Positions 1-64,000 of a stretch of 64,000 nt of DNA are shown here, one piece after another. The DNA comes from Deltaproteobacteria bacterium (GTDB lineage Bacteria > Desulfobacterota > Desulfuromonadia > Geobacterales > JAJYBI01), in NCBI GenBank assembly GCA_021779095.1, contig JAJYBI010000004.1, positions 47,784 to 111,783 of the forward strand, given 5' to 3'. The notes below the pieces were generated by a model that saw nothing but the letters and a program-made list of their open reading frames with translations, was not told the DNA's origin and made no database searches. Positions within the stretch are counted from its first letter, which is position 1. Each line of letters opens with the position of its first letter. The position numbers were made by a program, and so were the translations under genes.

Positions 1-1
1 C

Positions 2-2620
2 CTGGGGGGCTGCACCAATCTCTATTGCCACTCTCCCGGCGACCGGAACACCAGCACCTACAATGCGCCGAACCAGGCCGCCAACTGGGGTGGTTCCTCC
101 CTTGCCTGTAACGGCTGCCACAAGTATGACGTTGCCTCCGGCGATCCGATCGTGACCCCGGCGGCCGGCTTCGGCCATACCAAGCATGTGAACTCCACCA
201 TTACCACCAAGATCGCCTGCTACAAGTGTCACTCCGGTACAGTGAACAGCGCCGGCGTCATCATCAACAAGGCAAACCACGTCGATAACGTCAACAAGCA
301 GGTGACCATCAAGTTTGCCAATACCACGTCCGCCGCAGCCGGTCTCTACAAGGGACAGGCGGCGGCAACGGTCGCCTTCAAGACGGCGGCCGGTTCCTAC
401 GGTTCCTGTACGAATGTCTACTGTCACAGCGACGGTACGAAGGCGACGGCACCGTTCACCAACATGTCCACCCCTAAGTGGGGTTCCGCGCTGGCCGGCA
501 ACTGTGCCGGCTGTCACGGCGGCAACGGGACGACCGTGAAGAAGATGGCCACCGGTTCCCACACCAAGCATATTGCGGGCGGCGGCGCTGCCGGTTACAC
601 GCTGGGTTGTGTGGAGTGCCACAGTGCAACCGTCTCTAACGATACGACCATCTCAAACCCCGCCAACCACCTGAACTATGCGATCAACGTCGTACTGAAC
701 AGCGGCGGTACGTACAGTGCCAACGGGCATCAGCCCGGAGGGGCGGTCGGTACCTGTTCGGCCACCTTCTGTCATTCCAACGGGGCGGGTACCTATACGA
801 CCCCGACCTGGGGCAATGCCGCCACCGGCGCCTGCGGTAGCTGCCACGGCGTCGTGGCGGGCACGCCCCCGGCATCCGCCTCCCATACGAAGCACGTCGG
901 CACGGCTTACAACTACCTCTTCTCATGCGCCACCTGCCACGTACGGGTTGTCAAGAATACGACGAACTCCACAATCCAGGCGACCATGTCGTCGGCCAAG
1001 CTGCACATCACCGGTACCCACAGCGTGAATTTCAATACCGCCGTTACCCTGGCCGGTGCCTACACCACCGCCACCAAAACCTGTACGAACATCTACTGTC
1101 ATAGCAACGGTACGGTTACAGCCGGGTCGACTTTCACTGCCATCTCCACTGCGACCTGGGGCCGGTCGAACACCGCCGGTTGCGGCGGCTGCCACAGCTA
1201 TCCTCCGGCATACGCCAACGGCAGCCCCAAGGCGAACAGCCATGCCAAGCATGCGTCGTTCACCTGCAACAACTGCCACAACAACACGACCACCAACGGT
1301 ACCACCATCAGCAACACCGCAAACCATGTCAACAAGGTATACGACGTGGCTCCGGGGGGGACCACCACCTTCACGTTGAGCAATACCCCTGCCCCTGGCA
1401 CGCCGGCACAGTGCAGCAACATCAGCTGCCATGGTGGTACCGGCTCCAGCGCCACCTGGGGAGCTACTCTCAACTGTCAGGACTGCCATGGCAACGGTTC
1501 GACGGCGTCCTTCCTGACCTACAGCGCCAACTTCTGGAGCGGTACGACGCTCGCCAAGATCCAGATGACCGGTAGCGGCAGCTGGGCAACCAACGGACAC
1601 GGTCTGGCGTCAGGCACCTATCCGGGCACCAACAACCCTGCGGCGGCATTTACCGCCACCGCGGCTTGCGAATACTGTCACGATTCAACCGTCCTGCACA
1701 AGGATGGCACCAACCCGTTCCGTCTGCGCAACCAGGTCGATGCCATCTGGGGCAGGAACGGTGTCTGTCAGAGCTGCCACGCGGTCGGTTCCGCAGGGGT
1801 AACGGTTGGCGGCGTGCTCCGGAACGGTACCGTCAAGGTCGGCTCGACGCACCATGGCGCCAAGCACCTGACGGCAACCGCCGGTGGCCAGTACTGCTGG
1901 GACTGCCACAACGGCCATGGCGCCAACGGTACCAACCACGCCATGATCCGGACCGCCGTGGCGGTTACCAACGACGGCGTGTACGGCATTCCGCAGACCT
2001 TTGCCACTGTGGCCTTCACCCTGTCGGCGACACCGACCGGTACGGACTTCGTTCAGGCGACGAACGGTGCCTCGACGAAGATTTGTCAGGCCTGCCACAG
2101 CACGACCAACCACTATACGGCCACGACTTCCGACAGTCATAACATCACCTCGAACTGTATCGCCTGTCACAGCCACACCAACTCGAGTAATGTAAATGGC
2201 GCATTCGCACCTGCACAGTGCGACGCCTGCCATGGCTACCCGCCGATGCCGAGGAACGTTGCGGTGACCTTCGGCCGTATGAACAACTACACCAGCGCCA
2301 AGTTCGAGGATTACTCCGGCGGCGGCGGTGCCCACGCCACGGCGGCGCACGTGAAGCTGACCGCCAAGGCATCCGACGGATGGACCAACTGTACGCCGTG
2401 TCACTACAATCAGTCAGCGACGCACCAGATGATCACGCCGGTACGGACCCATGTGTCCAATATCAACGTGACCATCAATCCGAAGCTGCGTTTCAACAAC
2501 GTGACCTTCGGTAAGTACTCGGGTGCCAAGCTGGTCAACCCGTACGCCAACAAGACCGGCAGCTGCTACAGCGTTGCCTGTCACTTCAGTCCGTCTCCGA
2601 AGTGGAGCACCGAGAAATAG
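2..2620 (+). CDS. multihaem c-type cytochrome, 5'-truncated by window edge (Geobacter-type CX4CH...CXXCH repeat family)
   Basis: Frame 2 is open from nt 2. I count 22 haem-binding motifs in the translation: 16 CXXCH plus 6 CX4CH (CTNLYCH, CTNVYCH, CSATFCH, CTNIYCH, CSNISCH, CYSVACH). A module CX4CH..WG..CXXCH..HxKH..CXXCH..ANH recurs. A terminator follows. Confidence 0.9.
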   Translation: MGGCTNLYCHSPGDRNTSTYNAPNQAANWGGSSLACNGCHKYDVASGDPIVTPAAGFGHTKHVNSTITTKIACYKCHSGTVNSAGVIINKANHVDNVNKQVTIKFANTTSAAAGLYKGQAAATVAFKTAAGSYGSCTNVYCHSDGTKATAPFTNMSTPKWGSALAGNCAGCHGGNGTTVKKMATGSHTKHIAGGGAAGYTLGCVECHSATVSNDTTISNPANHLNYAINVVLNSGGTYSANGHQPGGAVGTCSATFCHSNGAGTYTTPTWGNAATGACGSCHGVVAGTPPASASHTKHVGTAYNYLFSCATCHVRVVKNTTNSTIQATMSSAKLHITGTHSVNFNTAVTLAGAYTTATKTCTNIYCHSNGTVTAGSTFTAISTATWGRSNTAGCGGCHSYPPAYANGSPKANSHAKHASFTCNNCHNNTTTNGTTISNTANHVNKVYDVAPGGTTTFTLSNTPAPGTPAQCSNISCHGGTGSSATWGATLNCQDCHGNGSTASFLTYSANFWSGTTLAKIQMTGSGSWATNGHGLASGTYPGTNNPAAAFTATAACEYCHDSTVLHKDGTNPFRLRNQVDAIWGRNGVCQSCHAVGSAGVTVGGVLRNGTVKVGSTHHGAKHLTATAGGQYCWDCHNGHGANGTNHAMIRTAVAVTNDGVYGIPQTFATVAFTLSATPTGTDFVQATNGASTKICQACHSTTNHYTATTSDSHNITSNCIACHSHTNSSNVNGAFAPAQCDACHGYPPMPRNVAVTFGRMNNYTSAKFEDYSGGGGAHATAAHVKLTAKASDGWTNCTPCHYNQSATHQMITPVRTHVSNINVTINPKLRFNNVTFGKYSGAKLVNPYANKTGSCYSVACHFSPSPKWSTEK

Positions 2621-2630
2621 GCAGTATAAC

Positions 2631-2652
2631 GGAGGGGGCATATGCCCCCTCC
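2631..2652. repeat. perfect GC-rich palindrome GGAGGGGGCATATGCCCCCTCC (REP-like hairpin)
   Basis: The 22-nt perfect inverted repeat was read directly. It belongs to the same CCCCTCC/GGAGGGG hairpin family seen at 57016-57038, 57098-57122 and 59160-59176. Confidence 0.6.
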
Positions 2653-2663
2653 CTGTAATGTCG

Positions 2664-2690
2664 GCCGGGCCTTGCGCCCGGCCTTTTTTT
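2664..2690 (+). terminator. intrinsic terminator after cytochrome gene
   Basis: Stem GGCCGGGC/GCCCGGCC with loop CTTG, followed by TTTTTTTA. Confidence 0.8.
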
Positions 2691-2838
2691 ATCTTGTGAG
2701 GCTCCGACATGCACTGCGGCAGGTACCGGTTGCATGGTAGATGTCACGCATGTCGGGCCGTTTCGCGCTAATAATCGTTTACACAACGCAAAAACAATGG
2801 GAATATGCATCACTTCCGGAAACGAAAAGGAGGTTGCC

Positions 2839-3210
2839 ATGACCCCGAATATGCGGGCCTGTATTGCGTTTGTCGCGGGAAGTATCGTTATGAACAAACC
2901 GTTTTCGGCGGTTTACGACCAGGCCGATGGGGGGGGGCGGAGGATGGACGGCAGGTTTGCTGCCGGCAATATCGACGTCGTCGACCAATCGGACGGCAGC
3001 ACGCTCATGGGGATGATGTCCGGACAGACCGCCTCGTTTTACCATTCGACGGCCAACTGCTCCATCTCCCTCCAGTTCAACGGGACGCAGTTCACCGGCC
3101 ACGATGGCGGGACGGGGCGGAATTTCAACGGCTCCGTCCAGAATGACGGGGTGCGGCTGTACGACTACGATGAAGGGAAGTATTTCAGCTACGTACTGGC
3201 GGCGGGTTAG
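2839..3210 (+). CDS. hypothetical protein (123 aa)
   Basis: ATG at 2839 is preceded by AAGGAGG 6 nt upstream. It is the internal Met of track ORF 2734..3210. No recognisable motif. Confidence 0.6.
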   Translation: MTPNMRACIAFVAGSIVMNKPFSAVYDQADGGGRRMDGRFAAGNIDVVDQSDGSTLMGMMSGQTASFYHSTANCSISLQFNGTQFTGHDGGTGRNFNGSVQNDGVRLYDYDEGKYFSYVLAAG

Positions 3211-3282
3211 GGCGTGAGGGTAGTACCCTGCAGGTGAGCGGCAGTGCGGTCAGGAACGGCAGGATTGCGCCATGATGTTCGG

Positions 3283-4689
3283 TCACGTGTGGGGGTAGTG
3301 TGAGGCAACCCGCTGGCTGACCCGGACGAACTGTCGGTAGGCATCTTCCGCAAGGAACGCCTCCGGCGAGCGGGTGCCGGTGGGGTGGACAAGCAGGGTC
3401 GCGTCCTGCCTCAGCTGGCCGCCGTACCCCGACAGTGTTTCGTTGACAAGCGCATGCAGCCGGTTGCGCTCCCGGCGGAGCAGGCCCCCGTCGAACTCGC
3501 GGAACGGCAGAGAGGATTCGGACTGGAGATCGCCGGTGAGCCCGAAATGCATGAACTTCACCTGGGGTTCATGACCGGCTGCATCGGGCCGGAAGACGAA
3601 CAGAGACTGCCGCGCAGCATCCTGCAGGACGAGCCGCGCCGGATCGTCGTCCCCAAGGTCTCTTCCCAGGTTGTAGACCGTCGTCAGCAGAAAATCCACG
3701 AAACAGTCTTCTTCCATGAACCCGCTGCTCCCACCGTCCGACGCTTCACAGTAGAACGCCGGCCGCTCATTCCCCATGACCGGTTTCCCGCAGAGCAGGC
3801 AATGTGGCCGAAGTCCGCTCAGGCGTGCCTGGAGTTCATCCCGCTTTCGCTGGTCTTCCGCCTCCAGCCACTGGTGGAACAGCTGCGCACGGGGTTCAAC
3901 GGTGACGGTGTATTCGTCCAGGATGGTGCGCGACAGCTGCATGAACTGGCCGTACACCTCGGTACCGCGCGCATAGCCGAAGATGGGATATACCCGTCCG
4001 TCCGGGTTGGTGTTGAGGCTTTCCACCTTGGGGCTCTTGGAGATATAGGTGTCGAGGCAGCGGTAGCCGCGGTTGATTGCATATGCCTTGAGCAGGGTCT
4101 TCTGGTCCTTGAACGGCCCGTCGAACTTGATCCGCTCATCCACCAGGCAGGGGATGAGGGTCAGGCTCTTCCGGTCGAGGCCGCGTTTGTCGAACAAGGC
4201 AAATATATTGCGGCAGTTCTCCATGCTCGCCATGTCCTTTACCGGGATAATGACCCGATCGGCTGCATAGAGGGCGTTCTCCGTCAGGATGTCCAGGTCG
4301 GGACGGGTATCGATGATGACGACACCAGGAATCTGGGACACGGCCATGAGCTGTGCCAGTACCATCGGTCCCTTGACGGTGCCCCTCAGCCTGTGGAGAT
4401 CGGTGGATGAGGGGATGAAATTCACCCCGTACTGCCCGGTATGAATCAGGTCGGCACCGGGAGCGCCGTGCAGGAGGTCGGCGACAGTGCCGCGCACCGT
4501 CTGCCCCTTGAACTCGAACATCCGGTCTACGGTGAAGTGGTTGTCGAAGGAGAAGATGGATACCGGCAGGTCCTCGTGCAACGCCTTGAGGAAGATTGCC
4601 AGGTTGGTTGCCAGGGTGGTCTTGCCGACCCCTCCCTTTTCGGAGGAGATGGTGATGACGTAGGGGAACGGATGCATGGCCGGCATCAT
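3283..4689 (-). CDS. ParA/MinD-family P-loop ATPase with ~200-aa uncharacterised C-terminal extension
   Basis: Deviant Walker A ITISSEKGGVGKTT lies right after the start MMPAMHPFPYV. This is the 3' part of the 890-aa track ORF; the upstream part of that ORF is antisense to xseA. The gene is divergent from xseA. Confidence 0.8.
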   Translation of the reverse strand: MMPAMHPFPYVITISSEKGGVGKTTLATNLAIFLKALHEDLPVSIFSFDNHFTVDRMFEFKGQTVRGTVADLLHGAPGADLIHTGQYGVNFIPSSTDLHRLRGTVKGPMVLAQLMAVSQIPGVVIIDTRPDLDILTENALYAADRVIIPVKDMASMENCRNIFALFDKRGLDRKSLTLIPCLVDERIKFDGPFKDQKTLLKAYAINRGYRCLDTYISKSPKVESLNTNPDGRVYPIFGYARGTEVYGQFMQLSRTILDEYTVTVEPRAQLFHQWLEAEDQRKRDELQARLSGLRPHCLLCGKPVMGNERPAFYCEASDGGSSGFMEEDCFVDFLLTTVYNLGRDLGDDDPARLVLQDAARQSLFVFRPDAAGHEPQVKFMHFGLTGDLQSESSLPFREFDGGLLRRERNRLHALVNETLSGYGGQLRQDATLLVHPTGTRSPEAFLAEDAYRQFVRVSQRVASHYPHT

Positions 4690-4779
4690 AATATGATTCG
4701 TCTGACCGGTCAACCGCTTTGACAGGCCGGTGCCGGTGTGGTAGAAACGTCGCGCAGTCAGATGGTTACGGAGGTTTCG

Positions 4780-6132
4780 ATGGATATTCTGGCGGAACGG
4801 CGCATCCTGAGCGTCAGTCAGTTTACGATGTTGGTGCGGGGGCTCCTGGAGGAGAACTTCGCCCATGTCTGGGTGAGCGGTGAGGTGTCCAACCTGGCGA
4901 CTCCCTCGTCCGGGCATCTCTATTTCACCCTGAAGGATGCGGGGGCCCAGCTTCGGTGCGTCATGTTCCGTGCCTCGGCCCGCGCCAGCCGGTTCCGTCT
5001 CCAGGACGGGATGGGGCTCTTGGTGCGTGGGCGGGTCTCGATCTACGACCAGCGTGGGGAATACCAGCTGATCGTGGAGTACCTGGAGCCCCAGGGTATC
5101 GGCGCCCTGCAGATGGCGTTTATTCAGCTGAAGGAGCGGTTGGCGAAAGAGGGGCTGTTCGACGAGGCCCGCAAACGATCCCTGCCTCCCTTTCCCCGGC
5201 GGGTCGGGGTGGTCACCTCGGCGACCGGCGCGGCGCTCCACGATATCCTGACGGTGCTGCGGCGGCGCAGCGCTGGGGTAGAGGTGCTCGTCTGTCCGGT
5301 GAAGGTGCAGGGGGAGGGCGCCGCCGCAGAGATTGCCGCGGCCATCGCGGACCTGAACCGTTACGGACAGATCGACGTCATGATCGTCGGGCGCGGGGGT
5401 GGCTCCATGGAGGATCTCTGGGCGTTCAACGAGGAGGTGGTAGCCCGGGCGATCCATGGGTCGAAGATACCGGTCATCTCCGCCGTGGGGCACGAGGTGG
5501 ACTTCACCATCGCCGATTTCGTCGCGGACCTGCGGGCGGCGACTCCGTCGGCGGCGGCGGAGCTGGTGGCGAAAAGCACGCTGGAGATGGGGATGGCGCT
5601 CTCGGCGCTCGTCCACCGGCTGCAGATCTCGATCCGGCAGCGGCTGGAGCGGAGCCGCAGCGACCTGCGGGGGCTGTCCCTGGCGCTGAAGGACCCGTTG
5701 CTCCTTGTGGGCCATATGGCGCAGCGAGTGGATGACCTGACCGGCCGTCTGGAGAGGACCGTGCAGACCGGCATGGCACGACGTGCCGAGCGGCTGGAGT
5801 CGGCCCGCAACCGGCTCCGGATACTGAACCCGCTTCTGACCGTGGAACGGGAACGGGAGAAGCTCGCCGCACTCCTCTCCCGTGCCGAACTGCTCCTGCA
5901 CCGGTCGCTGGTCGCCGGCCGGGAGGCTGCCGCCCTGCAGAGCGGGAAGCTCCATGCCCTATCTCCCCTGGCCACCCTGGCCCGCGGCTATGCCGTGGTC
6001 ACCATCGTCCCCGACGGCCGGGCAGTGAGGGACGGCGGGACCCTGCGGCCGGGTGACCGCCTGGATATCCGCTTTTCCCGCGGGCGTGCGGTCGCACGCG
6101 TCGAGTCCGCGGATGGCGGAGGCAATTCTTGA
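4780..6132 (+). CDS. xseA: exodeoxyribonuclease VII large subunit
   Basis: Begins MDILAERRILSVSQF... with an OB-fold N-terminus, a catalytic core and a long coiled-coil C-terminus. GGAGG lies upstream of the ATG at 4780. xseB follows immediately. Confidence 0.9.
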   Translation: MDILAERRILSVSQFTMLVRGLLEENFAHVWVSGEVSNLATPSSGHLYFTLKDAGAQLRCVMFRASARASRFRLQDGMGLLVRGRVSIYDQRGEYQLIVEYLEPQGIGALQMAFIQLKERLAKEGLFDEARKRSLPPFPRRVGVVTSATGAALHDILTVLRRRSAGVEVLVCPVKVQGEGAAAEIAAAIADLNRYGQIDVMIVGRGGGSMEDLWAFNEEVVARAIHGSKIPVISAVGHEVDFTIADFVADLRAATPSAAAELVAKSTLEMGMALSALVHRLQISIRQRLERSRSDLRGLSLALKDPLLLVGHMAQRVDDLTGRLERTVQTGMARRAERLESARNRLRILNPLLTVEREREKLAALLSRAELLLHRSLVAGREAAALQSGKLHALSPLATLARGYAVVTIVPDGRAVRDGGTLRPGDRLDIRFSRGRAVARVESADGGGNS

Positions 6133-6181
6133 CGCCTGTCGGCATTCGGTATAGTATAACACCCCATTTTACCGGAGAAGG

Positions 6182-6424
6182 ATGGTCCGCATGGCGGGAG
6201 ACAAGTTCGAGACATCGCTGAAGAAACTTGAGGAGGTCGTCCGCCGGCTGGAAAGCGGCGAGCTGTCGCTGGAGGAGTCGCTGAAGGCGTTCGAGGAGGG
6301 GGTGAAGCATGCCGGTGTGTGTGCAACCCGTCTCAACGAGGCGGAGCAGAGGGTAGAACTCCTCCTGAAGCGCAAGAACGGCGCCTTCGTACGTGAGGAG
6401 TTCCATCCGGACGAGGAATCCTGA
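6182..6424 (+). CDS. xseB: exodeoxyribonuclease VII small subunit
   Basis: 80-aa protein with FETSLKKLEEVVRRLESGELSLEESLKAFEEG, the typical XseB helix pair. It sits in the conserved xseA-xseB-ispA-dxs order. Confidence 0.9.
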   Translation: MVRMAGDKFETSLKKLEEVVRRLESGELSLEESLKAFEEGVKHAGVCATRLNEAEQRVELLLKRKNGAFVREEFHPDEES

Positions 6425-6463
6425 AACCGGCAGACCCTGCCATTTACGAAAGCGAGAACAGAA

Positions 6464-7357
6464 ATGGATCTGAAGACATATCTGAAAGAACGGTGCGCGC
6501 TGGTGGATGCCACGCTGAACGGCTACCTCCCCCCCGAGAATGAACTCCCCTCTTCCCTGCACAAGGCGATGCGCTATTCGGTATTCGCCGGCGGCAAGCG
6601 GGTACGTCCGATCCTGATGCTGGCCGCCTGCGAGGCGGTGGGCGGGGCGATCGAACAGGCGATGCCGGCGGCGTGCGCCATGGAGATGATACATACCTAT
6701 TCGCTCATCCACGACGATCTCCCCGCCATGGACGATGACGATTTCCGGCGGGGGACGCCGACGAATCACAAGGTATTCGGCGAGGCGACGGCGATCCTGG
6801 CCGGCGACGCGCTCCTGACCCAGGCGTTCATCCTGCTCGCCGATGCTGCTGCCGCAGCTGACGTGGACCCCGAGCGGCGGCTGCAGGTGATCCGTGAGAT
6901 TGCCGGCTGTGCCGGCTCCCGCGGCATGGTGGGGGGGCAGGTGGTGGACATGGAGAGCGAGGGGCAGCCGGAGATCGATCTCGCCACGGTCCAGTACATC
7001 CACACCCACAAGACCGGTGCCCTCATCAAGGCGGCGGTGAAGGCGGGGGCGATCCTCGGCGGGGCCGACGAGTCGGGAATTGCCGCCATCACCCGCTACG
7101 GCGAGGCATGCGGTCTGGCGTTCCAGGTCGCGGACGACATCCTGGACATCGAGGGGACGACGGAGGAGATCGGCAAGGACGCGGGGAGCGACCAGGCGCG
7201 GGGCAAGGCGACCTACCCGGCGGTGCTGGGGCTCGCGGAGTCGAAACGGCATGCGGCCGACCTGACGGATACGGCGATCAACGCCCTGGCACCGTTCGGC
7301 GACAAGGCCGAGCCGTTGAAGGAGATCGCCCGCTACATCGTGTACCGGAAGAACTAG
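6464..7357 (+). CDS. ispA: (2E,6E)-farnesyl diphosphate synthase / polyprenyl synthetase
   Basis: First Asp-rich motif is [17 protein letters not shown]; the second is FQVADDILD. Confidence 0.9.
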
Positions 7358-7364
7358 AGGACCG

Positions 7365-9245
7365 TTGCCTATGGCATTTCTCGAAACGATCGAATCTCCT
7401 GCGGATCTCAGGCAGCTCGCTCCCGCCGATCTCCCCGAACTGGCGGCGGAGCTGCGCGAACTGATCATCTCGACCTGTGCGGCGAACGGCGGCCATCTGG
7501 CACCGAGCCTCGGCGTCGTGGAGCTGACCATCGCCCTGCACCGGGTGTTCAATACGCCGGAAGACCGGATCGTCTGGGATGTGGGGCACCAGGCCTATGC
7601 CCACAAGATCCTCACCGGACGGCGGGACCGGTTTTCCACCCTGCGTACCCGTGGCGGGATCAGCGGGTTCCCCAAGCGGGCCGAATCCCCGCACGACGCC
7701 TTCGATGTGGGGCATTCCTCCACCTCCATCTCCGCTGCACTGGGGTTTGCCGTGGGGCGGGACCTGCGGCAGGAACGCTCCAAGGTGGTGGCGGTCATCG
7801 GCGACGGTTCCATGACCGGCGGGATTGCCTACGAGGGGTTGAACCACGCGGGCCATCTGAACCGCGACCTCGTGGTGATCCTCAACGACAACGAGATGTC
7901 CATCGCCGAGAACGTGGGGGCGCTCTCCAGCTTTCTCAGTCGGACGATTACCAGTGAATTCGTGCACCGGGTGAAGAAGGAGACGGAACGGTTCCTGGGG
8001 GGGCTTGACGGCGTGGGTCGGAACGTGCTGAAGGTTGCCCGTCGCGCCGAGGAGTCACTCAAAGGGCTCTTCACCCCCGGCATGCTGTTCGAGGCGTTCG
8101 GTTTTGAATACGTCGGCCCCATTGATGGACACGATCTGCAGCGGCTGGAGGAGACCCTGCAGAATGTCCGGAGGTTCGACGATGCGGTACTCATCCACGT
8201 CCTGACGAAGAAAGGGAAAGGGTACGAGCCGGCGGAGAAGAATCCGGCACTGTTCCACGGCGTCGGACCGTTCGACCGGGAGACCGGCAAGATACTGAAG
8301 GGAAAGGGGGGTGCCGCATCCTACACGGCTATCTTCGGTCAGGCGATCCGCAAGCTCGCCGTCGAGGATGAGCGGATCGTCGCCATCACCGCCGCCATGC
8401 CCGACGGCACAGGGCTTTCCGGTTTTGCCGCCGATTTCCCGAAACGGTTCTTCGACGTGGGGATCGCGGAGCAGCACGGGGTGACCTTTGCGGCGGGGCT
8501 CGCCACGGAGGGGTTCCGGCCGGTGTTCGCCGTCTACTCGTCATTCCTGCAGCGTGCCTATGACCAGGTGTTTCACGACGTCTGTCTGCAGAACTTGCCG
8601 GTGACCTTCGCCATTGACCGTGCGGGCGTTGTCGGGAGCGACGGGCCGACCCACCACGGCCTGTTCGACCTCTCCTACCTGCGGCATCTTCCCAACATGA
8701 CCCTCATGGCGCCGAAGGACGAGAACGAACTGCAGCACATGCTGAAGACCGCCGTCGAACTGGGGACCCCCGTTGCGGTGCGGTATCCGCGCGGCAACGG
8801 TTACGGTGTCCCTCTGGATCAGGTTTTTCGTGCACTGCCGGTGGGAAGGGGAGAGGTGCTGAAGGAGGGGAGCGCCGGTACCCTGATCGCCATCGGCACC
8901 ATGGTCCACCCCGCGCTGGAAGCGGCTGAGACGCTTGCGGCAGAGGGGATCGATGTGGGGGTGGTGAACGCCCGCTTCGTGAAACCACTGGACCGCGAAC
9001 TGCTGACGGAACGTGCCCGACGCGGGCAGCATCTCTTTACCGTGGAAGAGAACGCACTACAGGGGGGGGTCGGTACGGCGGTCCTGGAACTCCTGGAGGA
9101 GGAAGGGATTTCCGGGGTGTCGGTGACGCGGCTCGGGTTCCCCGACCGGTACATCGAGCAGGGGGAGCAGGCTGACCTGCGGGCGATGTACGGACTCGAT
9201 GCCGCGGGGATCGCGGCGACGGTCCGGAACAAGGTCGTCAGATAA
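7365..9245 (+). CDS. dxs: 1-deoxy-D-xylulose-5-phosphate synthase
   Basis: 626 aa with [13 protein letters not shown], the TPP-binding [11 protein letters not shown] and the transketolase C-terminal region. Confidence 0.95.
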
Positions 9246-9275
9246 CGAAAAAGCCGGGGCAACCCGGCTTTTCCC
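9246..9275. terminator. bidirectional intrinsic terminator between convergent dxs and histidine kinase genes
   Basis: GAAAAAGCCGGG-GCAA-CCCGGCTTTTCC: an A-run, a 7-bp GC stem and a T-run. Confidence 0.8.
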
Positions 9276-9284
9276 ATTTGTACG

Positions 9285-11429
9285 TCATGTCAGGGGGGGG
9301 CAGCCGTTCTCTTCCATCCTTCTGTCCGGCAGCTCGCGGCTGACCGGAAGCACCACCGTGAACTGTGAACCTTTGCCGGGGCTGCTCGCAAGGCTGATCT
9401 CGCCGCCGTGGCGCTTGACGATGGTGTACGAGATGGCCAGGCCGAGGCCGAGCCCCTTGCCGGCATCCTTTGTCGTGAAGAACGGGTCCCATATCTGGTC
9501 GATGATGTCCGGCGCGATGCCGCACCCCGTATCGCTGACCCGGATGGATATCTCCCGGTTGTCATCTGAATGTTCCGTGCAGATCTTCACCGTACCACCC
9601 CCGTCGATCGCCTGGTGGGCGTTGATGAGCAGATTCATGAGCACCTGCCTGAGCCCCGACGGATCACCGTGGATCGACGGCAGGGTCTCCTTCAGGTCGG
9701 TGACGACCTCGATCCGCTCCTCGCTTGACTGGTGTCTCAACAGTTCGAGGATCTCCCGAATGATCTCGTTGATGTCCACGTTGTACACGAAGCCGGTCGA
9801 CTTCCTGCCGAAATTGAGGAGGCTGTCGATAATCCCCTTGCAGTGGTACGACTCACGGACGATGACGTTGAGATACTTGGGGAATACTTTCAGCCGGTCA
9901 TCCTGTGCCAGTTTTTCATCGTCGCGAAACCTGCGCAGCAGCGCTTCGGCGTAACCGGCCACCGAGGTGAGGGGGTTGTTGATCTCGTGGGCCACCCCCG
10001 TCGCCAGCACCCCGATGCTCGACATCTTGTCCGACTGGATCAGCTGCAGCTCCTGGAACCGTTTTTGCGTAACATCACGAAGGACGACGAGCGCACGGTT
10101 CTTTTCCCCCAACGCGTCTTCGATCGGTGTCGCCGTAATGTCGATGTACCGGATCTTGTGCCCGTCCCGCACCGAGACGAGGGACGTTTCCACCCGCGAG
10201 CCGCGCAGGGCGCGCTCCACGGCACAGTGCTCCGTGCCGGTTGGGGTCTCCGGGTGAAGCAGGTCCTGGCAGGTCTTTCCCGGCAGCGATTCATGGGGAA
10301 GCAGTTGGAGCGAGGTGTTGTTGTAATGCTGTACCCGTCCGTCATGGTCGAAGACGATCACCCCGTCGTTGACCGAGTCGAAGATGGCCTGCAGTTCGTT
10401 TTTCTGGCTGCGCAGTTCAACTTCGGCCTGTTTGCGTTCGGTGATGTCCTGGGTGGTGCCATACAGTCTCACCACCTTGCCCGAGGCATCCACCGACGGC
10501 TCGACCGTCGTGTAGACCCATTTGAAGGTGCCGTCCTTCAGCAGCAGGCGGTGTTCGATCTCGTAGTTCTTCCCCTCCTCCGTGGCCACGCGCAGATGCC
10601 CCATGACGGACTGGAAATCCTCCGGATGAATCACGTCGGCAAACGCCTCCTGCGATACCTCGTTGCGGCCGAGGTGCAGAATGCGCAGCATCTCGTCGGA
10701 TACGATCAGTTCGCCGGTCTGGGGGTTCGACCGCCAGGAGCCCACGTGGGTCATGGTCTGGGCTTTTGCCAGATTGTATTCGCTTTCCCGTAACGCCTCG
10801 TCGGCCTGCTTTCGCTCGGTGATGTCGATCAGGGCGACATGGCATTCGTCTCCCGTTGCGGTTGCCATCGCTTCGATGCGGACAAAGTGAGGTGGGGCAT
10901 CGTTTGAGAGCCGCAGCCGGCAGGTGTGTTTTTCGCGGTGCGCAAACACGGTGGCCAGAAACAGGGTGAACGTGGGACGGTCTTCCCGGGCAATGAACGT
11001 TTCGAAACGTTTGTGAACGAGTTCGGCCCGGTCCGTGAGGAGCATGTTGCCCCCCGTCAGATTTGCCGTGCGGACTTTTCCGCTTCTGTCGAGCGTGAAA
11101 CAACCGACCGGCGCGAAATCGTAGAGAAGGGCGTAGGCGTTCCTCGATGCAAGAAGCTCTTCATTGGAGCGCTGCACCGATTCCAGCAGTCGTTCCAGTT
11201 CGGTAAGGCGGGGACTGCTGTCCCGGCGGGAATGGGGTGGCGGTTGATCGGTATCGTCGTGACCTGTGCCGTTCGCGCCGACGGAATGTCCCGTTGCCCG
11301 GCCGTGCAGTTCGGTAGCGTTGTCAGACCTGTTCATTTGCATACTCATGGATGTGCTGCATCTGTCGTGATGTTGTGATCGTATCTGGCAGGGACTGGTA
11401 TCCACCGGACTGCCGTCATCCCGTAACAT
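9285..11429 (-). CDS. multi-PAS sensor histidine kinase
   Basis: Several PAS/PAC-like repeats are followed by the HisKA H-box GVAHEINNPLT and HATPase_c N/G boxes (LINAHQA, DTGCGI, GKGLGLGL). The start is uncertain: candidates are TTG 11504, ATG 11429 and ATG 11348. Confidence 0.85.
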   Translation of the reverse strand: MLRDDGSPVDTSPCQIRSQHHDRCSTSMSMQMNRSDNATELHGRATGHSVGANGTGHDDTDQPPPHSRRDSSPRLTELERLLESVQRSNEELLASRNAYALLYDFAPVGCFTLDRSGKVRTANLTGGNMLLTDRAELVHKRFETFIAREDRPTFTLFLATVFAHREKHTCRLRLSNDAPPHFVRIEAMATATGDECHVALIDITERKQADEALRESEYNLAKAQTMTHVGSWRSNPQTGELIVSDEMLRILHLGRNEVSQEAFADVIHPEDFQSVMGHLRVATEEGKNYEIEHRLLLKDGTFKWVYTTVEPSVDASGKVVRLYGTTQDITERKQAEVELRSQKNELQAIFDSVNDGVIVFDHDGRVQHYNNTSLQLLPHESLPGKTCQDLLHPETPTGTEHCAVERALRGSRVETSLVSVRDGHKIRYIDITATPIEDALGEKNRALVVLRDVTQKRFQELQLIQSDKMSSIGVLATGVAHEINNPLTSVAGYAEALLRRFRDDEKLAQDDRLKVFPKYLNVIVRESYHCKGIIDSLLNFGRKSTGFVYNVDINEIIREILELLRHQSSEERIEVVTDLKETLPSIHGDPSGLRQVLMNLLINAHQAIDGGGTVKICTEHSDDNREISIRVSDTGCGIAPDIIDQIWDPFFTTKDAGKGLGLGLAISYTIVKRHGGEISLASSPGKGSQFTVVLPVSRELPDRRMEENGCPPLT

Positions 11430-11585
11430 GGTTATGTCGCGGGAACTTCCGTTTGGTAGCCTTATAATGAGACGATGAGCACGAAGATTAGAAGTGTATA
11501 CCAACTGAATTTCGAATGCAATTCTGATATTTATGAATTCCGGCGGCCGAGATGTATTCGGTTCGATCGGTGTACTCGTGGGGGC

Positions 11586-12659
11586 TCAGCGATCGGTGCG
11601 TGCCCGCGTGCCGACCCGGTCGCCGGCTTTTTGGGAATTGCCCTGGAATACGATCTCGACCCGGAACGTACAGTCAAGGGTGGCGGGATATCTGCCGTTG
11701 TTGTCCCGGGGCCAGGCGATCTCGGGTTCCAGTTCGTAGAAAAGCCATGGACGCAGGAAATTGCTGCGGTATCGGACAAGAAACCGGTAGTTGTCTGCCA
11801 GCGCGGGGAAGGTCGTGTTGCCGTAAACTCCGCCTGTCAGGGTGACGGCGCTGTTTTCTCCAATCTCCTTGATCAAGGAAAGTTCCGAACCCCATTCGAG
11901 ACCGCGTATCTCTTCCGAGGCGGTGCCGGCGCTTGCCCAACGGAGGATGGTCTTCTTGTCCAGTTGCTGTTCGATGTTGATCTCAGTCGTCTCGCCAAAC
12001 AGATCCGTATTCTTGACGAAGAGCGTTTCTGCGGTCCGCATGAGCGACGTATCGCTGAAGTTATGGGTGTACTGAAACCTGCTGCGCACGAACGCCTCAA
12101 ACGGCAGGTTGAGCCGCACTCCGGCACCGAGAAACATGTTCAAGCAGGGTTTTCGGATCAGATCGTACCTGAGTTCGGTGTTGGCAAAATGGGCAGCCGG
12201 CGTGGTGCGGTCGAACCCTGGATTCCCCGGGTCCTGGGGAAGGGCCTGAGTGAAGGGGGCGGGCTCGTCTTCTCCCGCAATGACGAGACGCAACCGTTCG
12301 CTGATGCGCGACAGGACGAAGTGGGCACGGACGCTGGTGCCGTAGGCGATGCTGCCGCCATCTTCCAGACGGAAGGAATTCCGCCAGCGGAGTTCGTAAC
12401 CGGTCTGGCGCAGTCCCTCCGATCTGACATCGCCGAAGAAATTGTCCAGCCGGACGGTCTGGTCGAGTATGTCCTGCTGAATCCGCTCGTGGGCCGCGTC
12501 CATGGATTGTTCAAACGCGGCGGCGTACGTCGTTTCAGTCTTTGGTGGCGTCGCAGATACATCGCCGGCATATGCGCTGCCGGCCAGTGCTGGCAGCAGC
12601 AGGTGCGCGGTCAGGAGCAGTGTCCGGACGTCTTGTCCCGATAAGATTCCTGGGGACAT
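11586..12659 (-). CDS. putative outer-membrane beta-barrel protein (hypothetical)
   Basis: Signal peptide LLLTAHLLLPALAGSAYA, alternating beta-strand-like pattern, and aromatic-rich C-terminal strands. Divergent from mlaA. Confidence 0.6.
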   Translation of the reverse strand: MSPGILSGQDVRTLLLTAHLLLPALAGSAYAGDVSATPPKTETTYAAAFEQSMDAAHERIQQDILDQTVRLDNFFGDVRSEGLRQTGYELRWRNSFRLEDGGSIAYGTSVRAHFVLSRISERLRLVIAGEDEPAPFTQALPQDPGNPGFDRTTPAAHFANTELRYDLIRKPCLNMFLGAGVRLNLPFEAFVRSRFQYTHNFSDTSLMRTAETLFVKNTDLFGETTEINIEQQLDKKTILRWASAGTASEEIRGLEWGSELSLIKEIGENSAVTLTGGVYGNTTFPALADNYRFLVRYRSNFLRPWLFYELEPEIAWPRDNNGRYPATLDCTFRVEIVFQGNSQKAGDRVGTRARTDR

Positions 12660-12853
12660 CGTTTCCTCCGGTTACCGTTATTGAAGACTGCGTTCCGGGG
12701 TGGCTGCGCGGTAATCGGTATGCATGCGTAACAGAAACTTCGGATGGATCTGGTATAATATTCATTAAGTCTAGGGGGTCCGGTACGTATTGCAAGTGAA
12801 AATACCGGGTGTGTACTCCCTGTCGGTTTATTAATAAATTGGAATTTACGGCA

Positions 12854-12883
12854 TTGACAAGAAAGCCGATTCAAGGGTATACC
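12854..12883 (+). promoter_or_regulatory. candidate sigma-70 promoter for mlaA
   Basis: TTGACA at 12854-12859 and TATACC at 12878-12883 (18-nt spacer), in an AT-rich divergent intergenic region. Confidence 0.35.
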
Positions 12884-12923
12884 TCCAGTTTGATGTGCGA
12901 TTTGCCATGTTCAGGAGTTTCAG

Positions 12924-13961
12924 ATGATGACCAGAAGGACTGTGGTAGCGCTGTTTGTGATGATGCTGATGCCGTTGTCGGTCCAGGCAGGGGTGACGGA
13001 GACGGCAACGGTGGCCGGTACGGAGAGGGCGGCCGTATCCGTTTCCAGCACCGGTGTCCAGGGAGTCAAGGTTCAGCCGGCGGTTGCCGATGCCAACGTC
13101 GATCGGCAGAAACAGGTCGTGGCAGATACGGAAGGCGTAAAGTCTGCCCCTGTGGAGGCGGCTAAGCTTTCCCGTGTCGGACGATCCGACGATGCAGTAC
13201 CCGGTGCGACCACTTCTGCTGCGACGGATCGTACCGTGTTTGCCCAGGCGGGTGAGGGGGGGATACCGTCGACTCCCGCAGGTGAAGGGCTTAATAAGCC
13301 GGAGACCTCCCACGACGAGGCAACGGCCAACGAGTATCCGGCGGAAGAGGAGGCGCCGAAGATCTCCGATCCGTTGGAGCCGTGGAACCGTGCGATGTTC
13401 ACCTTCAACGACAAGCTGTATTTCTGGGTGCTGAAACCGGTCGCCCAAGGGTACAACTATGTGGCTCCGCAGCCGGTGCGGGTTGCGATGAGGAACCTGT
13501 TCTCCAATGCCGCCGCCCCGGTCCGGTTCGTCAACGCGCTCCTGCAGCTCAAGTTTCGCGTTGCCGGAACGGAGCTCGCCCGGTTCGGACTGAACACGAC
13601 GTTCGGCCTGGCCGGTCTGTTCGATGTGGCGGAAGACCAGTTCAATCTATACGGACAGAACGAGGACCTGGGGCAGACGCTCGGCTCGTACGGGGTCGGC
13701 TCCGGCGTCTATATCGTCTGGCCGGTCTTTGGTCCCTCGTCCCTCCGCGATACCGTTGGTCTTGTGGGGGACGGCTTCCTCAATCCCCTCAACTACATCA
13801 GTCCTACGGCTGCGATGTTCGGGGTACGTTCCTATGAGACGGTCAACAAGACGTCCCTTTCCATCGGCGAATACGAGGATCTGAAGGCGGCGGCGGTGGA
13901 TCCGTATGTTTCGGTGCGTGATGCCTATGTGCAGCACCGGAACTACCTGATCAAGGAATAG
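12924..13961 (+). CDS. mlaA: MlaA/VacJ-family lipoprotein
   Basis: Contains DPLEPWNRAMFTFNDKLYFWVLKPVAQGY..NLFSN..RFGLNTTFGLAGLFDVA..DLGQTLG..YIVWPVFGPSSLRD, the MlaA core. It has a long acidic/Ala-rich N-terminal linker. Confidence 0.9.
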   Translation: MMTRRTVVALFVMMLMPLSVQAGVTETATVAGTERAAVSVSSTGVQGVKVQPAVADANVDRQKQVVADTEGVKSAPVEAAKLSRVGRSDDAVPGATTSAATDRTVFAQAGEGGIPSTPAGEGLNKPETSHDEATANEYPAEEEAPKISDPLEPWNRAMFTFNDKLYFWVLKPVAQGYNYVAPQPVRVAMRNLFSNAAAPVRFVNALLQLKFRVAGTELARFGLNTTFGLAGLFDVAEDQFNLYGQNEDLGQTLGSYGVGSGVYIVWPVFGPSSLRDTVGLVGDGFLNPLNYISPTAAMFGVRSYETVNKTSLSIGEYEDLKAAAVDPYVSVRDAYVQHRNYLIKE

Positions 13962-13997
13962 ACCGGCCGCTCGATCGTTTCGATTGTGCTCCATTCT

Positions 13998-14031
13998 AAA
14001 GCCCCGACGGAATCCCGCCGGGGCTTTTTTG
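13998..14031 (+). terminator. intrinsic terminator after mlaA
   Basis: Stem GCCCCGACGG...CCGCCGGGGC followed by TTTTTT. Confidence 0.75.
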
Positions 14032-14096
14032 TCGACATGCATTTCGCATGACGGTCCGATCCATTATAATAATGCTGTCGGAGCCCTCACGCCGGG

Positions 14097-14975
14097 ATGC
14101 AACCGCGCTACACGACGGACAAGGAGTTGAACGAGATGACACAGAACGCATTCCATCGATTCACCGGGGCCAGCCGGTACGTGCTGGACGAGGAGCTGGC
14201 CAAGATCGTCAACGTTTCCATGGCGCTGGAGATGCCGCTCCTCCTGAAGGGGGAGCCGGGGACCGGCAAGACGATGCTGGCCCACGCCATCGCCGAGAGC
14301 CTGCAGATGCCGCTCATCGTGCTGAACGTGAAGTCGAGCATGAAGCTGGTGGAGGCGCTGTACCAGTACGACACCCTCACCCGCCTGAACGACAGCCGGT
14401 TCGGCGACTCCACCCGGGACGTGAGCAATATATCCGAGTACATCCGGATGGGGAAGATCGGTCAGGCGTTCGTGGCGGACCAGCGGACCGTCCTCCTCAT
14501 CGACGAGATCGACAAGGCGGACACCGACTTCCAGGACGACATGCTGGATGTGCTGGACCAGATGCAGTTCGACATCCTGGAGATCGACCGGACCGTAAGA
14601 GCACGGCACCGTCCGGTGGTGATCATCACCTCCAATGCCAAAAAGGACCTGTCCGACCCGTTCCTCGGCCGGTGCAACTTTCACCACATCGCCTTTCCGG
14701 ACGAGGAGATGATGCGGCACATCGTCGCCGTGCACTTCCCCGACCTGAGCGACGACATCGCGAAAGCGGGGATCAAGGCCTTCTACCGGCTGCGCGCACT
14801 GGAGGGGATCGAGAAGAAGCCCGCCACCCGCGAACTGCTGAACTGGCTCCGGGCGCTCAGGGCCGATCCCGGATTCCGGTTGGAGGCGCTGGCGGACGAG
14901 GCGCTGCCGTACCTGGGTGTCCTGTTCAAGAAGAGCGGCGACCTGGAGCGGGCCAACGTCTTGGCCAACGCCTAA
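14097..14975 (+). CDS. MoxR-family AAA+ ATPase (CoxD-like)
   Basis: Walker A is LLKGEPGTGKTML and Walker B is VLLIDEIDKA. Length is about 290 aa. It is followed at 20 nt by a VWA partner gene. Confidence 0.85.
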   Translation: MQPRYTTDKELNEMTQNAFHRFTGASRYVLDEELAKIVNVSMALEMPLLLKGEPGTGKTMLAHAIAESLQMPLIVLNVKSSMKLVEALYQYDTLTRLNDSRFGDSTRDVSNISEYIRMGKIGQAFVADQRTVLLIDEIDKADTDFQDDMLDVLDQMQFDILEIDRTVRARHRPVVIITSNAKKDLSDPFLGRCNFHHIAFPDEEMMRHIVAVHFPDLSDDIAKAGIKAFYRLRALEGIEKKPATRELLNWLRALRADPGFRLEALADEALPYLGVLFKKSGDLERANVLANA

Positions 14976-14994
14976 AGGCACGGGAGGACCGGTC

Positions 14995-16185
14995 ATGTTC
15001 GCCCCCTTCTTCTATACGCTGCGGTCCCGCGGGGTCCCCGTCACCCCCACCGCCTTCCTGCGGCTGCAAAAGGCGCTCTCCCTCGGCCTCGTGGAGTCCC
15101 TGGGCGATTTCTACACCGTGGCCCGCTCCATCCTGGTCAAGAGCGAGCGGGACTTCGATACCTACGACCGTGTCTTCGCCGAACAGTTCGAGGGGGTGGC
15201 GGCGGAAACGGGTGGGGCGGTGGAGGTGGACGACGCCATCCGTGCGCTCCTGGATGAATGGCTGAAGGAGCCCGATGAACTGGCGAAGGCGATGGGGTTG
15301 AGCACGCAGGAACTGAAAAGGATGAGCGCCGACGAACTCCTGAACTACTTCCTGGAGCGGCTCATGGACCAGAAGGGGGTCCACCGCGGCGGCCGGAAAT
15401 GGATCGGCGTCGGCGGTATTGCCCCGGTGGGGCACAGCGGGAGCCGGCCGGGGGGTATGCGGGTCGGCGGCGTCTCCCGCAACCGCTCCGCCATCGTCGT
15501 CGCCCTGGAGCGGCGCTACCGCGACTACGCCCAGGATGCGCCGCTCACCCGCGCCCAGACCGGCGAGGCGCTCAAAAGGCTGCGGCACATGCTGCCGGCA
15601 GGTCCGAAGGATCGGCTCAACGTGGAGAAGACCATCGACCAGACCATGCGCAACGCCGGCGAGATCGAGATCGTCTTCGACCGGCGGCTGGCGGACAAGC
15701 TGAAGGTGGTCCTCCTCATCGACAACGGCGGCTGGTCCATGGACCCCTACGTGGAGACGGTCCGCTCCCTGTTCCACCATGCCCAGACCCAGTTTAAGGA
15801 GCTCTCCATCTACTACTTCCACAACACGGTCCGCGACCGGGTCTGGCGCGACGCCCAGCGCCGCTCCCATCCGGAGCTGGTGGACATGCTCGTTCGCCGC
15901 GACCCCGAGACCCGGCTCATTGTCGTCGGCGACGCCTCCATGGCGCCGGAGGAGCTGTTTCAGGTGAAGAGCATCGTTCCGTTCGAGGACCGGCAGAAGA
16001 TGCCGAGCATCGACCGGCTGAAGCAGCTCGCCGCCGCCTTTCGCCATGCCGTCTGGCTCAACCCCGCCCCGGACTACCTGTGGGACAGCCGGATCTCCAT
16101 TCGCGGCATCCGCCAGGTCTTCCCCATGTTCCCACTGAACCTCACCGGCCTGGAGAGGGCGGTCGCCCACCTTACTGCCCGCTGA
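14995..16185 (+). CDS. VWA-domain protein, CoxE-like partner of MoxR ATPase
   Basis: ATG at 14995 follows GGGAGGA. The N-terminus FFYTLRSRGVPVTPTAFLRLQKAL is typical of CoxE-like proteins. The C-terminal VWA-like fold has an atypical MIDAS region, LLIDNGGWSM. Confidence 0.75.
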   Translation: MFAPFFYTLRSRGVPVTPTAFLRLQKALSLGLVESLGDFYTVARSILVKSERDFDTYDRVFAEQFEGVAAETGGAVEVDDAIRALLDEWLKEPDELAKAMGLSTQELKRMSADELLNYFLERLMDQKGVHRGGRKWIGVGGIAPVGHSGSRPGGMRVGGVSRNRSAIVVALERRYRDYAQDAPLTRAQTGEALKRLRHMLPAGPKDRLNVEKTIDQTMRNAGEIEIVFDRRLADKLKVVLLIDNGGWSMDPYVETVRSLFHHAQTQFKELSIYYFHNTVRDRVWRDAQRRSHPELVDMLVRRDPETRLIVVGDASMAPEELFQVKSIVPFEDRQKMPSIDRLKQLAAAFRHAVWLNPAPDYLWDSRISIRGIRQVFPMFPLNLTGLERAVAHLTAR

Positions 16186-16269
16186 CCCTTCCCCCCGCGC
16201 TTCCTTCTGCTATACTCCTGAGAACGCCGGTGCACTGCCGGAACCGGCACGACCGCGGAAGGAGGAATC

Positions 16270-17259
16270 ATGACGGCACCGAACCTGGCCATCGCCGGCG
16301 CAGGGATGGCCGGGGCGTATCTCTACCGGCTTCTGCGGCGCGCGGGATACCGGGCCCATCTCTATGACCGTCCTATTTCGACTCGCTGCGGACTCTCCCC
16401 CTGCGCCTGGGGGACCACCGCGGAGTTCGTCTCACTTGTTGCCGCGACCGGACTTGACCCGGAGAAATACGTTCTGCAGCGTCATGATTGTATCGTGATA
16501 GACGATCTTTGCCTGACGGCGGAGCTCATCACCTTCGACAAGCCACGGCTTATAGGTGACCTGCTGGAGGGAGCGGAGGTCCTTAATGCGCCGCTGACGG
16601 CGGACCGTTACGACCGGGTCATCGACGCCTCCGGAGTAAGCCGTGCCCTGCTGCCACCCGTGGCATGCGATCTCGTCCTCGACTGCTGCCAGTACCAGGT
16701 GGAGAGCCTGACGCCACTGGACAACCGGGTCAGGCTCGGCGGCATCGGTTATGCCTGGTGCTTTCCCCTCTCTGCGCACCGCTACCATATCGGCTGCGGC
16801 AGCCTGCTCGCCGATCCCCGCCGGATACTTGCGGAGCTCCGCTGGTTGCGGGATGTCGGGACTGATGCCGACGGCACGGTCCGCTGCGGCTGTACCGGCC
16901 GGATACGGCTCACGGGCCCGCATGCCTCACTGCCGTTCGTGACCGACGTCTGCCGGGAGGGGGTCTGGGGGGTAGGGGAGGCGATCGGCTGCGTGGCGCC
17001 GCTGGCAGGAGACGGCATCGTGCCGGGGATGCGCAGCGTGCAGCTCCTCCTGGAACACTGGGACAGCCCGGAACGGTACACGGCCGCCATTCTGAAGGAA
17101 TTTCGCTGGATGAAGGGGGAGCGCGGGGTGGTGGAGAGGCTGCAGCGCGGTGAGGGTGTCGGCCTGCGGGATGCGCGGGTGCTCCGGAAGAACTCGCAGC
17201 GGATGGGGATGCGGGTGGGGCTCGGCGCCGCACTTCACCTTTTGAGGCATGCGCGGTGA
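16270..17259 (+). CDS. NAD(P)/FAD-dependent oxidoreductase (geranylgeranyl-reductase-like fold)
   Basis: N-terminal dinucleotide-binding motif LAIAGAGMAGAYLY. GGAAGGAGG RBS upstream. Confidence 0.65.
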   Translation: MTAPNLAIAGAGMAGAYLYRLLRRAGYRAHLYDRPISTRCGLSPCAWGTTAEFVSLVAATGLDPEKYVLQRHDCIVIDDLCLTAELITFDKPRLIGDLLEGAEVLNAPLTADRYDRVIDASGVSRALLPPVACDLVLDCCQYQVESLTPLDNRVRLGGIGYAWCFPLSAHRYHIGCGSLLADPRRILAELRWLRDVGTDADGTVRCGCTGRIRLTGPHASLPFVTDVCREGVWGVGEAIGCVAPLAGDGIVPGMRSVQLLLEHWDSPERYTAAILKEFRWMKGERGVVERLQRGEGVGLRDARVLRKNSQRMGMRVGLGAALHLLRHAR

Positions 17260-17489
17260 TAGATTCAACGGCGTGCGCAGAGGTCATCCCTCTCCACACT
17301 CCCTGCGCATGTTGAACCGGGCAATAAATCCGTTCTGTGGTATTGACAAGCTTGGTTCAGATGGTAGGGTTGTGGGCACTGTGTGTCGGGCGTGTTTTCA
17401 TGAGGATAGTCCTGCACCGTATCACCGGTAAGGACCGTATGCGTGTCACACCGGCGAGAACATGTCCCGACGTGGCAGAGGAGGTGCGC

Positions 17490-17876
17490 ATGCTCAACAA
17501 GGTGGTGCTCAACTACAACGGGAAAGGGGTCCGGAAAGGTACGACGGACAACTTCTTCCCCAACAAGGATGTATTCCATGTAAAGGATCACGAAACGGGT
17601 GAGGTGTTCGAGGTGGCCTTCTCGGCGCTGAAGGCGGTGTTTTTCGTGAAGTCCTTCGAAGGCAATGCGGGGTATGCGGAACGGAGCGATATCGAGCGGA
17701 CCGGGTTGGGGCGTAAGATCCGCGTGATCTTCAAGGATGGCGAGACCCAGATCGGCTACACGCAGGGGTTTACCCCGAACCGGCCGGGTTTTTTCGTTTT
17801 TCCCGTGGATGAGACGAGCAACAACCAGCGGGTCTTCGTGATCACCGCGGCGACGAAGGAGGTTCAGTTCGTCTGA
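17490..17876 (+). CDS. conserved hypothetical protein (two tandem small beta modules)
   Basis: ATG at 17490 follows GAGGAGG. An internal duplication is visible: ..KG.T.NFFP..FHV...G.....LKAVFFVK versus ..KI.V.FKDGE...G.T.GF...RPGFFVFP. Confidence 0.6.
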   Translation: MLNKVVLNYNGKGVRKGTTDNFFPNKDVFHVKDHETGEVFEVAFSALKAVFFVKSFEGNAGYAERSDIERTGLGRKIRVIFKDGETQIGYTQGFTPNRPGFFVFPVDETSNNQRVFVITAATKEVQFV

Positions 17877-18031
17877 TCAGTGGCCGCATGAACGGTGAAC
17901 GGCCTGTCGGTTAACACGATGGTGCCGTCTGGCCGGTACCCCGCTGGTATCTCCCTGCATCTTTTTTGTTTTTTCCGGCATTTTCCCCATTGCTTCCCCG
18001 TCACGGCACGTGGTATATAATGGACGCATAA

Positions 18032-18059
18032 CCACAGGGCATAGTCCCTGTGGTTTTTT
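18032..18059 (+). terminator. intrinsic terminator-like hairpin (terminator of the 17490 gene or leader attenuator of the 18115 gene)
   Basis: CCACAGGG-CATAGT-CCCTGTGG followed by TTTTTT. Confidence 0.6.
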
Positions 18060-18114
18060 GTGTGCCAGGTTCGGGCATCGTTTCCGAAAATGTATATCCT
18101 GCGAGGTGTTTTAC

Positions 18115-19242
18115 ATGCGTGGTCGCGCCGTAATCGGCAAGCCGTTAGCACTGTTTCTGATGTCGGCCTTTTCCACTGTGGTCTTCATGTCGGGCTGCTC
18201 GACCCGTGGCTCCAACGAGTCGGCGGTGCAAAAGGCCGTATCCAGCGCGTCGTCCCGGACGACCGGGTTCATGTCGGTGTCCGCTGCACGCGCGGCAGCG
18301 TTTGCGGCCCGTTCCTCGTCGGCACGCAGTGCCGCGTTCGCAAAGTCCACATCTGCCGCCGCGAAGAAGGCTTCGAAGATCAAATATCTTGCCGGCGAAG
18401 ACCCGGAGTTTGCCACCCAGTGCGGCTGGCCGGTGAAGTTTCCGCCGCCGCTGCCGGGCTCCATCCTGCCGAAGAAGAGGATCGTCGCCTACTACGGCAA
18501 CCCCCTGTCGAAGAAGATGGGGGCATTGGGGGAGTACCCGAAGGACGAGATGCTGCGCCGGTTGAAGGCGGAGACGGCCAAATGGCAGGCGGCGGACCCG
18601 GCGGTTCCGGTGCAGCCAGCCCTCCACCTGATCGCCGTGGTTGCGCAGGGGACACCGGGCAAGGCCGGCAAATACCGGATGGTCATTCCCGACGCCATCA
18701 TCAACCAGGTTTACGGCTGGGCGAAGGAGGCGCACGCGATCTTGTTCATCGACATCCAGACGGGACACGACGACATCCGGGCGCTTTTGCCGCGGTTCGA
18801 GTGGATACTGAAGAACCCCGACGTGCACCTCGGGATGGACCCCGAGTTCAATCTGGGTGCGAGCGGGAAGGTGCCGGGAACGAAGATCGGGACCTACGAC
18901 GCCAGGGACGTGAATTTCGCATCCGCCTATCTTGCCGGTCTCGTGAAGAAGTACAGCCTCCCCCCGAAGGTGCTGATCGTCCACCGGTTCACCAAGAAGG
19001 GGGTGACGAACTGCCGGAGCATCCTCCTGCACCCCGAGGTGCAGATCGTCATGAACATGGACGGCTGGGGGGCTCCCTGGCTGAAGCGCGATACGTACAA
19101 GGCGTACATCGTCTCCGACCCGGTCCAGTTCACCGGCTTCAAGCTCTTTTACCACAACGACACGAAGAAGGGTGAAGCACTCCTGACGCCCAAAGAGGTC
19201 CTCAGGCTGAACCCCAGACCGTTGTACATCCAGTATCAATAG
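18115..19242 (+). CDS. putative lipoprotein, function unknown
   Basis: Lipobox LMSAFSTVVFMSGC follows the start MRGRAVIGKPLALF. An Ala/Ser-rich linker precedes a conserved-looking ~280-aa domain. Confidence 0.7.
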   Translation: MRGRAVIGKPLALFLMSAFSTVVFMSGCSTRGSNESAVQKAVSSASSRTTGFMSVSAARAAAFAARSSSARSAAFAKSTSAAAKKASKIKYLAGEDPEFATQCGWPVKFPPPLPGSILPKKRIVAYYGNPLSKKMGALGEYPKDEMLRRLKAETAKWQAADPAVPVQPALHLIAVVAQGTPGKAGKYRMVIPDAIINQVYGWAKEAHAILFIDIQTGHDDIRALLPRFEWILKNPDVHLGMDPEFNLGASGKVPGTKIGTYDARDVNFASAYLAGLVKKYSLPPKVLIVHRFTKKGVTNCRSILLHPEVQIVMNMDGWGAPWLKRDTYKAYIVSDPVQFTGFKLFYHNDTKKGEALLTPKEVLRLNPRPLYIQYQ

Positions 19243-19266
19243 TCGCTGACTACGGCACGGATGGAA

Positions 19267-19298
19267 AGAGCCGCTTCCTTACGGAAGCGGCTCTTTTG
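19267..19298. terminator. bidirectional terminator overlapping the 3' end of rbgA
   Basis: AGAGCCGCTTCC-TTAC-GGAAGCGGCTCT is a 12-bp perfect stem, flanked by AAA and TTTT. Confidence 0.8.
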
Positions 19299-20178
19299 GT
19301 TGCCGGATCTCCGTCGGGGAAGGCGGATCGCAGACCGGGACGGTTTCCCCTTTGGGAGGCTCCTCCAGGCTGATCCTGCCGAGCTTTCCCGCCCGCATCT
19401 CCCGCAGGAACGCCTCCGCGGCGCGGTTCAGGTCCACGACACCGCCGCCTGCCAGGCAGCCGAGACGCCGGCCGGACGCCTCAAGCAGCTCCGCCGGCGA
19501 ACCGGGCAGGCCGTCCGGCACGTAGCGTTCGACGAGCCGGTCCGGGTAGTGTTCCATCAGGTATGCGGCGGCAAAGAGTCCGACGTTGGCGTAGTCCAGG
19601 GCGCTGTCGCCGATGGCGCCGCTGGCGGCAAGCCGGTACGCCCCCGTCTGGTCCTCCATGTCCGGCCAGAGGAGCCCCGGCGTGTCGGAGAGCACGATGC
19701 CGTTCTTCAGGTCGATCAGCTGGGGCGTGACGGTGACGGCGGGGCGGTCGCCGGACTTCGCCACGTTCCGCCCCGCCAGCGTATTGATGAGGGTGGATTT
19801 CCCCACGTTCGGAATTCCCACCACCATGGCGCGCACCGGCAGTCCCGGCCTGCCGCGGTGCGGGGCCAGCGTCCGGCAGAGCTTGAGCAGCTGGCTCGTT
19901 TCGCGGTGCTGCTTCGCCGAGAGCGGCAGCGGCCTGACCCCCGCCTGCTGCTGGAAGTGGCGGACCCAGGCCCTGGTGATCGCCGGGTCGGCCAGGTCGT
20001 TCTTGTTCAGTACCTTGATGCACGGCTTGTTGCGGCGCAGCTCGGCGAAGAGGTGGTTGGAGCTGGCGTCGGGGAGACGTGCGTCCAGCACCTCGATGAT
20101 CACATCCGTTTTTTTTATGAGATCGGCGATCTGCTCCTTCGCCTTTCCCATATGGCCGGGATACCAGCGTATCGTCAT
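19279..20178 (-). CDS. rbgA: ribosome biogenesis GTPase A (YlqF/RbgA)
   Basis: Begins MTIRWYPGHMGKA and has the circularly permuted GTPase motifs NKNDL..(G4) followed by GIPNVGKSTLIN (G1). Confidence 0.9.
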   Translation of the reverse strand: MTIRWYPGHMGKAKEQIADLIKKTDVIIEVLDARLPDASSNHLFAELRRNKPCIKVLNKNDLADPAITRAWVRHFQQQAGVRPLPLSAKQHRETSQLLKLCRTLAPHRGRPGLPVRAMVVGIPNVGKSTLINTLAGRNVAKSGDRPAVTVTPQLIDLKNGIVLSDTPGLLWPDMEDQTGAYRLAASGAIGDSALDYANVGLFAAAYLMEHYPDRLVERYVPDGLPGSPAELLEASGRRLGCLAGGGVVDLNRAAEAFLREMRAGKLGRISLEEPPKGETVPVCDPPSPTEIRQPKEPLP

Positions 20179-20478
20179 GGCGGTCCGTTCCTTCTCGTTT
20201 GGTGAAATGTTCGCTGCAGGTTAGCACAGCCGGCGGAACGTGTGGGCGATAATCTGGCGGAAAAATGGGGTGAAAATGTAAAAGGTCCTCGCGACGGCCC
20301 TTCGGTTGGAGGTGAGATCGTTCAGGCGGGGGGCCGCGATGACGTCCGCCAGCTGCCGGACCGGCGGCAACGTGGGGTCGATTACGGATCGGATATTTCA
20401 CGAATGCCGGCATAGCGCCGTCTTTACTTCACTACCCCCTTGGGGTAGAATCCCCGAACCATCGAGGGGAGGTAACCC

Positions 20479-21744
20479 GTGCAGACAACCGTTTCGCAGG
20501 TCAGATCTCTTGGAATGAGGATCGTCGTCAGACTGCTCGCTGCCATTGGTGCGCTGGTGCTGGTGCCGGGATGTGCAACAACCTACCGCACGGCGGTTTC
20601 CGGGTTTCGGGATGCGCCGGTCTGTTGTTCCTCCCTGGCGGAGATTCCGGTAGAGCCGCTGAAGATGGGGAATTCCACCCATTTTACCCTGGGAAAGGGT
20701 GCACCTGCCTTCCGGTTCGATACGGGGAAGAGCTATTTCCGGGCATTTGCGCTTCCCGACGGGCCGTACCCCTACCGGGTGACGATCGACAGCTATCTCG
20801 TGGGAGGGTATCTGAAGTCGGCCTACCTGTTCCGGCCGCTGCTCATGACGCTCGATGCGGGCCGCAGGCCGGTCAGGATCATCGATGGCCGGGACTTTAC
20901 GGTGAACCGCGCCGGGTTCGTGGAGGCGATGTGGCAGGCGGGGGGGCTGAAGCAGAAGCTTGAGGGGAGCGTTACGTTCACCGATGCGAACAACAACGAG
21001 CGCTATCTCGTGGTCCTCACCACCGATGCGCTCCTGAAGGGGACGACCGCCGTGCCGGTGGGGGGAGAGTCGACCATGTTGCTCCTCGGGCAGGGGGGGG
21101 CGACGAAAACCGAGTATGTGCAGGTCCCCAACGCCCCCACGGGGCGGCTGGGGATTGCCGTGGCGCGGGTGGAGACGGACGTCCCGGCAGAGACGGCCGC
21201 TGCACCCGTCCGGACCGCGGCGCCGGTTCCGGCAGCTGCGCCGGTCGTTGCGGCCACACCGGTACTGCATGAAGCGGCTGTGGACCTCTCCGGACGGCCG
21301 GAGAGCGTCCGGCTGCACCGGAACGACGGCAGCGAGGCGGGATCGCTGGAACTGGGGAGTTCGGACCTCGCCGGAGCCCGGGAGCTGCTGGCGGCCGCCG
21401 GCATCGATGCGGGTGCGGAGCGGACGGTCACGTCCACGTTCCTCGTGGGGCCGACGACCCTTGCGCCGACGCGGGAGATGGTGCCGGCCGGTACCCCGTA
21501 CATCTTCTATTTCAACGCTGCCGGCAAGCTGGTCCTGGTGGTGGACCGGGCCCCCGCCGGCATCCCCGCCACCATGGATGCGTTCAAGAGCCGGTTCCCC
21601 TCCAGCTGGGAGACGGGGCGCACCCTCGCCTCCGTGGAGCTGCAGACGCTCCTGTCACCCTGCGTTGCACTTACGGCGGTCTATCGCACCGCTGACGACG
21701 GGCTCGACCTGGCGGCTTACGGCTACGCCTGCACGCCGCGCTAG
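20479..21744 (+). CDS. putative lipoprotein (hypothetical)
   Basis: GTG at 20479 lies 7 nt after GGGGAGG. Lipobox ALVLVPGC. Pro/Ala-rich central linker. The alternative start is ATG 20515. Confidence 0.6.
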   Translation: MQTTVSQVRSLGMRIVVRLLAAIGALVLVPGCATTYRTAVSGFRDAPVCCSSLAEIPVEPLKMGNSTHFTLGKGAPAFRFDTGKSYFRAFALPDGPYPYRVTIDSYLVGGYLKSAYLFRPLLMTLDAGRRPVRIIDGRDFTVNRAGFVEAMWQAGGLKQKLEGSVTFTDANNNERYLVVLTTDALLKGTTAVPVGGESTMLLLGQGGATKTEYVQVPNAPTGRLGIAVARVETDVPAETAAAPVRTAAPVPAAAPVVAATPVLHEAAVDLSGRPESVRLHRNDGSEAGSLELGSSDLAGARELLAAAGIDAGAERTVTSTFLVGPTTLAPTREMVPAGTPYIFYFNAAGKLVLVVDRAPAGIPATMDAFKSRFPSSWETGRTLASVELQTLLSPCVALTAVYRTADDGLDLAAYGYACTPR

Positions 21745-21747
21745 CGG

Positions 21748-22152
21748 CTACAGGTCCCCGGTCATCTCCTGCAGCAGGTAGACCTTGGGGTTCACCCCCT
21801 TTACGCAGAGGGCGATCTCCCGGAGCCGATCTTCCTCCACCCCTTCCTCCTGGTCGGTCCCCTGGAAGAAGGGATACCCCTTCGGCAAGGGAGTATAGGC
21901 GCCGTCCCGGGTGAGCGAGACGTCCACCAGGTCGTTCACCCGCCCCTCCGCTTCCCACGGGTCGCGGTAGTTGAACTGCCGCGCCACCACGTGCAGCCCC
22001 AGTCCGTTTCCGAACAGCCCCTTCACCTCGAAGGAGAAGTCCCGCGGCGCCCCGTAGTTTTCGCTATGCCCCGACCGCGACATGGTCCGGGCCCCCGCCT
22101 CTTCCAGCATGGTACGGACCGATTCCTCGGTCATCGGTGTCAGATCTACCAT
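21748..22152 (-). CDS. hypothetical 134-aa protein, last gene of the PerR/AAA/VWA operon
   Basis: ATG at 22152 overlaps the stop of the upstream VWA gene by 7 nt. The rest of track ORF 21748..22659 is out-of-context read-through. Confidence 0.55.
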   Translation of the reverse strand: MVDLTPMTEESVRTMLEEAGARTMSRSGHSENYGAPRDFSFEVKGLFGNGLGLHVVARQFNYRDPWEAEGRVNDLVDVSLTRDGAYTPLPKGYPFFQGTDQEEGVEEDRLREIALCVKGVNPKVYLLQEMTGDL

Positions 22153-23348
22153 GATCCCTCCGTCAGACGCAGTTCCACACCCCATGGTACCGGTCTCTCG
22201 CCGTCGCCGGTGAGGACCCAGAGGGTGGGGAATTCCATGGTTGCCGGCGCCTCGCCCCTGCCGTCGGTGAGATATATCACCGCCGCCGGTGAAGGCTGCA
22301 TGGTGCGGGCAAAGTCGAAGACCGGCCGCAGGTCGGTGAACCCGCCGCCGTGGTAGCTCTCGATAGTGGCGGTGATGCCGGTGAAGGAGTCGATCCGCTG
22401 GATCCGGCTGTTGGCGTACAGCACGGTGATGCGGGCCTCGCGCCCGCGGGAGATCTGCATCAGCTCCCGGGCGAACGCCTCCCTCAGCGGAACGCTGTCG
22501 GTGGATTCGCTCACGTCGATCCCCACCAGGAGGTTCAGGAGCTGGCGCTTCCGGATGCCGGGGGTCCCCTGGCCGAACCGCCGGTGGCTGCGGCTCCAGG
22601 TGGTGCGGCGGCCGGTGCGGCCGGCACTGCCGATGAACTGGCGCAGGATCTGTCGCCACGGCAGGGCAGGGGGGGCGAGGAGCCCGTCGACAACCGTCCG
22701 CAGCTCGCCCGGCAGGTCGCCGGCGCTCATCCGGAGGGCGTCCCGGGCCAGCGACCGCACCATCTCCTCGGCGAACTTTAAGGGCGTGCCGTCCGCATCC
22801 TGCCAGACGAGATGGTCGTCGGCCACGGCGGCCTGTTCCCGCTGCAGTTCCGGGGAGGTCCCCCGGTCGGCGTGGTGGCCTGCGTCCCGCACCCCGTCCC
22901 CCAGGCCGTACCCCTCCAGGTTACCCGTGTCGGGGCGGGCGGCCAAAAGGTCGTAGTACTCCTCGGCGGCCAGTCCCGGCGGCAGCTTGTACCGTTCCGG
23001 CCGGGGCGCCTCCCCGTCCATCCCCGGGATGGACGGATTGATGGCGACGTCGCAGCTCGCATCCCAGAGCCAGCCGTTTCTCCCCTTGCGGCGGGCCATG
23101 TGCAGGCGCAGGAGGTGGTGGATGCAGTGCTCCAGGAGCGCCTCCTGGTGCCGATGGTCCAGTGCGGCGAAGAGCTCTTCGTTCAGGCAGAGGGTGGGGA
23201 CGCCGCCCCGGATGGTGATCCCCAGCGGGTGGCCGGTGGAGAGTGTAGCCCGGCGGAGGTTGACGAGAAGGTTGCCGTAGAACGGCCGGTCCCGCAGAAG
23301 CCGGATGACGGCGTCCTCCAGGCTGCGGCGCATCTCAGGCGATTTCAC
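22146..23348 (-). CDS. VWA-domain protein with N-terminal putative-metallopeptidase-like domain (DUF2201/COG3864-like)
   Basis: The N-terminus LLRDRPFYGNLLVNL...LEHCIHHLLRLH is followed by a VWA fold with MIDAS GIDVSEST. The start is either GTG 23348 (14-nt overlap with the AAA gene) or ATG 23333. Confidence 0.75.
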   Translation of the reverse strand: MKSPEMRRSLEDAVIRLLRDRPFYGNLLVNLRRATLSTGHPLGITIRGGVPTLCLNEELFAALDHRHQEALLEHCIHHLLRLHMARRKGRNGWLWDASCDVAINPSIPGMDGEAPRPERYKLPPGLAAEEYYDLLAARPDTGNLEGYGLGDGVRDAGHHADRGTSPELQREQAAVADDHLVWQDADGTPLKFAEEMVRSLARDALRMSAGDLPGELRTVVDGLLAPPALPWRQILRQFIGSAGRTGRRTTWSRSHRRFGQGTPGIRKRQLLNLLVGIDVSESTDSVPLREAFARELMQISRGREARITVLYANSRIQRIDSFTGITATIESYHGGGFTDLRPVFDFARTMQPSPAAVIYLTDGRGEAPATMEFPTLWVLTGDGERPVPWGVELRLTEGSW

Positions 23349-24396
23349 GGGAGATCTGGCGGATGGCGTCGAAGACCACCCCGTCGTAGCAGTCCTTGGA
23401 GATGGCGCCGGCGACGGCGGGGAGCCGCAGGAGCGACTTCACCATGGCGAAGCGCATATCTCGCGGCAGAATGGCGAGGTAGGCCACCAGGTGCTCCTCG
23501 TGGGGAAGGGGAAGGTCGCGGGCGGCGGCGAGGGCGTTCACCAGCTCGTTCATGGTCATCGCCTGCAGGTCGTCGCGCTGGGCGGCGCAGCGTGCCTGTA
23601 CCTCGTCCCATCGCTCCAGCACCTCGTCGGCGGTAACCGGTCGAATCCGGTTCTCGGCGCACCAGTGCAGGAACATGACCGCCGCCTCGCGCCCGACGAT
23701 CCCTGCGTACACCTCCATCTCCAGGCCGTCGGGGAACCGGCAGCTGCGGCGCAGCAGGCTCACCATCTCCCAGCCCCGCTCCGTCGGTTCCACCGGCATC
23801 TCCAGCGGTGCCCCCCGGGCGGCGAGCATCCCGGAGTTCGCGACGAGAAACCGGCGCACACTGTCGTCCAGGCCGCGGCTCCTGGCGTACCGGTCCCAGC
23901 AGGCGTGGTCGCTTTCCACGTACAGCATGACCATCCGGTCGATGAGGGCACGGTCGAGGCTGGCCACCTGGTAGGTGCCGTCGGGGGGATTGATGGTGAC
24001 GATCACCCGGTGCCGGGGGGCGAGGGTGTGGGTGTGCAGGGCGCGGGGCTGGCCTTCGGCGGGAGGCTCCACGAACTGGAAGATCGCCTGGAGGGTGTCC
24101 TCCTGCTGGGCGCGGTTCAGCTCGTCGCAGTGGACGACGACTCCCTCTTCATCGGCGGCGGGCCACCAGGACGGCCGGGACCAGTGCATGGTCTCGCCGT
24201 CACGGTACGGGATTCCCACCAGGTCCCCCACCTCCATCTGGCCGAGCCGCAACGGGATGTACCGCTTCCCCAGGTCACGGCAGAGCTGGATGATGCCGGC
24301 AGTCTTTCCCACCCCCCGGTGTCCCACCACGCAGGGGGTGAGGTCGGTCCTGGTGATGATCTCCGCCAGCACCCGTTTCATCTGTTCCACGTTCAT
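23335..24396 (-). CDS. AAA_5 (MoxR/dynein-related) ATPase
   Basis: Walker A is VVGHRGVGKTAG and Walker B is VVVHCDELNRA. GGAAGAGG RBS. It starts 12 nt downstream of the rubrerythrin-like gene. Confidence 0.8.
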   Translation of the reverse strand: MNVEQMKRVLAEIITRTDLTPCVVGHRGVGKTAGIIQLCRDLGKRYIPLRLGQMEVGDLVGIPYRDGETMHWSRPSWWPAADEEGVVVHCDELNRAQQEDTLQAIFQFVEPPAEGQPRALHTHTLAPRHRVIVTINPPDGTYQVASLDRALIDRMVMLYVESDHACWDRYARSRGLDDSVRRFLVANSGMLAARGAPLEMPVEPTERGWEMVSLLRRSCRFPDGLEMEVYAGIVGREAAVMFLHWCAENRIRPVTADEVLERWDEVQARCAAQRDDLQAMTMNELVNALAAARDLPLPHEEHLVAYLAILPRDMRFAMVKSLLRLPAVAGAISKDCYDGVVFDAIRQISREIA

Positions 24397-24408
24397 GGCG
24401 ACCTCTTC

Positions 24409-24864
24409 CTACATCTCCCGCAGCACCTGTTCGTCGTAGATGGCCTCGATGCGCAGCTTGTGCCCCTTCTCCACGTCGGCGAACAGCTGCAGGGTCTTTT
24501 TCAGCCGGGGCTCGTCCGTCGCCTCGGCGGCAGCCAGGTACAGCTGGTAGGCATGCTCTTCCGCCTTCATGGCGAACATGAGGATCTCCTGATAGGTCAT
24601 GTCTGGGCGGAACGGGATGTCAGTCATGTACTCGGCGATCTTCATATCGGGTATCGCGCGGAAACGGTGCTGTTCGCTCTTCGCCAGGTCGATCCTGCTG
24701 AAGACCTCCTTGTGGCCGGCCTCTTCGGCGGCCAGCTCCTCGAACATCTTGCGGGCGGCGATGCTGGTGGTCTTCTCCGCCGCGCTCTTGTACAGCCGGT
24801 AGGCGGTATCCTCGCGCTGTACGGCGAAGTCGATGATCTCTTCCAGTGTCCTGTGGTCCTTCAT
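24409..24864 (-). CDS. rubrerythrin/erythrin-like diiron four-helix-bundle protein (no fused rubredoxin domain)
   Basis: Two E...ExxH pairs are present (EDTAYRLY..EEAGH and EEHAYQLY..EKGH). ATG at 24864 follows AGGAGGAG. Confidence 0.8.
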   Translation of the reverse strand: MKDHRTLEEIIDFAVQREDTAYRLYKSAAEKTTSIAARKMFEELAAEEAGHKEVFSRIDLAKSEQHRFRAIPDMKIAEYMTDIPFRPDMTYQEILMFAMKAEEHAYQLYLAAAEATDEPRLKKTLQLFADVEKGHKLRIEAIYDEQVLREM

Positions 24865-24924
24865 GTCTCCTCCTGTCAATGGATATCATCCTCCACGTCC
24901 GGGCGTGGAGCGGATGCGGTACGA

Positions 24925-25032
24925 TTACACCTCGCTGAAGTTGATGCGTGTCTCGCCGCACAGCGGACAGACCATAGGTGGTTCGTCACCTTCGTGCTGA
25001 TAGCAGCAGAGCTTGCATTTCCATTTCTTCAT
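24925..25032 (-). CDS. 35-aa rubredoxin-type zinc/iron-ribbon protein (below the ORF-track size cutoff)
   Basis: Hand translation gives MKKWKCKLCCYQHEGDEPPMVCPLCGETRINFSEV*. Two CxxC knuckles (CKLC, CPLC) are spaced as in a rubredoxin or rubrerythrin C-terminal domain. It sits between the Fur-family gene and the erythrin-like gene. Confidence 0.65.
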   Translation of the reverse strand: MKKWKCKLCCYQHEGDEPPMVCPLCGETRINFSEV

Positions 25033-25062
25033 ATCCGGGCTCCTTGGTAAGGATGGATGCGG

Positions 25063-25530
25063 TCAGACGCCCCGTCGGTTATCGACCTTTCCGGCGCAGC
25101 GGGGGCAGCGGCCGGTGAAACTGATGGTGTAGTCGTGAATCTGGAATCCGTTGTCCACCGGTGTGGGGAGCGGTAAACGGTCGAGGGAGGGGTCATGCAG
25201 ATCTACCATCACGTCGCAGCCGGTGCATCGCAGGTGATGGTGCCGGGCGGTATCCGCGTCGAACCGGGCCCGCGCCAGCGGGCTGTTGATCTTCTGGACG
25301 ATGCCGTACTGCACGAAGGTTTCCAGGACACGGTAGACCGTGGTGCGGGAAACGCCGGGGATACGTGCCTGGACCGTTTCGAATACCTGGTCGGCGGTGG
25401 GGTGGTCCTTCCGTACGGCGAGCGATTCCATGATGGCCCGCCGTTGGACCGTCATCGGCAGCCCCTTGCTGCGGCAGACCTGCTCCAGTTCGTGCATCTT
25501 GCTGATGTGAAAGTCCGGATGCAATGACAT
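25063..25530 (-). CDS. Fur-family transcriptional regulator (PerR-like by context)
   Basis: Contains MTVQRRAIMESL..HPTADQVF..VSRTTVYRVL, then HHHLRCTGC and a C-terminal CPRC pair. It is the first gene of the peroxide-type operon. Confidence 0.85.
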   Translation of the reverse strand: MSLHPDFHISKMHELEQVCRSKGLPMTVQRRAIMESLAVRKDHPTADQVFETVQARIPGVSRTTVYRVLETFVQYGIVQKINSPLARARFDADTARHHHLRCTGCDVMVDLHDPSLDRLPLPTPVDNGFQIHDYTISFTGRCPRCAGKVDNRRGV

Positions 25531-25533
25531 GTT

Positions 25534-25569
25534 GTTTGGTAAAATATTGCAAACGCATTAGTGTGTCAA
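25534..25569 (-). promoter_or_regulatory. candidate sigma-70 promoter of the Fur/PerR operon with overlapping AT-rich imperfect palindrome (Fur/PerR-box-like)
   Basis: On the minus strand: TTGACA (25564-25569), a 17-nt spacer, then TATTTT (25541-25546). The imperfect palindrome GTTTGCAATATTTTACCAAAC (25534-25554) covers the -10. Confidence 0.5.
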
Positions 25570-25611
25570 GCGGTTTGCTGCAGGTGGGGAGGGAAGGCGG
25601 TGAGGTGGGGA

Positions 25612-25637
25612 TAAAAAAGGGGCGCCCGGAGGCGCCG
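25612..25637 (-). terminator. intrinsic terminator of the small membrane-protein gene
   Basis: On the minus strand: GGCGCC-UCCG-GGCGCC followed by CCUUUUUUAU. Confidence 0.75.
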
Positions 25638-25727
25638 CATCACAAGAAGGAGAGTACTGCGTTGTGCGGGTGTTGCACTGGTGCGAACCGGCCGGGCCGG
25701 ACGTGTGGTGTCCGCGGCCGGGTGAGC

Positions 25728-25892
25728 TCAGTTCCGTCCTCTGGAGGAGATGAGCGTGGAATCTCTGCCCGGCGTGCGAGGTGCATCGACAGGAACTGCC
25801 GCTTTCTGCGGATGATTTCCTGTCAGGCGCCAGGCGATGGCCCACAGGGTGAAGCCGATAACTACCGTGATAAGGTCTTTCAGCAGGTCCAT
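25728..25892 (-). CDS. 54-aa single-pass membrane protein (hypothetical)
   Basis: ATG at 25892 lies 6 nt after a perfect AAGGAGG. Sequence is MDLLKDLITVVIGFTLWAIAWRLTG... with one hydrophobic helix. It has its own terminator downstream. Confidence 0.6.
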   Translation of the reverse strand: MDLLKDLITVVIGFTLWAIAWRLTGNHPQKAAVPVDAPRTPGRDSTLISSRGRN

Positions 25893-25920
25893 GGGAATCC
25901 TCCTTCCGTTTTCGCGCAGA

Positions 25921-25970
25921 AAACAAAAAAGCCGGATTGCCGAAATCTGATGACATTTCGGCAACCCGGC
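25921..25970 (-). terminator. strong intrinsic terminator located inside the 5' leader of the 54-aa gene (attenuator/expression platform)
   Basis: On the minus strand: GCCGGGUUGCCGAAAU-GUCAUCAG-AUUUCGGCAAUCCGGC (16-bp stem, one G-U pair) followed by UUUUUUGUUUU. It ends 15 nt before the RBS. Confidence 0.8.
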
Positions 25971-26051
25971 TGTCTGCGTGAGACCCTGTAGGCTTTCCGC
26001 CCCATCCTCGCGGATGGTTTAGTATTATCGTGTATCATTTCTGTTTGGAAA

Positions 26052-26080
26052 CATATACCTCATTAAATCCGGTGTCGCAA
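26052..26080 (-). promoter_or_regulatory. candidate sigma-70 promoter driving the structured leader
   Basis: On the minus strand: TTGCGA (26075-26080), a 17-nt spacer, then TATATG (26052-26057). Confidence 0.5.
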
Positions 26081-26149
26081 CATAATGTGTTTTAATTACA
26101 ATATTCCGGTTCGGTGGTGAAGCGGCATCGCGCAACCCGACCGAGCCGG

Positions 26150-26177
26150 TTGACAAGGAGGCGGTGGCTCCTATATG
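26150..26177 (+). promoter_or_regulatory. candidate sigma-70 promoter for the S1-domain gene
   Basis: TTGACA (26150-26155), a 16-nt spacer, then TATATG (26172-26177), about 47 nt before the ATG. Confidence 0.45.
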
Positions 26178-26223
26178 CTTCTTCATTACTGAAAACGATT
26201 TTCCGTGAAAAGAGGAAGGGACA

Positions 26224-27435
26224 ATGGACCAGGACAACCGTGACACCATGGACGACACCAACGAAGAGAGTTTTGCCGAGCTGTTCGAGCAGAGCTACCG
26301 GCAGACCGAACGGCTGAAGCCGGGGCAGAAGATCGAGGCGCGCATACTCTCTATTACCCGCGACTGGGTGTTCCTGGATACGGGGAAGAAGGGAGAAGGG
26401 GTGCTGGACCGCCGGGAGCTCTTGGACCCGGAGGGGAACCTCACCCTTGCCGAGGGGGATACCATCACCGCCTGGTTCGTGGGGATGGTGAACGGCGAAC
26501 TCCGTTTCACGACAAAGATGGGGACGGGGAGCAACGCCCAGGGCCAGCTGGAGGACGCGTGGAAAAGCGGCATCCCGGTGGAAGGCGTGGTGGAGAAGGA
26601 GATCAAGGGAGGCTTCGAGGTGAAGGTCGCCGGTACGATACGCGCCTTCTGTCCCTATTCCCAGATGTCGCTGCGACGGGTGGATGACAGTGCGGCGTTC
26701 GTCGGCCAGCACCTGTCGTTCCGTGTCGCCGAATACGCGGAGAGCGGGCGGAACATCGTCCTCTCCCGCCGGGAGATCCTGGAGGAGGAGCGCCAGCGCG
26801 AGCTGGAGTCTCTGAAGGAGAAGCTCGCCGTGGGGATGACGGTCAACGGCACGGTGACGTCGCTGCGGGACTTCGGCGCCTTCGTGAATGTCGGCGGCAT
26901 CGAAGGGCTGCTGCCGGTGTCGGAGATCGGCTGGACCCGGGTGAAGCATGTCTCCGACGTACTTACCGTGGGGCAGCAGGTGCAGGTGGTGATCAAGGCG
27001 ATGGACTGGGATGCGGAGCGGTTCTCCTTCAGCCTGAAGGATACGCTGGCCGACCCGTGGGAGAGCGCTTCGGTGAACTTCCCGGAAGGGTCCTACCATA
27101 CCGGCACCGTGTCGCGCCTGGCCCCCTTCGGCGCCTTCGTGACCCTGGCCGAGGGGATCGACGGTCTGATCCATATCTCCAAGCTCGGTGCCGGCAAGCG
27201 GATCAACCATCCCCGCGAGGTAGTGAATGAAGGGGAGACCGTGGAGGTGAAGGTGGAGGGGGTGGACCGGGACAGCCGGCGGATCTCCCTGACGCTGGCG
27301 GCGGTCAGCCGTGCGGCGGACGAGGAGGAGCAGTCACTGGAGAGCTTCCGGAAACAGGCGACAACCACCGCCTCCACATCCATGGGGTCGCTGGGCGACC
27401 TCCTGAAGGCGAAGCTGGAACAGGGGAAGAGGTAG
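26224..27435 (+). CDS. S1 RNA-binding-domain protein (four S1 repeats; shorter than canonical RpsA)
   Basis: Four repeats of the pattern G..v.G.V..i...g.fV.l..g.eG..h.se. AGAGGAAGG RBS. Confidence 0.8.
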   Translation: MDQDNRDTMDDTNEESFAELFEQSYRQTERLKPGQKIEARILSITRDWVFLDTGKKGEGVLDRRELLDPEGNLTLAEGDTITAWFVGMVNGELRFTTKMGTGSNAQGQLEDAWKSGIPVEGVVEKEIKGGFEVKVAGTIRAFCPYSQMSLRRVDDSAAFVGQHLSFRVAEYAESGRNIVLSRREILEEERQRELESLKEKLAVGMTVNGTVTSLRDFGAFVNVGGIEGLLPVSEIGWTRVKHVSDVLTVGQQVQVVIKAMDWDAERFSFSLKDTLADPWESASVNFPEGSYHTGTVSRLAPFGAFVTLAEGIDGLIHISKLGAGKRINHPREVVNEGETVEVKVEGVDRDSRRISLTLAAVSRAADEEEQSLESFRKQATTTASTSMGSLGDLLKAKLEQGKR

Positions 27436-27689
27436 TTCGTTCCCTTCCTCTCCGTGTGCGATGGTGGACGGCGGGGCGGAGGCTCCCCGTCCGTTTCGCT
27501 GGTGCATGGCTGCGGACCGGTTCGGTACCGGTTCCGGCAGGACCTCCGAGTTTACCGGTTTCTCCCGGGTAACATTGCCTCTACGGGGTCCTTTACCGCC
27601 GCGCCCTGGCGCTTCACTTCCGGAGAACCTCCGGCCCGCCTGGCGGCGAGGCACCGAACCACCCAAAACAATATATGCAAAGCCACACA

Positions 27690-27722
27690 AAAAAGGGCAC
27701 CCCGATCGGGGTGCCCTTTTCA
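27690..27722. terminator. bidirectional intrinsic terminator between the S1-domain gene and pepF
   Basis: AAAAAAGGGCACCCCGATCGGGGTGCCCTTTTC. Confidence 0.85.
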
Positions 27723-27728
27723 TGTTCA

Positions 27729-29513
27729 CTACCCTTCCGCCACGAGCCCTTCCAGCTCGGACACCAGGTCGGCCAGGAAGTCGTACCCCTTCTGCCAGAA
27801 ACCGGGCTCCGTCAGATCGATTCCCGCCAGCCGGGCCGTATCGATGGGGGAGCGGGAGCCGCCGCTTTCGAGGATCGCCTCGTAGCGCGGCAGGAAGGCG
27901 TTCCCTTCCTCCCGGTATTTGCGGTACAGGGCCAGCACCAGCAGCTCGGCGAAGGTGTAGGAGTAGCAGTAGAACCGGGTGTGCACGAAATGGGAGATAT
28001 AGCTCCATCCCCACCGGTACGGCGGGATCATCTCCACTTCCTCGCCGAACAGCCGGGCGTTCTCTTCCCACCAGAGGTCGCAGATCCGGTCCGTGGCAAC
28101 GAGCCCCGTCCGTCGCTCCAGGTGCAGCTTCTGCTCGAAGCGGGTGAGGAGGTTCTGGCGCATGGTGGTGGCGATGATGTCCTCGATGGTGGCGCAGAGA
28201 AGGGATATCCGCAGCGACCGGTCCGTCTCCCGCTCCAGCAGCAGCCGGGTGAGGAGGATCTCGCCGAAGACCGAGGCGGTCTCCGCCAGGGGGAGCGGGG
28301 CGTGGTAGTTCACCATGGTCTGGGTTTGGGCGAGGGTGAAGTGCAGGCCGTGTCCCAGTTCGTGGGCGAGGGTCGCCACGTCCCGCAGGCTGCCGGTGAA
28401 GTTCATCAGCACATAAGGGGGGAGCACCGGCGTCATCCCCATGCAGAAGGCGCCGCCGGTCTTTCCGGGGAGGGGCGGGGTGTCGATCCGCCCCTCGTCG
28501 AAGAAGCCGGCGATGATCTCCCGGTAGGCGGGGTTGAAGGCGCCGTACGCCTCCAGCACCAGTGTCTTCGCCTCGTCGAAGCTGTACTTCCGGGCCGTCC
28601 CCGGCACCGGGGCGTACAGGTCGGTGTTCTTCATCCGCTCCAGCCCCAGGAGCCGTGTCTTCAGCCGGAAATAGCGCCGGGCGAGGGGGTAGTTCTCCTC
28701 GCTGACCGACATGAGCTGCTCCACCGTCTCCGCCGACAGCTCGTTCCCCAGGTTGGTCGCCTCCATGGGGGTGCGGTAGTCCCGGATATCCATATCCTGC
28801 CGGTGGTCCAGCGCCAGGTTGTTGAACACTGCACCGTAGACGATGGCGTGTTCGCCGTGCCGATCCAGGAACATGCCGAAGGCCCGTTCCCTGACATCCG
28901 CATCCGGGTGGTGGAGGAGCGCCAGGAGCTCCTCGCCGGTCATCTCCCGCTCCTCCCCGTCCAGTTCGAAGGTGTACCGGAAGGAGGCGGAAATCTCGTC
29001 GTACAGGTGGGTGAACGCCTCCATCCCCGTAAGCGCCTTCCGGGTGAGGAGACTTTCCTCCCGTTCGTTGAGGGTGTGGGGCTTGAACCGCCGCACCGCC
29101 TCCATGAAGTGGCGGTAGGGGGCGAGCTGTTCGTCGTCGGACAGCTCTGCGAACCTCTCGTCGGGAATCTCCATGATCTCCAGTTCGAAGAAGAGGAGCG
29201 CCTGGCTCATCTCGTTGCCGAACTCGGCGGCCCGCTGGTACAGCGCCTTGTGCGCGTCGTTCCCGCTGTCGGTGGCAAGAAGCAGGTGGGCGTAGAGCTG
29301 GGGTTTCACGATCCGCTCCTGCAGCGCCTCGTAGGCGGTGAGGGCGAAGTACAGGCCGTCGGCGTTCAGATGCGCCAGTGTGCCCCGGTAACTGTCCCGG
29401 AACACCCCCGTCAGTTCAGGTCCGGCGGCGAAGTCCGCCTCCAGTACGGCATCGTCGGGGCCGAGGTACAGGCGGGTCGTGTCCCAGCGGGGGAGGGGGG
29501 CGGTTTCGGTCAT
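27729..29513 (-). CDS. pepF: oligoendopeptidase F (M3B metallopeptidase)
   Basis: HELGHGLH zinc motif. About 594 aa. ATG at 29513 follows GAGGAG. Confidence 0.85.
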   Translation of the reverse strand: MTETAPLPRWDTTRLYLGPDDAVLEADFAAGPELTGVFRDSYRGTLAHLNADGLYFALTAYEALQERIVKPQLYAHLLLATDSGNDAHKALYQRAAEFGNEMSQALLFFELEIMEIPDERFAELSDDEQLAPYRHFMEAVRRFKPHTLNEREESLLTRKALTGMEAFTHLYDEISASFRYTFELDGEEREMTGEELLALLHHPDADVRERAFGMFLDRHGEHAIVYGAVFNNLALDHRQDMDIRDYRTPMEATNLGNELSAETVEQLMSVSEENYPLARRYFRLKTRLLGLERMKNTDLYAPVPGTARKYSFDEAKTLVLEAYGAFNPAYREIIAGFFDEGRIDTPPLPGKTGGAFCMGMTPVLPPYVLMNFTGSLRDVATLAHELGHGLHFTLAQTQTMVNYHAPLPLAETASVFGEILLTRLLLERETDRSLRISLLCATIEDIIATTMRQNLLTRFEQKLHLERRTGLVATDRICDLWWEENARLFGEEVEMIPPYRWGWSYISHFVHTRFYCYSYTFAELLVLALYRKYREEGNAFLPRYEAILESGGSRSPIDTARLAGIDLTEPGFWQKGYDFLADLVSELEGLVAEG

Positions 29514-29642
29514 GATCGTCTCCTCAATAAAAACGGGGGCATGGTCTGCCCCCGCGGGTGTGATGGCGGTCCGCCGTGCTGCAGCGGGCATACGGAGGTT
29601 ATAGTACGTTTGCCGCCGATTTGCAACGGCGGGTCGAACGCG

Positions 29643-30413
29643 TCACTGCGCGAGCCGGACGCGGTAGAAGGCGGCGGCGTTGTCGTACAGCACCCGGCGG
29701 GCCGCCGCTTCCCCCAGGAGTTCAACCACGAGGGAGAGGTCAGCATCTGCGTAGGGGCGCGGGGCCCGGGTGGAGGGGAGGTCGGTGCCGAACATGAGGG
29801 CGTCCGGACTGGCGGCGTACAGCTTAGTGAGGGCGGTGCGCACGTCGAAATCAATCCGGCCGAACCCGGTCGCCTTCACCCGCACCCCTCGCTCCGCCAG
29901 CCGGAGCAGGGTGGAAAACCCCGCCCCCGACAGCCCCAGGTGGTCGATGCTCACCGCGGGGAGCGCGGCCAGGGTCGGATAGAGCCGTTCCAGCTCCCGG
30001 GAGTCCACGTACAGCTCCACGTGCCAGCCGCAGAGTTCGAAGACCCGTCGCGCCAGCCGGTCCAGTTGCCCCACCTCTTCGGAGCCGCCCCGCCGCAGGT
30101 TGAACCGCACCGCCCGGACCCCCGCCGCGTCCAGTGCCAGGAGCTCCCCGTCCGCTACCGTCGCCGGCAGCTGGGTCACCCCGACGAAGCCGGGACCGAG
30201 TTCTGCCAGGGCGGCGGTCAGGTAGGACTGGTCGAACGCCTGGAACGAGCCGGAGACCACCGCCCCGCCGGCGAGGTCGTACCGTCCCATCCGGCGGCGG
30301 TAGTCGTCGCAGGTGAACGGTTCCGGCAGGTAGCCGTTGTTGGGGACGAGCGGAAAGCGGGGATCGATGATGTGCAGGTGGCTGTCGAAGATGCGGTATC
30401 CCTTCAGCTGCAT
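29643..30413 (-). CDS. amidohydrolase-2 family metal-dependent hydrolase
   Basis: N-terminal FDSHLHIIDP (DxHxH) and C-terminal MFGTDLP motif. Confidence 0.75.
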   Translation of the reverse strand: MQLKGYRIFDSHLHIIDPRFPLVPNNGYLPEPFTCDDYRRRMGRYDLAGGAVVSGSFQAFDQSYLTAALAELGPGFVGVTQLPATVADGELLALDAAGVRAVRFNLRRGGSEEVGQLDRLARRVFELCGWHVELYVDSRELERLYPTLAALPAVSIDHLGLSGAGFSTLLRLAERGVRVKATGFGRIDFDVRTALTKLYAASPDALMFGTDLPSTRAPRPYADADLSLVVELLGEAAARRVLYDNAAAFYRVRLAQ

Positions 30414-30424
30414 GACAACCTCCG

Positions 30425-31384
30425 TCAGGGATTGACCACGTTGATCGGGCTCCCCGCCAGGAATGCCGCCACGTTGCGGGCGGTTTCTTCCATGAGCCGC
30501 CGGCGGGCGTCCAGGCTCGCCCAGGCGATGTGGGGGGTGATGATGCAGTTCTTCGCTCCAAGGAGCGGATTGTCCGGTGCGATCGGCTCGGCGGCGACCA
30601 CGTCCAGCCCGGCCCCGGCGATTGTTCCCTCGTTCAGGGCGGCGGCCAGGTCGGGCTCGTTCACCAGCTGGCCCCGGGCGGTGTTCAAAAGGATCGCCGA
30701 CGGCTTCATGGTCCGCAGGACGTCACCGTTCACGAAGCCTTCGTTCGTCGCCGTGAGCGGACAGTGGAGGCTCACCACGTCCGCCGCGGCGAACAGTTCG
30801 GGGAGCTCCCGCCAGGTCACCGGCACCCCCTCCGGCGTATGCCGGCTTCGGGTGGGGACGGCGGCAACCTCCATGCCGAAGGCGCGGGCGATCTGGGCGA
30901 CCCGGGAGCCGATCCGGCCGAGCCCCACGATCCCCATGGTCTTTCCCGCGAGCTCCGTGAGCGGCGCCAGCCAGAAGGAGAAGTCGGGGGCTGCGCTCCA
31001 GGCTCCATTACGCACCGCCGTTGCGTGCCGGTCCGCCTGGTTCGTGAGTGAGAGGAGGAGGGCAAAGACGTGCTGGGCCACGGAGTCGGTGCCGTACTCC
31101 GGCACGTTGACCACCGGGATACCACGCTTCCGGGCGGCGGCGATCTCCACCACGTTGTAGCCGGTGGCCAGCACGGCGATGCACTTCAGCTGCGGCAGCG
31201 CCGCGATGGTCTCTTTGGTCAGGGGGGTCTTGTTCGTGAGGATGATCTCCGCGTCCCGGGCACGCTCCGGGATCAGCTCGGCCGGGGTGCGTTCATACAC
31301 CGTCAGCTCCCCCAGCGCCGCCACGGCGTCCCATGGGTTGTCCCCGGGGTTGAGGGGATGTCCGTCCAGCACCACGATCTTCAT
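30425..31384 (-). CDS. D-isomer-specific 2-hydroxyacid dehydrogenase (glycerate dehydrogenase-like)
   Basis: NAD-binding GIVGLGRIGSRVA and the catalytic R...E...H context (NTARG..., TPHIAW). Confidence 0.85.
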   Translation of the reverse strand: MKIVVLDGHPLNPGDNPWDAVAALGELTVYERTPAELIPERARDAEIILTNKTPLTKETIAALPQLKCIAVLATGYNVVEIAAARKRGIPVVNVPEYGTDSVAQHVFALLLSLTNQADRHATAVRNGAWSAAPDFSFWLAPLTELAGKTMGIVGLGRIGSRVAQIARAFGMEVAAVPTRSRHTPEGVPVTWRELPELFAAADVVSLHCPLTATNEGFVNGDVLRTMKPSAILLNTARGQLVNEPDLAAALNEGTIAGAGLDVVAAEPIAPDNPLLGAKNCIITPHIAWASLDARRRLMEETARNVAAFLAGSPINVVNP

Positions 31385-31417
31385 GCGTCCTCCATCTCGT
31401 GTCGTAAGGTCTGTCGA

Positions 31418-32182
31418 TCAGAACAGGTCCGGCAGCGGTACGATCTTCCAGCCGTTCTCCTCCAGTCCGGTGCGGATGAGCCGGGCGGACGCCACCGCCG
31501 CCGCGTTGTCCCCGTGGAGGCAGATGCTGTGGAACGGTGTGGGGATGCACCCTCCGGAGACGGTGACGATTCCGCCACGTTCCAGCATGGCGGTTGCGTG
31601 GGCCAGTGCCGCATCAGGGGCGTGCAGTACCGCGCCGGGCACGTTGCGCGGAACGAGCTGGCCGTTGTCCGTGTAGGCCCGGTCCGCGAATATCTCCAGC
31701 GCCACCTTCAGTCCCGCCGCCTTTCCCGCCGCCGCGAGGGCGGAACAGGCCGGGGCCAGGAGGATCAGACCCGGCGCGTAGCTTTTCACCGCGCGGACGA
31801 CGGTCGTCGCCAGGGCGGCATCGGCACAGGCCATGTTGTTGAGGGCGCCGTGGGGCTTTACGTGGGTCACCCGCATCCCCCGGCTCCGGGCGATGCCGTC
31901 CAGTGCCCCGACCTGGTAGGCGATCTGCGCCTCCAGCTCCCGCGGCGGAACATGCATCTCCCGCCGGCCGAACCCCTGCAGGTCGGGGAAGGAGGGGTGG
32001 GCGCCAACGCTCACCCCTCTTTCGCCGGCGAGCTGCACCGTCTTCGTCATCACCAGCGGGTCGCCGGCGTGGAAACCGCAGGCCACGTTGGCCGAGGCGA
32101 CGCATCCTATCAGCTCCTCGTCCTGTCCCATGGTCCAGCTGCCGAACGATTCTCCCATGTCCGCATTGAGATTGATCTTCAT
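31418..32182 (-). CDS. pxpA: 5-oxoprolinase subunit A (LamB/YcsF family)
   Basis: Begins MKINLNADMGESFG..., about 254 aa. Its start overlaps the pxpC stop by 4 nt. Confidence 0.85.
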   Translation of the reverse strand: MKINLNADMGESFGSWTMGQDEELIGCVASANVACGFHAGDPLVMTKTVQLAGERGVSVGAHPSFPDLQGFGRREMHVPPRELEAQIAYQVGALDGIARSRGMRVTHVKPHGALNNMACADAALATTVVRAVKSYAPGLILLAPACSALAAAGKAAGLKVALEIFADRAYTDNGQLVPRNVPGAVLHAPDAALAHATAMLERGGIVTVSGGCIPTPFHSICLHGDNAAAVASARLIRTGLEENGWKIVPLPDLF

Positions 32183-33273
32183 GGTGTCGGTTGCTCCCGG
32201 GTATCGTTGGTTGTGCGCCGTGACTGCGCGGTGCCGAACAGCGGGGTCAGGTCCACCCTGTCGCCCACCAGGGTCAGCGGGGCGATGCTGGCGATCTGCG
32301 TAGCCAGATGCCGGCGGCGTTCGAGCAGCAGGTCGGCCCCTTTCTCGGCGGTAACCGCGTGGAAGCGGACCCGCCGTCCTTCCTCCAGCGAGGCGAACCT
32401 CGGCAGGTCCACGGAGGCGACCGCGGCGATCTTCGGGTATCCCCCCACCGTGGGGCCATCCGCCAGCATGACGATGGGGGCGCCGTTGCCCGGCACCTGG
32501 ATCGCCCCCGGCACCATGGCGTCGGAGACGATCTCCGGCGGCAGGTCCTTCCGGTGGAGAAGCCGCGGTCCCGCAAGGCGGCTCCCCGTCCGGCCCGCAT
32601 CCCGGGTCACCGTGAAGACGCCGGTGTAGAACCCTGCCAGCGTCTCATCCGTGAACCGGTCGACCTGGGGGCCGGGGATCACCCGGATCGCCACCGGGTC
32701 GTCCGGACCGCACCCCGGGTCGGGCCCGCCGTAGCCGTCCCGTCCCGGCGGCCGGGGCAGATAGCGCTCCGGCCCGGCGGGGGGATTCGGCCGGCCGACG
32801 GACAGTACCTGCCCCTTCCGGAGCAGCAGGCCGCCCAGACTTTTGTCCCTTCCCAGCAGGCAGGTGGAACCGCTCCCCATGATCTTCTCCAGTGCCAGTC
32901 CGCCGCTCACGGCGAGGTAGCCGGCCCGGCCGGTGAATACCATGCCGAGCCGCAGCAGGTCCCCTTCCTCTAGGGTGACGGTGCGCCAGGGGCAGAGCAG
33001 TGCCCTCCTGCCGTTCCGGGTCAGTACGATCTCCACGTCGCCGGTGCAGGCGACACGCACCGCCTTCCCCGCGGCCCGCAGGGTCGGGCCAGACCGGCAG
33101 AACTCCAGGAGCGGTGCGTCCTCACCGTTGTCGGCGAGGGCGTTGGCGATGCGGGCGAGGTCGGGGTGGAGCGCGCCGGAGACCGGCACGCCGTAGCGGC
33201 GAAAGCCGCGTCGCCCCAGGTCCTGAACCGTGGTGAACGGCCCGGGGTGCGTGACTATCAGGCGGCTCGTCAC
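32179..33273 (-). CDS. pxpC: 5-oxoprolinase subunit C (KipA / allophanate hydrolase subunit 2-like)
   Basis: Contains TTVQDLGRRGFRRYGVPVSGA and ..GGYPKIA... Gene order is pxpB-pxpC-pxpA with 4-nt overlaps. Confidence 0.8.
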   Translation of the reverse strand: MTSRLIVTHPGPFTTVQDLGRRGFRRYGVPVSGALHPDLARIANALADNGEDAPLLEFCRSGPTLRAAGKAVRVACTGDVEIVLTRNGRRALLCPWRTVTLEEGDLLRLGMVFTGRAGYLAVSGGLALEKIMGSGSTCLLGRDKSLGGLLLRKGQVLSVGRPNPPAGPERYLPRPPGRDGYGGPDPGCGPDDPVAIRVIPGPQVDRFTDETLAGFYTGVFTVTRDAGRTGSRLAGPRLLHRKDLPPEIVSDAMVPGAIQVPGNGAPIVMLADGPTVGGYPKIAAVASVDLPRFASLEEGRRVRFHAVTAEKGADLLLERRRHLATQIASIAPLTLVGDRVDLTPLFGTAQSRRTTNDTREQPTP

Positions 33274-34040
33274 CGTGTCACCCCTCTCGTCACGAACTGG
33301 CGGAGGTCGAGGCCGTTGTTCCGGCCGGCGGCGGCAAGCGCCTCGTACCGTTTGACCGTGACCGGTTCGAATGTCACCCTGTCCCCCGGGGAGAGGAGCG
33401 CCGGCTGCGGCCGGCGGGGTTCGAACAGGGGGAGGGGACAGCGGCCGATGATGTTCCAGCCTCCGGGGCTCTCCGCGGGGTAGACCGCCGTCTGCTGCCC
33501 GGCGATGGCGACGGAGCCGGCGGGGACCCGCACCCGCGGCTCGGTGAGACGCGGCAGCCGCAGTTCCTCGGCCACGTCCCCCATGTAGGGAAATCCGGGG
33601 AGAAAGCCGATCATGTACACCGTGTAGGTGCGACCGGCGTGCAGCGCGACGATCCCGTCGGGCGAGAGCCCGCGCTCACCGGCGATCCGCTCCAGGTCCG
33701 ATCCGTAGCCGGGATCGTAGCAGACGGGGAGCCGCCAGCAATCCCCCTTTCGCGACACCCTTCGGGGCGGCGCGGAGAGCAGTGCGGCGACCTGTCTCTG
33801 AAGTGCGCACCGGGAGACGACCTCCGGATCGAATATCAGGGTGAGGGAGCGGTAGGTGGGGACCGCCTCAACGATCCCCTTCATCCGGCCGGCGTCGATC
33901 TTTGCCGCGATCCGGGCGTCCAGGTCGGCGACGGCGGCCACCAGCTTGCCGTCGATCCGGTCGCCGATCTCAACGGTGAGGGCACTGTCCCCCAGGGGGA
34001 GAAAACGCGGGTAAAGTGTATCGATGGGGCTGCTGTTCAT
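33270..34040 (-). CDS. pxpB: 5-oxoprolinase subunit B (KipI / allophanate hydrolase subunit 1-like)
   Basis: Contains LPLGDSALTVE.. and ..FLPGFPYMG..RL..PR..VPAGSVAIAG..T.VYP..SPGGW. Confidence 0.8.
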   Translation of the reverse strand: MNSSPIDTLYPRFLPLGDSALTVEIGDRIDGKLVAAVADLDARIAAKIDAGRMKGIVEAVPTYRSLTLIFDPEVVSRCALQRQVAALLSAPPRRVSRKGDCWRLPVCYDPGYGSDLERIAGERGLSPDGIVALHAGRTYTVYMIGFLPGFPYMGDVAEELRLPRLTEPRVRVPAGSVAIAGQQTAVYPAESPGGWNIIGRCPLPLFEPRRPQPALLSPGDRVTFEPVTVKRYEALAAAGRNNGLDLRQFVTRGVTR

Positions 34041-34132
34041 AGGGACTCAAGCGCTGTCGGTTCCGGAAATCGAAGGGCCGCCGGATATCTTCACGGCGGC
34101 CCTTGCGGGACTATTGAGCGGACGCGGCCGTA

Positions 34133-34567
34133 CTACCCCTGCATGATGTACTGCTGCAGGTTGGTGATGACGAAGTTCTGCTCGGAGATGATCGTCTTCA
34201 CCGCGTCCCCGATGGAGACGAGGCCGACCACCTTGCCGTCCTCCATGACCGGCAGATGGCGCAGGAACTTCTCCGTCATGATCGCCATGCACTCCTCCAC
34301 GGAGGTCTCCGGGTGCACCACGACGAGCTCCTTCGTCATGACGTCTCTCACCAGTGTCTCCCTGGATGCCCGACCCGCCAGGATGATCTTCCGGGCGTAG
34401 TCGCGCTCGGAGATGACACCGATCAGTCTGTCGCCGTCCAGCACCAGGAGTGCCCCCACGTTCTTGTCGCACATCAGTTCGATCGCCTCATACACCGTGG
34501 CGTCGGGTGAGATGGCGATGATGCTGTTCGACTTCTTGGCCCGAAGTACCTGCATGGCTGATTTCAT
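34133..34567 (-). CDS. CBS-pair domain protein
   Basis: ATG at 34567 follows AAGGGGGG. Two CBS motifs are present (VGALLVLDGDRLIGVISERD and HLPVMEDGKVVGLVSIGD). Confidence 0.8.
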   Translation of the reverse strand: MKSAMQVLRAKKSNSIIAISPDATVYEAIELMCDKNVGALLVLDGDRLIGVISERDYARKIILAGRASRETLVRDVMTKELVVVHPETSVEECMAIMTEKFLRHLPVMEDGKVVGLVSIGDAVKTIISEQNFVITNLQQYIMQG

Positions 34568-34801
34568 TGGTTTCCCCCCTTGTGGATGGTTCGTCGGATA
34601 CGACGATGCATTGCAATACGGTACGCCCATGCCCTGCCGGCGAACATGACGGTCTCGCTTTAAGGGTGCGACAGGTGTTCCAAATATACCACGGAAATAA
34701 ACGTCCGCATGCGACGGCGTCCCTTTTTGCGGTTCCGAAACGCAGAGGGCCGCCCTCACGGCGGAGAGCGGCCCCGACCTTCACGGCGGACGGTTGTCCG
34801 G

Positions 34802-35845
34802 TCAGTTGGTTGTCGGCGTCGGGGTCGTCGGGCCGTTGGCCGGCAGGATCGGATATGCCACCCGCGGCTGCCGGCCGGTGAGGGTGCCGAGGAAGGCGAC
34901 GATCTGGTCCGTCTCCTCGTGGCTCAGGGCCGCCCCCAACTGTACCGACCCCATGACCGCCACCGCCTCATCCAGCTTCCAGACCTTGCCGGTGTGGAAG
35001 TAGGGGGGGGTGAGGACGATGTTGCGCAGGGAGGGGGACTTGAAGGCGAACCGCTCGCTTTCTGCATGGGTTACCTTGAACCGTCCCGTGTCGGTGGCCG
35101 GACGCAGATCGGCGTCCGGCGCCTTCACCACGCCGAAGGTGTAGTAGCCGGTTCCTCCCAGGTTGATCCCGCCGTGGCAGGCGGCGCACCCCTTGTCCAT
35201 GAAGAGCTTCAGCCCCGTCCGCTCCTTCGCTTTGAGCGCCTTGGCGTCCCCCTTCAGGAATCTGTCGAACCGGGCATCGGGGGTGACCAGGGTCGCTTCG
35301 AACAGCTCGATGGCCTTTGCCATGTTGTCGAAGGTGACCGGGTCCTTCTCGCCCGGGAACGCCTTTTTGAACAGTGCGTCATAGGCGGGGATGCCTTTCA
35401 GGGTCGCCACCACCCGTTCCGGCGTGTTGTTCATTTCCACCGCGGCCTGTACCGGTCCCTTGGCCTGCTCCGCCAGGTCTTTCGCCCGGCCGTCCCAGAA
35501 CTGGGCGATGTTGTATACCGCGTTCAGTACCGTCGGGGCGTTGCGCGGTCCCTTCTGCCAGCCGTGGCCGATGGAGGTCTCCTGCATGTCGCCGCCTCCC
35601 ATCCCCACGTTGTGACAGCTGTTGCAGCTGATCAGGTACGATGCCGACAGGCGCGGCTCGAAGTAAAGCATCTTCCCCAGTTTCACCCTGGCCGGACTGG
35701 CCGGATTCCCCTTCTGGGCCGGTGCTGCGGCCGGAATCGGCTTGAACAGCTGCCGGGCCTGCGACAGCAGGTCGTCACTGCCCCAGGCCGGGAGCGCGGT
35801 CACCGCCAGCACGACCAGACACCCCGTCACGCTTCTCCTCATCAT
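34802..35845 (-). CDS. ccpA: di-haem cytochrome c peroxidase (MacA/CcpA-type)
   Basis: Signal peptide plus two CXXCH motifs (CNSCHN, CAACHG). Contains FDRFL, PSLRN and PPYFHTG. ATGATG at 35845 follows AGGAG. Confidence 0.9.
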   Translation of the reverse strand: MMRRSVTGCLVVLAVTALPAWGSDDLLSQARQLFKPIPAAAPAQKGNPASPARVKLGKMLYFEPRLSASYLISCNSCHNVGMGGGDMQETSIGHGWQKGPRNAPTVLNAVYNIAQFWDGRAKDLAEQAKGPVQAAVEMNNTPERVVATLKGIPAYDALFKKAFPGEKDPVTFDNMAKAIELFEATLVTPDARFDRFLKGDAKALKAKERTGLKLFMDKGCAACHGGINLGGTGYYTFGVVKAPDADLRPATDTGRFKVTHAESERFAFKSPSLRNIVLTPPYFHTGKVWKLDEAVAVMGSVQLGAALSHEETDQIVAFLGTLTGRQPRVAYPILPANGPTTPTPTTN

Positions 35846-36022
35846 TGTCGTTCTCCTTTCGCGCTGTGACGCCTCATGCGCCACCTGTGAATGTATTAGG
35901 CAATACTAACACATGTTGCCGGATTTGCCAGCGCCTGCCTGCGCGCCGACTGCATCCGCAAAAGCGTGCGGAGCCACCCGGCCACGATCCTTGCACCCGG
36001 CCGGGACGTACGGTCTGCCTAT

Positions 36023-36049
36023 GAAAAAGGGGCCATGAACATGGCCCCC
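36023..36049 (-). terminator. intrinsic terminator after the MCP gene
   Basis: On the minus strand: GGGGCCAU-GUUC-AUGGCCCC followed by UUUUUC. Confidence 0.75.
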
Positions 36050-36078
36050 GGTTGAACGGCATATGCTGCGAGGTTGCG

Positions 36079-37716
36079 CTAGACGCGGATCACCTGCAGG
36101 TTGAACGTGCCGACGATGGACTTGAGGTCATCGGCCATGCGCGAGAGCTCGTCCGCCGCCTGGGATGATTCCTGTGCTCCCCGGGCGGTCTGCTGGACGA
36201 CATCGCTCATCAGCTGGATGTTGCTGCTGATCTCCGCGGTGGTCGCGGTCTGCTGCTCCGCTGCGGTGGCGATCTGGCTGACCTGCATGGTTACGTTGCC
36301 GATTTCGTTGAGGATCTCCTGCAGGGCCGTTCCCGAGCGGCTCGCTTCCCTCGTGCCGGTTTCCACCTCTCGTACACCTTCCACCATGGTCTGTACCGCT
36401 TCCCTGGTCTCGTTCTGGATATTCTTGATCATTTCCCCGATCTCGCGCGTCGCCTTGGTTGTCCGCTCGGCGAGGGCGCGGACCTCGTCGGCGACCACGG
36501 CGAACCCCCGTCCCTGTTCCCCGGCCCGGGCCGCTTCGATGGCGGCGTTCAGCGCCAGCAGGTTGGTCTGGTCGGCGATGTCCTCGATGGTCCCTACGAT
36601 CTCACCGATCTGGTCGGAGCGCGCCCCGAGACCTTCGACGCTTTGTGCCGACCGCTGGACCTTCTGCGTGATACGTTCCATGATCTGGATGGCGTTGTTG
36701 ACGACGGCGGCCCCTTCCTGGGCAACGGTCCCGGCATGTCTGGCGCCTTCCGCCGCCTGGTTGCAGTTCCGCGCGATATCCCCCGAGGTGACGGCCATTT
36801 CCTCGCCGGCGGTCGCCACCGTTCCCGATTGCGCCGCCACCTCTTGTGATGCCGTGGCGAGCTGTTCGGACGTGGCGTGGAGCTGGGACGATGCCGTCGC
36901 CACATGTGAAGAGGTTTCCGCCAGGTGGGTGATGATGCTTCTCAGCTTTTCCACCATGTATTTTGCCGTGGTGGAGAGTTCACCGATTTCGTCCCTGCGG
37001 GTCACCTCGAACGTAATGCCGAGATTGCCGTCCGCGATGCACCGGTTGAGTCCGACGATCTGTCCCATCGGAATGGAGACGCTGCGGGTAAGGACCAGCG
37101 CGATCAGTACCGCCAGGAGTATGGTAACCAGGAGCACGATGCCGATCTTGATCTCGGCCGAGCCGATCGTCTGATCCACCGTTTTCCCTGAGAGGACGAC
37201 CTCGTTTCCCTGGTATGCGATCATCCTGTCCAGTGCATCGATGTAGGCGGTCTGGACCGGACGGAGTTTCGTCACCAGCGCCTCCGCCAAATCTGCCCTT
37301 CTGCCCGTTTCGATCATGCCGGCGATCTGCTTCTGCACCGCGAGGTAAGCGGTGCTGCGGCTTTCCAGCTCCTGGAGCAGCTCCTTGCCCCGGTCGTTCC
37401 AGGCTGACTTCTCAAGCCGGTCGAACAGGGATGTGATTTCGTTCCGTGCCCGGTCGATGCGCGCCAGCTCCTGTTTGACGTCCGCCGGATTCGTCAGGAT
37501 GACAGCATTCCGGAGGGACCTGGCCACCACGTTGATCTGGTCGTCCATCCGGTTCAGCATGGCAGTTTTCGGCCACATATCGCTGGTTACGACAGTGACC
37601 TTGGAGTTGACCCTGGAGAAGCTGCTGACCGCAACATAGGTGATGATGACCATGAACAGTACGAGAACCGAGAAACCGCATGCCAGTCGGGTTCCAATCT
37701 TCAGATTAGATAACAT
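36079..37716 (-). CDS. methyl-accepting chemotaxis protein
   Basis: Two TM segments, a HAMP domain and the highly conserved signalling hairpin [33 protein letters not shown]. Confidence 0.95.
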
Positions 37717-38094
37717 AAATAAAACCTCCTGATTTCACCATGTTGTGAGCAGTTATCTTCTCGTATCGTCACGCGGGACGGGATGATTAGTTAAATTATG
37801 CGGTATACGCGAAAATATTAAAAATATATGCAATCGGAAAAGCATCAGGAGGGCGGTTGTCCCGAACGTGCTGTGTCCGGGGCTGCAGGAGGCCGTCGTG
37901 TGGCGACTGGTCAGGGTTGACGCGGTATGCCGATCTGCCGTGTACGGTGTCGGTCAAGGTGCTTCATTCAAAACTGTTTCCGCATTCCGTGCCGAGCGTA
38001 TTTGTTTCAGTCCGCACACCGTGGAGAACCTGGCGTCGTCGCAACAGAAACGAAATTTTCACATTTGTTCCACAATTCCTCCTTATTTTGCCGG

Positions 38095-38190
38095 TATAAC
38101 TACAGACAGGTACGACGCGATACCATCGCAGCTACACACGTAGTACCTCTCTCCTTGATAGACCCCTTGGCAACAAGGGGTCGTTTTTTA
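38095..38190 (+). ncRNA. candidate small RNA ending at an orphan intrinsic terminator (5' end uncertain)
   Basis: The terminator GACCCCUU-GGCAAC-AAGGGGUC plus GUUUUUUA (38161-38190) has no credible ORF upstream. TATAAC at 38095-38100 is a possible -10. Internal hairpins and a single-stranded CUCUCUCCUU lie at 38147-38156. Confidence 0.3.
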
Positions 38191-38364
38191 TCCGAAACGC
38201 AGGATGGAGCCGCTCTCCGGTATCAAGGGGGCTGGGAATACGGTTACGGCTGGTGTATGATGGCGACCGGGCGTACCGGGCCGACGGTCCCCCCCGCCTG
38301 GCGAAAGTCCGTCGGTGTCTGTTATAATGAGAATGTCACGACACATTAACAACGGGAGGTTGAA

Positions 38365-39234
38365 ATGAGGTACGGCAGGATGTTCGTTCCTATTGTGGTG
38401 ATGGCGATGGCGGCCGGATGCGCGACGCTCCCCGCCGGTCCGGCGGTGGAGGTGCTCCCCGCACGGGGCAAGTCGTTCGAGACGTTCCGGTCCGAGGATG
38501 CCAGCTGCAGACAGTGGGCGCAGCAACAGGTGGGGAGCTCGGTCCAGGAGACCTACCAGCGGGATGTCACTACCGGTGCGGTGGGGGGGACCGCCATCGG
38601 TGCCGGTGTGGGCGCGCTGTTCGGCTCGGCCTCCGGTCATGCCGGAGCCGGCGCCGCCATCGGTGCTGCGACCGGTCTTCTGGCCGGTTCGGTGATCGGA
38701 TCGGGGGCGGGCGAGGCCACTGCCTCCGAGGCCCAGCGCCGGTACGACAACGCGTATGTCCAGTGCATGTATTCCCACGGGAACCAGGTGCCCGGCTACA
38801 GACCGGCGTCCGCTCCGCCTCCGGTAGCTGCGACGCCACCGCCGGCGCCCGCACCGCCTCTCGTCGCTGCGCCGGAGCCGGAATATGCAGCGCCCGAGCT
38901 TGACCTTGCCGAGGCACCGCAGTTCATCTATGCGCCCGAACTGAACATGTATGTCGCCGTCGGCGTGCCGTACGATCTCGTCTACTCCGGGCGTGACTAC
39001 TACTGCTTCTACCGGGGCCGCTGGTTCCGGGGGCCGTACTACAACGGTCCGTGGGAGTATGTCCCTCGGCGGAGCTACCCTACGGTCTTCCTGCGGTTCC
39101 GTATCGGTGACTTCCGGCACTATCGCGACCGGGAGTATCGGCGTTACGAAGACGAGGGGGAACACTACCGGGGGCGCTTCTATCGGCCCGAGTACCGCCG
39201 TGAATGGCGGGGCAGGGGGCGAGAGGACGATTGA
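38365..39234 (+). CDS. lipoprotein with glycine-zipper domain and Pro-rich / Arg-Tyr-rich C-terminal region
   Basis: Lipobox MAMAAGC. Glycine zipper GAVGGTAIGAGVGALFGSASGHAGAGAAIGAATGLLAGSVIGSGAG. GGGAGG RBS. Confidence 0.75.
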   Translation: MRYGRMFVPIVVMAMAAGCATLPAGPAVEVLPARGKSFETFRSEDASCRQWAQQQVGSSVQETYQRDVTTGAVGGTAIGAGVGALFGSASGHAGAGAAIGAATGLLAGSVIGSGAGEATASEAQRRYDNAYVQCMYSHGNQVPGYRPASAPPPVAATPPPAPAPPLVAAPEPEYAAPELDLAEAPQFIYAPELNMYVAVGVPYDLVYSGRDYYCFYRGRWFRGPYYNGPWEYVPRRSYPTVFLRFRIGDFRHYRDREYRRYEDEGEHYRGRFYRPEYRREWRGRGREDD

Positions 39235-39476
39235 CCGGTGCATCGGGGGCCACGGCTCCGCCGTGACGTCAGGATGCGGGCCAGTTCCGGGTCCGTAGAG
39301 GCGTGCTTGTCGGGCATGCCCGGTACCACCAGCCGTTTCGCCTTGAAGGCGTCCGGGAACCGGGTGGTCGGCTTGTTCCGGTGGTACCGTTCCAGGACGA
39401 ACGCCACATCCACCCATTCGATCAGGTCGTGATACGGGGCAGGGTTGTCATCAGAAATCAGGCGGTGCGCCCTCAC
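39180..39476 (-). pseudogene. truncated remnant of a COG4551-type small phosphatase-like gene (N-terminal active-site half missing)
   Basis: IEWVDVAFVLERYHRNKPTTRFPDAFKAKRLVVPGMPDKHASTDPELARIL resembles, from memory, only the C-terminal half of that family. No CX5R P-loop precedes it. The ORF starts at the stop of the upstream 1409-aa gene and runs 55 nt into the convergent lipoprotein gene. Confidence 0.35.
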
Positions 39477-42400
39477 TTCCTGTCTTTCTCCCCGGGGACG
39501 AGGGGAATCTCGCGCGTTTGGCTGCAGGAAGAGATGGGCCGCGCTCGCCGTCGACGGTTTTCATGCATGCGTGTGAAGGCAGACTTCGTCGACAGGGTTC
39601 CGTCATGGGCAAGCCGTTTCTGCGCCAGGGCGTACGTGGAGATGGCCGGGATCTCGTTGTCCTCCGGTACCACCTTGCGGTACGCCTCCATGGCCGCCCC
39701 CGTTTCCCCGTACTGTTCGGCGATCCGTCCCAGCACGTACCAGTGCCGCGACCGGGGTTCATGGTTCTGGGATACCTCCAGCGCCTTGAGTATCGTCTCG
39801 CGGGCCTCCGCGAGCATCCCTGCCTCCGCATACAGTGCGGCCAGCGTATGCAGGGAGCTCTCATTCCTGCCGCCGGAGAGGGCGACGGCCTGCTCCGCGA
39901 TCGACAGCGCCTCGGGAGAGACCGTCGGGCTGAAGAGGTCCAGCCAGGCCAGGTTGTTGTATTCGCCGGCCGTCCCCTTTCCCGTATCCACGATCGTCTG
40001 GTACAGCTCCCGTGCCCGTTTGATATCCCCTTTCTGCTCGGCGCACAGGGCGAGCATCCCGAGCGCGGCCGGGTCCTTCGGCATCGTGGTGAGCCGCTGC
40101 CGTGCCGCGGCGGCGACGTCGTCCCAGCGGTTCATGGCGCGCAGGGCATAGGTGTAGCCCATGAAGGCCATGGCGGAATCCGGATAGCTCTTTTTCAGCC
40201 GTTCGCTGATCTTCAGGAGTTCCGGGTATCGCTTCTCCTCGGCATAGGCCCGGGTCAGGGCGATGTCGATGGCCGTAGCGAGCGCCCCTCCGGCGGAGTC
40301 CCTCCCCTCTTGCAGGATCGGTACCGCCTTCTCGTACCCCATCCGGGAGAGCAGGCAGGCCGCGGCGATCTGCATCCGTTCCGGAGTGTCCGGGGCCGTC
40401 TGTCCCCATATCCGCAGGAACGGCTGTCCCGAGAGCGGGTCGTCGTCCTGCGTGCGCGGGATCTCCTCGCGCGCCCAGTCGAGCCAGGTCCTGGCACCGG
40501 CCAGATCCCCCGACGCGATTCGGTCGAGGACCACCAGCCCGATGGGGGCCAGGTTGTCGCTGCCGGTCACGAGCCGGTAGCGTCCCGCCTCTTTCACCAC
40601 ATAGACCCGCATCTTCTCCTGCCCGAGCAGGGCCGGGCTGGTGGCGTCGATCCGGTATCCCACGGCGTCGTTCCCCTCGGTCCGGAACTGCAGGGCGCTG
40701 AACGCGATGTCGGTCACCGCCTCCCGCGGGGGATCACCCGCCCCCTTCATGACATTCCCCATGATGGCATCGAGATTCCGGAGATCCTCGTCGGCCCCGT
40801 CCTTTTCCGCCTCCTCGCGGATGGTGCGGGCGAACAGCGACAGGAACGTATCCGGGGCGGATTCGGGAACGAAGAGGGACAGGAACATCCGTTTCACCAC
40901 GGTCGTCGGCTCCCCTTCCGGGAGGGGGAGCCGTTCGAACGGTCTCATCCCTTTCAGGATGGTGACCCGCCTCCGAAGCGCCGCCGTGTTCGGCGCACCT
41001 GAGGCCGCTTCCTCCAGCAGTCCGGCCGCTTCCTCGTAGTGACGGACGGTGACCAGACTGGAGACCACCGACTCCAGTGCCTGCCTGCGGCTGGCGATAT
41101 CCGGTATGAGCCGGCGTGCCTCTTCAAGGGCGGCGGGAGCCCCCTTTTCACCCGCGATGGCGAGGATGAGGTAGAGGGGACCGTTGTCGGTCCCCTGGAG
41201 AGAACGCGCCGTCTCTTCCAGCTCCTGCCACCGTTGCGCCCGGTACAGGCAGACGAGGAGGTTCTTGTCGAGGTCGTCCCGTTTCAGGTCGGTCCTGATG
41301 CCCCGGTATTCGGCGATGGCACCCGCCAGGTCGGCGTGCCGGCCATACCGCTCGCCGTCGTCGCCGTATTCGAGGAGGATCGCCAGATCGCCACGGGCGA
41401 CGAAGTCGGTGGGGTCCAGCTCCTTCGCCCTGCGGTACTCAGCCACTGCCCGTTTCCGGTCGATCCCCTTCGCCAGCCGTCTCCCGATCTCGTCGTGCTG
41501 GAGTATCCAGGCGGCCGTCCGATGCGCCAGGGCCGACCTCGGTTCGAGGGCGATGGCGCGGTCGGCCTCCCTGAGGGCCGCATCGCGAAGCCCCATCGCG
41601 AGGAGGGTGTCGGCGATCTGCAGGTGGTGCAACGCCTCGCCGGGGTGCAGCGCGGCAAGCCGGCGGAACTCGGCGAGCGCCCCGGTGAATTTGCCTGCGG
41701 CGAGGAGCGCCCGCCCCACCTGCTCGAAACGGATGAGCACCGACTTTTCGTTCTTGAGATCCCTGAGGGCCGCCTTTACCGCCTCGAACTCTTCCGGGGA
41801 GAGGCGTCGCCTGCCGGTATCGAACCGCAGGAGTGCCGAGACGACGCCGTCCTTTCCGATGGTGAAGCTCCGTGAGAGCGTCATCGGCCCGAGATGGACG
41901 GTCTTCGCCTCCGGTACCGTTCTCGCCCTGAACCCCGGCGGCGGCACGATGCGGTACCGCATCTCGTAGCGGTACGGCTCCGGGAGGAGGTAGTCGTGCG
42001 TCCGTGTCTCCCCCCGGTCCTTTCCGTCGCCGGTCAGCTCGGCGGGGAGCCGTTCCGTCAGGGAGGACGGGAAGATCGCCACCACCGCTTCGTCGTCGTC
42101 GGTCGAGCCCCGCGCGGCCCCTTCCATCTCCAGGCGGATCGTGAACGGTTCATCGACCTTCCCCGGGTCGGAGACCTCCATCGCCGTGAGCTTGTCCGCC
42201 AGGTACGCGGTGCGTGCGTATTTTTCCAGCGTCTGGCGGATCGCCTGCCGATCGGTGGTCGCGTATTCCCCGCGGAACGACGACCCGATGGAGCCGTACA
42301 TCTGCGAGCTCTCGATCACCCGCGCCTTCCCCTTTTCCGCGAGGTGGAACTCCCTCGTCTCCACCTGGAGGTTGTCGCCGGACGGCGCCTCCGGCGTGAC

Positions 42401-43702
42401 GAGCAGCGAGGAGTAGCTGCCGCCGGTGACCAGGGCGCGCCTTCCCTGGTCAGGGATCGGGAGTTCGCCCGCGGGGCGGGAGCTGGCGGTCGGGTCGATC
42501 CAGATGGGGGGCGATCCCGGCAGGTAGACGATGGCGTGGTTGAACCGGTCCAGCCCCGGCAGCTCCGGATCGGGCTCCACGCCGCCACCGCTGCGGAGCA
42601 GCGCCACCTGCGCCGGGACCCCCGCACTCCTGAGCATGCCGACCAGGAGGGCAGCCTGGTCCTTGCAGTCGCCGTATTTCTGCCGGAGCGTCTCCTGTGG
42701 CGGCTTGGGGACGATGGTGGAGCTGCCGAACTCGATCCCCGTGTAGCGCACGTCCCGCGTCAGGCTCGCCAGCAGCCGTCTGGCGATCTCCATCCGGGTC
42801 GTCGCGTTCCCCACGGACTCCCGCACCCGGGCCGTCAGGTCCGACGTCGCAAGCTGGCGGTCCACGATCTCCCCGTAACGTGCCCCCACCTTGGCCCACG
42901 ACCGGCCGGTGGTGAAGGCGATGGTGGGCCAGCGTTCCAGATCTCCCGGGATGCCCGGTTCCGTCTCTCCCGGCGGCTCCAGTCGGCCCGCTTCGAAGGT
43001 GAGCCGCACGCGGCCGTCCGCCTCGTCCCGGGTCTTCACCAGGTTGGGGAGGAGATGGGTCCGGTACAGGATCGGGAGCGTCGCCGGCGCATCGATGACG
43101 ACGCGGCTTGCGATGGTCCGTGCCCCGTTGCCGATATAGTACCGGTGCAGGTTGCCGGCGTCGAAGAAGGGGGAGGTCTCGGTGACGACGACCTCCTGTT
43201 CCACCACCGCGCCGACGGTAACCGCCGGCAGCGGGGCCCGGACCACCCGCTGGTCGGTGTACAGATCGGAGGAGCTCTGCCGTGCCGGCGCGACGCTGAT
43301 GGTTTCCGGCGACAGCATGTGTCCGGTCCCGTCGGGCGTGACCACCCGGGCCCGCAGGCGTGGTCGTTCCTGGTACCAGGGGGACCATCCGGCGGAGATG
43401 GTATCCCAGTCGTCCACGCCGGCCTGCGTCAGGATGCGGTACGTCAGTCGATAGCGGGAGGTGCAGCGACCTTCCGCGTCGAGGGTGAAGGTCGCCTCGT
43501 CCAAGAGGACGACAACGCTCCCCTCACCAGGCGCGGGTAGTGCGTTCGCGGCCGCGAGGAGTACCGCGGGTGGGGTGTCGAAAAACTGCCAGTTCCAGCT
43601 CCCCCAGGCGTCGTCCGCCATTGCCGTGCCGGTGAGCACCAGGCAGAGCAGGGCGGCACTGGGAAGATACGCACGCATACGTGATGCAAATCCGTTCATC
43701 AC
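39473..43702 (-). CDS. secreted transglutaminase-like cysteine protease-fold protein with long C-terminal TPR array (1409 aa)
   Basis: Signal peptide. Transglutaminase core Cys-His-Asp reads YGDCKDQAALLVGML ... FNHAIVYL ... WIDPT. About 700 aa of TPR-like repeats follow. Confidence 0.85.
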   Translation of the reverse strand: MMNGFASRMRAYLPSAALLCLVLTGTAMADDAWGSWNWQFFDTPPAVLLAAANALPAPGEGSVVVLLDEATFTLDAEGRCTSRYRLTYRILTQAGVDDWDTISAGWSPWYQERPRLRARVVTPDGTGHMLSPETISVAPARQSSSDLYTDQRVVRAPLPAVTVGAVVEQEVVVTETSPFFDAGNLHRYYIGNGARTIASRVVIDAPATLPILYRTHLLPNLVKTRDEADGRVRLTFEAGRLEPPGETEPGIPGDLERWPTIAFTTGRSWAKVGARYGEIVDRQLATSDLTARVRESVGNATTRMEIARRLLASLTRDVRYTGIEFGSSTIVPKPPQETLRQKYGDCKDQAALLVGMLRSAGVPAQVALLRSGGGVEPDPELPGLDRFNHAIVYLPGSPPIWIDPTASSRPAGELPIPDQGRRALVTGGSYSSLLVTPEAPSGDNLQVETREFHLAEKGKARVIESSQMYGSIGSSFRGEYATTDRQAIRQTLEKYARTAYLADKLTAMEVSDPGKVDEPFTIRLEMEGAARGSTDDDEAVVAIFPSSLTERLPAELTGDGKDRGETRTHDYLLPEPYRYEMRYRIVPPPGFRARTVPEAKTVHLGPMTLSRSFTIGKDGVVSALLRFDTGRRRLSPEEFEAVKAALRDLKNEKSVLIRFEQVGRALLAAGKFTGALAEFRRLAALHPGEALHHLQIADTLLAMGLRDAALREADRAIALEPRSALAHRTAAWILQHDEIGRRLAKGIDRKRAVAEYRRAKELDPTDFVARGDLAILLEYGDDGERYGRHADLAGAIAEYRGIRTDLKRDDLDKNLLVCLYRAQRWQELEETARSLQGTDNGPLYLILAIAGEKGAPAALEEARRLIPDIASRRQALESVVSSLVTVRHYEEAAGLLEEAASGAPNTAALRRRVTILKGMRPFERLPLPEGEPTTVVKRMFLSLFVPESAPDTFLSLFARTIREEAEKDGADEDLRNLDAIMGNVMKGAGDPPREAVTDIAFSALQFRTEGNDAVGYRIDATSPALLGQEKMRVYVVKEAGRYRLVTGSDNLAPIGLVVLDRIASGDLAGARTWLDWAREEIPRTQDDDPLSGQPFLRIWGQTAPDTPERMQIAAACLLSRMGYEKAVPILQEGRDSAGGALATAIDIALTRAYAEEKRYPELLKISERLKKSYPDSAMAFMGYTYALRAMNRWDDVAAAARQRLTTMPKDPAALGMLALCAEQKGDIKRARELYQTIVDTGKGTAGEYNNLAWLDLFSPTVSPEALSIAEQAVALSGGRNESSLHTLAALYAEAGMLAEARETILKALEVSQNHEPRSRHWYVLGRIAEQYGETGAAMEAYRKVVPEDNEIPAISTYALAQKRLAHDGTLSTKSAFTRMHENRRRRARPISSCSQTREIPLVPGEKDRK

Positions 43703-43775
43703 AGTCGACTCTCCTTGTTCGATCGTTCGTCCGGCCTTCAGAGGGGGGAGGGGGGCGGCCCGGCTGTCCGTAGGA

Positions 43776-44150
43776 CTAGTTGAAGAACCCCTTGTCGACG
43801 CACCGGTCGCGGGCCTTCAGGGTGTCGTCCACGCTCTTTTGCTGCTCTGGCGTCATGGCGTCGTAACCGAGTTCATCCTTCGTGGTGACCAGGGTGTGGA
43901 CGTACTGTTCGAAGGTGACACCCGCGGGGAGGTTCGTGCCGATGCAGCCGCAGAACTTCTCCTCTCCGATCGCCTTCATGCACTGGTCTGTCTTCTGCTT
44001 CCCGACGTCCTGCCGGGCCTTCAGCGCCTTCAACTCCTGGATCTGCTGCTCCAGTTGCTGGATCTTCTCCTGCATGTCGTCCTGGCCCGCATACAGCGGG
44101 GCGGCCAGCAGCAAGCAGCCGAGGAACAGGATCGGTACGCGTCGTGTCAT
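43776..44150 (-). CDS. small secreted protein with coiled-coil and Cys-rich segment (hypothetical)
   Basis: ATG at 44150 follows GGAGG. Signal peptide ILFLGCLLLAAPLYAG, heptad-like QEKIQQLEQQIQELKALK, and 4 Cys. Confidence 0.6.
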   Translation of the reverse strand: MTRRVPILFLGCLLLAAPLYAGQDDMQEKIQQLEQQIQELKALKARQDVGKQKTDQCMKAIGEEKFCGCIGTNLPAGVTFEQYVHTLVTTKDELGYDAMTPEQQKSVDDTLKARDRCVDKGFFN

Positions 44151-44258
44151 AAGGCCTCCGGTATGAAATTGATTGCACAAGCTTAACAACTTTATCGGAT
44201 TCTTCCATATTGCTCACGGTGCAAGCGCGAAGCGCCCTTCGTTTTCGTCGGGAAATGG

Positions 44259-44360
44259 TTACCCCATCTGACGGGCCGTGTCGATCCCCGTGGATATTCC
44301 GGCGCGACTGACCAGATTGCCGTCGTCTACCAGACGTATGAGGCGGGCCGTCGTCGCCCG
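44259..44360 (-). pseudogene. decayed fragment of a DJ-1/PfpI (class I glutamine-amidotransferase-like) gene
   Basis: RATTA...RLVDDGNLVSRAGISTGIDTA resembles the ...RRATTHW...DDGnliTsaGisaGiD... segment of that family. It has an internal deletion and a premature end, and the N-terminal part is not family-like. Confidence 0.3.
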
Positions 44361-44659
44361 GGGGAACGCTTCAGTTACGCAGGAGTCTGGTATCGGGCAG
44401 GGACCGGCGTCCGCACTGAACGTACCTCGTGCCTGACGTCGTTCCGACCCCTGTCTTTTGTCCGAGATCACCCCTTCGATCTACCGGCGAGTATCGTCTC
44501 CCACTTTTGTTCGCCGGTGAAAACGCCTTCGATACGCCTCGCGTCCGCGAGCGGCTTGACATGCTCCTTTCCTTCGATTGGAAGTATCGTGCACATATTT
44601 CACCGAACGCACGATTTTCACGTGCGCGTTACCGCTCTGCACACGAGTTTGATAAACCG

Positions 44660-44678
44660 CTGTTCAACTCTTGAACAG
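44660..44678. promoter_or_regulatory. palindrome CTGTTCAA-CTC-TTGAACAG (candidate enhancer-binding-protein site 1)
   Basis: Perfect 8-3-8 inverted repeat, about 140 nt upstream of the sigma-54-like promoter. Confidence 0.5.
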
Positions 44679-44726
44679 GGTAAATGTGTCGTCATTCCGG
44701 AAAGTTGCAACCGATTGTGCCTGGGT

Positions 44727-44745
44727 GTGTTCAATGGCTGAACAG
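44727..44745. promoter_or_regulatory. palindrome GTGTTCAA-TGG-CTGAACAG (candidate enhancer-binding-protein site 2)
   Basis: Same TGTTCAA-N3-YTGAACA pattern with one arm mismatch, about 70 nt upstream of the sigma-54-like promoter. Confidence 0.5.
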
Positions 44746-44797
44746 GCGTGCGGGATGTGACCTCGGTGTAAGTTTAATAATATTGATAAGTTACGTG

Positions 44798-44813
44798 TGG
44801 CATGGCTTTGGCT
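44798..44813 (+). promoter_or_regulatory. candidate sigma-54 (-24/-12) promoter
   Basis: TGGCATGGCTTTGGCT has GG and GC separated by exactly 10 nt, against consensus TGGCACG-N4-TTGCW (2 mismatches outside GG/GC). It lies 26 nt before the ATG at 44839. Confidence 0.5.
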
Positions 44814-44838
44814 TTGATGGTTTTCAGAGGTGAATGCC

Positions 44839-45288
44839 ATGAGGTCCAGCTATATAGTTTGTGTTCTTGTCGTCATCAGCATGCTATCCGCCGTATCCTC
44901 TTTCGCTGCGACGTCGGCCAGGCTTTATGTGTCGGCCACGGTTCTCCCCTTTGTCAGTTTCAATGCGGTTCAGCATGTGACGACCTATCGGGTGAGCAGT
45001 GATGACATCAAGAGGGGGTATGTCGACCTGCCGAATTCAATGACGGTCAACGTGCGGACAAACCTGGACGCAGGGGTCCCGGTAACCGTGGAAAATGCAG
45101 AGAAGGAAAGGGTGCTCGTCAGGGAGAGCGGTACCTCTGCATATATCGGCAACTCCTTTATGGTGAATACCAATGCCCATCTGCCCAATACCCGGATAAG
45201 CAAGAACCTTGACCTGCGGATAATTCTTTCTGCCGACGAAAGCGAAGGTATCCATGCAATTTCGGTGTCGATGACCCCGTCGATCTGA
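44839..45288 (+). CDS. secreted hypothetical protein, possibly a divergent pilin-like beta-sandwich subunit
   Basis: Signal peptide VLVVISMLSAVSSFA. The C-terminal GIHAISVSMTP resembles the G-x-Y-x-D-x-V-x-V-x-V/I-T-P ends of the three SCPU proteins downstream. Confidence 0.6.
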   Translation: MRSSYIVCVLVVISMLSAVSSFAATSARLYVSATVLPFVSFNAVQHVTTYRVSSDDIKRGYVDLPNSMTVNVRTNLDAGVPVTVENAEKERVLVRESGTSAYIGNSFMVNTNAHLPNTRISKNLDLRIILSADESEGIHAISVSMTPSI

Positions 45289-45495
45289 ACCGCAGACGTG
45301 CCGTCAGACATCGGGTGGTTTGCGATCAAGTATGGCATATCCCTCGAAGGTTAATCGCAGAATCCTCGCTTGACCCCTCCTGTTTCCTAGATCGCCCGCA
45401 GACCCCGCCAATCAATTACCGGTTATATTTTTTATTGTTTTGAGGTAAGGTACATCCCCTTGGTACGTGGGTATTCGCACGTCGGGATGAGTTGA

Positions 45496-45514
45496 TTCAA
45501 ACCAGACGTTTGAA
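45496..45514. promoter_or_regulatory. inverted repeat TTCAAAC-N5-GTTTGAA just upstream of the response-regulator gene
   Basis: Perfect 7-5-7 inverted repeat, 25 nt before the start at 45539. Confidence 0.3.
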
Positions 45515-45538
45515 CGGTACTAACGGAGGTATTGTGGC

Positions 45539-46183
45539 GTGAACGTTATCGTCGTCGAAGATACCGCGACTGTAAGGGCCATGCTTGTGGATCTGTTGAA
45601 GGCCAACGGCAGGCATAGCGTGGTTGCAGCCGTGGATCGGGTTGAAGATGCGCTGACGTACCTGGCAGGCGATAGTGCGGATCTGATGATCCTTGACCTT
45701 TGTCTTCCCGGACTTTCGTACGAAGCGGCTGTCAGGGCCGTTAATAATGCCAGCCCTGACCTGGAAATTCTGGTTTTTACGGTTTCGGAAGAGGAAGAAA
45801 CGGTTTTTTCGGCGCTGAAAGCCGGTGCTACCGGGTATCTGCTGAAGACGGCCCGGTCCGCCCAGATTATCGCCGCCCTCGACGAAATCGAGGCCGGTGG
45901 CTCGCCCATGTCCCCCTCCATCGCCAGGAAGGTGCTCCGTGAATTCCAGGGGGTGCCGGTCCATGAAGAGCTGCAGGGGATGATCTCTCCCCTTTCGGAC
46001 AGGGAGACGGAGATACTGGAATTGCTGTACCGTGGGCTTATCATCCAGCAAATTGCCGACAGGCTGTTCATCAGCCCCCTCACCGTTCATACCCATATCA
46101 AGAATATCTATGCGAAACTGCAGGTCAACTCGCGCTCCCAGGCCATATACGAGGCCGTACAGAAAAAATTGATCAAGGGATAG
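45539..46183 (+). CDS. NarL/FixJ-type response regulator (REC + LuxR-type HTH)
   Basis: Receiver acidic pocket VVEDT...[11 protein letters not shown] and a C-terminal [13 protein letters not shown]....IA..L.IS..TV..H..NIY.KL motif. GTG start follows GGAGG. There is no adjacent kinase. Confidence 0.9.
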
Positions 46184-46190
46184 GCATCAG

Positions 46191-46210
46191 AATACCCTCT
46201 TTAGGGTATT
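46191..46210. other. AT-rich hairpin/palindrome AATACCCT-CTTT-AGGGTATT after the regulator gene
   Basis: 8-bp arms and no U-run. It could be a weak terminator or an operator. Confidence 0.3.
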
Positions 46211-46291
46211 GAATAATCTGTTGATCAATGCGAAATTTGCGACACGTTCAGCTAGTTTTATGGGGCTGTCCGTGGCTCCGCACAAAATCAC

Positions 46292-46384
46292 CTCTCCGAT
46301 ACGAGCAAAACCAGGGTGACCTGGTGACGCAAAATCACGGATCCGCAATGGAAAGCGCGGATGGCCGGATCGCCGAAGAGAGAG
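46292..46384 (+). promoter_or_regulatory. GEMM-I (c-di-GMP-I class) riboswitch aptamer, copy 1
   Basis: CUCUCCGAUACGAGCAAAACC-AGG-GUGA-CCU-GGUGACGCAAAAUCAC...GGCCGGAUCGCCGAAGAGAGAG. The GCAAA, GNRA-capped P1b, ACGCAAA and closing CCGAAGAG elements occur in GEMM-I order. Confidence 0.75.
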
Positions 46385-46415
46385 TCGTTATCAGTCTTGT
46401 ACATTGGTAATCACT

Positions 46416-46450
46416 CCTGCACTTCGCGAGAAACTGCAGGATTTTTTTTG
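46416..46450 (+). terminator. intrinsic terminator (expression platform of riboswitch 1)
   Basis: CCUGCA...UGCAGG followed by AUUUUUUUUG. Confidence 0.75.
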
Positions 46451-46530
46451 CCATCTACATGAGAAACGGTGATGACCGGACGGAGGACGGCAGGAAGAGG
46501 CACTGTAATCGGTACAAAACAACAACCTAA

Positions 46531-46625
46531 CTCCGATAAAGGCAAAACCGGAGTAATCCGGCGACGCAAAGCCACGGGTCCATAACTTCACTAGATAGGG
46601 TGTGGATAGCCGGGTTACCGAAGAG
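46531..46625 (+). promoter_or_regulatory. GEMM-I (c-di-GMP-I class) riboswitch aptamer, copy 2
   Basis: CUCCGAUAAAGGCAAAACCGGA-GUAA-UCCGGCGACGCAAAGCCACGGGUCC...GGGUGUGGAUAGCCGGGUUACCGAAGAG. It closely matches the V. cholerae Vc2 core as I remember it (GGCAAACC..GAAA..GGGACGCAAAGCC...GUAGCGGGGUUACCGAUGG). Confidence 0.85.
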
Positions 46626-46674
46626 ACTGAGGAGTCGGGTAAGTTCGGACATCGGGAGATGTCCAACGAGGCAA

Positions 46675-46716
46675 AACGTTCGACTCCGCGCGAGAGGGTT
46701 GAACGTTTTTGTTTTT
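46675..46716 (+). terminator. intrinsic terminator (expression platform of riboswitch 2)
   Basis: AACGUUC...GAACGUU followed by UUUGUUUUU. The alternative pairing GGAGUCG (46631-46637) with CGACUCC (46681-46687) overlaps the terminator. Confidence 0.75.
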
Positions 46717-46852
46717 CTGCACGCGACGGCAGTACGAACGACGGCACAGGAGGTGACTGCACCGGAGTCTGCACGGCAGCCTATTTCATGTTGATATGCT
46801 GGAATCAACCCACTTCACCATCACGTAGTTAACCACCAAGGAGGGAAACGCA

Positions 46853-47299
46853 ATGAAAAAAGTAGTGGCAATCTCGGTAGCAGCAGCAATCGTCGCCATG
46901 GGTGGCACGGCAATGGCCGTTACCGCCGATCTCAGTGTCTCCGCAACTGTCGCCAGTGCCTGTTCCGTTACCGGTGGTACCCTCAGTTTCGGCGCATTGG
47001 ATACGTTGAACGCGCCCGCTGTGCCCGCAACATCATCCGGGGTAACCGTTACCTGCACGAAATCAGATCCGTACACGGTACAGGTCAACAACGGGCTCAA
47101 CGCTGTCAGCAACCAGGCGTATCTGAAAAACGCAACCAATACGGACACCATCCCGTATTCTTTGACGGTCCCTGCGTTATCAGCCGGCACCGGCAACGCG
47201 CAGACTATCGACATCGCGGGCAACATCGCCGCCGGGTCGTATAAGACCGCATCGGCCGGCACGTACAACGATACCGTGGTTATCACCGTCACCCCGTAG
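46853..47299 (+). CDS. spore coat protein U (SCPU)/Csu-type pilin subunit 1 (likely major subunit)
   Basis: Signal peptide. Cys pair SACSV...VTCTK. Contains FG.LD, IPYSL and the C-terminal AGTYNDTVVITVTP. AAGGAGGG RBS. Confidence 0.85.
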   Translation: MKKVVAISVAAAIVAMGGTAMAVTADLSVSATVASACSVTGGTLSFGALDTLNAPAVPATSSGVTVTCTKSDPYTVQVNNGLNAVSNQAYLKNATNTDTIPYSLTVPALSAGTGNAQTIDIAGNIAAGSYKTASAGTYNDTVVITVTP

Positions 47300-47316
47300 A
47301 GATCATTTCCATCAAT

Positions 47317-47349
47317 GAGAGGGGTGACCCGATAAGGGACACCCCTCTC
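47317..47349 (+). other. 10-bp GC-rich stem-loop immediately after the first pilin gene
   Basis: GAGAGGGGUG-N13-CACCCCUCUC with no U-run. It may be a partial terminator or mRNA stabiliser. Confidence 0.5.
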
Positions 47350-47383
47350 GTATAACGAGCCAGATGATGCTGATGGTTGGGGT

Positions 47384-47845
47384 GTGATGGTTCTCGTGCG
47401 CACATTCATATGCATTGCCTTCATCCTCGTGACAACCGGTATGGGGCATGCCGCATCAACCACGGGGAATCTGGCCGTCTCGGCGTACATCACGGGGGTC
47501 GGCTATTGTGCCGTCAACCATACCCAGGATATTGCATTCGGTGTCCTTGATCCACTTAACCCTGCGAACGTTCAGTCATCAGGCAGTGTCAGCGTCGTGT
47601 GCCTCGGATTCGGCAGCGGTTTTACCGTCGGCGTGACCCAGGTGACGCCTTCCCCCCTCAGCCTGAAGAGCGGCGCCAACGAGATCCCCTATCAACTCGA
47701 ACTCCCCACCAGCGCCACCCGTACGTCGGGAGGTGTCATTGCCAGGCTTACCATCCCGATCACGGCAGACATCCGGGGGGCTGACTACAAACAGGCACCG
47801 GCCGGCTCATACACGGACAGGGTGACCCTTCAGATAACGCCGTAA
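47384..47845 (+). CDS. SCPU/Csu-type pilin subunit 2
   Basis: Signal peptide. Cys pair YCAV...VVCLG. Contains IPYQLEL and the C-terminal AGSYTDRVTLQITP. Confidence 0.8.
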   Translation: MMVLVRTFICIAFILVTTGMGHAASTTGNLAVSAYITGVGYCAVNHTQDIAFGVLDPLNPANVQSSGSVSVVCLGFGSGFTVGVTQVTPSPLSLKSGANEIPYQLELPTSATRTSGGVIARLTIPITADIRGADYKQAPAGSYTDRVTLQITP

Positions 47846-47958
47846 CCGGAATCTGGCGTGCAAGAACTATGGCTTGCCGTCGATGACTCCTCTCTGATAT
47901 GTTCCTCGCGGTGCGGGTGTGCCGCCCCATGCAGTTTCGGCTATGAGGAGAAGAATAA

Positions 47959-48753
47959 ATGACAGAAACGCTTTCCCATCGGCTTTTCAAAACGGCGATA
48001 TCCGTTCAGGCACTTTTTTGCGTGGTCTTCATTCTTCTGGTCATGTCTCCCGTCGACGGCTATTCAGGGCAATGGCGGGTCGCCCCTGCCCGTATCTATC
48101 TGGACCGTGATCTGAAGAGCAGCGTCATTACCGTGGTAAACGACGGGGACGAGAAGATCGATCTGCAGGGGAAGGCCATGGCGTGGAGCCAGGATGAACA
48201 GGGTAAGGATATCTACCGGGAATCGAATGATCTCGTATTTTTTCCCCGGATACTGATGATCGGAAAAGGCGGACAGAGGATCATCCGTATCGGGATAAAG
48301 AACCCGGAGGCTGCGCAGGAGAAGACCTACCGACTGTTCATCGAAGAGATTCCCCCCCCGCGAAAAAATCCGCTCGACTCTGCCCAACTGACGGTTGCCG
48401 TCAGGTTCGGAATTCCCGTTTTCGTCAAGCCGCTCAAGGAGGAGGTAAAGGGGGAGATCGCCCATGCCGAGCTTAAGAAGGGCCGTATCTCCATGACCGT
48501 CAGGAATACGGGCAATACCCATTTCAGGATCACCGACATCACCATGAAAGGCCGCGACGGCACGGGAGCGGAGACGTTTGCCACGAAGCTCAACGGATGG
48601 TACCTGCTTGCCGATGCCGCCAGGGAGTATGCTGCACCCGTTCCGCAGGATAAGTGTGTTGCGACGTCCCACATTGAGATAACGGTGTCGACTGATGAGA
48701 ATATTACGCTTACCGGGAACGTGAATGTGGAAAAGACGCTGTGCCTGCCGTAA
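47959..48753 (+). CDS. periplasmic pilus chaperone (PapD-fold, CsuC-like)
   Basis: Signal peptide followed by the typical chaperone pattern V.P.RIYLD......SVITV.N.G.E...LQ. A second Ig-like domain follows. Confidence 0.8.
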   Translation: MTETLSHRLFKTAISVQALFCVVFILLVMSPVDGYSGQWRVAPARIYLDRDLKSSVITVVNDGDEKIDLQGKAMAWSQDEQGKDIYRESNDLVFFPRILMIGKGGQRIIRIGIKNPEAAQEKTYRLFIEEIPPPRKNPLDSAQLTVAVRFGIPVFVKPLKEEVKGEIAHAELKKGRISMTVRNTGNTHFRITDITMKGRDGTGAETFATKLNGWYLLADAAREYAAPVPQDKCVATSHIEITVSTDENITLTGNVNVEKTLCLP

Positions 48754-51268
48754 CGCGCATGCTGACTCCGGCAGAGCCGGCTGGTTGCATTCCTTGTTCC
48801 TTCACACCCGTTCTACTCCGGCGCTCATCCTGGTCGTGGTGCTGTGCCTGCTACCCGCGCCGGCGGCGGCCGAACAGCTTGTCTGCAAGGTCGTCCTCAA
48901 TCAGGAATACAAGGGGGACCTTTTCGTCGACCGGACCGAACTCGGCGATTTCCTGGTGAAGGTCGACGACCTGAAGGAGATCGGCTTCAGGTCACCCCGT
49001 GGCACTTCTTCGCTGCATGACGGAGAAGAATACCTTTCACTGCGCTCCATGGACGGCGTCACGTTTGCGTTTGACGAAGGTGACCTCTCCCTTGCCATTA
49101 CCGCAGCCCCCGCGCTTCTCGGAAAAGAAGTCATCGATTTTTTCCCCAGGCAGCGCCAGAAAATCTACTATCCCCATGATGCAAGCGTATTTCTCAATTA
49201 TGGGGCCGATTATCAGGCCGGCGACGGTTTTTCATTCTCCAGCTTCAACCTGACCAATCAGCTCGGAGCACGAAAGGGCAACCTTCTTTTCCTAACCGAT
49301 ACCGATGTTTCCAAGGTGCCGGACCACGAACGGTTTGTCCGCCTGCAGAGCAGCTTCACCTATGATGACCGCAGGGGGTTGAGACGGTTCATCGTCGGCG
49401 ACTACTTCACTCCATCCGGTGATCTCGGCAGCAGGCTCAATCTGGGAGGGATCAGCTACGCCAAGGTCTACGGCATCGATCCGTACTTCATCAACTATCC
49501 GACCGTCGGTCTTACCGGCCAGGTCGCGCTGCCCTCGGAAGCGAAGATCTATCTCAACGGCATGCTGACGAAAACGGTAAAGCTCTCTCCCGGTGAATTT
49601 GAACTGGACAACATCACCCCCAGCGGCGCGGCGGGGGTGATCGATATCGTTCTCAAGGACCCGTTCGGCAGGGAACGGCACATCCGCAATCCATACTATT
49701 TTGGCGGCGCGTCTCTCTTGAAGCAGGGGCTCTCCGAATACAGCTACAACCTCGGATTCCTGCGCGCGCAGTTCGGGACGGACAGCAACCATTACTCCGA
49801 CCTGGCGTTCTCCGCCTTCCACCGGTTTGGCGTCAGCGACTTTCTGACGCTTGGTGTGAGAGCCGAGGCACGAAGAGAGCTGTATAACCTGGGGCCCCAG
49901 GCGACGTTCCTCTTGGGTACCGCCGGCCTCGTCAACCTGTCGCTGGCGGGGAGTACCGGACGGAGCTCCGATACCGGGGGGGCGGGTATCGTCTCCTACG
50001 TCTATCAGGGGCTGCACGCGGGGGCGAACCTCTCCCTTGCCGGCTTCAGCAGGCGGTATGCGAACATCGCCACCGCACCGTCAAGCGCTGCGCCGAGAAC
50101 CCAGGCGAGCGCAGGCCTGTCATATACCGACCGGTTGCTGGGCTCGCTGTCGGTTGGCTACTCGACATCCAGGACCTACGGGGGGGACAACAGGGATGTG
50201 GCGAGTGTCAGCTACTTCCGGAATCTGACCAATGCATGCTCCATCACCGCGACGTTTCGCAATGTTAAAGATACCGGCACCTCCAACGAGTTTTTCCTCG
50301 CCCTGAACTACTCTCCCAAGGTCGATACATTCGTTTCGGCCGGTTACCAGACCGCGAAAGACAGCAATGATGCCACGCTGGAGGTGCAGAAGAATCCCCC
50401 CGTCGGCGAAGGACTCGGTTACCGGGTTGTCCTCGACCGTTCCGATACGGCAGGCCAAACCGTTTCCACCGCAAACCCTTCCCTGCAGTACAACGGGCGT
50501 TACGGCATCTATCAGGGTGAATTCAACGGGCAGGTCAGTGCGGGACATTATGCCGGGTACTACCACCTGTCGACTTCGGGCGCCCTGGTCTATGTGGGGC
50601 ACACCTTCGGTGTTACCCGCCCGGTGTACGACAGCTTCGGACTCGTGAAGGTCGGAGACCTTCACGGGGTCAATGTACTGCTCAATGGACAGGAGGTCGG
50701 TTCAACCGACTCCTCGGGCAAGCTCTTCATCCCGAATCTCGGTTCATACTACCAAAGTCAGGTTGCGATTGACGACAAGCATATCCCCATCGACTATTAC
50801 CTCGCCAATGTCGTCAAACTGGTCTCGCCACCACTTCGAAGCGGGTCGTGCATCCCCTTCGTTGCGAAGAAAATGCAGATGATATCCGGCACCCTCAAGA
50901 TGAGGATACACGGAAAGATCAAGCCGGTGGAATTTCAGGAGGTCACCATTGCGGTCAACGGCAGGGAGATCACCTTTCCCACCGGTTCCGGCGGGGAGTT
51001 TGATATCGATCCCAGCCAGTCGGACGAACTCAAGAAACCTACGGAGGCGGAGGAAAACGGCTGCAATGCGGTTGTTGACGGGGCAACTCCTTTCATCCCG
51101 CCCGGTACCTATCGGGGAACGGTTGCCTACCAGGGACAGCCGCAGAGCTTTGCCGTGACGATCCCCGACCGACCGGACCAGATCATAGATCTCGGGCAGA
51201 TCGTGTTCGACATGGCTCCTTCGACCGGAAACGAACCGCAGGGGACCCCTGTGCCGGAACGCAGGTAA
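48725..51268 (+). CDS. outer-membrane fimbrial usher (PapC/CsuD-like)
   Basis: 847 aa with signal peptide LLPAPAAAEQ, the N-terminal L.V.LN....G...V........LV...DL...G. motif and a long beta-barrel region. It overlaps the chaperone gene by 29 nt. The start is uncertain. Confidence 0.8.
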   Translation: MWKRRCACRNAHADSGRAGWLHSLFLHTRSTPALILVVVLCLLPAPAAAEQLVCKVVLNQEYKGDLFVDRTELGDFLVKVDDLKEIGFRSPRGTSSLHDGEEYLSLRSMDGVTFAFDEGDLSLAITAAPALLGKEVIDFFPRQRQKIYYPHDASVFLNYGADYQAGDGFSFSSFNLTNQLGARKGNLLFLTDTDVSKVPDHERFVRLQSSFTYDDRRGLRRFIVGDYFTPSGDLGSRLNLGGISYAKVYGIDPYFINYPTVGLTGQVALPSEAKIYLNGMLTKTVKLSPGEFELDNITPSGAAGVIDIVLKDPFGRERHIRNPYYFGGASLLKQGLSEYSYNLGFLRAQFGTDSNHYSDLAFSAFHRFGVSDFLTLGVRAEARRELYNLGPQATFLLGTAGLVNLSLAGSTGRSSDTGGAGIVSYVYQGLHAGANLSLAGFSRRYANIATAPSSAAPRTQASAGLSYTDRLLGSLSVGYSTSRTYGGDNRDVASVSYFRNLTNACSITATFRNVKDTGTSNEFFLALNYSPKVDTFVSAGYQTAKDSNDATLEVQKNPPVGEGLGYRVVLDRSDTAGQTVSTANPSLQYNGRYGIYQGEFNGQVSAGHYAGYYHLSTSGALVYVGHTFGVTRPVYDSFGLVKVGDLHGVNVLLNGQEVGSTDSSGKLFIPNLGSYYQSQVAIDDKHIPIDYYLANVVKLVSPPLRSGSCIPFVAKKMQMISGTLKMRIHGKIKPVEFQEVTIAVNGREITFPTGSGGEFDIDPSQSDELKKPTEAEENGCNAVVDGATPFIPPGTYRGTVAYQGQPQSFAVTIPDRPDQIIDLGQIVFDMAPSTGNEPQGTPVPERR

Positions 51269-51408
51269 TAGTGCGCATCGGGGATGCCGTCCCGTTTTTC
51301 CTGACGGACACCTGCAGTGACAAGCAGTGTCTGGTAGAATCCTGGCAGGTTTGCCGACCGGCGAGCCGGCGCGATGTCGGCTGGAACAGCGAAGAAAGAG
51401 GTGGGTAC

Positions 51409-51873
51409 ATGGTGAAATTATGCAGGGTACTGATTGTCGCGTCGTTGGTGTTTTGTGCCGGCAGATGCTATGCGGTTCATTGCAACGTGTCCACGACACC
51501 CGTTAGCTTCATGAACTACGATGTCTTTTCGCTGTATCCTCTCTATTCGACCGGCACGATCGCGGTAAGCTGCAACAACCCCGACAAAAATCCGATGCCG
51601 GTCACCATTGCCGTCAGCAGCGGCGGCTCCGGAACGTTTAACCCGAGGCAGATGAAGGCGGCAGCCGGGACCGATCTCCTCAACTATTACCTGTATACCA
51701 GTGCTGCGCGGACGGTCATCTGGGGGGACGGCACCGGCGGCACCTCCACGGTCACCAACAACGTGTCCAGGAATTTCCCCTGGAACGCAACGATCTTTGG
51801 TGCCTTACCCCAGCGTCAGAACGTGAGTGCGGGGAATTACCACGACATAGTCGTGGTAACGGTCATGTGGTGA
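51409..51873 (+). CDS. SCPU/Csu-type subunit 3 (possible tip/minor subunit)
   Basis: ATG at 51409 follows AGAGG. Signal peptide. Cys pair HCNVS...VSCNN. Contains LNYYLY, VIWGDG and the C-terminal AGNYHDIVVVTVMW. Confidence 0.8.
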   Translation: MVKLCRVLIVASLVFCAGRCYAVHCNVSTTPVSFMNYDVFSLYPLYSTGTIAVSCNNPDKNPMPVTIAVSSGGSGTFNPRQMKAAAGTDLLNYYLYTSAARTVIWGDGTGGTSTVTNNVSRNFPWNATIFGALPQRQNVSAGNYHDIVVVTVMW

Positions 51874-52117
51874 TCTCGCCGCTACGCAGCCCTGGCGGGC
51901 GTATCCAGCCCAGTCTCCGTTCCTCCCGGCGGCTTTGATTCATTCTGCCTTTTACATAACAGGGAGCGTGCCAGCCGTGTGGATGTGTGCAACACTTTGA
52001 AGTTACGCAACAATATTGAAGTGCTACGGGCGTCGAAGGGGGGCGGCTACGGAGGCGTGTACCAATATGGTGCGTGTGTCCGGCAAAAATGCACGGCAGG
52101 AGCGGGCGGGATACGGA

Positions 52118-52969
52118 TCAGCGGCTGAGCGCCTCCTCGAAGAAGGCGACGAGCCGGGCGCGGTAGGGTGACGCCGGGGAGACGAACGCCTCCGTGTGGC
52201 CGGCGCCGGGTATGAGCCAGAGGGTCTTGGGTTCCCGCGCCCGCGCCATGAGCGCTTCTGCGTGATGGGGCGGGATGACCTCGTCGGCGGAGCCGTGGAT
52301 GATGAGGAGCGGGATCGGGGCGATCCTGTCCACGTAGTCGATGGGGCTCAAGGAATCGCCGATGAGAAGGTACGACAGCGGCGTCTTCAGGAGCGACAGC
52401 AGAGGGATGACGCCGATCTTGTCCCGCACGATACCGCGGTAGGAGGCGAAGGCGGACTCGGAGACGACGGCCCTGATCCCCTGCCGGTCGCCGCTCCCCA
52501 CGGCGGTGAGCGCCACGGCGCCCCCCAGGCTCTGCCCCAGGACCAGGAGGCGGTTCTTGTCCACGTCCGGCCGGGAGCGGACGTAGTCGATGGCGGCCCG
52601 GGCGTCCGCGGCGATCCCCGCGCGGTCGGGGCTGCCTGCGGAGCCGCCGTAGCCGCGGTAGTCGAAGGTGAAGACGTTGAACCCCTCGGCGGGGAGCCAG
52701 TTGACGAACCCGAAGTGGGCGGTCATGTTCTGGGCGTTGCCGTGGAAGTGGATCACCGTCCCCTTGGCCGTCCCCACGGCGGGGACGAACCAGCCGGAGA
52801 GTTTCGTCCCGTCGCCGCTTCTGAAGGTGACCGGTTCGTACTTCAGCCCCACGTCGGCGGGACTGCCGTAGACCTTGTGGTCCGGGTGGTAGAAGAGCCG
52901 TCCCACGCACCCCTGGCAGGGGAGGAGGATGAGCGAGAGAAGAAGCAGTGTCGCGACACGACCGGTCAT
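52118..52969 (-). CDS. alpha/beta-fold hydrolase lipoprotein
   Basis: Lipobox LILLPCQGC. Nucleophile elbow GQSLGG. Contains HGNAQN and a late IIHGSADEVIP with a His further on. Confidence 0.8.
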   Translation of the reverse strand: MTGRVATLLLLSLILLPCQGCVGRLFYHPDHKVYGSPADVGLKYEPVTFRSGDGTKLSGWFVPAVGTAKGTVIHFHGNAQNMTAHFGFVNWLPAEGFNVFTFDYRGYGGSAGSPDRAGIAADARAAIDYVRSRPDVDKNRLLVLGQSLGGAVALTAVGSGDRQGIRAVVSESAFASYRGIVRDKIGVIPLLSLLKTPLSYLLIGDSLSPIDYVDRIAPIPLLIIHGSADEVIPPHHAEALMARAREPKTLWLIPGAGHTEAFVSPASPYRARLVAFFEEALSR

Positions 52970-52991
52970 GGCGTTCCCTTCCGGTGGAGGT

Positions 52992-53381
52992 TTAACTACC
53001 GGCTGGCCGGACATGGGTCCGGAACCAGCTTTCGGCATCGGTGCGTCCCGCAGTACCCTCTGTCATGGAGATGGTGAACCGGTACAGCTCTTCCTGGGAC
53101 GCTTCGATCCGGTATCCGTTTCTGCGCATGAATATGCCCGCTGCAGCGATGGCGGTACGCTTGTTGCCGTCCACGAACGGATGGTTCTTGATGATGTATT
53201 CCATGAGTGCAGCTGCCTGGGCGAACAGATCGGAATAGAGATTGGCAGCGTCGAAGGTCGCCTGAGGACGCGCTGCGGCGGCCTGCAGGGCACCCAGGTC
53301 GCGGACACCGTGGGCGCCGCCGCTGGTTTCAATGAGGCGGTGATGGAGAAACAGGATCTGCTGCGGCGTGAGGTAATCCAT
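52992..53381 (-). CDS. doc: Doc (death-on-curing) Fic-fold toxin
   Basis: Motif HPFVDGNKRTA. About 129 aa. Its start overlaps the upstream antitoxin stop by 1 nt. Confidence 0.9.
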   Translation of the reverse strand: MDYLTPQQILFLHHRLIETSGGAHGVRDLGALQAAAARPQATFDAANLYSDLFAQAAALMEYIIKNHPFVDGNKRTAIAAAGIFMRRNGYRIEASQEELYRFTISMTEGTAGRTDAESWFRTHVRPAGS

Positions 53382-53626
53382 TATTCAGCAAGTTTCTTGA
53401 GTGCCGGACGGTACTCTTCGATGAACTCGCCGACCTGGGCGGCAAATTGGGCATCGACCCCTTCCAGGTACTGTTCCGGTCGGACCGGTTCGATCACGAT
53501 CCTGCCGTGCTCCTCGTCTACCTGGACCTCCACCTCCGATCCGACCGCCAGCTTGAGCCGCTCCAGTGCTTCCGCAGGCAGGGACACCCCCCTGCTGTTA
53601 CCAATAGTGCATATCTTGCGGCGCAT
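53381..53626 (-). CDS. AbrB/SpoVT-fold antitoxin (Phd functional analogue)
   Basis: IGNSRGVSLPAEALERLKL..G..VEV is the swapped-hairpin AbrB/MazE-type motif. It is paired with doc. Confidence 0.85.
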   Translation of the reverse strand: MRRKICTIGNSRGVSLPAEALERLKLAVGSEVEVQVDEEHGRIVIEPVRPEQYLEGVDAQFAAQVGEFIEEYRPALKKLAE

Positions 53627-53642
53627 ATAGACCCCTTTGCTT

Positions 53643-53661
53643 GTTATAACCGAATTATAAC
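53643..53661. promoter_or_regulatory. candidate TA operator/promoter: inverted repeat GTTATAAC-CGA-ATTATAAC
   Basis: Inverted repeat with 7/8 matching arms. It contains TATAAT/TATAAC -10-like hexamers on the minus strand, 20-35 nt upstream of the antitoxin ATG. Confidence 0.4.
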
Positions 53662-53972
53662 ACTGACGTGTTGGTCGGGCAATCGCTCATTGAGCCGCGG
53701 TGCGGCGGGGTAGGGGTACGATTGCCGGATGTGCATCGTTCCTGTATGCGGTTGAGACACGACCCCGAGGCTATTTTCATGACGTTCAATGGTTGCAATG
53801 CCGGATAATCAGCTTCTGATGGATGAGCCAAATAATGTGCATCATAACGAACCCCTGCAAACTGCCGTCCAGCGCCATTGCGGGCTCTTGAGCTGATTGC
53901 AGCGCAGCCAGACAACATCGCAATCAACAGGCAAAATAGCATTACTCTAAAGCAGGTTAAACGTCCCATCAT
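53655..53972 (-). CDS. small lipoprotein, YceK/DUF1375-like N-terminus
   Basis: Lipobox LIAMLSGC is followed by AAISSR...FAGVRYD, as in YceK-type lipoproteins. Local codon usage is conspicuously AT-rich. The C-terminal part is not family-like. Confidence 0.45.
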   Translation of the reverse strand: MMGRLTCFRVMLFCLLIAMLSGCAAISSRARNGAGRQFAGVRYDAHYLAHPSEADYPALQPLNVMKIASGSCLNRIQERCTSGNRTPTPPHRGSMSDCPTNTSVL

Positions 53973-54202
53973 CCCCCCATCGCCGCCGCGGCGATCTCCT
54001 TGATCCCTTTCAGGTCAAGCTTGCCGCTGCCGAGGATCGGCAGGCTCTCCACCTCCACGTAGCAGTCGCGCCACGGCTTCCACAGGTTGGGGAGACCGCT
54101 CTCGGCCATGTGGCGTCGCAGGGGCTCTACGTCCGGCGCATCGCGCACGAAGAGTACTACGAGCTGCTCCCCCTCTTCTCCGGAGACTGGGGATGCCGGC
54201 AC
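53969..54202 (-). pseudogene. duplicated 3'-terminal fragment of the aas-like gene
   Basis: The 77-aa ORF ends ..LRRHMAESGLPNLWKPWRDCYVEVESLPILGSGKLDLKGIKEIAAAAMGG. This is near-identical to the C-terminus of the 1163-aa protein at 55607..59098. DNA identity over the first ~170 nt is roughly 9 in 10 by manual alignment. Confidence 0.7.
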
Positions 54203-54259
54203 GTCGTGCGTTGTTGTCTGCGATCACGTTTGGCGGCATTTTATGGCCAGTTGGACCGA

Positions 54260-55474
54260 CTACCTGGAGAGCACCGGATACAGTTCCGGGAAAAACCACC
54301 CGGCGGCATGGATCGGGAAGCCGATCCGTACTTCTCCTTTGGGGCTGTCGGAAACGAGCAGCCCTTCGGCCAGTAGCTGGGCCAGCAGGTTCCGGCCGGT
54401 CCGTTCCTTCAGGCCCGACGCCTCGATTACCTCTCCCCGTGGCGCTTCACCCCGCACCAGTACCTCCTGCAACATCCTGGCTGCTTCGCTTCTGAGTGCA
54501 CCACCATCGGGTGGGGAGGGGATCATGGCGGTGCCGCGCAGCTGCACGTACGCCCTGACCCGCTCGATCAGCCCGTCCAGCTGCAGCAGGCTGCCCATGT
54601 AATCCACCTGGTCGAGGCAGACCTCAAGGAAGAAGCGACAGAACTTCGCCAGCCCCTCGTCGGAGAGGCTGCCCCTGCCGTCCAGATCGTTGCGACGCGG
54701 CGCGTCGGCCCAGGTCAGGGCCGCCTTGTAGTCGGCATTCCGGCGGGCAAGGCCGCGACTGACCGACCAGAGGCCGAAACCGTGCACCGGAATGCGGTGG
54801 AGATAGGCTTCGGTGAACAGCCGCGCCACCCTGCCGTTGCCGTCGAGGAACGGATGAATCCACATCAGCCGGTGATGGGCCGCTGCCGCTGCCACCAGCT
54901 TGGCTGCGCCATGGTGCACCCCGGGGGCGTACGCCTCCCCGAACCGGGCCATGAATGCGGGCAGGCTGTCATGTCCCGGCGGCTCATGCCGGCCGACCAC
55001 GACCTGTTCCGCGCGCAGTGCGCCCGGCACTACCCGGCTTTCACGGCCGGTCTCCGGATGCTTCATCACCCGGAACTCTTCCGGCAGCAATGCGAAGAAC
55101 TCACGGTGCAGCGAACAGAGGAACTCTTCGCCGGCGATGTTGAGCGCCGGATCTTCCCGCAGCCGATGCTCCATCTCCCTTTGTACCGTGATATGGGCAA
55201 CGCTTTCCAGCTGCAGATTCCGCTTGGCCGGTTCCGCGTCATACTCCTGTTGCATGGCCCGGACGATATCGTACGGATGGGTATTGTGCCCCTCGATCAG
55301 GTTGGAGTAATAGCTGTTGATGATGCGCAGGAGTTCGTGCAGGGTGTGCAGGGTGACCGGGTGCTGCCTGGTGCCGAGGGACGCCGAACGCTGGATCACC
55401 TCCAGTGACAGATCCTGCAGGTCGTCGGCCCGTTCCGGGAGGAGCGGGGTCATCCGGCTGATTGAGTCGGGCAT
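54260..55474 (-). CDS. fic: Fic-family protein (Fic_N + Fido + C-terminal winged-helix-like region)
   Basis: Core motif HPFLDGNGRVARL. The N-terminal SYYSNLIEG region is typical of long Fic proteins. Confidence 0.9.
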   Translation of the reverse strand: MPDSISRMTPLLPERADDLQDLSLEVIQRSASLGTRQHPVTLHTLHELLRIINSYYSNLIEGHNTHPYDIVRAMQQEYDAEPAKRNLQLESVAHITVQREMEHRLREDPALNIAGEEFLCSLHREFFALLPEEFRVMKHPETGRESRVVPGALRAEQVVVGRHEPPGHDSLPAFMARFGEAYAPGVHHGAAKLVAAAAAHHRLMWIHPFLDGNGRVARLFTEAYLHRIPVHGFGLWSVSRGLARRNADYKAALTWADAPRRNDLDGRGSLSDEGLAKFCRFFLEVCLDQVDYMGSLLQLDGLIERVRAYVQLRGTAMIPSPPDGGALRSEAARMLQEVLVRGEAPRGEVIEASGLKERTGRNLLAQLLAEGLLVSDSPKGEVRIGFPIHAAGWFFPELYPVLSR

Positions 55475-55484
55475 GTCATCCCCT

Positions 55485-55504
55485 TTGTTGCCGATTGTTG
55501 TGCC
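55485..55504 (+). repeat. 20-nt direct repeat copy 1 (TGTTGCCGATTGTTGTGCCG)
   Basis: 19/20 identical to the copy at 55574-55593. It lies just upstream of the fic start. Confidence 0.6.
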
Positions 55505-55573
55505 GGTCTATGATTGCTATAACCATACGGCTACATGGAATAAAATACAAGCCAGTTTGATTTGTAATCAAAA

Positions 55574-55593
55574 ATGTTGCCGATTGTTTTGCC
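55574..55593 (+). repeat. 20-nt direct repeat copy 2 (TGTTGCCGATTGTTTTGCCG)
   Basis: See copy 1. It lies 14 nt from the aas stop codon. Confidence 0.6.
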
Positions 55594-55606
55594 GATAGTC
55601 AACCCA

Positions 55607-58600
55607 TCATTCCCCCATCGCCGTCGCGGCGATCTCCTTGATCCCCTTCAGGTCCAGCTTGCCACTGCCGAGGATCGGCAGGCTCTCCACCTCCACGTAG
55701 CAGTCGCGGCACGGCTTCCAGAGGTTGGGAAGGTCGCTCTCGGCCATGTGGCGCCGCAGGGTCTCCATGTCCGTCGCCTCACGGGCGTACAGCACCACCA
55801 GCTGCTCCCCCCGCTTCTCGTCCGGTACGGCGGTGACCGCCACGACTCCGGTCTGGCCGAGCCGCGCGTGCAGCTCGTCCTCCAGTGCGCCGTGGGGGAC
55901 CATCTCGCCGGCGATCTTGCTGAAGCGGGAGAGCCGGTCCGTGAGCCGCAAGAACCCGTCGTCGTCCAGGGTGCCGATGTCGCCGGTGACGTACCAGCCG
56001 TCCCGGAGCACCTCGGAGGTCTTGTCCGGGCGCCCCAGGTAGCCGAGCATGACGTTCGGCCCCTTCACGAGGACGAGGCCGGCCGTGCCGTTGGGGAGCT
56101 TCTTGCCCGTATCCGGGGCCACCACCTTTAGGACCACGCCAGGAAGCGGATGGCCGACGCTCCCCTCCCTGGAGCCGCGCTGCAGGACGCCGTCTATCTC
56201 CACGTCCGGGAGCGACAGGGTGCAGACGGGGGAGAGCTCGGTGGCGCCGTACCCCTCGTAGGGGCGGATGCCGAACTTCTCCAGGAAGGCGTCGGCGACC
56301 CGCGGTTTCAGCTTCTCCGCCCCGGTGATGACGAGCCTTAAGGAAGCGAAGTCCTCCTTCTTTGCCCGCCGCAGGTAGGAGAGGAGGAAGGTGGGGGTGG
56401 CGATGAGGATGGAGGAGCGTTCCTCGTTTACTATCCGGGCGATGGTCTCGCCGTCCAGGGGATTCGGGTGATAGGCGACGGAAAAGCCGGAGGTGAGCGG
56501 AAGCCAGAGGGTGCCGGTAAAGCCGAGAGAGTGGAAGAGCGGCAGGGCGGAGCAGATGTTGTCCGCCGGTCCCACCCGCATCACCATCCGCATCCCCTCC
56601 AGGTTGGACTGGACGTTGTGGTGGGAGAGCATCACCCCCTTGGGCTCGCCGGTGCTCCCCGAGGAGAAGATGACCGTGGCGACCTTGTCCGGGTCGAAAC
56701 CGGCGCTCTCCACGAGCATCCGACGCGGGAGGAAGCGGGCCCGCAGGTGCGCAGACAGTTTCTGACGGTCCGAAATCTCCGCCATGATCTCCTCCAGGAA
56801 CACCATACCTTCCAGCTCCGGCAGGGACTCGAGCTTCTCCAGAAACGCGCGGGAGGTGACGATGGTCCGGATGCCGCACTGGGCCACGGCGGAACGGATG
56901 CCGTCGGGGGAGGCGGTGTAGTTCAGGTTTACCGGCACCCGGCCGAGCATGGTGAGGGCGCAGTTGGCCAGCACGCCGCCGGCCGACGGCGGCAGGAGGA
57001 GCCCCACAAAGGCTTCCCCCTCCCTCGATGGGAGGGGGCCAGGGGGAGGGAGAAGGTGCGAACTGTTTCCTTCGTTCCGGCCTCCCCCCCACCCCGACCC
57101 TCCCCCTCCGGGGGGGAGGGGGCGTTCGAGTACTTTCGCCAGTTTCTCCTTCATGAGCAGCGCCCCGGTGAGCGCCTCGCCGTAGGTGAGCCGTTTCCCC
57201 CCTGTATCGGAGAGGGCGTGGCGGCGCCAGTTGCCACGGGCCGCGTCCACGAAGAGCGGCGCGAGAGATTTGCGCCGCTCCTTGCGGGCGTCGAACCAGG
57301 CGCAGAAGAGTTCCATCACCGCCTGGCGCACCTCCACAGGGGAGCTCTCCGTGGGGAGCGGCGCGCCGAAGATGATGGTCACCGGGTAGGGGAACCGGAC
57401 CGGCAGGCGGGAGACGAGCCGGCCGTGGGCGTAGGAGAAGATGCTCCCCCAGGCGCCGCCGATGCAGACCGGGATGAGCGGGTAGTCGCTTCCCTTCACG
57501 ATCCGCTCGAATCCTCCCTTGAACTCGCCCAGCATGCCGCTGCGGGTGATGGCCCCCTCGGCGAAGATGCAGACCAGATAACCGTCGTCCAGCGCCGCCC
57601 GGGCGGTGGCGATGAACTCCACGAGCCCCTTGCGGCCGTCCTTCGCCGAGACGGGGATGACCTGCATGAGCCGGCAGAGCCGCTTCAGAACCGGCGTGTT
57701 GTAGATGTCCCGGTCCATGACGAAGCGGATCCGCCGCTGCTGGGTGGCGATGAGGAGCAGCGCATCCATCCACGATACGTGGTTGGCGATGAGGAGCGCC
57801 GGCCCTTCGCTCGGGACATACCGCTCGTCCACGATGGTGAGCCGGTAGCAGCACCGCATGACCACGAGCGCCACGAAGCGCAGGAGAAAGTCGGGGAGGA
57901 CCCGGAGGGTGATGATAGTGAGGACCAGGGTGACGGCGGCAAGCACCGAGAAGGAGCCGCCGGGGGAGACCGCCAGCGGGCCGGACAGGAGCCACAGAAG
58001 CCCCGAGGCGAGGAGCACCCCGACCCAGCTCAAGAACGTCGAGGCGGCCAGGATCTCGCCGCGTCGGTCGGCGGGGCTCTTCAACTGGATAAACGCCTGG
58101 AGCGGGACGATGAAGAGGCCGGCGCTGCCGCCGAACAGAAAGACGATGGCGAGCACCAGCGGGACGCTGGGGGGGACGGCATGGAGCACGAAGGCGCTGA
58201 CCGTGAGGCCGGCGGCGCCGATGGGGACCACGCCGAACTCCACGGTCCGCCCCGAGAGCCTGCCGGCCAGCATCGAGCCGAGGCCGATCCCGAGGGCGGC
58301 GGCGAGGAACAGGTAGCCGCTCTCCTCCTGGGGAAGGCCGAGCCGGTCCATGCCGTAGGGAAGGAGGTTCAACTGGCAGAAGGCCCCCACGAAGAGGAAG
58401 TATGCCGCCCCCAGCACGGCGAGCAGCAGTTCCCGGTCTTTCCGGAGTTCCCGCAGGGTTCGGAAGTAGGAGGCCGGCGACAGCGCCAGGGGACGGCGGT
58501 GGTCGGGGACGGGGGTGATGGGGATGGCGCGGGCGAGCAAAAGGCCGGCCACGGCGACGGCGATGCCGGCCGCGGCGGCCAGGCCGTACCGCCCGTGACT

Positions 58601-59098
58601 CGCCCGGACGAGGAACGGCGCCAGGGCGGTGCCGCAGATGATCGCCATGAAGGAGCACATCTCAAGATTGCTGTTGGCCCGGGAGAGCTCCTCGCGCTCC
58701 ACGAGCTCCGGCACGACGCCGTACTTGGCCGGGGCGAGGAGCGTGCTGTGGGTGCCCAGCAGGAAGACCGCCAGGTAGAGGAGCGGCGAGGTGCCGAGGA
58801 CCAGGCCGGCGCAGGCGACGAGCGCGATGCCGATCTCCAGGCACTTCACCCCGACGACGATCCGCTGCTTGGGATACCGGTCCGCCAGGGAGCCGGCGAG
58901 GGCGGAGAAGAGAAGAAACGGGGTGACGAAGGCGGCGCTGCCGATGGCGGCGATGGTGCCTGCCGCGGCCGGCCCCTGCCGGCCAATGAGGAAGAAGACG
59001 ACGATCAGCTTGATCAGGTTGTCGTTCAGCGCCCCCAGCGCCTGGGCGAGGTTGAGCCGGGCGAAGGAGCGGGGGAGGGTGGTCGTGGTGGTATCCAT
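55607..59098 (-). CDS. aas: trifunctional LplT-PlsC-Aas-type protein: MFS lysophospholipid transporter + acyltransferase + acyl-ACP synthetase (AMP-binding)
   Basis: N-terminal 12-TM MFS region. Acyltransferase H(X)4D reads NHVSWMDA. The AMP-binding motifs are FSSGSTGEPKGV, GYGATE and TGD. Confidence 0.85.
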   Translation of the reverse strand: MDTTTTTLPRSFARLNLAQALGALNDNLIKLIVVFFLIGRQGPAAAGTIAAIGSAAFVTPFLLFSALAGSLADRYPKQRIVVGVKCLEIGIALVACAGLVLGTSPLLYLAVFLLGTHSTLLAPAKYGVVPELVEREELSRANSNLEMCSFMAIICGTALAPFLVRASHGRYGLAAAAGIAVAVAGLLLARAIPITPVPDHRRPLALSPASYFRTLRELRKDRELLLAVLGAAYFLFVGAFCQLNLLPYGMDRLGLPQEESGYLFLAAALGIGLGSMLAGRLSGRTVEFGVVPIGAAGLTVSAFVLHAVPPSVPLVLAIVFLFGGSAGLFIVPLQAFIQLKSPADRRGEILAASTFLSWVGVLLASGLLWLLSGPLAVSPGGSFSVLAAVTLVLTIITLRVLPDFLLRFVALVVMRCCYRLTIVDERYVPSEGPALLIANHVSWMDALLLIATQQRRIRFVMDRDIYNTPVLKRLCRLMQVIPVSAKDGRKGLVEFIATARAALDDGYLVCIFAEGAITRSGMLGEFKGGFERIVKGSDYPLIPVCIGGAWGSIFSYAHGRLVSRLPVRFPYPVTIIFGAPLPTESSPVEVRQAVMELFCAWFDARKERRKSLAPLFVDAARGNWRRHALSDTGGKRLTYGEALTGALLMKEKLAKVLERPLPPGGGGSGWGGGRNEGNSSHLLPPPGPLPSREGEAFVGLLLPPSAGGVLANCALTMLGRVPVNLNYTASPDGIRSAVAQCGIRTIVTSRAFLEKLESLPELEGMVFLEEIMAEISDRQKLSAHLRARFLPRRMLVESAGFDPDKVATVIFSSGSTGEPKGVMLSHHNVQSNLEGMRMVMRVGPADNICSALPLFHSLGFTGTLWLPLTSGFSVAYHPNPLDGETIARIVNEERSSILIATPTFLLSYLRRAKKEDFASLRLVITGAEKLKPRVADAFLEKFGIRPYEGYGATELSPVCTLSLPDVEIDGVLQRGSREGSVGHPLPGVVLKVVAPDTGKKLPNGTAGLVLVKGPNVMLGYLGRPDKTSEVLRDGWYVTGDIGTLDDDGFLRLTDRLSRFSKIAGEMVPHGALEDELHARLGQTGVVAVTAVPDEKRGEQLVVLYAREATDMETLRRHMAESDLPNLWKPCRDCYVEVESLPILGSGKLDLKGIKEIAATAMGE
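57014..57124. repeat. GC-rich double-hairpin REP-like element embedded in frame in the aas linker
   Basis: The hairpins are CCCCCTCCC-TCGAT-GGGAGGGGG (57016-57038) and CCCTCCCCCTCC-GGG-GGGGAGGGGG (57098-57122). The element translates on the minus strand as low-complexity PLPPGGGGSGWGGGRNEGNSSHLLPPPGPLPSRE. Confidence 0.55.
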
Positions 59099-59137
59099 GT
59101 CGGGTCCTCGTTATGGTTTCATGTTGATGCAATGTCG

Positions 59138-60316
59138 TTACGGCATACCTGCGGTTTCGCTCCCCTTCGAGGGGAGGGGTATTGGTGGCAGGTGCAGCAG
59201 TCTCCCGCCGTTCCCCAGTATCTCTTCCGTCACCCCCAGCGCCCGCTTCAGCTCCACGTCCCGGTCCCAGGGGTTGACTATGGCCGCCAGGCGGCGGGCC
59301 TCGGCGAACGGCACCCGGCCGAGCTGGAACCAGGGAGAGGTGAGCCCCGTGGCGATGAGCGGCATGTCGCTGCCGTACAAAAGGCGCTTGTGGAGCTCCG
59401 TGTGACGCAGGACCCGTTGCAGGTGCCCGAGCCGGTTCGCTTGGGTCAGGGCGGAGATGTCGGCGTACAGGTTCGGGTAGGAGGCGAGGAGCGGCAGCAA
59501 CCGCTCCAGGTTGCGCTGCCCACCGTTTCGGCCGTTGCTGGCGCAGTGGGCGGCGATGACCGTCACCCCCTCATCCAGCGCGGTGCGCAGCCTAAGCGGG
59601 TCGGCGAGGCTGTTGTCGGTGCGGGTGAACGACTCCTCGTTGCCGGTGTGGGTGAGGAGCGGGAGCCCCAGCTCGTGCAGGCGACGGTAGAACGGTACGA
59701 GCCGCCTGTCCGCCGGATCGAACCCCTGGATGGAGGGGAGCCACTTCAGAAGCAGTGCACCGTCCGCAGCGGCTTCGTCGAGTCGATCGAGGGCGTCCGG
59801 CCGGAGCGGGTTCACGCTGGCGCCGAAGAGCAGGTTCGGCAGGCGCCGGCACTCCCGCGCCAGGAACCGGTTGGGGATGTAGAGCTCCGTGCGTCCCTCG
59901 TCCAGCGCCCCACGCCCGTCCACGACGCCGTCCATGGCGAGCAGCACCGCCGCCGCGACCTGCCGGGATTCACCGACCCGTCCCGACAGCCGCTCGGTTA
60001 CGAGGCCGTCCCCCTGTCGGAGGATCTCACCTTCAGTGACGCCGAACGCCCTGAGGAACCAGCGGTAGCGGTAGTTGCGGCGCAAGCTCGGCGAAACGAA
60101 GCAGCCGCTCCCCCCGGCGCCGATGCCGGCGGTGTGGCAGTGCAGGTCGATGATGGTGGAGGCATCTTTCACGGGTACGGCTCCTTCGGTTTCGTTGGCG
60201 ACCGGGATGCCGGCCGATGCCGCTTCCATTTCAGGGAGCGTGCCCAGATCGTCCATAGATGATAACAGGCCGGAATCGCGTGGCAAATGCGCTGTGATGG
60301 GGTGGCAATATATCAT
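59138..60316 (-). CDS. amidohydrolase-superfamily metal-dependent hydrolase
   Basis: Contains IIDLHCHTAG (HxH) and a late YGSDMP motif. The start is uncertain (60316, 60256 or 60229). The last codons run into a CTCCCC-TTCGA-GGGGAG hairpin. Confidence 0.7.
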   Translation of the reverse strand: MIYCHPITAHLPRDSGLLSSMDDLGTLPEMEAASAGIPVANETEGAVPVKDASTIIDLHCHTAGIGAGGSGCFVSPSLRRNYRYRWFLRAFGVTEGEILRQGDGLVTERLSGRVGESRQVAAAVLLAMDGVVDGRGALDEGRTELYIPNRFLARECRRLPNLLFGASVNPLRPDALDRLDEAAADGALLLKWLPSIQGFDPADRRLVPFYRRLHELGLPLLTHTGNEESFTRTDNSLADPLRLRTALDEGVTVIAAHCASNGRNGGQRNLERLLPLLASYPNLYADISALTQANRLGHLQRVLRHTELHKRLLYGSDMPLIATGLTSPWFQLGRVPFAEARRLAAIVNPWDRDVELKRALGVTEEILGNGGRLLHLPPIPLPSKGSETAGMP

Positions 60317-60331
60317 TACCGTATCCGGGGC

Positions 60332-60359
60332 TTGACAATTTATGCATGACGGCTATACA
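60332..60359 (+). promoter_or_regulatory. candidate sigma-70 promoter of the sigma-54 activator gene (would give a near-leaderless mRNA)
   Basis: TTGACA (60332-60337), a 16-nt spacer, then TATACA (60354-60359). The ATG lies 9 nt later at 60368. Confidence 0.4.
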
Positions 60360-60367
60360 TGTGATGC

Positions 60368-61840
60368 ATGAAACGTACAGCGCGCACCATCGACGATGAA
60401 TGGAGCTTTTTCGAGACGGTGGCCCGCGCCGCCTTCGCCAACCCCTTCGGGGCGACCCGGGACGAGCTGGACATGGCCATCGGCGGCACCGGCCCCGACG
60501 CCTCGCCGGAGGAGGTCCTGTCCGCCATGATCGACCGGGTCCGGGAGCGGGTGACGGCGATGCAGCGGGCCGACCGGGCAGACCTGCGCCGCTTTGATGG
60601 GGGGCGGCGGGAGACCCTGCAGACCGTCCTCCTCTTCCACCTGTTCCACCGGTATGCGGAGCCGTTCGACCGGCTCATCCGGGATCAGCTCGACGCCGGC
60701 GACACCCCCTGCCGGGTCCCCTGGGCCCGGAACGTGCTGGAGGAGCTTTCCCGGTTCGGTTTTCCCGAGGACGACGCCGTACGTTTCTTCGCCATCTTCT
60801 ACCAGCTGCGTCGTGCCTTCTACTTCATCAAGCACGGGCTCGTGGGGAGCTCCCCCTCCATGCGAAACCTGCGCCGGCACCTGTGGGACTGCGTCTTCAC
60901 CCACGACATCCGCTGGTTCGAGGCGCGGTTCTGGAACCGGATGGAGGAGTTCTCCCTGCTGCTCCTGGGGGAGACCGGCACCGGCAAGGGAGCGGCGGCC
61001 GCGGCGGTGGGGCGCTCCGGGTTCATCCCCTTCGACCCGGTGCGCAGCGCCTTCACGGAGAGCTTCACCCGCAACTTCGTCGCCATCAACCTCTCCCAGT
61101 TCTCCGCGGGTCTGCTGGAATCGGAGCTGTTCGGGCACCGGAAGGGGGCCTTCACCGGGGCGGTGGACCACCACGAGGGGATCTTCAGCCGCTGCGCCCC
61201 CCACGGGGTGATCTTTCTCGACGAGATCGGCGACGTGAGCGTGCCGGTGCAGATCAAGCTCCTGCAGGTACTGCAGGAGCGGATCTTCTTTCCCGTGGGG
61301 AGCCACGAGCCGAAGCGGTTCAGCGGCCGGGTCATCGCCGCCACCAACCGCTCCCTGAACGAACTCTGCCGGACCGGCGGGTTCCGCGACGACCTGTACT
61401 ACCGGCTCTGCTCCGACGAGATCACCATTCCCCCCCTGCGCCAGCGGTTGAAGGAGGACCCGGCGGAACTGGGGTACCTCCTGGACAGCATCCTGTCACG
61501 TCTGGCGGGGGCGGTCTCTCCCCGGGAGCGGCAGCTCGTGACAAAGGTGCTGGAACGGGAGCCGGGGCGCGACTACCCCTGGCCGGGGAACGTGCGGGAG
61601 CTGGAGCAGGCGGTGAAACGGATCATCCTCACCGGCCACTACCGGGGGCGGGCCGCCGATCGCCCGGAAGAGGACGAGGCCGGCCGGCTCGCCGCGGAGA
61701 TCGGGGCGGGGACGGTGGCTGCGGAGACCCTCCTCACGCGCTACTGCGGTATTCTGTACCGGCAGCACGGCACCTACGAGGAGGTTGCCCGCCGGACGAG
61801 GCTCGACCGGCGTACGGTGAAGAAGTACGTCCACCGGTGA
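60368..61840 (+). CDS. sigma-54-dependent transcriptional activator (bEBP) without receiver domain
   Basis: AAA+ core with GETGTGKG, the GAFTGA loop (KGAFTGAV) and the R-finger region. C-terminal Fis-type [22 protein letters not shown]. The ~190-aa N-terminal domain has no recognisable family. Confidence 0.9.
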
Positions 61841-61882
61841 CGGTGGCGGCGTGACCGGTGCTCCGGTCGGAGAGGGAGAAAC

Positions 61883-62386
61883 ATGAAGCGGGTGCGCATC
61901 GGCTGCAACTATGTGAAACAGCCGTTCTGGAAGATACTTTTGGGGGTGCCGCTCATCTACCTGCCGCTTTTTACGACGGTGCCGTTCATGGTCGTGGGGG
62001 TCGTCCTGGTGAAGACGCACCTCAGGTTCGTGGGGGGGATGGAGATCAAGCCGTACCGGGAATTCGTCCCCGACTGGATTTCGCATCGCTACCTGAACCG
62101 GGAACAGCCGGTCCTGAACATCCCGTGGTACCAGCCGGCCCACTACCACTGGTTCTGGGTCTTCAACTGCAAGCTCTACTGCCCCTTGAGCGTCGCGCTC
62201 TTCCGGTACATGGCCTACCTGGTGATGATCGTGGAGAACTGGTGGTGCCCCTTCGGCCACAACCGGAAACAGGACTACGCCGACGGCGCCATCGACCAAT
62301 CGATATGGCACGTGGACCCGCTGGAGACGGTCAAGCTCCACCCCGCCGACCGTGATAACCCGATCTGGAACGGGGAGGGGGAGTGA
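61883..62386 (+). CDS. hypothetical membrane protein
   Basis: GGGAG RBS. Hydrophobic segments ILLGVPLIYLPLFTTVPFMVVGVVLV and VALFRYMAYLVMIV. Rich in Trp and His. Confidence 0.6.
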   Translation: MKRVRIGCNYVKQPFWKILLGVPLIYLPLFTTVPFMVVGVVLVKTHLRFVGGMEIKPYREFVPDWISHRYLNREQPVLNIPWYQPAHYHWFWVFNCKLYCPLSVALFRYMAYLVMIVENWWCPFGHNRKQDYADGAIDQSIWHVDPLETVKLHPADRDNPIWNGEGE

Positions 62387-62530
62387 GTCCGACACCACTT
62401 GCGTACGGTTGGGGTGGGTGTGCTATAGTGGTTCCATGACCCATGCCGACCTGCAGAACGCCCTGGAGCTGTTCGGGCTCACCCCTCCGCCGCCAGTTCG
62501 CCACCGACCCCCTCTGGGGGAAATCGTGAG

Positions 62531-63790
62531 TTGCCCATGAGAACCCGTTATCTCCTGCCGTTGCTGCTGTCCCTCTGTCTCCTCTCCTTTGTCCCCCGTC
62601 CGGCCCGCGCCGACGACCCGGTGGCCATGAACAACTATGGCCTGGAACTGCTGCAGCAGGGGGAGGTGGACCGGGCGCTGGAGCAGTTCCAGAAGGCGAA
62701 CAGCTACTTTCCCTACGATCCGGTCATCAAGAAAAACCTGGCCATGGCCTACGCCCATGTAGCAAAGAAGAAGATGCGGGGAAGCGATTTCACCGGCGCC
62801 GTGGACGATCTGGACCGGGCGCTGGAGCTGGACCCGGACGAGCGGCCGTTTCTCGTCCTGAAGGGGATCGCCTCCTATTACCTCAAGCGGTACGACACTG
62901 CCCGCGACTGCCTGGAGCGCGGCATGCCGGAGTCGGGGGACGGGTGGGACGCGCTCTACTATCTGGGGTGGGTCAGCTACGATACGGACGACCTGGCGAA
63001 GGCGCTGGAGTACTGGGAAAAGGCCCGGGCGCTGCAGCCGGACAACCCGGAGCTGAAAACACAGATCGCCAAGGTGAAGCGCGAGCTGGCGGTGCAGCCC
63101 GGCAGGGACACGGGATACAGCTCTCGGTTCAGGATCACCTACGATGCTGCGGTGTCGTCGTCCCTGGCGGATGCGGTGCTGGATGAGCTGGAAAGCGCCT
63201 ACAACCGGGTGGGGGCAGATCTGGATTGTTATCCGGAAGGGGACGTGGCTGTGGCACTTTATACCCTGAAGGAGTTCCGGGGGGTGACACAGGGGCCGGA
63301 GTGGTCGGGGGGGATCTTCGACGGGAAGATCCGGCTCCCCATCGGCGGAGTTACGGAGATGAACCCGCATCTGCGTGCCGTCTTGGATCACGAGTACGCC
63401 CACGTGGTGATCTTCGGCATCACGGGTGGGAACTGCCCCACCTGGCTCAACGAGGGGATCGCTCAGGTGGAGGAACTGCGGCAGGGGGACCCGTTGTCGC
63501 GGCTCCTGGAGGGGGCGGCCCGGAAGGGTGGGATCATTCCCTGGAAGGCGCTGGAGGGGTCGTTCATGTCGTTCGGCACCCAGCAGGCGGCCCTCGCCTA
63601 CGAGGAGAGCTACGCTGCGGTCCGCTACCTCGTCGATACCTACGGCTGGTACAAAGTGAAGCAGGTGCTCGTGAATCTCGGGAACGGCATGACACCGGCG
63701 CAGGCGTTCGCACGTGCATTCGACGACTACGGGCTCGATTACGCGGCACTGGAGCGGGAGTGGCGGGCGTCCCTGCCGGCGGGAGAATAA
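62531..63790 (+). CDS. secreted TPR-repeat protein with C-terminal peptidase-MA-like (HExxH) domain
   Basis: Signal peptide LLLSLCLLSFVPRPARA. TPR repeats. Contains LDHEYAHVV...WLNEGIAQ. Confidence 0.75.
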   Translation: MPMRTRYLLPLLLSLCLLSFVPRPARADDPVAMNNYGLELLQQGEVDRALEQFQKANSYFPYDPVIKKNLAMAYAHVAKKKMRGSDFTGAVDDLDRALELDPDERPFLVLKGIASYYLKRYDTARDCLERGMPESGDGWDALYYLGWVSYDTDDLAKALEYWEKARALQPDNPELKTQIAKVKRELAVQPGRDTGYSSRFRITYDAAVSSSLADAVLDELESAYNRVGADLDCYPEGDVAVALYTLKEFRGVTQGPEWSGGIFDGKIRLPIGGVTEMNPHLRAVLDHEYAHVVIFGITGGNCPTWLNEGIAQVEELRQGDPLSRLLEGAARKGGIIPWKALEGSFMSFGTQQAALAYEESYAAVRYLVDTYGWYKVKQVLVNLGNGMTPAQAFARAFDDYGLDYAALEREWRASLPAGE

Positions 63791-63804
63791 TTACGGATTT
63801 CCGC

Positions 63805-63833
63805 TTGACAACGGGCGGAGTGTACCGTATAAA
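63805..63833 (+). promoter_or_regulatory. candidate sigma-70 promoter of the Rrf2-family gene
   Basis: TTGACA (63805-63810), a 17-nt spacer, then TATAAA (63828-63833). Confidence 0.5.
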
Positions 63834-63862
63834 AGACAAAAACGGTCCTGAAGGTAACATTT

Positions 63863-64000
63863 ATGATGGAACTGACCCGCAAAGGGGAATATGCAATCCG
63901 GGGTATCCTGTACCTCGCCAGCCAGCCGCTGGGAAAGGTGTCGCTCATCAGCGAGATCGCCGAGGCGGCGGAGGTCCCCCAGACCTTTCTGGCGAAGATC
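63863..64000 (+). CDS. Rrf2-family transcriptional regulator, 3'-truncated by window edge
   Basis: MMELTRKGEYAIRGILYLASQP...ISEIAEAAEVPQTFLAKI is the canonical Rrf2 N-terminal wHTH. Confidence 0.85.
   Translation, partial: MMELTRKGEYAIRGILYLASQPLGKVSLISEIAEAAEVPQTFLAKI

Follow-up and report, generated by a model that had tools for sequence, protein, structure and literature searches.

A putative cGAMP-sensing GEMM-Ib riboswitch ahead of an orphan small ORF in an uncultured Geobacteraceae lineage

On the minus strand of the 64,000-nucleotide stretch of DNA analysed here (hereafter, the window), a promoter, a structured leader, an intrinsic terminator, a Shine-Dalgarno sequence and a 54-codon ORF follow one another in series, which raises the question of what kind of RNA the leader is, what it senses and what it controls. 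The initial annotation, made from the sequence without database searches, had described this series as a self-contained unit with a candidate riboswitch of unclassified type, had matched the leader to none of the classes considered, c-di-NMP riboswitches included, and had proposed a scan against Rfam. All the elements that it listed were found in the sequence at the places given (Table 1), and two of its counts were off by one base: the stem of the first terminator is 17 bp long rather than 16 bp, and AAGGAGG follows the T-run after 14 nt rather than 15 nt. The best explanation of the locus, to which we assign a probability of about 0.9, would be a GEMM-I riboswitch that acts as a transcriptional ON switch and most likely belongs to the GEMM-Ib subclass, which senses 3′,3′-cGAMP.

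Table 1 Features of the riboswitch unit and the adjacent operon (positions are those of the window).
Feature	Position	Strand	Basis or remark
Sigma-70-type promoter, TTGCGA-N17-TATATG	26052..26080	-	Read from sequence
Promoter hexamers with 17-nt spacer	TTGCGA 26080-26075; TATATG 26057-26052	-	Read from sequence
GEMM-I (c-di-GMP-I class) aptamer, including extended P1 helix	25950..26038	-	Covariance model and pilM identity
Rfam core of the aptamer	25957-26033	-	RF01051 match
P2 with GCGA tetraloop	26022-25997	-	Base-pair list
GNRA hairpin CCAUCC-GCGA-GGAUGG	26017-26002	-	Part of P2
P3	25994-25963	-	Base-pair list
Pocket positions	A20 equivalent 26023; A47 equivalent 25996; C92 equivalent 25961	-	Model and pilM alignment
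Expression platform: intrinsic terminator, 17-bp stem (25971-25930) and T-run TTTTTGTTTT to 25920	25920..25971	-	Terminator scan
Shine-Dalgarno AAGGAGG	25905-25899	-	14 nt past T-run, 6 nt before ATG at 25892
54-aa ORF, stop TGA at 25730-25728	25728..25892	-	ORF list
Conserved 3′ block CACAACGCAGTACTCTCCTTCTTGTGAT, then second intrinsic terminator (stem 25636-25621 and T-run)	25611..25666	-	Terminator scan and alignment
Second terminator, GGCGCC-TCCG-GGCGCC and T6 run	25636-25611	-	Terminator scan
Operon: PerR-type Fur-family regulator, 35-aa rubredoxin-like domain protein, rubrerythrin, AAA_5 ATPase	23335-25530	-	

In a scan of the whole window with Rfam 15, the leader matched RF01051 (c-di-GMP-I, GEMM-I; clan CL00126) with 46.7 bits (gathering score 35) along the whole model (positions 1-87; E = 5.5 × 10−6 for the whole 64-kb window and 1.7 × 10−8 for the local region), and is far from a chance match. 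All three helices of the aptamer can be drawn with standard pairs, P1 closing the three-way junction and P2 being capped by a GNRA loop. Two residues of the ligand pocket are kept, namely the intercalating A47 equivalent and the C92 equivalent, the Watson-Crick partner of a ligand guanine. The leader shares the three-helix fold, these two residues and the Rfam family with the canonical GEMM-I riboswitch Vc2, a c-di-GMP-I riboswitch of Vibrio cholerae. The c-di-GMP-I-GGC variant (RF03167) was considered as a candidate class and rejected: the leader scores 50.8 bits, below the gathering score of 59, and has A at the 47 equivalent where the RF03167 consensus has G. Judged by the covariance model, the leader falls within a known class, the GEMM-I cyclic-dinucleotide riboswitches, as an ordinary member. 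The four orthologous or related aptamer sequences compared differ too little among themselves for covariation to strengthen this assignment.

The suspicion that the leader is a riboswitch was thus borne out by its class membership, and the description of it as unclassified was not: with a match to RF01051 above the gathering score and 90% identity to a published cGAMP riboswitch (see below), the failure to match it to a c-di-NMP class means that an existing class was overlooked, not that a new one had been found. Of the motifs singled out in the leader, the GNRA hairpin is present and corresponds to helix P2, GGCGGAAAGCC to the P2/P3 junction and CAGGGUCUCACGCAGACAGCCGGG to P3.

A residue that bears on the ligand lies just 5′ of P2: G is conserved there in RF01051 (G20 in the numbering of Vc2), and the window aptamer has A. 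In c-di-GMP binders, G20 touches one guanine of the ligand; those Geobacter riboswitches of the GEMM-Ib subclass that bind cGAMP have A instead (A14 in Gs1761; PMC6140456). The window aptamer is identical at 72 of 80 positions (90%; alignment with the pilM sequence from the supplement of PMC9262584) to the pilM riboswitch of Geobacter metallireducens, a GEMM-Ib riboswitch for 3′,3′-cGAMP. The two share the A at the G20 equivalent together with its AAUACUAAACC context, the lower P2 pairs C-G and U.G, the GCGA tetraloop, and the C (the C92 equivalent) that aligns with pilM C75, the residue that base-pairs with the ligand (PMC9262584). They differ in the P3 loop, in one P2 pair (U-A versus U.G), in one bulge nucleotide and in two junction nucleotides, and, in the expression platform, in the loop and the 3′ arm of the terminator. 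Vc2, by contrast, has G20 and the lower P2 pairs G-C and C-G, and discriminates against cGAMP. The same subclass signature is found in the cGAMP riboswitch of GSU1761 (pgcA) of Geobacter sulfurreducens (Gs1761, PDB 4YAZ), with A14 equivalent to A20, a comparison made by its published description only (PMC6140456, PMC6456294). Because of the A at the G20 equivalent and the 72/80 identity to pilM, we file the leader as GEMM-I with predicted cGAMP specificity, that is, as a probable member of GEMM-Ib, the 3′,3′-cGAMP-sensing subtype of Geobacteraceae, with cGAMP, rather than c-di-GMP or both, as the most likely ligand.

Sensing of c-di-GMP, or of both dinucleotides equally, would be in keeping with the c-di-GMP-I name of the Rfam family, and some natural A20 GEMM-I riboswitches do bind both cGAMP and c-di-GMP, as do the G20A mutant of Vc2 and several natural GEMM-Ib members (PMC6140456). 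We nevertheless consider this unlikely, given that the A at the G20 position goes with an identity of 90% to pilM that extends to the lower P2 helix, in which selectivity is affected by point mutations (PMC9262584), and that a selectivity of about 1200-fold for cGAMP is reported for the related pgcA riboswitch (PMC6456294). The ligand-binding and switching of pilM were measured; the ligand specificity of the window riboswitch is predicted from sequence. A motif search of the 64-kb window revealed no ORF for a GGDEF or Hypr-GGDEF protein (GacA-like cGAMP synthase).

Three metagenomic contigs, which represent two relatives, carry the riboswitch at the same locus, in the interval between a gene for an S1-domain protein and perR. 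These positional orthologues are on the contigs of the closest PerR proteins (L164 and L165; PerR 68% identical) and of the closest S1 protein (L169; S1 84% identical), and all three match the window unit in the A of their GEMM-I aptamer, in promoter layout and in terminator design. Conservation of the leader in relatives, the absence of which the initial annotation had held would count against its reading, is therefore observed at L164/L165 and L169. Among 80 genome loci anchored on the S1 gene (best S1 identity 68%), there was no instance of the leader or of the ORF, and the S1/riboswitch/perR synteny is absent from these loci, that is, outside a narrow clade. Likewise, the unit was not found among 80 metagenome loci anchored on the Fur-family gene perR, of which only one (L083) shared DNA with it, in the 3′ block alone, and it is also missing from relatives whose PerR is 61% identical. 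Since the orthologues are confined to L164/L165 and L169 and the riboswitch is absent from the other loci examined, it is conserved, only within a narrow clade.

The promoter was not listed by the consensus promoter scanner because the rule of the scanner demands that the -10 hexamer end in T. Its layout (TTGnnn-N17-TATAnn) is kept at the equal position in L164 and L169 in the sequence comparison, and transcription is predicted to start near position 26045. An alternative promoter-like site, TTTCCA-16-GATAAT (26051-26024), was rejected: a transcript from it would start inside the aptamer and lose the 5′ strand of P1.

The terminator reuses the aptamer. In the explicit base-pair list, 10 of the 17 nucleotides of its 5′ arm (25971-25955) belong to the 3′ strands of P3 and P1, and the remainder of the 3′ strand of the extended P1 sits in the terminator loop. 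Because the 5′ arm takes up these strands, the aptamer and terminator folds exclude each other, and no separate antiterminator is needed. By nearest-neighbour energies, the terminator together with P2 amounts to −41.3 kcal/mol, compared to −15.5 kcal/mol for the secondary structure of the aptamer. This design is common to the window unit, L164, L169 and pilM, in which the 5′ arm of the terminator likewise consists of 3′ strands of the aptamer. The pilM riboswitch is a transcriptional ON switch with mutually exclusive aptamer and terminator and very low leakiness in the absence of ligand (PMC9262584); Gs1761, by its published description, is also an ON switch with a terminator and lies upstream of a gene for an extracellular cytochrome. 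From this anatomy and these precedents, we infer that the window riboswitch is OFF by default and turned ON by the ligand, as is pilM.

Under this mechanism, the nascent leader would be able to form the three-helix aptamer (P1, P2 with its GNRA loop, and P3) once transcription has begun near the predicted start. When ligand is absent, the 3′ strands of P3 and P1 would be taken by the downstream sequence, forming the 17-bp terminator, and the polymerase would halt at the U-run near 25920; co-transcriptional binding of the ligand would stabilise the aptamer, block the terminator and allow read-through. The read-through RNA, predicted to be ~430 nt long from its start to the end of the second T-run at 25611, would carry a strong Shine-Dalgarno sequence, the 54-codon ORF, which would encode a small hydrophobic protein, and the conserved 3′ block, and would stop at the second terminator, ahead of the perR operon. 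That expression of the small gene depends on read-through had been proposed initially, and we judge the architecture to have been read correctly. In keeping with the ON logic, expression of the GEMM-Ib regulon of G. sulfurreducens drops when the cGAMP synthase GacA is deleted, and cytochromes and several hypothetical genes are among the genes listed for GEMM-Ib in Geobacter (PMC6456294).

The unit is self-contained, as initially described, because the perR operon downstream (perR, the rubredoxin-like gene, the rubrerythrin gene and the AAA gene) is separately transcribed from its own conserved promoter, TTGACA-17-TATTTT (25569-25541). This promoter region, TTGACA ... TTTGCAATATTTTACCA, is kept in relatives.

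What the riboswitch controls is less clear than what it is. The 54-aa ORF contains a single hydrophobic segment (residues 3-21) and matches no family in Pfam or NCBIfam; among 5.8 billion proteins it finds only itself, and an exhaustive HMMER search over 1.84 billion representatives returned the ORF itself and two weak matches. These two marginal matches are repetitive, unrelated proteins and were rejected as homologues. The GC3 value of the ORF is 0.63, compared to 0.81-0.90 in five neighbouring genes, and its codon log-likelihood ratio (−0.215 per codon) is below those of all in-frame 54-codon segments of these neighbours (mean 0.60, minimum 0.14) and above those of all out-of-frame segments (maximum −0.56). 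To judge from these searches and scores, the ORF is a species-restricted orphan whose coding status is uncertain. Thus, of the single-TM protein of 54 aa proposed initially, the ORF and its one hydrophobic segment stand and the protein itself is in doubt. A long ORF on the opposite strand (25524-25991) was also considered as a gene and rejected, all three reverse-strand frames across 25731-25892 being codon-negative.

The comparison with the orthologous loci shows that the sequence behind the riboswitch differs from one relative to the next. At the equal position, L164 has a Shine-Dalgarno sequence, an ATG and a hydrophobic ORF of 47 aa, for which BLASTP shows no similarity to the 54-aa ORF; in both L164 and L169, the terminator is followed by a GGAGG motif. 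Behind the L169 riboswitch lies the gene of a secreted protein with a signal peptide and two CXXCH haem motifs, at least 211 aa long, the ORF being cut by the contig end. Such a cargo is typical of the GEMM-Ib subclass, and L169 in this respect resembles Gs1761. The pilM riboswitch differs, in that it controls a pilus assembly operon whereas the window riboswitch precedes an orphan ORF of 54 codons. In another contig, with an S1 protein identical to that of L169, an ORF of 61 aa was called at the cargo position. The secreted CXXCH protein (L169 1-633, minus strand) also has a weak, sub-threshold match to a 'choice-of-anchor V' domain. Given the 54-aa ORF in the window, the unrelated 47-aa ORF in L164 and the CXXCH protein in L169, the cargo behind the riboswitch is exchanged among close relatives. 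Conservation of the 54-aa ORF, on which the initial annotation had also made its reading depend, was not observed: it has no real homologue and no likeness to its positional counterpart in L164.

The 54-aa ORF would then encode a small membrane protein that is young and evolving fast, or else it would be a frame without function, situated behind a ribosome-binding site that has been retained. The latter is part of a broader reading, in which the riboswitch is real but a stranded remnant of an ancestral arrangement like that of L169, whose secreted, cytochrome-like gene has been lost. We consider this a plausible, if not the favoured, account. It would fit the CXXCH protein behind the L169 riboswitch, the dissimilarity of the window and L164 small ORFs, the restriction of database matches to the ORF itself and two spurious proteins, the position of its GC3 and codon score below every in-frame segment of the five neighbours, and the contrast between flanking non-coding elements that are about 87-90% conserved and an ORF region that cannot be aligned. 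Against it, both the window and L164 combine a strong Shine-Dalgarno sequence with a correct distance to the ATG and a hydrophobic, transmembrane-like segment, the codon score of the window ORF exceeds that of every out-of-frame segment, and an ORF of 61 aa has been called at the cargo position beside the S1 protein of L169. Moreover, the change may be a loss or a gain of the cytochrome gene.

A better conserved part of the read-through region is its 3′ end. The second terminator, also proposed initially, was located by the terminator scan, and the 55 nt at 25666-25612 that include it are about 87-90% identical in three relatives (L083 97-155; L163 ~158-207; L164 ~673-725), whereas the upstream ORF region is not alignable. 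The block with its terminator is thus better conserved than the 54-aa ORF, and the spacer between it and the perR promoter contains indels among relatives. Its CU-rich core, CUCUCCUUCUU, is complementary to a Shine-Dalgarno sequence. The block could be a 3′-end regulatory RNA element or merely the conserved end of an ancestral operon.

If it were the former, the product of read-through might be the RNA itself, the riboswitch gating a ~300-nt transcript whose CU-rich CUCUCCUUCUU block would act as a 3′-end-derived small RNA that pairs with Shine-Dalgarno sequences. Four relatives retain the block and terminator but neither the ORF nor the spacer that leads to the perR promoter; in L083, the block and the perR -35 element are ~28 nt further apart, a difference that speaks against a DNA site acting on perR at a set distance; and UCUCCUUC is, by inspection, complementary to GAAGGAGG. 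However, the block shows no covariation (its consensus fold comprises the terminator and a weak hairpin only) and has no match in Rfam, a CU-rich stretch of any kind pairs with any Shine-Dalgarno sequence, and the block may be conserved simply as what is left of an ancestral operon, its 3′ UTR and terminator. We regard an RNA product as improbable. The fuller proposition, that the output of the locus is a cGAMP-gated regulatory RNA derived from the 3′ end while the upstream cargo, be it an orphan mini-ORF or a cytochrome gene, is freely swapped between close strains, is speculative and, in our estimate, very improbable.

The transcriptional ON riboswitch of the GEMM-I class thus remains the preferred reading, and it has little consequence for riboswitch biology: the class, the GEMM-Ib subclass rule and the ON-switch mechanism are already published, and a routine Rfam scan detects the copy in the window. 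The locus indicates that a GEMM-Ib riboswitch can keep a fixed place on the chromosome as the gene that follows it is swapped among close relatives, and it cautions against reading the function of a riboswitch from whichever ORF comes next. Candidate members of a cGAMP regulon are added for an uncultured Geobacteraceae lineage, among them a tandem pair before a chaperone-usher pilus operon.

This pair consists of two more GEMM-I aptamers on the plus strand of the window (46295-46378 and 46532-46623), between the gene for a LuxR-type response regulator (45539-46183) and the pilus operon, which contains genes for SCPU-domain proteins (46853-47299 and 47384-47845) and a PapD-like chaperone (47959-48753). 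The G20 equivalent is A in the first aptamer and G in the second, so that the pair could constitute a two-input (cGAMP plus c-di-GMP) arrangement. The second aptamer scores above the gathering score of the 'GGC' family RF03167, yet has A where the RF03167 consensus has G. Elsewhere in the window, an ORF on the plus strand that is cut by the window start (2-2617) encodes a large multihaem cytochrome with 16 CXXCH haem-binding motifs, which fits the Geobacteraceae origin of the DNA.

Follow-up and report, generated by a model that had tools for sequence, protein, structure and literature searches.

Genomic context of the leader

The locus lies on the plus strand of a 64-kb window, the window being the whole stretch of DNA that was analysed, and consists of a chaperone-usher operon preceded by a leader that carries two aptamers and two intrinsic terminators (Table 1). 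Pfam searches of the operon genes returned three SCPU matches (E 1e-19, 1e-8 and 1e-25) together with PapD_N (2e-15) and Usher (4e-16), which places the operon among the archaic chaperone-usher systems and agrees with its description as a Csu/SCPU pilus operon in the first-pass annotation. Archaic chaperone-usher systems of the same make-up, with SCPU subunits, PapD-like chaperone, usher and one more SCPU protein encoded together in an operon, are known from Acinetobacter baumannii (Csu pili) and from Myxococcus (the Mcu spore-coat-protein-U system), the likeness of the window operon to them being one of Pfam domains only. Riboswitch control of Csu- or Mcu-type operons was not found in the searchable literature.

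A sigma-70 promoter scan of the plus strand from 45900 to 47000 returned no candidate, and none was placed by eye upstream of copy 1. In the related locus L003, the U-run of the second terminator and the start codon are separated by 43 nt, so that there is scarcely space for a promoter between the riboswitches and the gene.

Table 1. Features of the tandem leader and of the operon downstream (positions within the 64-kb window).
Feature	Position	Strand	Details and evidence
Riboswitch 1 aptamer, GEMM-I fold	46291..46384	+	RF01051, 55.3 bits; own model R1, 89 bits over 46291-46381; helix covariation
Riboswitch 1 P1 helix	46291-46298 with 46374-46384		P1a loop GUGA
Riboswitch 1 position-20 equivalent	46304	+	A; alignments to RF01051 and RF03168; column 14 of aptamer alignment A2
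Riboswitch 1 pocket bases	A47 = 46331, C92 = 46373
Predicted antiterminator, riboswitch 1	46370..46429	+	folding; incompatible with both P1 and T1
Intrinsic terminator T1	46415..46449	+	stem UCCUGCA/UGCAGGA (46415-46441) with inner UUC-GCGA-GAA hairpin, then U8 (46442-46449); sequence, MFE and centroid folds
5' flank and P1 5' strand of riboswitch 2 (5' arm of anti-P1 helix)	46525..46534	+	ACCUAACUCC; MFE folds
Riboswitch 2 aptamer, GEMM-I fold	46531..46625	+	65.0 bits over 46532-46623; own model R1, 93.7 bits
Riboswitch 2 P1 helix	46531-46535 with 46619-46625		P1a loop GUAA
Riboswitch 2 pocket bases	G20 = 46541, A47 = 46568, C92 = 46618
Switch segment S2, GGAG-containing	46631..46640	+	GGAGUCGGGU; sequence, folds, conserved complementarity
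Spacer hairpin Y, enclosed by antiterminator	46647..46664	+	GGACAUC-GGGA-GAUGUCC; folds; 3 pairs with compensatory changes among orthologues
Intrinsic terminator T2	46674..46716	+	5' strand AACGUUCGACUCC, 3' strand to about 46706, then run UUUUUGUUUUU; sequence, MFE fold, orthologue compensatory changes
RBS GGAGG and first SCPU pilin gene	46840-46844; 46853-47299	+	ORF list; Pfam SCPU E 1e-19
Remaining operon	47384..51873	+	Pfam; gene order same in related loci
Second SCPU pilin	47384-47845	+
PapD-type chaperone	47959-48753	+
Usher	48725-51268	+
Third SCPU protein	51271-51873	+

Two GEMM-I riboswitches in series

In order to classify the two aptamers, the entire 64-kb window was scanned against 4227 Rfam families, and GEMM-I membership was taken as a covariance-model score at or above the gathering score across the full model within the RF01051 clan, CL00126. 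Copy 1 matched RF01051 over the full model length at 46294-46377 (55.3 bits against a gathering score of 35, E 4e-8). Copy 2 matched at 46532-46623, again over the full model length, with 65.0 bits (E 4e-13), its best match in the clan being RF03167 (gathering score 59). The leader of this Csu-type pilus operon contains two genuine GEMM-I riboswitches in series. The first-pass annotation, which had recognized two GEMM-I aptamers of about 93 nt here and had named the Rfam search as the check, is thereby borne out, and the GNRA-capped hairpins (GUGA and GUAA), the ACGCAAA motif and the CCGAAGAG closing strand that it described are all present. Both copies share with Vibrio cholerae Vc2 (RF01051) the overall fold, P1, a GNRA-looped P1a, P1b, and the ACGCAAA and GCCGAA cores.

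The aptamer helices covary across 15 related aptamers, with changes on both sides in 13 of 18 pairs, a level that 0 of 500 shuffles reached. For P1a and P1b, 95% of cells were paired as compared to 20-43% with the partner slid, and the compensatory-change test was positive. The difference between the copies at ACGCAAAAUC versus ACGCAAAGCC falls in basal P1b pairs and is compensated on the opposite strand in the cmscan alignment, so that the ligand pocket is left unaltered.

Each aptamer is followed by its own stem and U-run, T1 at 46415-46449 and T2 at approximately 46674-46716, as previously noted and as seen both in the sequence and in the folds. With one intrinsic terminator per aptamer in a single leader and no gene between the copies, the tandem consists of two independent transcription-termination GEMM-I riboswitches upstream of a Csu-type chaperone-usher operon, and this part of the explanation we regard as established. 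The position of both predicted terminators well downstream of their aptamers distinguishes the two copies from Vc2.

Conservation of the tandem leader

Related loci were collected by a search with chaperone alignment A1; none came up in a contig search that used only the usher protein. The same aptamer and terminator layout is present in eight further loci (L002, L003, L004, L005, L009, L083 (= L084, L085), L086 and L088), and the loci with a tandem leader derive from Geobacter/Pelobacter-like metagenome genomes. Ranked by chaperone identity, the nearest relatives are L155-L159; these carry a copy-1-type switch only, as might be expected if one copy of the tandem were a decaying duplicate without a regulatory role. 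We consider such decay very improbable, as both copies comfortably exceed the Rfam thresholds, retain all pocket and helix features, and are conserved, terminators included, in nine loci. Where related loci have another element in place of riboswitch 2, an Rfam E-value scan of that element gave no match.

Position 20 and the predicted ligands

The first-pass annotation had found G at the equivalent of Vc2 G20 in both copies, which favoured c-di-GMP for both. Covariance-model alignment to RF01051 revises this reading, as the model places the G20 equivalent at the unpaired nucleotide preceding the paired GC, and the base immediately 5' of CAAA is the paired G21. By this alignment, position 20 is A46304 in copy 1, and the cmscan alignments give G46541 for copy 2. 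The c-di-GMP assignment for copy 1 is not supported either, since the base there is A and the A/G split is kept in orthologous tandem leaders. The c-di-GMP pocket triad G20/A47/C92 known from Vc2 is complete in copy 2, and in copy 1 it fails at position 20 only. Copy 1 combines the GEMM-I fold with A at the Vc2 G20 equivalent, the two sequence features that define GEMM-Ib. Judged by these residues, copy 1 bears the GEMM-Ib signature (3',3'-cGAMP-type, c-AMP-GMP) and copy 2 that of c-di-GMP. A cGAMP synthase of the host would be of the Hypr GGDEF or the DncV type; among the window ORFs scanned, a part of those in the 64-kb window, there was no GGDEF domain.

We also considered filing copy 2 under the c-di-GMP-I-GGC variant, RF03167, which is its best-scoring model (65 bits). 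The distinguishing feature of that variant, a G at position 47 (ACGC-G-AA), was deduced by comparing the three clan consensus sequences returned by cmscan. Copy 2 reads GACGC-A-AAGCC at this point, with A46568 where the RF03167 consensus has G, and the assignment was rejected. Copy 2 is best described, from its residues, as a canonical G/A/C aptamer resembling the deltaproteobacterial sequences behind the RF03167 model.

Published binding data give weight to the base at position 20. G20 discriminates against cGAMP (10 uM vs pM for Vc2) and A20 binds it (PMC6140456, PMC9481103), and the Geobacter A20 aptamers are reported to be approximately 1000-fold selective for cGAMP (PMC6456294). A20 lowers the affinity for c-di-GMP without abolishing binding (PMC6140456, PMC9481103); a protonated adenine allows A20 aptamers to bind c-di-GMP, and bispecific examples occur in nature (PMC6140456). 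Copy 1 shares with the Geobacter GEMM-Ib members Gs1761 pgcA and Gm0970 pilM the defining A20, a Geobacter/Pelobacter-related host and a surface-structure target.

Across the orthologues, position 20 of copy 2 is G in 9/9, and that of copy 1 is A in seven of the eight tandem loci in which it could be read; locus L086 has G in both copies. Single copy-1-type switches that precede orthologous operons have G at this position in L075, L081, L156, L157 and L159, and A in L077, L078, L079, L082, L155 and L158. Because position 20 toggles between G and A in copy-1-type switches, the ligand of copy 1 may not be strictly cGAMP. A G at copy 1 position 20 would, given the predicted platforms described below, make c-di-GMP an OFF signal at copy 1 and an ON signal at copy 2 on one mRNA.

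Tandem c-di-GMP-I arrangements, including a Bacillus thuringiensis triplet, belong to the same family and likewise place aptamers with their own platforms in one 5' leader (Sherlock et al. 2022, PMC9481103). Of c-di-GMP-I, 347 doublets and 12 triplets are known, and they are interpreted as sharpening the dose response, with the same ligand acting in the same direction (PMC9481103). By analogy, both aptamers of the leader could be c-di-GMP sensors with one common direction, forming a pseudo-cooperative, 'digital' doublet, and the binding of c-di-GMP by A20 aptamers, some of them bispecific (PMC6140456), and the G/G tandem of L086 are compatible with this. We nevertheless judge a homotypic doublet unlikely, since the window copies differ in the pocket base, the A of copy 1 being conserved in 7/8 tandem loci, and since their differently built platforms imply opposite directions.

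Predicted expression platform of riboswitch 1

In the MFE and centroid folds of the leader, the copy 1 aptamer and T1 coexist. A predicted antiterminator can form between a 5' side consisting of UCGC.GAAGAG, which holds C92 and the P1 3' strand, plus GAGU.GUUAUCAGU, and a 3' side, ACAUUGGUAAU.ACUCCU...CUUCGCGA, that includes the 5' strand of the terminator. Folded alone, this antiterminator reaches -19.9 kcal/mol (z -2.7, with 2 of 200 shuffles as good). For transcripts that end before the T1 3' strand, the P1-3'-strand antiterminator is the MFE structure in all five loci folded (the window, L003, L004, L005 and L009) and is better than the fold with P1 forced by 3-8 kcal/mol. The T1 sequence of the window differs from that of its relatives, yet its in-register complementarity to the invariant CCGAAGAG is kept. 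When the P1-strand/terminator duplex was compared on its own to shuffled sequences, p ranged from 0.002 to 0.31 across loci and was 0.1-0.3 in several; the strand is purine-rich and finds a match in any pyrimidine-rich sequence.

From this arrangement we infer that riboswitch 1 is an OFF switch of the type of Cd1 from Clostridioides difficile. Without ligand, the P1 3' strand and the C92 region would pair with the 5' strand of T1, forming an antiterminator stacked on the intervening hairpin and blocking T1; with ligand, P1 would be locked and T1 could form. In Cd1, which precedes the flagellar operon, aptamer and terminator can coexist, in competition with an antiterminator that involves the 3' strand closing the aptamer (PMC9262584), and this is the design predicted for copy 1. 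Cd1 is unlike copy 1 in having G20, in sensing c-di-GMP and in being a single switch that controls flagella in a Firmicute. The Geobacter GEMM-Ib members described so far are ON switches in which the terminator overlaps the 3' half of the aptamer (pilM; PMC9262584); copy 1 differs from them in its separate terminator and P1-strand antiterminator, which predict OFF behavior. A third GEMM-I element of the window, at 25957-26033 on the minus strand, shows the same ON design as those members, with a terminator that consumes the aptamer 3' half.

Predicted expression platform of riboswitch 2

The second platform is organized around the switch segment S2, which has alternative partners. S2 can pair with 46525-46534 in the anti-P1 helix, or 46631-46637 can pair with 46681-46687 in an antiterminator. 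The latter pairing had been proposed in the first-pass annotation; it is an exact complement (GGAGUCG:CGACUCC) that forms in the folds and supports an antiterminator for copy 2. The region folded with this pairing reaches -25.2 kcal/mol (z -3.4), and 0 of 200 shuffles were as good. The complementarity of S2 is conserved, with 89-91% of cells paired as compared to approximately 40% with the partner slid. The anti-P1 duplex gave p 0.003-0.08 against shuffled partners, and both it and the antiterminator duplex beat shuffled partners in most loci.

Immediately after S2 has been synthesized, the anti-P1 fold is the MFE structure in 9/9 loci, 7-10 kcal/mol better than the closed P1. Before the T2 3' strand is made, the state with P1 and the antiterminator and the state with anti-P1 and a free terminator strand differ by no more than about 4 kcal/mol, and with P1 forced the antiterminator forms in 5/5 loci. 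Riboswitch 2 is thus, we infer, an ON switch. S2 is predicted to complement the P1 5' strand better than the P1 3' strand does, so that without ligand it would displace P1 through the anti-P1 helix and T2 would be free to form. With ligand, P1 would hold, and S2 would pair instead with the CUCC in the T2 5' strand to give the antiterminator.

The alternative helices (anti-P1, antiterminator 2, hairpin X and antiterminator 1) show high pairing and almost no two-sided changes among the orthologues, which are too similar for compensatory changes to be expected in number; covariation tests neither prove nor disprove these helices.

Both copies were also inspected, by hand and by folding, for the reverse mechanism. 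For an ON mechanism in copy 1 this gave no supporting complementary segments and no ligand-dependent antiterminator, and for an OFF mechanism in copy 2 no supporting complementary segments and no P1-strand antiterminator. These results weigh against a leader in which copy 1 senses cGAMP and copy 2 c-di-GMP in the same direction, either both ON (an AND gate) or both OFF (a NOR gate), as does the plainly different design of the ON-type GEMM-I in the same window, whose terminator overlaps the aptamer. Agreement in direction would suit the report that all GEMM-Ib-controlled genes of G. sulfurreducens drop on deletion of the cGAMP synthase, which makes the known members ON switches (PMC6456294), and the direction calls for both copies here are in silico only. 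On balance, we think a same-direction pair quite improbable.

Proposed combined logic of the two switches

The earlier reading of the leader as two sequential ligand checkpoints was right as to the serial arrangement; it did not consider that the platforms might oppose each other. The antiterminator of copy 1 uses the P1 3' strand, whereas S2 of copy 2 competes for the P1 5' strand, and by the logic of helix exclusion the two expression platforms, which are built differently, most likely act in opposite directions. These directions rest on nearest-neighbour folding and conserved complementarity. In the full-length leader, the terminator folds are thermodynamically favoured whatever the state, so a gate of this kind needs kinetic control.

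The best explanation, to which we assign a probability of roughly 0.5, is that transcription of the operon would require an empty riboswitch 1 together with a ligand-bound riboswitch 2, in its simplest form 'NOT cGAMP AND c-di-GMP'. More tentative is the fuller picture, in which a cGAMP-type OFF aptamer would veto transcription licensed by a c-di-GMP ON aptamer, with a natural c-di-GMP band-pass filter as its near variant; we hold it to be possible. With copies that differ at position 20 and look wired in opposite directions, the operon may draw on two second-messenger readings instead of a single one. Comparable published arrangements are the two-input 'NOT A AND B' riboswitch gates, OFF then ON, each switch with its own terminator; an example is the combination of AdoCbl with c-di-GMP-I or c-AMP-GMP switches in Desulfobacca acetoxidans (PMC9481103). 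Unlike those gates, the present leader would take in cyclic dinucleotides at both inputs, through two paralogous aptamers that share a fold, and the gate table of PMC9481103 holds no pair of two paralogous GEMM-I switches.

Taken on its own, the band-pass variant supposes that copy 2 turns ON at low c-di-GMP and a weaker or bispecific copy 1 turns OFF at high c-di-GMP, so that expression would occur only at intermediate levels. It would account for the opposite platform designs, for the G/A toggling in copy-1-type switches and for the G/G tandem of L086, and it is compatible with A20 reducing rather than abolishing c-di-GMP affinity (PMC6140456, PMC9481103). We find it rather unlikely, as A20 in 7/8 tandem loci fits a distinct ligand better and as the Geobacter A20 aptamers are reported to prefer cGAMP approximately 1000-fold (PMC6456294).

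Biological implications

Tandem GEMM-I riboswitches are common and are read as sharpening the response to a single messenger. Should the assigned directions prove wrong, the locus becomes ordinary, another GEMM-I doublet before a pilus operon. If the fuller picture, with riboswitch 1 as a cGAMP-type OFF and riboswitch 2 as a c-di-GMP ON switch, is true, two paralogous aptamers of the same fold would compare both GGDEF-derived messengers of Geobacter-like bacteria within one leader, and copy 1 would be the first OFF-acting GEMM-Ib. The leader would then offer a compact and testable natural two-input gate, or band-pass filter, made from one aptamer fold.

In G. sulfurreducens, cGAMP is linked to transient association with metal-oxide particles and c-di-GMP to permanent biofilm, two opposed lifestyles, and the cGAMP synthase is inhibited by c-di-GMP (PMC6456294). 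In the fuller picture, the adhesive pilus would be made only in a state of high c-di-GMP and low cGAMP, that is, in a 'committed biofilm' state. The conserved leader with A20 and G20 aptamers wired in opposite directions would, if this is true, represent an RNA-only means of setting a surface structure by the balance of two signals.

Tandem GEMM-I riboswitches precede a pilus operon

A scan of the entire window against 4227 Rfam families placed two full-length GEMM-I aptamers in series (copy 1 and copy 2) in the leader of a pilus operon. Pfam assigned the genes that follow as SCPU, SCPU, PapD-type chaperone, usher and SCPU, by which the operon is classed as the Csu-like archaic chaperone-usher type. 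The first-pass annotation had proposed this arrangement, and it is borne out by two Rfam scores above the gathering score and by the Pfam assignments; copy 1 was recovered with RF01051 and copy 2 best with the clan member RF03167. The motifs it named are present in both copies, and a stem with a U-run follows each aptamer in sequence and folds (terminators T1 and T2). Both sides had changed in 13 of the 18 helix pairs across a set of 15 related aptamers, and 95% of helix cells were paired compared to 20-43% with slid partners, values reached by none of 500 shuffles. The covarying helices show these to be genuine aptamers maintained by selection. We estimate the probability that tandem GEMM-I terminator riboswitches control the operon at about 0.95.

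Features of the pilus leader and of a third GEMM-I locus in the window
Feature	Position	Strand	Remarks
Fur-family gene	25063-25530		beyond the 53-codon ORF
53-codon ORF	25730-25891	minus	hydrophobic N-terminus; no Pfam match
Third GEMM-I	25957-26033 (with platform 25925-26033)	minus	RF01051, 46.7 bits; A at position 20
152-aa ORF	44830-45288		no Pfam match
Response-regulator gene (NarL/LuxR-type)	45539-46183		upstream border of riboswitch gap
Inverted repeat	46191-46210		AATACCC-N6-GGGTATT
Copy 1 aptamer	46294-46377		RF01051, 55.3 bits, gathering score 35, E 4e-8, full-length match
Antiterminator 1	46370-46429		-19.9 kcal/mol, z -2.7
Hairpin X	46382-46393 with 46405-46416
T1	46415-46441		stem, then U8 to 46449
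Copy 2 aptamer	46532-46623		best clan match RF03167, 65.0 bits, gathering score 59, E 4e-13, full-length
Switch segment S2	46631-46640		GGAGUCGGGU
T2	~46674-46706		stem, then UUUUUGUUUUU to 46716
First pilin gene (SCPU)	46853-47299		downstream border of riboswitch gap

The two ligand pockets

In the cmscan alignments, the equivalent of Vc2 G20 is the unpaired base directly 5' of the paired GC in 'GGCAAA', which is A46304 in copy 1 (...UACG-A-GC-AAAA) and G46541 in copy 2 (...AAA-G-GC-AAAA). A paired G one base away had previously been mistaken for G20, giving a G in both copies. Comparison of three cmscan consensus sequences indicated that the clan variant names encode positions 20, 47 and 92, with G-A-C as the canonical triad, G at 47 in 'GGC' and U at 20 and 92 in 'UAU'. 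Copy 1 reads A-A-C and copy 2 reads G-A-C. RF03167, the 'GGC' variant, was considered for copy 2 as its best match and was rejected on A46568 at position 47; because of its G-A-C triad, copy 2 is assigned by sequence as a canonical c-di-GMP-type aptamer.

G20 forms a pair with one of the guanines of c-di-GMP, and discrimination against cGAMP by Vc2 is strong; A at position 20 defines the cGAMP-sensing GEMM-Ib subclass, of which some natural aptamers also bind c-di-GMP (PMC6140456; PMC9481103). Copy 1 thus very probably bears the GEMM-Ib signature. The initial preference for c-di-GMP in both copies holds for copy 2 and fails for copy 1 at position 20, and a differing ligand preference between the copies is somewhat favored. 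The flagged difference between ACGCAAAAUC and ACGCAAAGCC is present, but lies in basal P1b pairs (A:U versus G.U, U:A versus C:G) and is compensated by the 3' strand.

Distribution among related operons

Relatives were gathered by scanning genome and metagenome contigs with an alignment of the chaperone, whose nearest named homologue is from Syntrophotalea (Pelobacter) carbinolica (59% identity), and their riboswitches were sought with Rfam and a covariance model built in this analysis. The tandem leader also precedes orthologous operons at L002, L003, L004, L005, L009, L083 (= L084, L085), L086 and L088, several of their records labelled Geobacter, Geobacteraceae or delta proteobacterium. Position 20 of copy 2 is G in 9/9 tandem loci, and that of copy 1 is A in seven of the eight readable (L002 is masked there). 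L086 (aptamer 1 at 526-615), the sole G/G locus, has an expression platform otherwise as in the A/G loci.

In the closest relatives, a copy-1-type switch with the same platform stands alone before orthologous operons, with G at position 20 in L075, L081, L156, L157 and L159 and A in L077, L078, L079, L082, L155 and L158. A conserved element of ~150 nt takes the place of riboswitch 2 in L075 (2040-2180), L078, L079, L081, L082, L155, L156, L157 and L159. It reads CCUGAC..GUCAGG ... CAUAGGAGGUGAAAG.AUCG ... CUUUCGCUG, and its L075 and L078 copies matched nothing in Rfam at E <= 1. Its only remnant in the window is the string AGGAGGUGA (46748-46756), within the 136-nt spacer from T2 to the start codon. 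The usher of L155, L156 and L159 (genes ~3964-6996) has ~1000 aa and a C-terminal OmpA domain; that of the window has 847 aa and lacks this domain.

The inverted repeat a few bases past the response-regulator stop codon is kept, with a variable center, in L155, L156 and L159, the last with two copies ~120 nt apart. We take it to resemble a 7-2-7 NarL-type binding site, and the pilus leader may have its promoter region there. A conserved palindrome, GTCTGGTATCGACAG(A/G)C, lies ~15 nt 5' of riboswitch 1 in L003 (2350-2366) and L004 (2404-2420) and at the equivalent place in L005, L009, L083, L086 and L088; the window lacks it. This palindrome could belong to an extended -10 promoter (TGGTATCGA) or serve as a site for protein binding. 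The 152-aa ORF (26-55% identity) occurs upstream of the operon in every checked locus reaching far enough, with its own GEMM-I aptamer upstream in L006 (A20) and L089 (G20).

Expression platforms

Every switch-direction call here is computational. In the minimum free energy (MFE) fold, aptamer 1, hairpin X and T1 coexist. Transcripts ending just before the terminator 3' strand were folded for the window, L003, L004, L005 and L009, and in the best fold of all five the C92/P1 3' strand (GCCGAAGAG) and the terminator 5' strand were paired in a helix that stacks on X. Forcing P1 closed made this pairing impossible and the fold 3-8 kcal/mol worse. The terminator reads CUCCUGCACUUCGCGA in the window and CCCGUCUUUGG in relatives, both in-register complements of the invariant aptamer strand; the duplex by itself had no clear advantage over shuffles (p 0.002-0.31), and the orthologue alignment showed no compensatory changes supporting the antiterminator. 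Ligand would lock P1, block the antiterminator and let the terminator form. Because P1 closure and the antiterminator are mutually exclusive, we infer copy 1 to be an OFF switch, a layout matching the design published for Cd1 (PMC9262584).

The third GEMM-I, whose own 3' half is the terminator 5' strand, has in contrast to copy 1 an ON design like that of pilM. On its 3' side come a ribosome-binding site and the 53-codon ORF.

The P1 3' strand of copy 2 is not complementary to T2. S2 instead has two alternative partners: the 5' flank and P1 5' strand (46525-46534), in an anti-P1 helix that excludes P1, and CGACUCC in the terminator 5' strand (46681-46687), in an antiterminator enclosing hairpin Y, the competing pairing already noticed in the first-pass annotation and found in the folds. 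For transcripts ending just past S2, the anti-P1 fold was the MFE in 9/9 loci, by 7-10 kcal/mol over closed P1. Before the terminator 3' strand, P1 with the antiterminator and anti-P1 with a free terminator strand differed by at most ~4 kcal/mol, a predicted balance that is what a switch needs, and forcing P1 gave the antiterminator in 5/5 loci. In most loci both duplexes were better than those with shuffled partners (p 0.001-0.08), and S2 pairings were kept in 89-91% of cells versus ~40% with a slid partner. The window antiterminator extends on the other side of the invariant GGAG:CUCC core than those of relatives. Ligand would hold P1 and release S2 for the antiterminator, making copy 2 a predicted ON switch.

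Combined logic

Whether the copies act in opposite directions is, on these models, an even call. If they do, the operon would be transcribed with copy 1 empty and copy 2 bound, and position 20 at its usual meaning would give the gate 'NOT cGAMP AND c-di-GMP'. Tandems of c-di-GMP-I switches outnumber those of any other riboswitch class (347 doublets, 12 triplets), and OFF/ON two-input gates are known for other ligand pairs (PMC9481103); G. sulfurreducens has tandem GEMM-Ib switches (PMC6456294). The searchable literature, with the two founding GEMM-Ib papers outside its scope, gave no description of riboswitch-controlled Csu-type operons, of an OFF-acting A20 GEMM-I or of a c-di-GMP/cGAMP gate. 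Deleting the G. sulfurreducens cGAMP synthase lowers all known GEMM-Ib-controlled genes, so that known members are ON switches (PMC6456294).

The G/A variation at position 20 among lone copy-1-type switches and the G/G pair of L086 cut against a strict form of this gate. Because of them, either ligand identity appears to flip easily in this lineage or A20 forms are bispecific; bispecificity would turn the tandem into a c-di-GMP band-pass filter. More interesting than the identification of the tandem itself is that A20 and G20 are conserved as a pair and their platforms are wired differently; the alignments show the pair, and its logic is predicted. In G. sulfurreducens, cGAMP supports growth on metal-oxide particles and c-di-GMP supports biofilm, and the cGAMP synthase is inhibited by c-di-GMP (PMC6456294). 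The 'NOT cGAMP AND c-di-GMP' gate would agree with these reported roles of both messengers (PMC6456294).

Follow-up and report, generated by a model that had tools for sequence, protein, structure and literature searches.

A dispersed palindromic repeat in frame within a recurrently occupied loop of Aas in Geobacteraceae

Several systems of short palindromic repeats resemble the element described in this article. Rickettsia palindromic elements (RPEs) are about 100-150 bp long and often lie in frame in unrelated protein genes, to which they add a peptide segment (PMC10969869). REPINs are inverted REP doublets that are mobilised by RAYT transposases and are described as extragenic (Bertels & Rainey 2011, PMC3116915). 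In the REP classes of Di Nocera et al. 2013 (PMC3733652), the palindrome carries a GTAG or CGTC tag on one side. In Geobacter bemidjiensis, an unnamed family of "palindromic sequences", Gbem_R2001-R2052, was listed by Aklujkar et al. 2010 (BMC Genomics 11:490, Table S6; PMC2996986) with the Gbem_R20xx consensus KYYCCCCCTCCCCTTGACGGGAGGGGGYYRGGGGGTGGGKGAAGSYGCCA...TGGCRSCTTCMCCCCACCCCYRCCCCCTCCCGTCAAGGGGAGGGGGRRM. Every one of its 52 copies is listed between genes, and a "transposase of ISGbem_A" adjoins four of them (PMC2996986). Other Geobacter multicopy sequences are found inside genes, namely Gbem_R11xx in G. bemidjiensis and a different family in G. metallireducens (PMC2700814).

The present element lies in the aas gene of a member of the Geobacteraceae, an uncultured relative of Geobacter sp. 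AOG1, within the window (the whole 64-kb stretch of DNA that was analysed). Its sequence identifies it as a copy of the dispersed Geobacteraceae repeat family published unnamed as Gbem_R2001-R2052. It is very probably a multicopy palindromic repeat that entered aas, replaced a native loop, kept the reading frame and is tolerated as a disordered loop. In-frame palindromic insertion as such is already known from the Rickettsia RPEs and other Geobacter families; new here is that, among related bacteria, one Aas loop has repeatedly been filled by repeats of this kind.

Architecture of the element and its site in Aas

The aas product is a fusion enzyme of lipid recycling that combines in one chain an LplT-like MFS transporter, an acyltransferase and an AMP-binding domain (acyl-ACP synthetase), which are matched in Pfam by MFS_1 (residues 21-364), Acyltransferase (420-546) and AMP-binding (697-1021). 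Among its 988 homologues, the nearest carry the annotation acyl-[ACP]--phospholipid O-acyltransferase of Geobacter, and all columns that are invariant over 115 orthologues are kept in the query. The features of the locus are as follows.

55607..59098, minus strand: aas host gene, an intact ORF of 1163 aa (ORF list and translation)
57016..57120, minus strand: palindromic element core of 105 nt, composed of hairpin, G-rich tail, spacer, C-rich tail' and hairpin; encodes residues about 660-693
57098..57120, minus strand: first hairpin in coding orientation, CCCTCCCCC-CCGGA-GGGGGAGGG, 9 bp perfect (inverted-repeat search, I13, and folds)
57041..57099, minus strand: central imperfect stem, formed across a 24-nt spacer by the G-rich tail GGGTCGGGGTGGGGGGGAGG and the C-rich tail' CCTTCTCCCTCCCCCT (inverted repeats I1, I7, I8 and I9, and minimum-free-energy folds)
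57016..57038, minus strand: second hairpin in coding orientation, CCCCCTCCC-ATCGA-GGGAGGGGG, 9 bp perfect (inverted-repeat search, I14, and folds)
56975..56993, minus strand: native palindrome GCCGCCG-TCGGC-CGGCGGC, located about 25 nt downstream of the insert and coding for the conserved PPSAGG motif (inverted repeat I5)

The double hairpin reported in the preliminary description of this DNA is thus present, with arms at 57016-57024/57030-57038 (CCCCCTCCC-TCGAT-GGGAGGGGG) and 57098-57106/57112-57120 (CCCTCCCCC-TCCGG-GGGGGAGGG). Both hairpins are linked by the central stem, which pairs 57041-57056 with 57081-57099, to give a three-stem fold. The RNA fold of the element has an energy of -83 kcal/mol (z = -2.1 against shuffles), and the pattern CCCCTCC-N3-9-GGAGGGG occurs twice in the 64 kb, compared with 0.02 occurrences expected from shuffles. 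A G-quadruplex (G4) motif, found by regular-expression match, fits the G-rich tail and the adjoining hairpin arm, and G4 motifs occur on both strands. The tetranucleotides GTAG, CTAC, CGTC and GACG are all absent from the window copy. A permissive-threshold Rfam scan of 56700-57500 gave only sub-threshold microRNA hairpin models, the best with 27.8 bits against a gathering score of 88. The in-frame location and the translation were also given correctly before: residues 660-693 (PLPP...SRE, nt 57020-57121) are the in-frame translation of the insert, encoding PLPPGGGGSGWGGGRNEGNSSHLLPPPGPLPSRE. All six frames of the window copy are free of stop codons; in a typical copy of the family, only two are open.

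The preliminary description had placed the insert in an interdomain linker just N-terminal of the AMP-binding domain. It lies inside this domain. In the insert-less sister protein P0003, the Pfam AMP-binding match covers residues 621-989 and profile positions 3-384, whereas the match in the query begins only at residue 697, which is profile position 48. Hence, the insert splits the domain about 45 profile positions in, and the Pfam and PDB matches restart immediately past it. In the AlphaFold2 model of Aas (mean pLDDT of 81), the insert sits between a helix (residues 639-658) and a strand (residues 697-701); residues 663-693 have a pLDDT below 50 and lack secondary structure. If translated, the insert is predicted to be a disordered, Pro/Gly-rich surface loop of 34 residues, and the model suggests that the enzyme tolerates it in this form. 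No evidence of a function of the insert was found in the present computational analysis. For annotation, the case carries two warnings, in that the insert shortens the Pfam AMP-binding match and that such low-complexity peptides in predicted proteins are often translated repeats.

It is next to certain that the insert does not stem from faulty assembly or sequencing of a G/C-rich repeat. Breaks of metagenome contigs within element copies, some with poly-G ends, are frequent enough to raise this suspicion, but the same 1163-aa protein is found on eight contigs (the three listed belong to two assemblies from ENA and one from NCBI, with 257 kb as the greatest length). In addition, the frame is kept, and homologous inserts occur in other assemblies.

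The repeat family and its dispersal

The window copy agrees with the published IUPAC consensus at 38 of 50 and 41 of 50 positions of its two parts. It aligns with at least 58 dispersed copies; in an alignment with 30 further copies, the consensus fold consists of three helices, and the first hairpin shows compensatory changes at two of its pairs. Each hairpin-plus-tail module repeats the other in inverted orientation, so that the two form terminal inverted repeats; some copies carry outer repeats TTGCAAAA...TTTTGCAA. Where CGTC occurs in other copies, it is located inside the hairpin loop and not at the hairpin foot.

In metagenomes, the scan for the family returned at least 120 loci and at least 58 full copies, the latter number being a lower bound. 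Full copies are 103-105 nt long (length modes of 103 and 105) and mainly intergenic. The DNA in which the element is dispersed over many unrelated sites belongs to Geobacteraceae and Desulfuromonadales. Among the metagenome matches listed, a single sample supplies about half of the 120 matching contigs, and solo right halves of the element are present as well, as in the published sub-family. Metagenome contigs often end within element copies, and some finish in poly-G runs. In a scan of the genome collection, the search pattern was common to many phyla. Full copies outside aas include L034 and L060, which are intergenic in one Geobacteraceae metagenome-assembled genome, as well as L073 and L017. 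Copies at such unrelated loci resemble the aas copies about as much as the aas copies resemble one another.

With blastn-short, a second copy was found neither in the 64-kb window nor in the 23-kb locus L001. Two palindromes that had been put forward as related elements, at 2631-2652 and 59160-59176, do exist; they are short and stand alone, and since blastn-short gives no second copy in the window, they are rejected as copies. From the relatives we infer that the element is multicopy in its source genome as well, the 64 kb plus flanks covered being without a second copy.

The same family also occurs in frame in other proteins. These are an MmeI-type methyltransferase, in which the Pfam domain is divided into two stretches, a radical-SAM protein, a PKS-type protein (in the region after the ketosynthase domain) and a FabA-domain protein. 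Clear in-frame cases amount to about three among 123 metagenome sites. At the protein level, searching 1.8 billion representatives by phmmer with the 40-aa peptide produced just six matches, and a word-index search with a 10-peptide profile gave 17 candidates and only two matches. Neither amounts to a census of host proteins, because the low-complexity sequence defeats both methods.

Origin of the insert and recurrent occupation of the loop

The three closest orthologues of the query (P0002-P0004; 76% identity) are insert-less, with a loop of 11 aa at this site. In the Aas tree, which is a neighbour-joining tree only, the query (P0001) is sister to these insert-less proteins, and the outgroup P0007 is likewise insert-less. 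The absence from the closest orthologues therefore indicates a lineage-specific gain. Of the earlier proposal of a dispersed element in a permissive linker, dispersal, the in-frame position and the absence from the closest orthologues hold, whereas the linker has become a loop inside the AMP-binding domain.

According to the proposed mechanism, the family would be a non-coding, REPIN- or MITE-like palindromic repeat of about 103-105 nt with the layout [C-run/G-run hairpin + G-rich tail] - spacer - [C-rich tail' + hairpin]. One copy would have entered aas in the lineage of the source metagenome-assembled genome, where it would have taken the place of the short native loop that, in the AMP-binding N-terminal subdomain, connects the first helix with the following strand. 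The reading frame survived because the element comprises 35 codons, is G+C-rich and, in this copy, is free of stops in six frames. The predicted outcome is an insert that is translated as a disordered loop of 34 residues and tolerated by the enzyme; its neutrality is assumed.

A homologous insert of the same length is found at the same site in the more distant orthologues P0032 and P0035 (65% identity). This is the one observation that favours an ancestral Aas linker lost by most relatives, and the preliminary description would have taken a same-length linker in distant taxa as a refutation of insertion. Such a segment does exist, yet that conclusion would mislead. The element DNA in the two aas genes concerned (L004 and L005) is 82-85% identical to the window copy, with flanks at 63-71%. 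Because of the tree, this excess of insert over flank identity and the copies elsewhere, the inserts of P0032 and P0035 are read as repeated occupation of the loop. An ancestral linker is very improbable: the 11-aa loop is the state of both major clades and of all nearest relatives, the same DNA lies in intergenic regions and unrelated genes, and many precise losses would be needed, so that the model is already contradicted.

Alternatively, horizontal transfer followed by homologous recombination or gene conversion may have carried loop and repeat from one aas allele to another, which would give the type-A inserts (window, P0032 and P0035) one origin. We consider this unlikely. Codon position, orientation and frame are identical in all three type-A inserts; the residues directly before the element are alike (KVLER, KILANN and TLLSNN) and unlike the DDLIA of the sister; and in a filled/empty pair of this loop the native loop is replaced, so that no clean insertion is seen. 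Against this, the 20 residues left of the insert share 73% identity with the insert-less sister but only 40% with P0032, and therefore no donor tract is visible. Moreover, in the pair P0009/P0022 an identity of about 98% extends through the flanks as far as both junctions, and the similarity of copies at unrelated loci to the aas copies is about that of the aas copies among themselves. A shared frame in three events is no surprise, since a typical copy is open in only two of six frames. Across both 20-aa windows beside the insert, likeness to the sister is 73-75%; long-tract recombination from a P0032-like allele was rejected, as these windows resemble the sister and not P0032.

Over 120 orthologues, the loop is the sole internal site with insertions of at least 8 aa. 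It is longer in 49 of them, and 68, including the nearest ones, have the 11-aa loop. Palindromic repeats of no fewer than four different families are found in the occupied loops, along with deletion scars and one nested remnant. Unrelated families stand in for each other, and in P0054 an insert has decayed to a scar by an 84-nt in-frame deletion. For the type-B element, only two copies were found elsewhere (L139 and L191), and a search of the regions flanking L249 and L126, meant to delimit the element, gave no further copy there. The repeated occupation most likely marks the one spot in Aas where insertion is tolerated.

An exaptation of the repeat, as suggested in the preliminary description, would imply either a flexible loop with a role in Aas or a nucleic-acid signal, in which a stable structure or G-quadruplex acts in ribosome pausing, transcript stabilisation or attenuation. 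This is improbable. The very stable RNA fold and the G4 motifs on both strands could serve such a signal. As to a role of the protein loop, AlphaFold2 assigns the insert no structure. Conservation of the element above that of its coding flanks is in line with a role, but is equally the expectation for young copies of a repeat family. The loop is filled in 49 orthologues, yet 11 residues suffice in 68 of the 120, unrelated families interchange in it, and inserts decay to scars. The evidence supports tolerance alone, as a predicted disordered loop.

The junctions can be read in L249 and L250, the only filled/empty pair that is close enough, the sister of the window copy being too diverged (76%). 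In this pair, where the same loop carries a repeat of another family, 99 nt stand in place of 21 native nt, and there is no target-site duplication. This points to entry by template switching or repair-mediated capture rather than by classical cut-and-paste transposition, a mode that may also apply to the window copy.

That the helix-to-strand loop is a targeted landing site, and not merely a permissive one, is doubtful. Targeting would act via a hairpin look-alike downstream, the conserved stretch coding for LLPPS[A/V]GG in G+C-rich codons, which reads TTCCCCCCTCGGCGGGGGGAG in the insert-less sister compared with CTCCCCCCTGGCGGGGGAGGG in the element. This native palindrome of the orthologues resembles the element hairpin and is a possible candidate reason for the hot spot. 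The mobilising machinery might mistake it for a repeat end; alternatively, the hairpin might stall replication and lead to template-switch capture of hairpin repeats. Among the 102 flanks of 51 full copies, three have a C/G-run hairpin no more than 60 nt away, as opposed to two of 782 control windows (odds ratio about 12, p = 0.013). The idea that copies insert beside a hairpin already present is nevertheless speculation, as the signal is weak and most copies lack such a neighbour. If targeting were true, Pro/Gly codon palindromes in G+C-rich genes would be decoy integration sites that channel new protein loops.

Tolerated entry of a repeat into this loop provides a clean, datable case in which an enzyme domain that looks essential has gained about 35 residues from a selfish palindromic element and survived. 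A single Aas loop across the Geobacteraceae documents the full life cycle of such repeats, which insert, are replaced by other families, receive nested insertions and decay in frame to short Pro/Gly scars. Hence, it is a natural system for asking whether insertions are targeted or only filtered by selection, and how disordered protein loops originate.

Comparison with known systems

Gbem_R2001-R2052 shares with the window element the architecture and, recognisably, the sequence, the multicopy and dispersed nature and a sub-family of solo right halves (PMC2996986). It differs in that its 52 copies are intergenic, whereas the window copy lies in frame within a coding sequence and in another organism. 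Gbem_R11xx is a different sequence family with the consensus RGGGGACTGGCTCCGCMAGGTGCCTGTCCCCCTT, and a recurrent hot spot in a single protein loop is reported neither for it nor for the G. metallireducens family (PMC2700814). With REPINs, the window family has in common two short palindromic units that are inverted around a spacer and able to form a longer hairpin, as well as multiple, mainly extragenic copies and solo-unit derivatives; the GTAG/CGTC tags of REPs and REPINs are missing in the window copy. The terminal inverted repeats are a trait of MITEs. RPEs are similar in their in-frame palindromic insertion, which is a functional analogy alone: they belong to A+T-rich, reduced genomes of another host clade, in contrast to the mainly intergenic G/C-run family described here, and a sequence relationship is not expected. 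The phenomenon that is best known from the reduced genomes of Rickettsia is encountered here in a free-living, G+C-rich bacterium.

Structure and position of the element in its host gene

The element (window 57016-57120, (-), 105 nt) lies within the aas gene, whose closest database relatives are annotated as acyl-[ACP]--phospholipid O-acyltransferase of Geobacter and which is, as judged from its sequence, an LplT-Aas fusion. The window is G+C-rich, with a G+C content of about 65-70% around the insert site. The features of the host gene (from the ORF listing and translation, and from Pfam) and of the element are as follows.

Features of the host gene and the element
55607..59098, (-): aas host ORF, 3492 nt, 1163 aa
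Residues 21-364 of the query (P0001, the encoded Aas): MFS transporter domain
Residues 420-546 of the query: acyltransferase domain
Residues 697-1021 of the query: AMP-binding domain
57016-57024/57030-57038: hairpin, 9 bp, perfect, 5-nt loop
57098-57106/57112-57120: hairpin, 9 bp, perfect, 5-nt loop

The two hairpins of the preliminary description were thus recovered by an inverted-repeat search, both being perfect. Between them, imperfect pairing of a G-rich with a C-rich stretch forms a further stem, so that the 105 nt fold as three stems. The RNA fold has an energy of -83 kcal/mol (z = -2.1; DNA z-score -2.6), and G-quadruplex motifs are present on both strands. The pattern CCCCTCC-N3-9-GGAGGGG occurs twice in the 64 kb, with 0.02 occurrences expected. 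The peptide had been translated correctly and corresponds to residues 660-693; the frame is indeed unbroken, the insert lying within the 1163-aa ORF. The window copy contains zero stop codons in all six frames; a typical copy of the family is open in two of six. The insert is not an assembly artefact, as the identical protein is encoded on 8 contigs; of the three listed, two come from two different ENA assemblies and one from an NCBI assembly, the longest being 257 kb.

The insert had been assigned to a linker N-terminal of the AMP-binding domain, but the Pfam matches place it inside this domain. The match in P0003, a sister without the insert, starts at residue 621 and covers profile positions 3-384, whereas that in the query does not begin until residue 697 (profile position 48). 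Hence, the insert interrupts the domain after some 45 positions. In an AlphaFold2 model of the full-length query (input alignment of 115 sequences, mean pLDDT 81.3), the insert lies between helix 639-658 and strand 697-701; residues 663-693 form no secondary structure and have a pLDDT below 50. Matches of the query to solved adenylate-forming enzymes covering the N-terminal subdomain start directly after the insert. The gene order is kept at window 59138-61840 and in all fetched aas loci (L001-L005, L125-L128, and L249-L251): a divergent sigma-54 activator, an Amidohydro_2 protein, and then aas. Past aas, the window carries a Fic-domain gene, a MazE-like gene, and a second Fic gene.

Gain of the insert and repeated occupation of one loop

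In the alignment of the best 120 homologues, the loop comprises 11 aa in 68 sequences, including the three closest, P0002-P0004 (75-76% identical to the query by BLASTP); the segment is thus missing from the nearest orthologues. A tree built by neighbour-joining only, after masking of the loop, groups the query with P0002-P0004 as its sister clade; P0007, the next outgroup, is likewise without the insert, which is therefore a gain in the query's own lineage. A nearly identical peptide is located at the same place in the more distant orthologues P0032 and P0035 (65% identical), whose insert DNA is 82-85% identical to the window copy, as opposed to 63-71% for the flanking 300 nt on each side. 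Such an already-filled allele is unlikely to have supplied the query's insert through a long recombination tract, since the 20 residues to the left of the insert share 73% identity with the sister and 40% with P0032.

The loop is the sole internal position of the 120-sequence alignment with insertions of at least 8 aa; it exceeds 13 aa in 49 sequences and reaches at least 26 aa in 25. Herein, at least four kinds of insert are distinguished.

Kinds of insert in the Aas loop
Type A: family of the window copy
Type B: SPFEKGGFRGIS...QIPPxPPLxKGG
Type C: LPPLQGEGRGGDG...THPPPHLP
Type D: LLVETSRWDVSDAP...

Types A, B, and C follow a common DNA plan (hairpin, tail, spacer, tail', hairpin) with differing sequences. 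In type D, two different hairpins precede a 3' remnant of type A (CACCCCCTGGCCCCCT); this fourth kind occupies the aas loop of locus L127 (gene 10001-13480) with hairpins GAGACGTCCC-GAT-GGGACGTCTC and AGACGCGCC-AGC-GGCGCGTCT ahead of the type-A remnant, an arrangement that points to a nested or replacing event. P0054 and P0055 carry a type-A insert shortened by an in-frame deletion of 84 nt between direct repeats, which are the 5' arms of both hairpins, and short scars such as KQIPPGPPLSKGG are retained in many orthologues. In the neighbour-joining tree, type A appears at three separate positions, and type B is nested within insert-less sequences. P0009 (filled, type B) and P0022 (empty) are about 98% identical around the site (L249:5480-5620 versus L250); herein, 99 nt stand in place of 21 native nt (PVTAGQE) without a target-site duplication, a replacement unlike classical transposition.

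The simplest reading of this pattern is a selective filter: a change in length is tolerated nowhere else in Aas, so that only hits in the loop would survive. A role of the local sequence as the reason for the repeated occupation is speculative. Just downstream of the insert, the AMP-binding domain contains the conserved motif LLPPS(A/V)GG. Owing to the complementarity of Pro and Gly codons, its coding sequence forms a natural C-run/G-run palindrome, which in the insert-less sister has the sequence TTCCCCCCTCGGCGGGGGGAG, closely similar to the element's own hairpin. A hairpin of this kind is present beside copies in 3 of 102 flanks versus 2 of 782 control windows (p = 0.013), a weak signal. The palindrome is located at window 56975-56993 and at the same place in L125, L128, L249, and L250, and in some orthologues it is almost identical to the hairpin of the repeat.

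Nothing points to a function of the insert, as the nearest relatives are without it, different families replace each other in the loop, inserts decay to scars, and the peptide is modeled as disordered. The stable predicted mRNA fold and the G-quadruplex motifs leave room for a possible effect on translation or transcription.

Copies outside aas

The proposal of a dispersed palindromic element is borne out by full copies at unrelated loci of related bacteria. Among the matches listed from a scan of species-representative genomes with the hairpin-tail junction, full-length copies occur at unrelated places, including intergenic copies on separate contigs of one Geobacteraceae MAG (L034 and L060) and copies in a Desulfuromonadales MAG (L017 and L073). 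A metagenome scan with the right-hand module yielded at least 120 loci and at least 58 full copies, with length peaks at 103 and 105 nt; one sample supplies about half of the 120 listed contigs. Many of these contigs are broken inside the element, which fits a high-copy repeat. At L149, L186, L187, and L214, long poly-G/poly-C runs accompany the breaks; these are probably sequencing or assembly artefacts and call for caution in copy counts. An alignment of 31 copies gives a three-helix consensus fold, with compensatory changes at two pairs of the first hairpin in one sub-family.

In some genomes (L129, L135, L137, L153, and L225), outer inverted repeats, TTGCAAAA ... TTTTGCAA, extend the 105-nt core to a longer unit, and conservation reaches about 25 nt beyond both ends of the core in sample Ga0209212; from these sequences, the mobile unit may exceed the core present in aas. 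The module of C-rich arm, loop, and GGGGGAGGG with the tail TYRGGGTGGGGGG is found beyond Geobacter in more than 119 species genomes (loci L006-L124) of Alphaproteobacteria, Planctomycetota, Chloroflexota, Dormibacterota, Desulfobacterota, Nitrospirota, and others, often as inverted doublets, its G-rich strand being a textbook G-quadruplex motif. This distribution may go back to common descent, to horizontal spread, or to convergence.

Within the 64-kb window, a blastn-short search with the element matches the element alone and finds no second copy; the palindromes at 2631-2652 and 59160-59176, previously considered related, are therefore not copies. The latter lies within the final codons of the upstream amidohydrolase ORF. 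The former, GGAGGGGGCATATGCCCCCTCC, starts 11 nt past the stop of ORF 152..2620 (+). Behind it lies a terminator-like hairpin with a T-run, CGGCCGGGCCTTGCGCCCGGCCTTTTTTT, so that two 3'-end structures are stacked here (window 2631-2693). A further short palindrome, GGCTCCCCTTCCGGGAGGGGGAGCC, is located at window 40908-40932, and the 9-mer GGGAGGGGG occurs 10 times in the window versus 2.6 expected.

Copies in other proteins include that of L073, within a 753-codon ORF of the MmeI family, where the methyltransferase domain is split in two Pfam stretches and the element peptide reads SLPPGGGGLGWGG...PSRQGKG. The peptide in P0125, a fragment of a radical-SAM protein, reads NPLPLGGGGLGWGG...HPPPNPLPSREGE. 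In a PKS-type protein at L247, a copy in opposite orientation directly follows the ketosynthase domain; half-modules are present within a FabA-domain protein at L235, and a copy lies in a different frame of a 789-aa ORF at L147. Convincing in-frame cases make up only about 3 of 123 metagenome sites; hence, the type-A family is mainly intergenic.

Comparison with known repeats

The type-A family is already catalogued: a consensus of 'palindromic sequences', features Gbem_R2001-R2052, is given in Table S6 of the genome paper on G. bemidjiensis (PMC2996986), and the window copy agrees with it at 38/50 and 41/50 positions. A sub-family of solo right halves is listed there as well, and all 52 copies are given as lying between genes, R2004 directly upstream (5') of the aas homologue of that species (PMC2996986). 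Four of the 52 (R2005, R2008, R2019, and R2043) adjoin a 'transposase of ISGbem_A' (PMC2996986); this insertion sequence may target the palindromes or supply the mobilizing enzyme. No family matching the element was found in Rfam. In plan, the type-A family resembles REPINs (PMC3116915) and MITEs; however, the window copy is devoid of the GTAG/CGTC tags of REP/REPIN sequences, and the one readable junction (P0009/P0022, type B) has no target-site duplication.

Palindromic repeats inserted in frame into genes are likewise well known, as in the case of the Rickettsia palindromic elements (review PMC10969869), and in-frame repeats in genes have been noted for other families in G. bemidjiensis and G. 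metallireducens (PMC2700814 for the latter). The window copy and the related cases are, within the literature surveyed, the first in-frame coding copies of the type-A family of which we are aware. What goes beyond the known phenomenon is the recurrent hot-spot loop in Aas.
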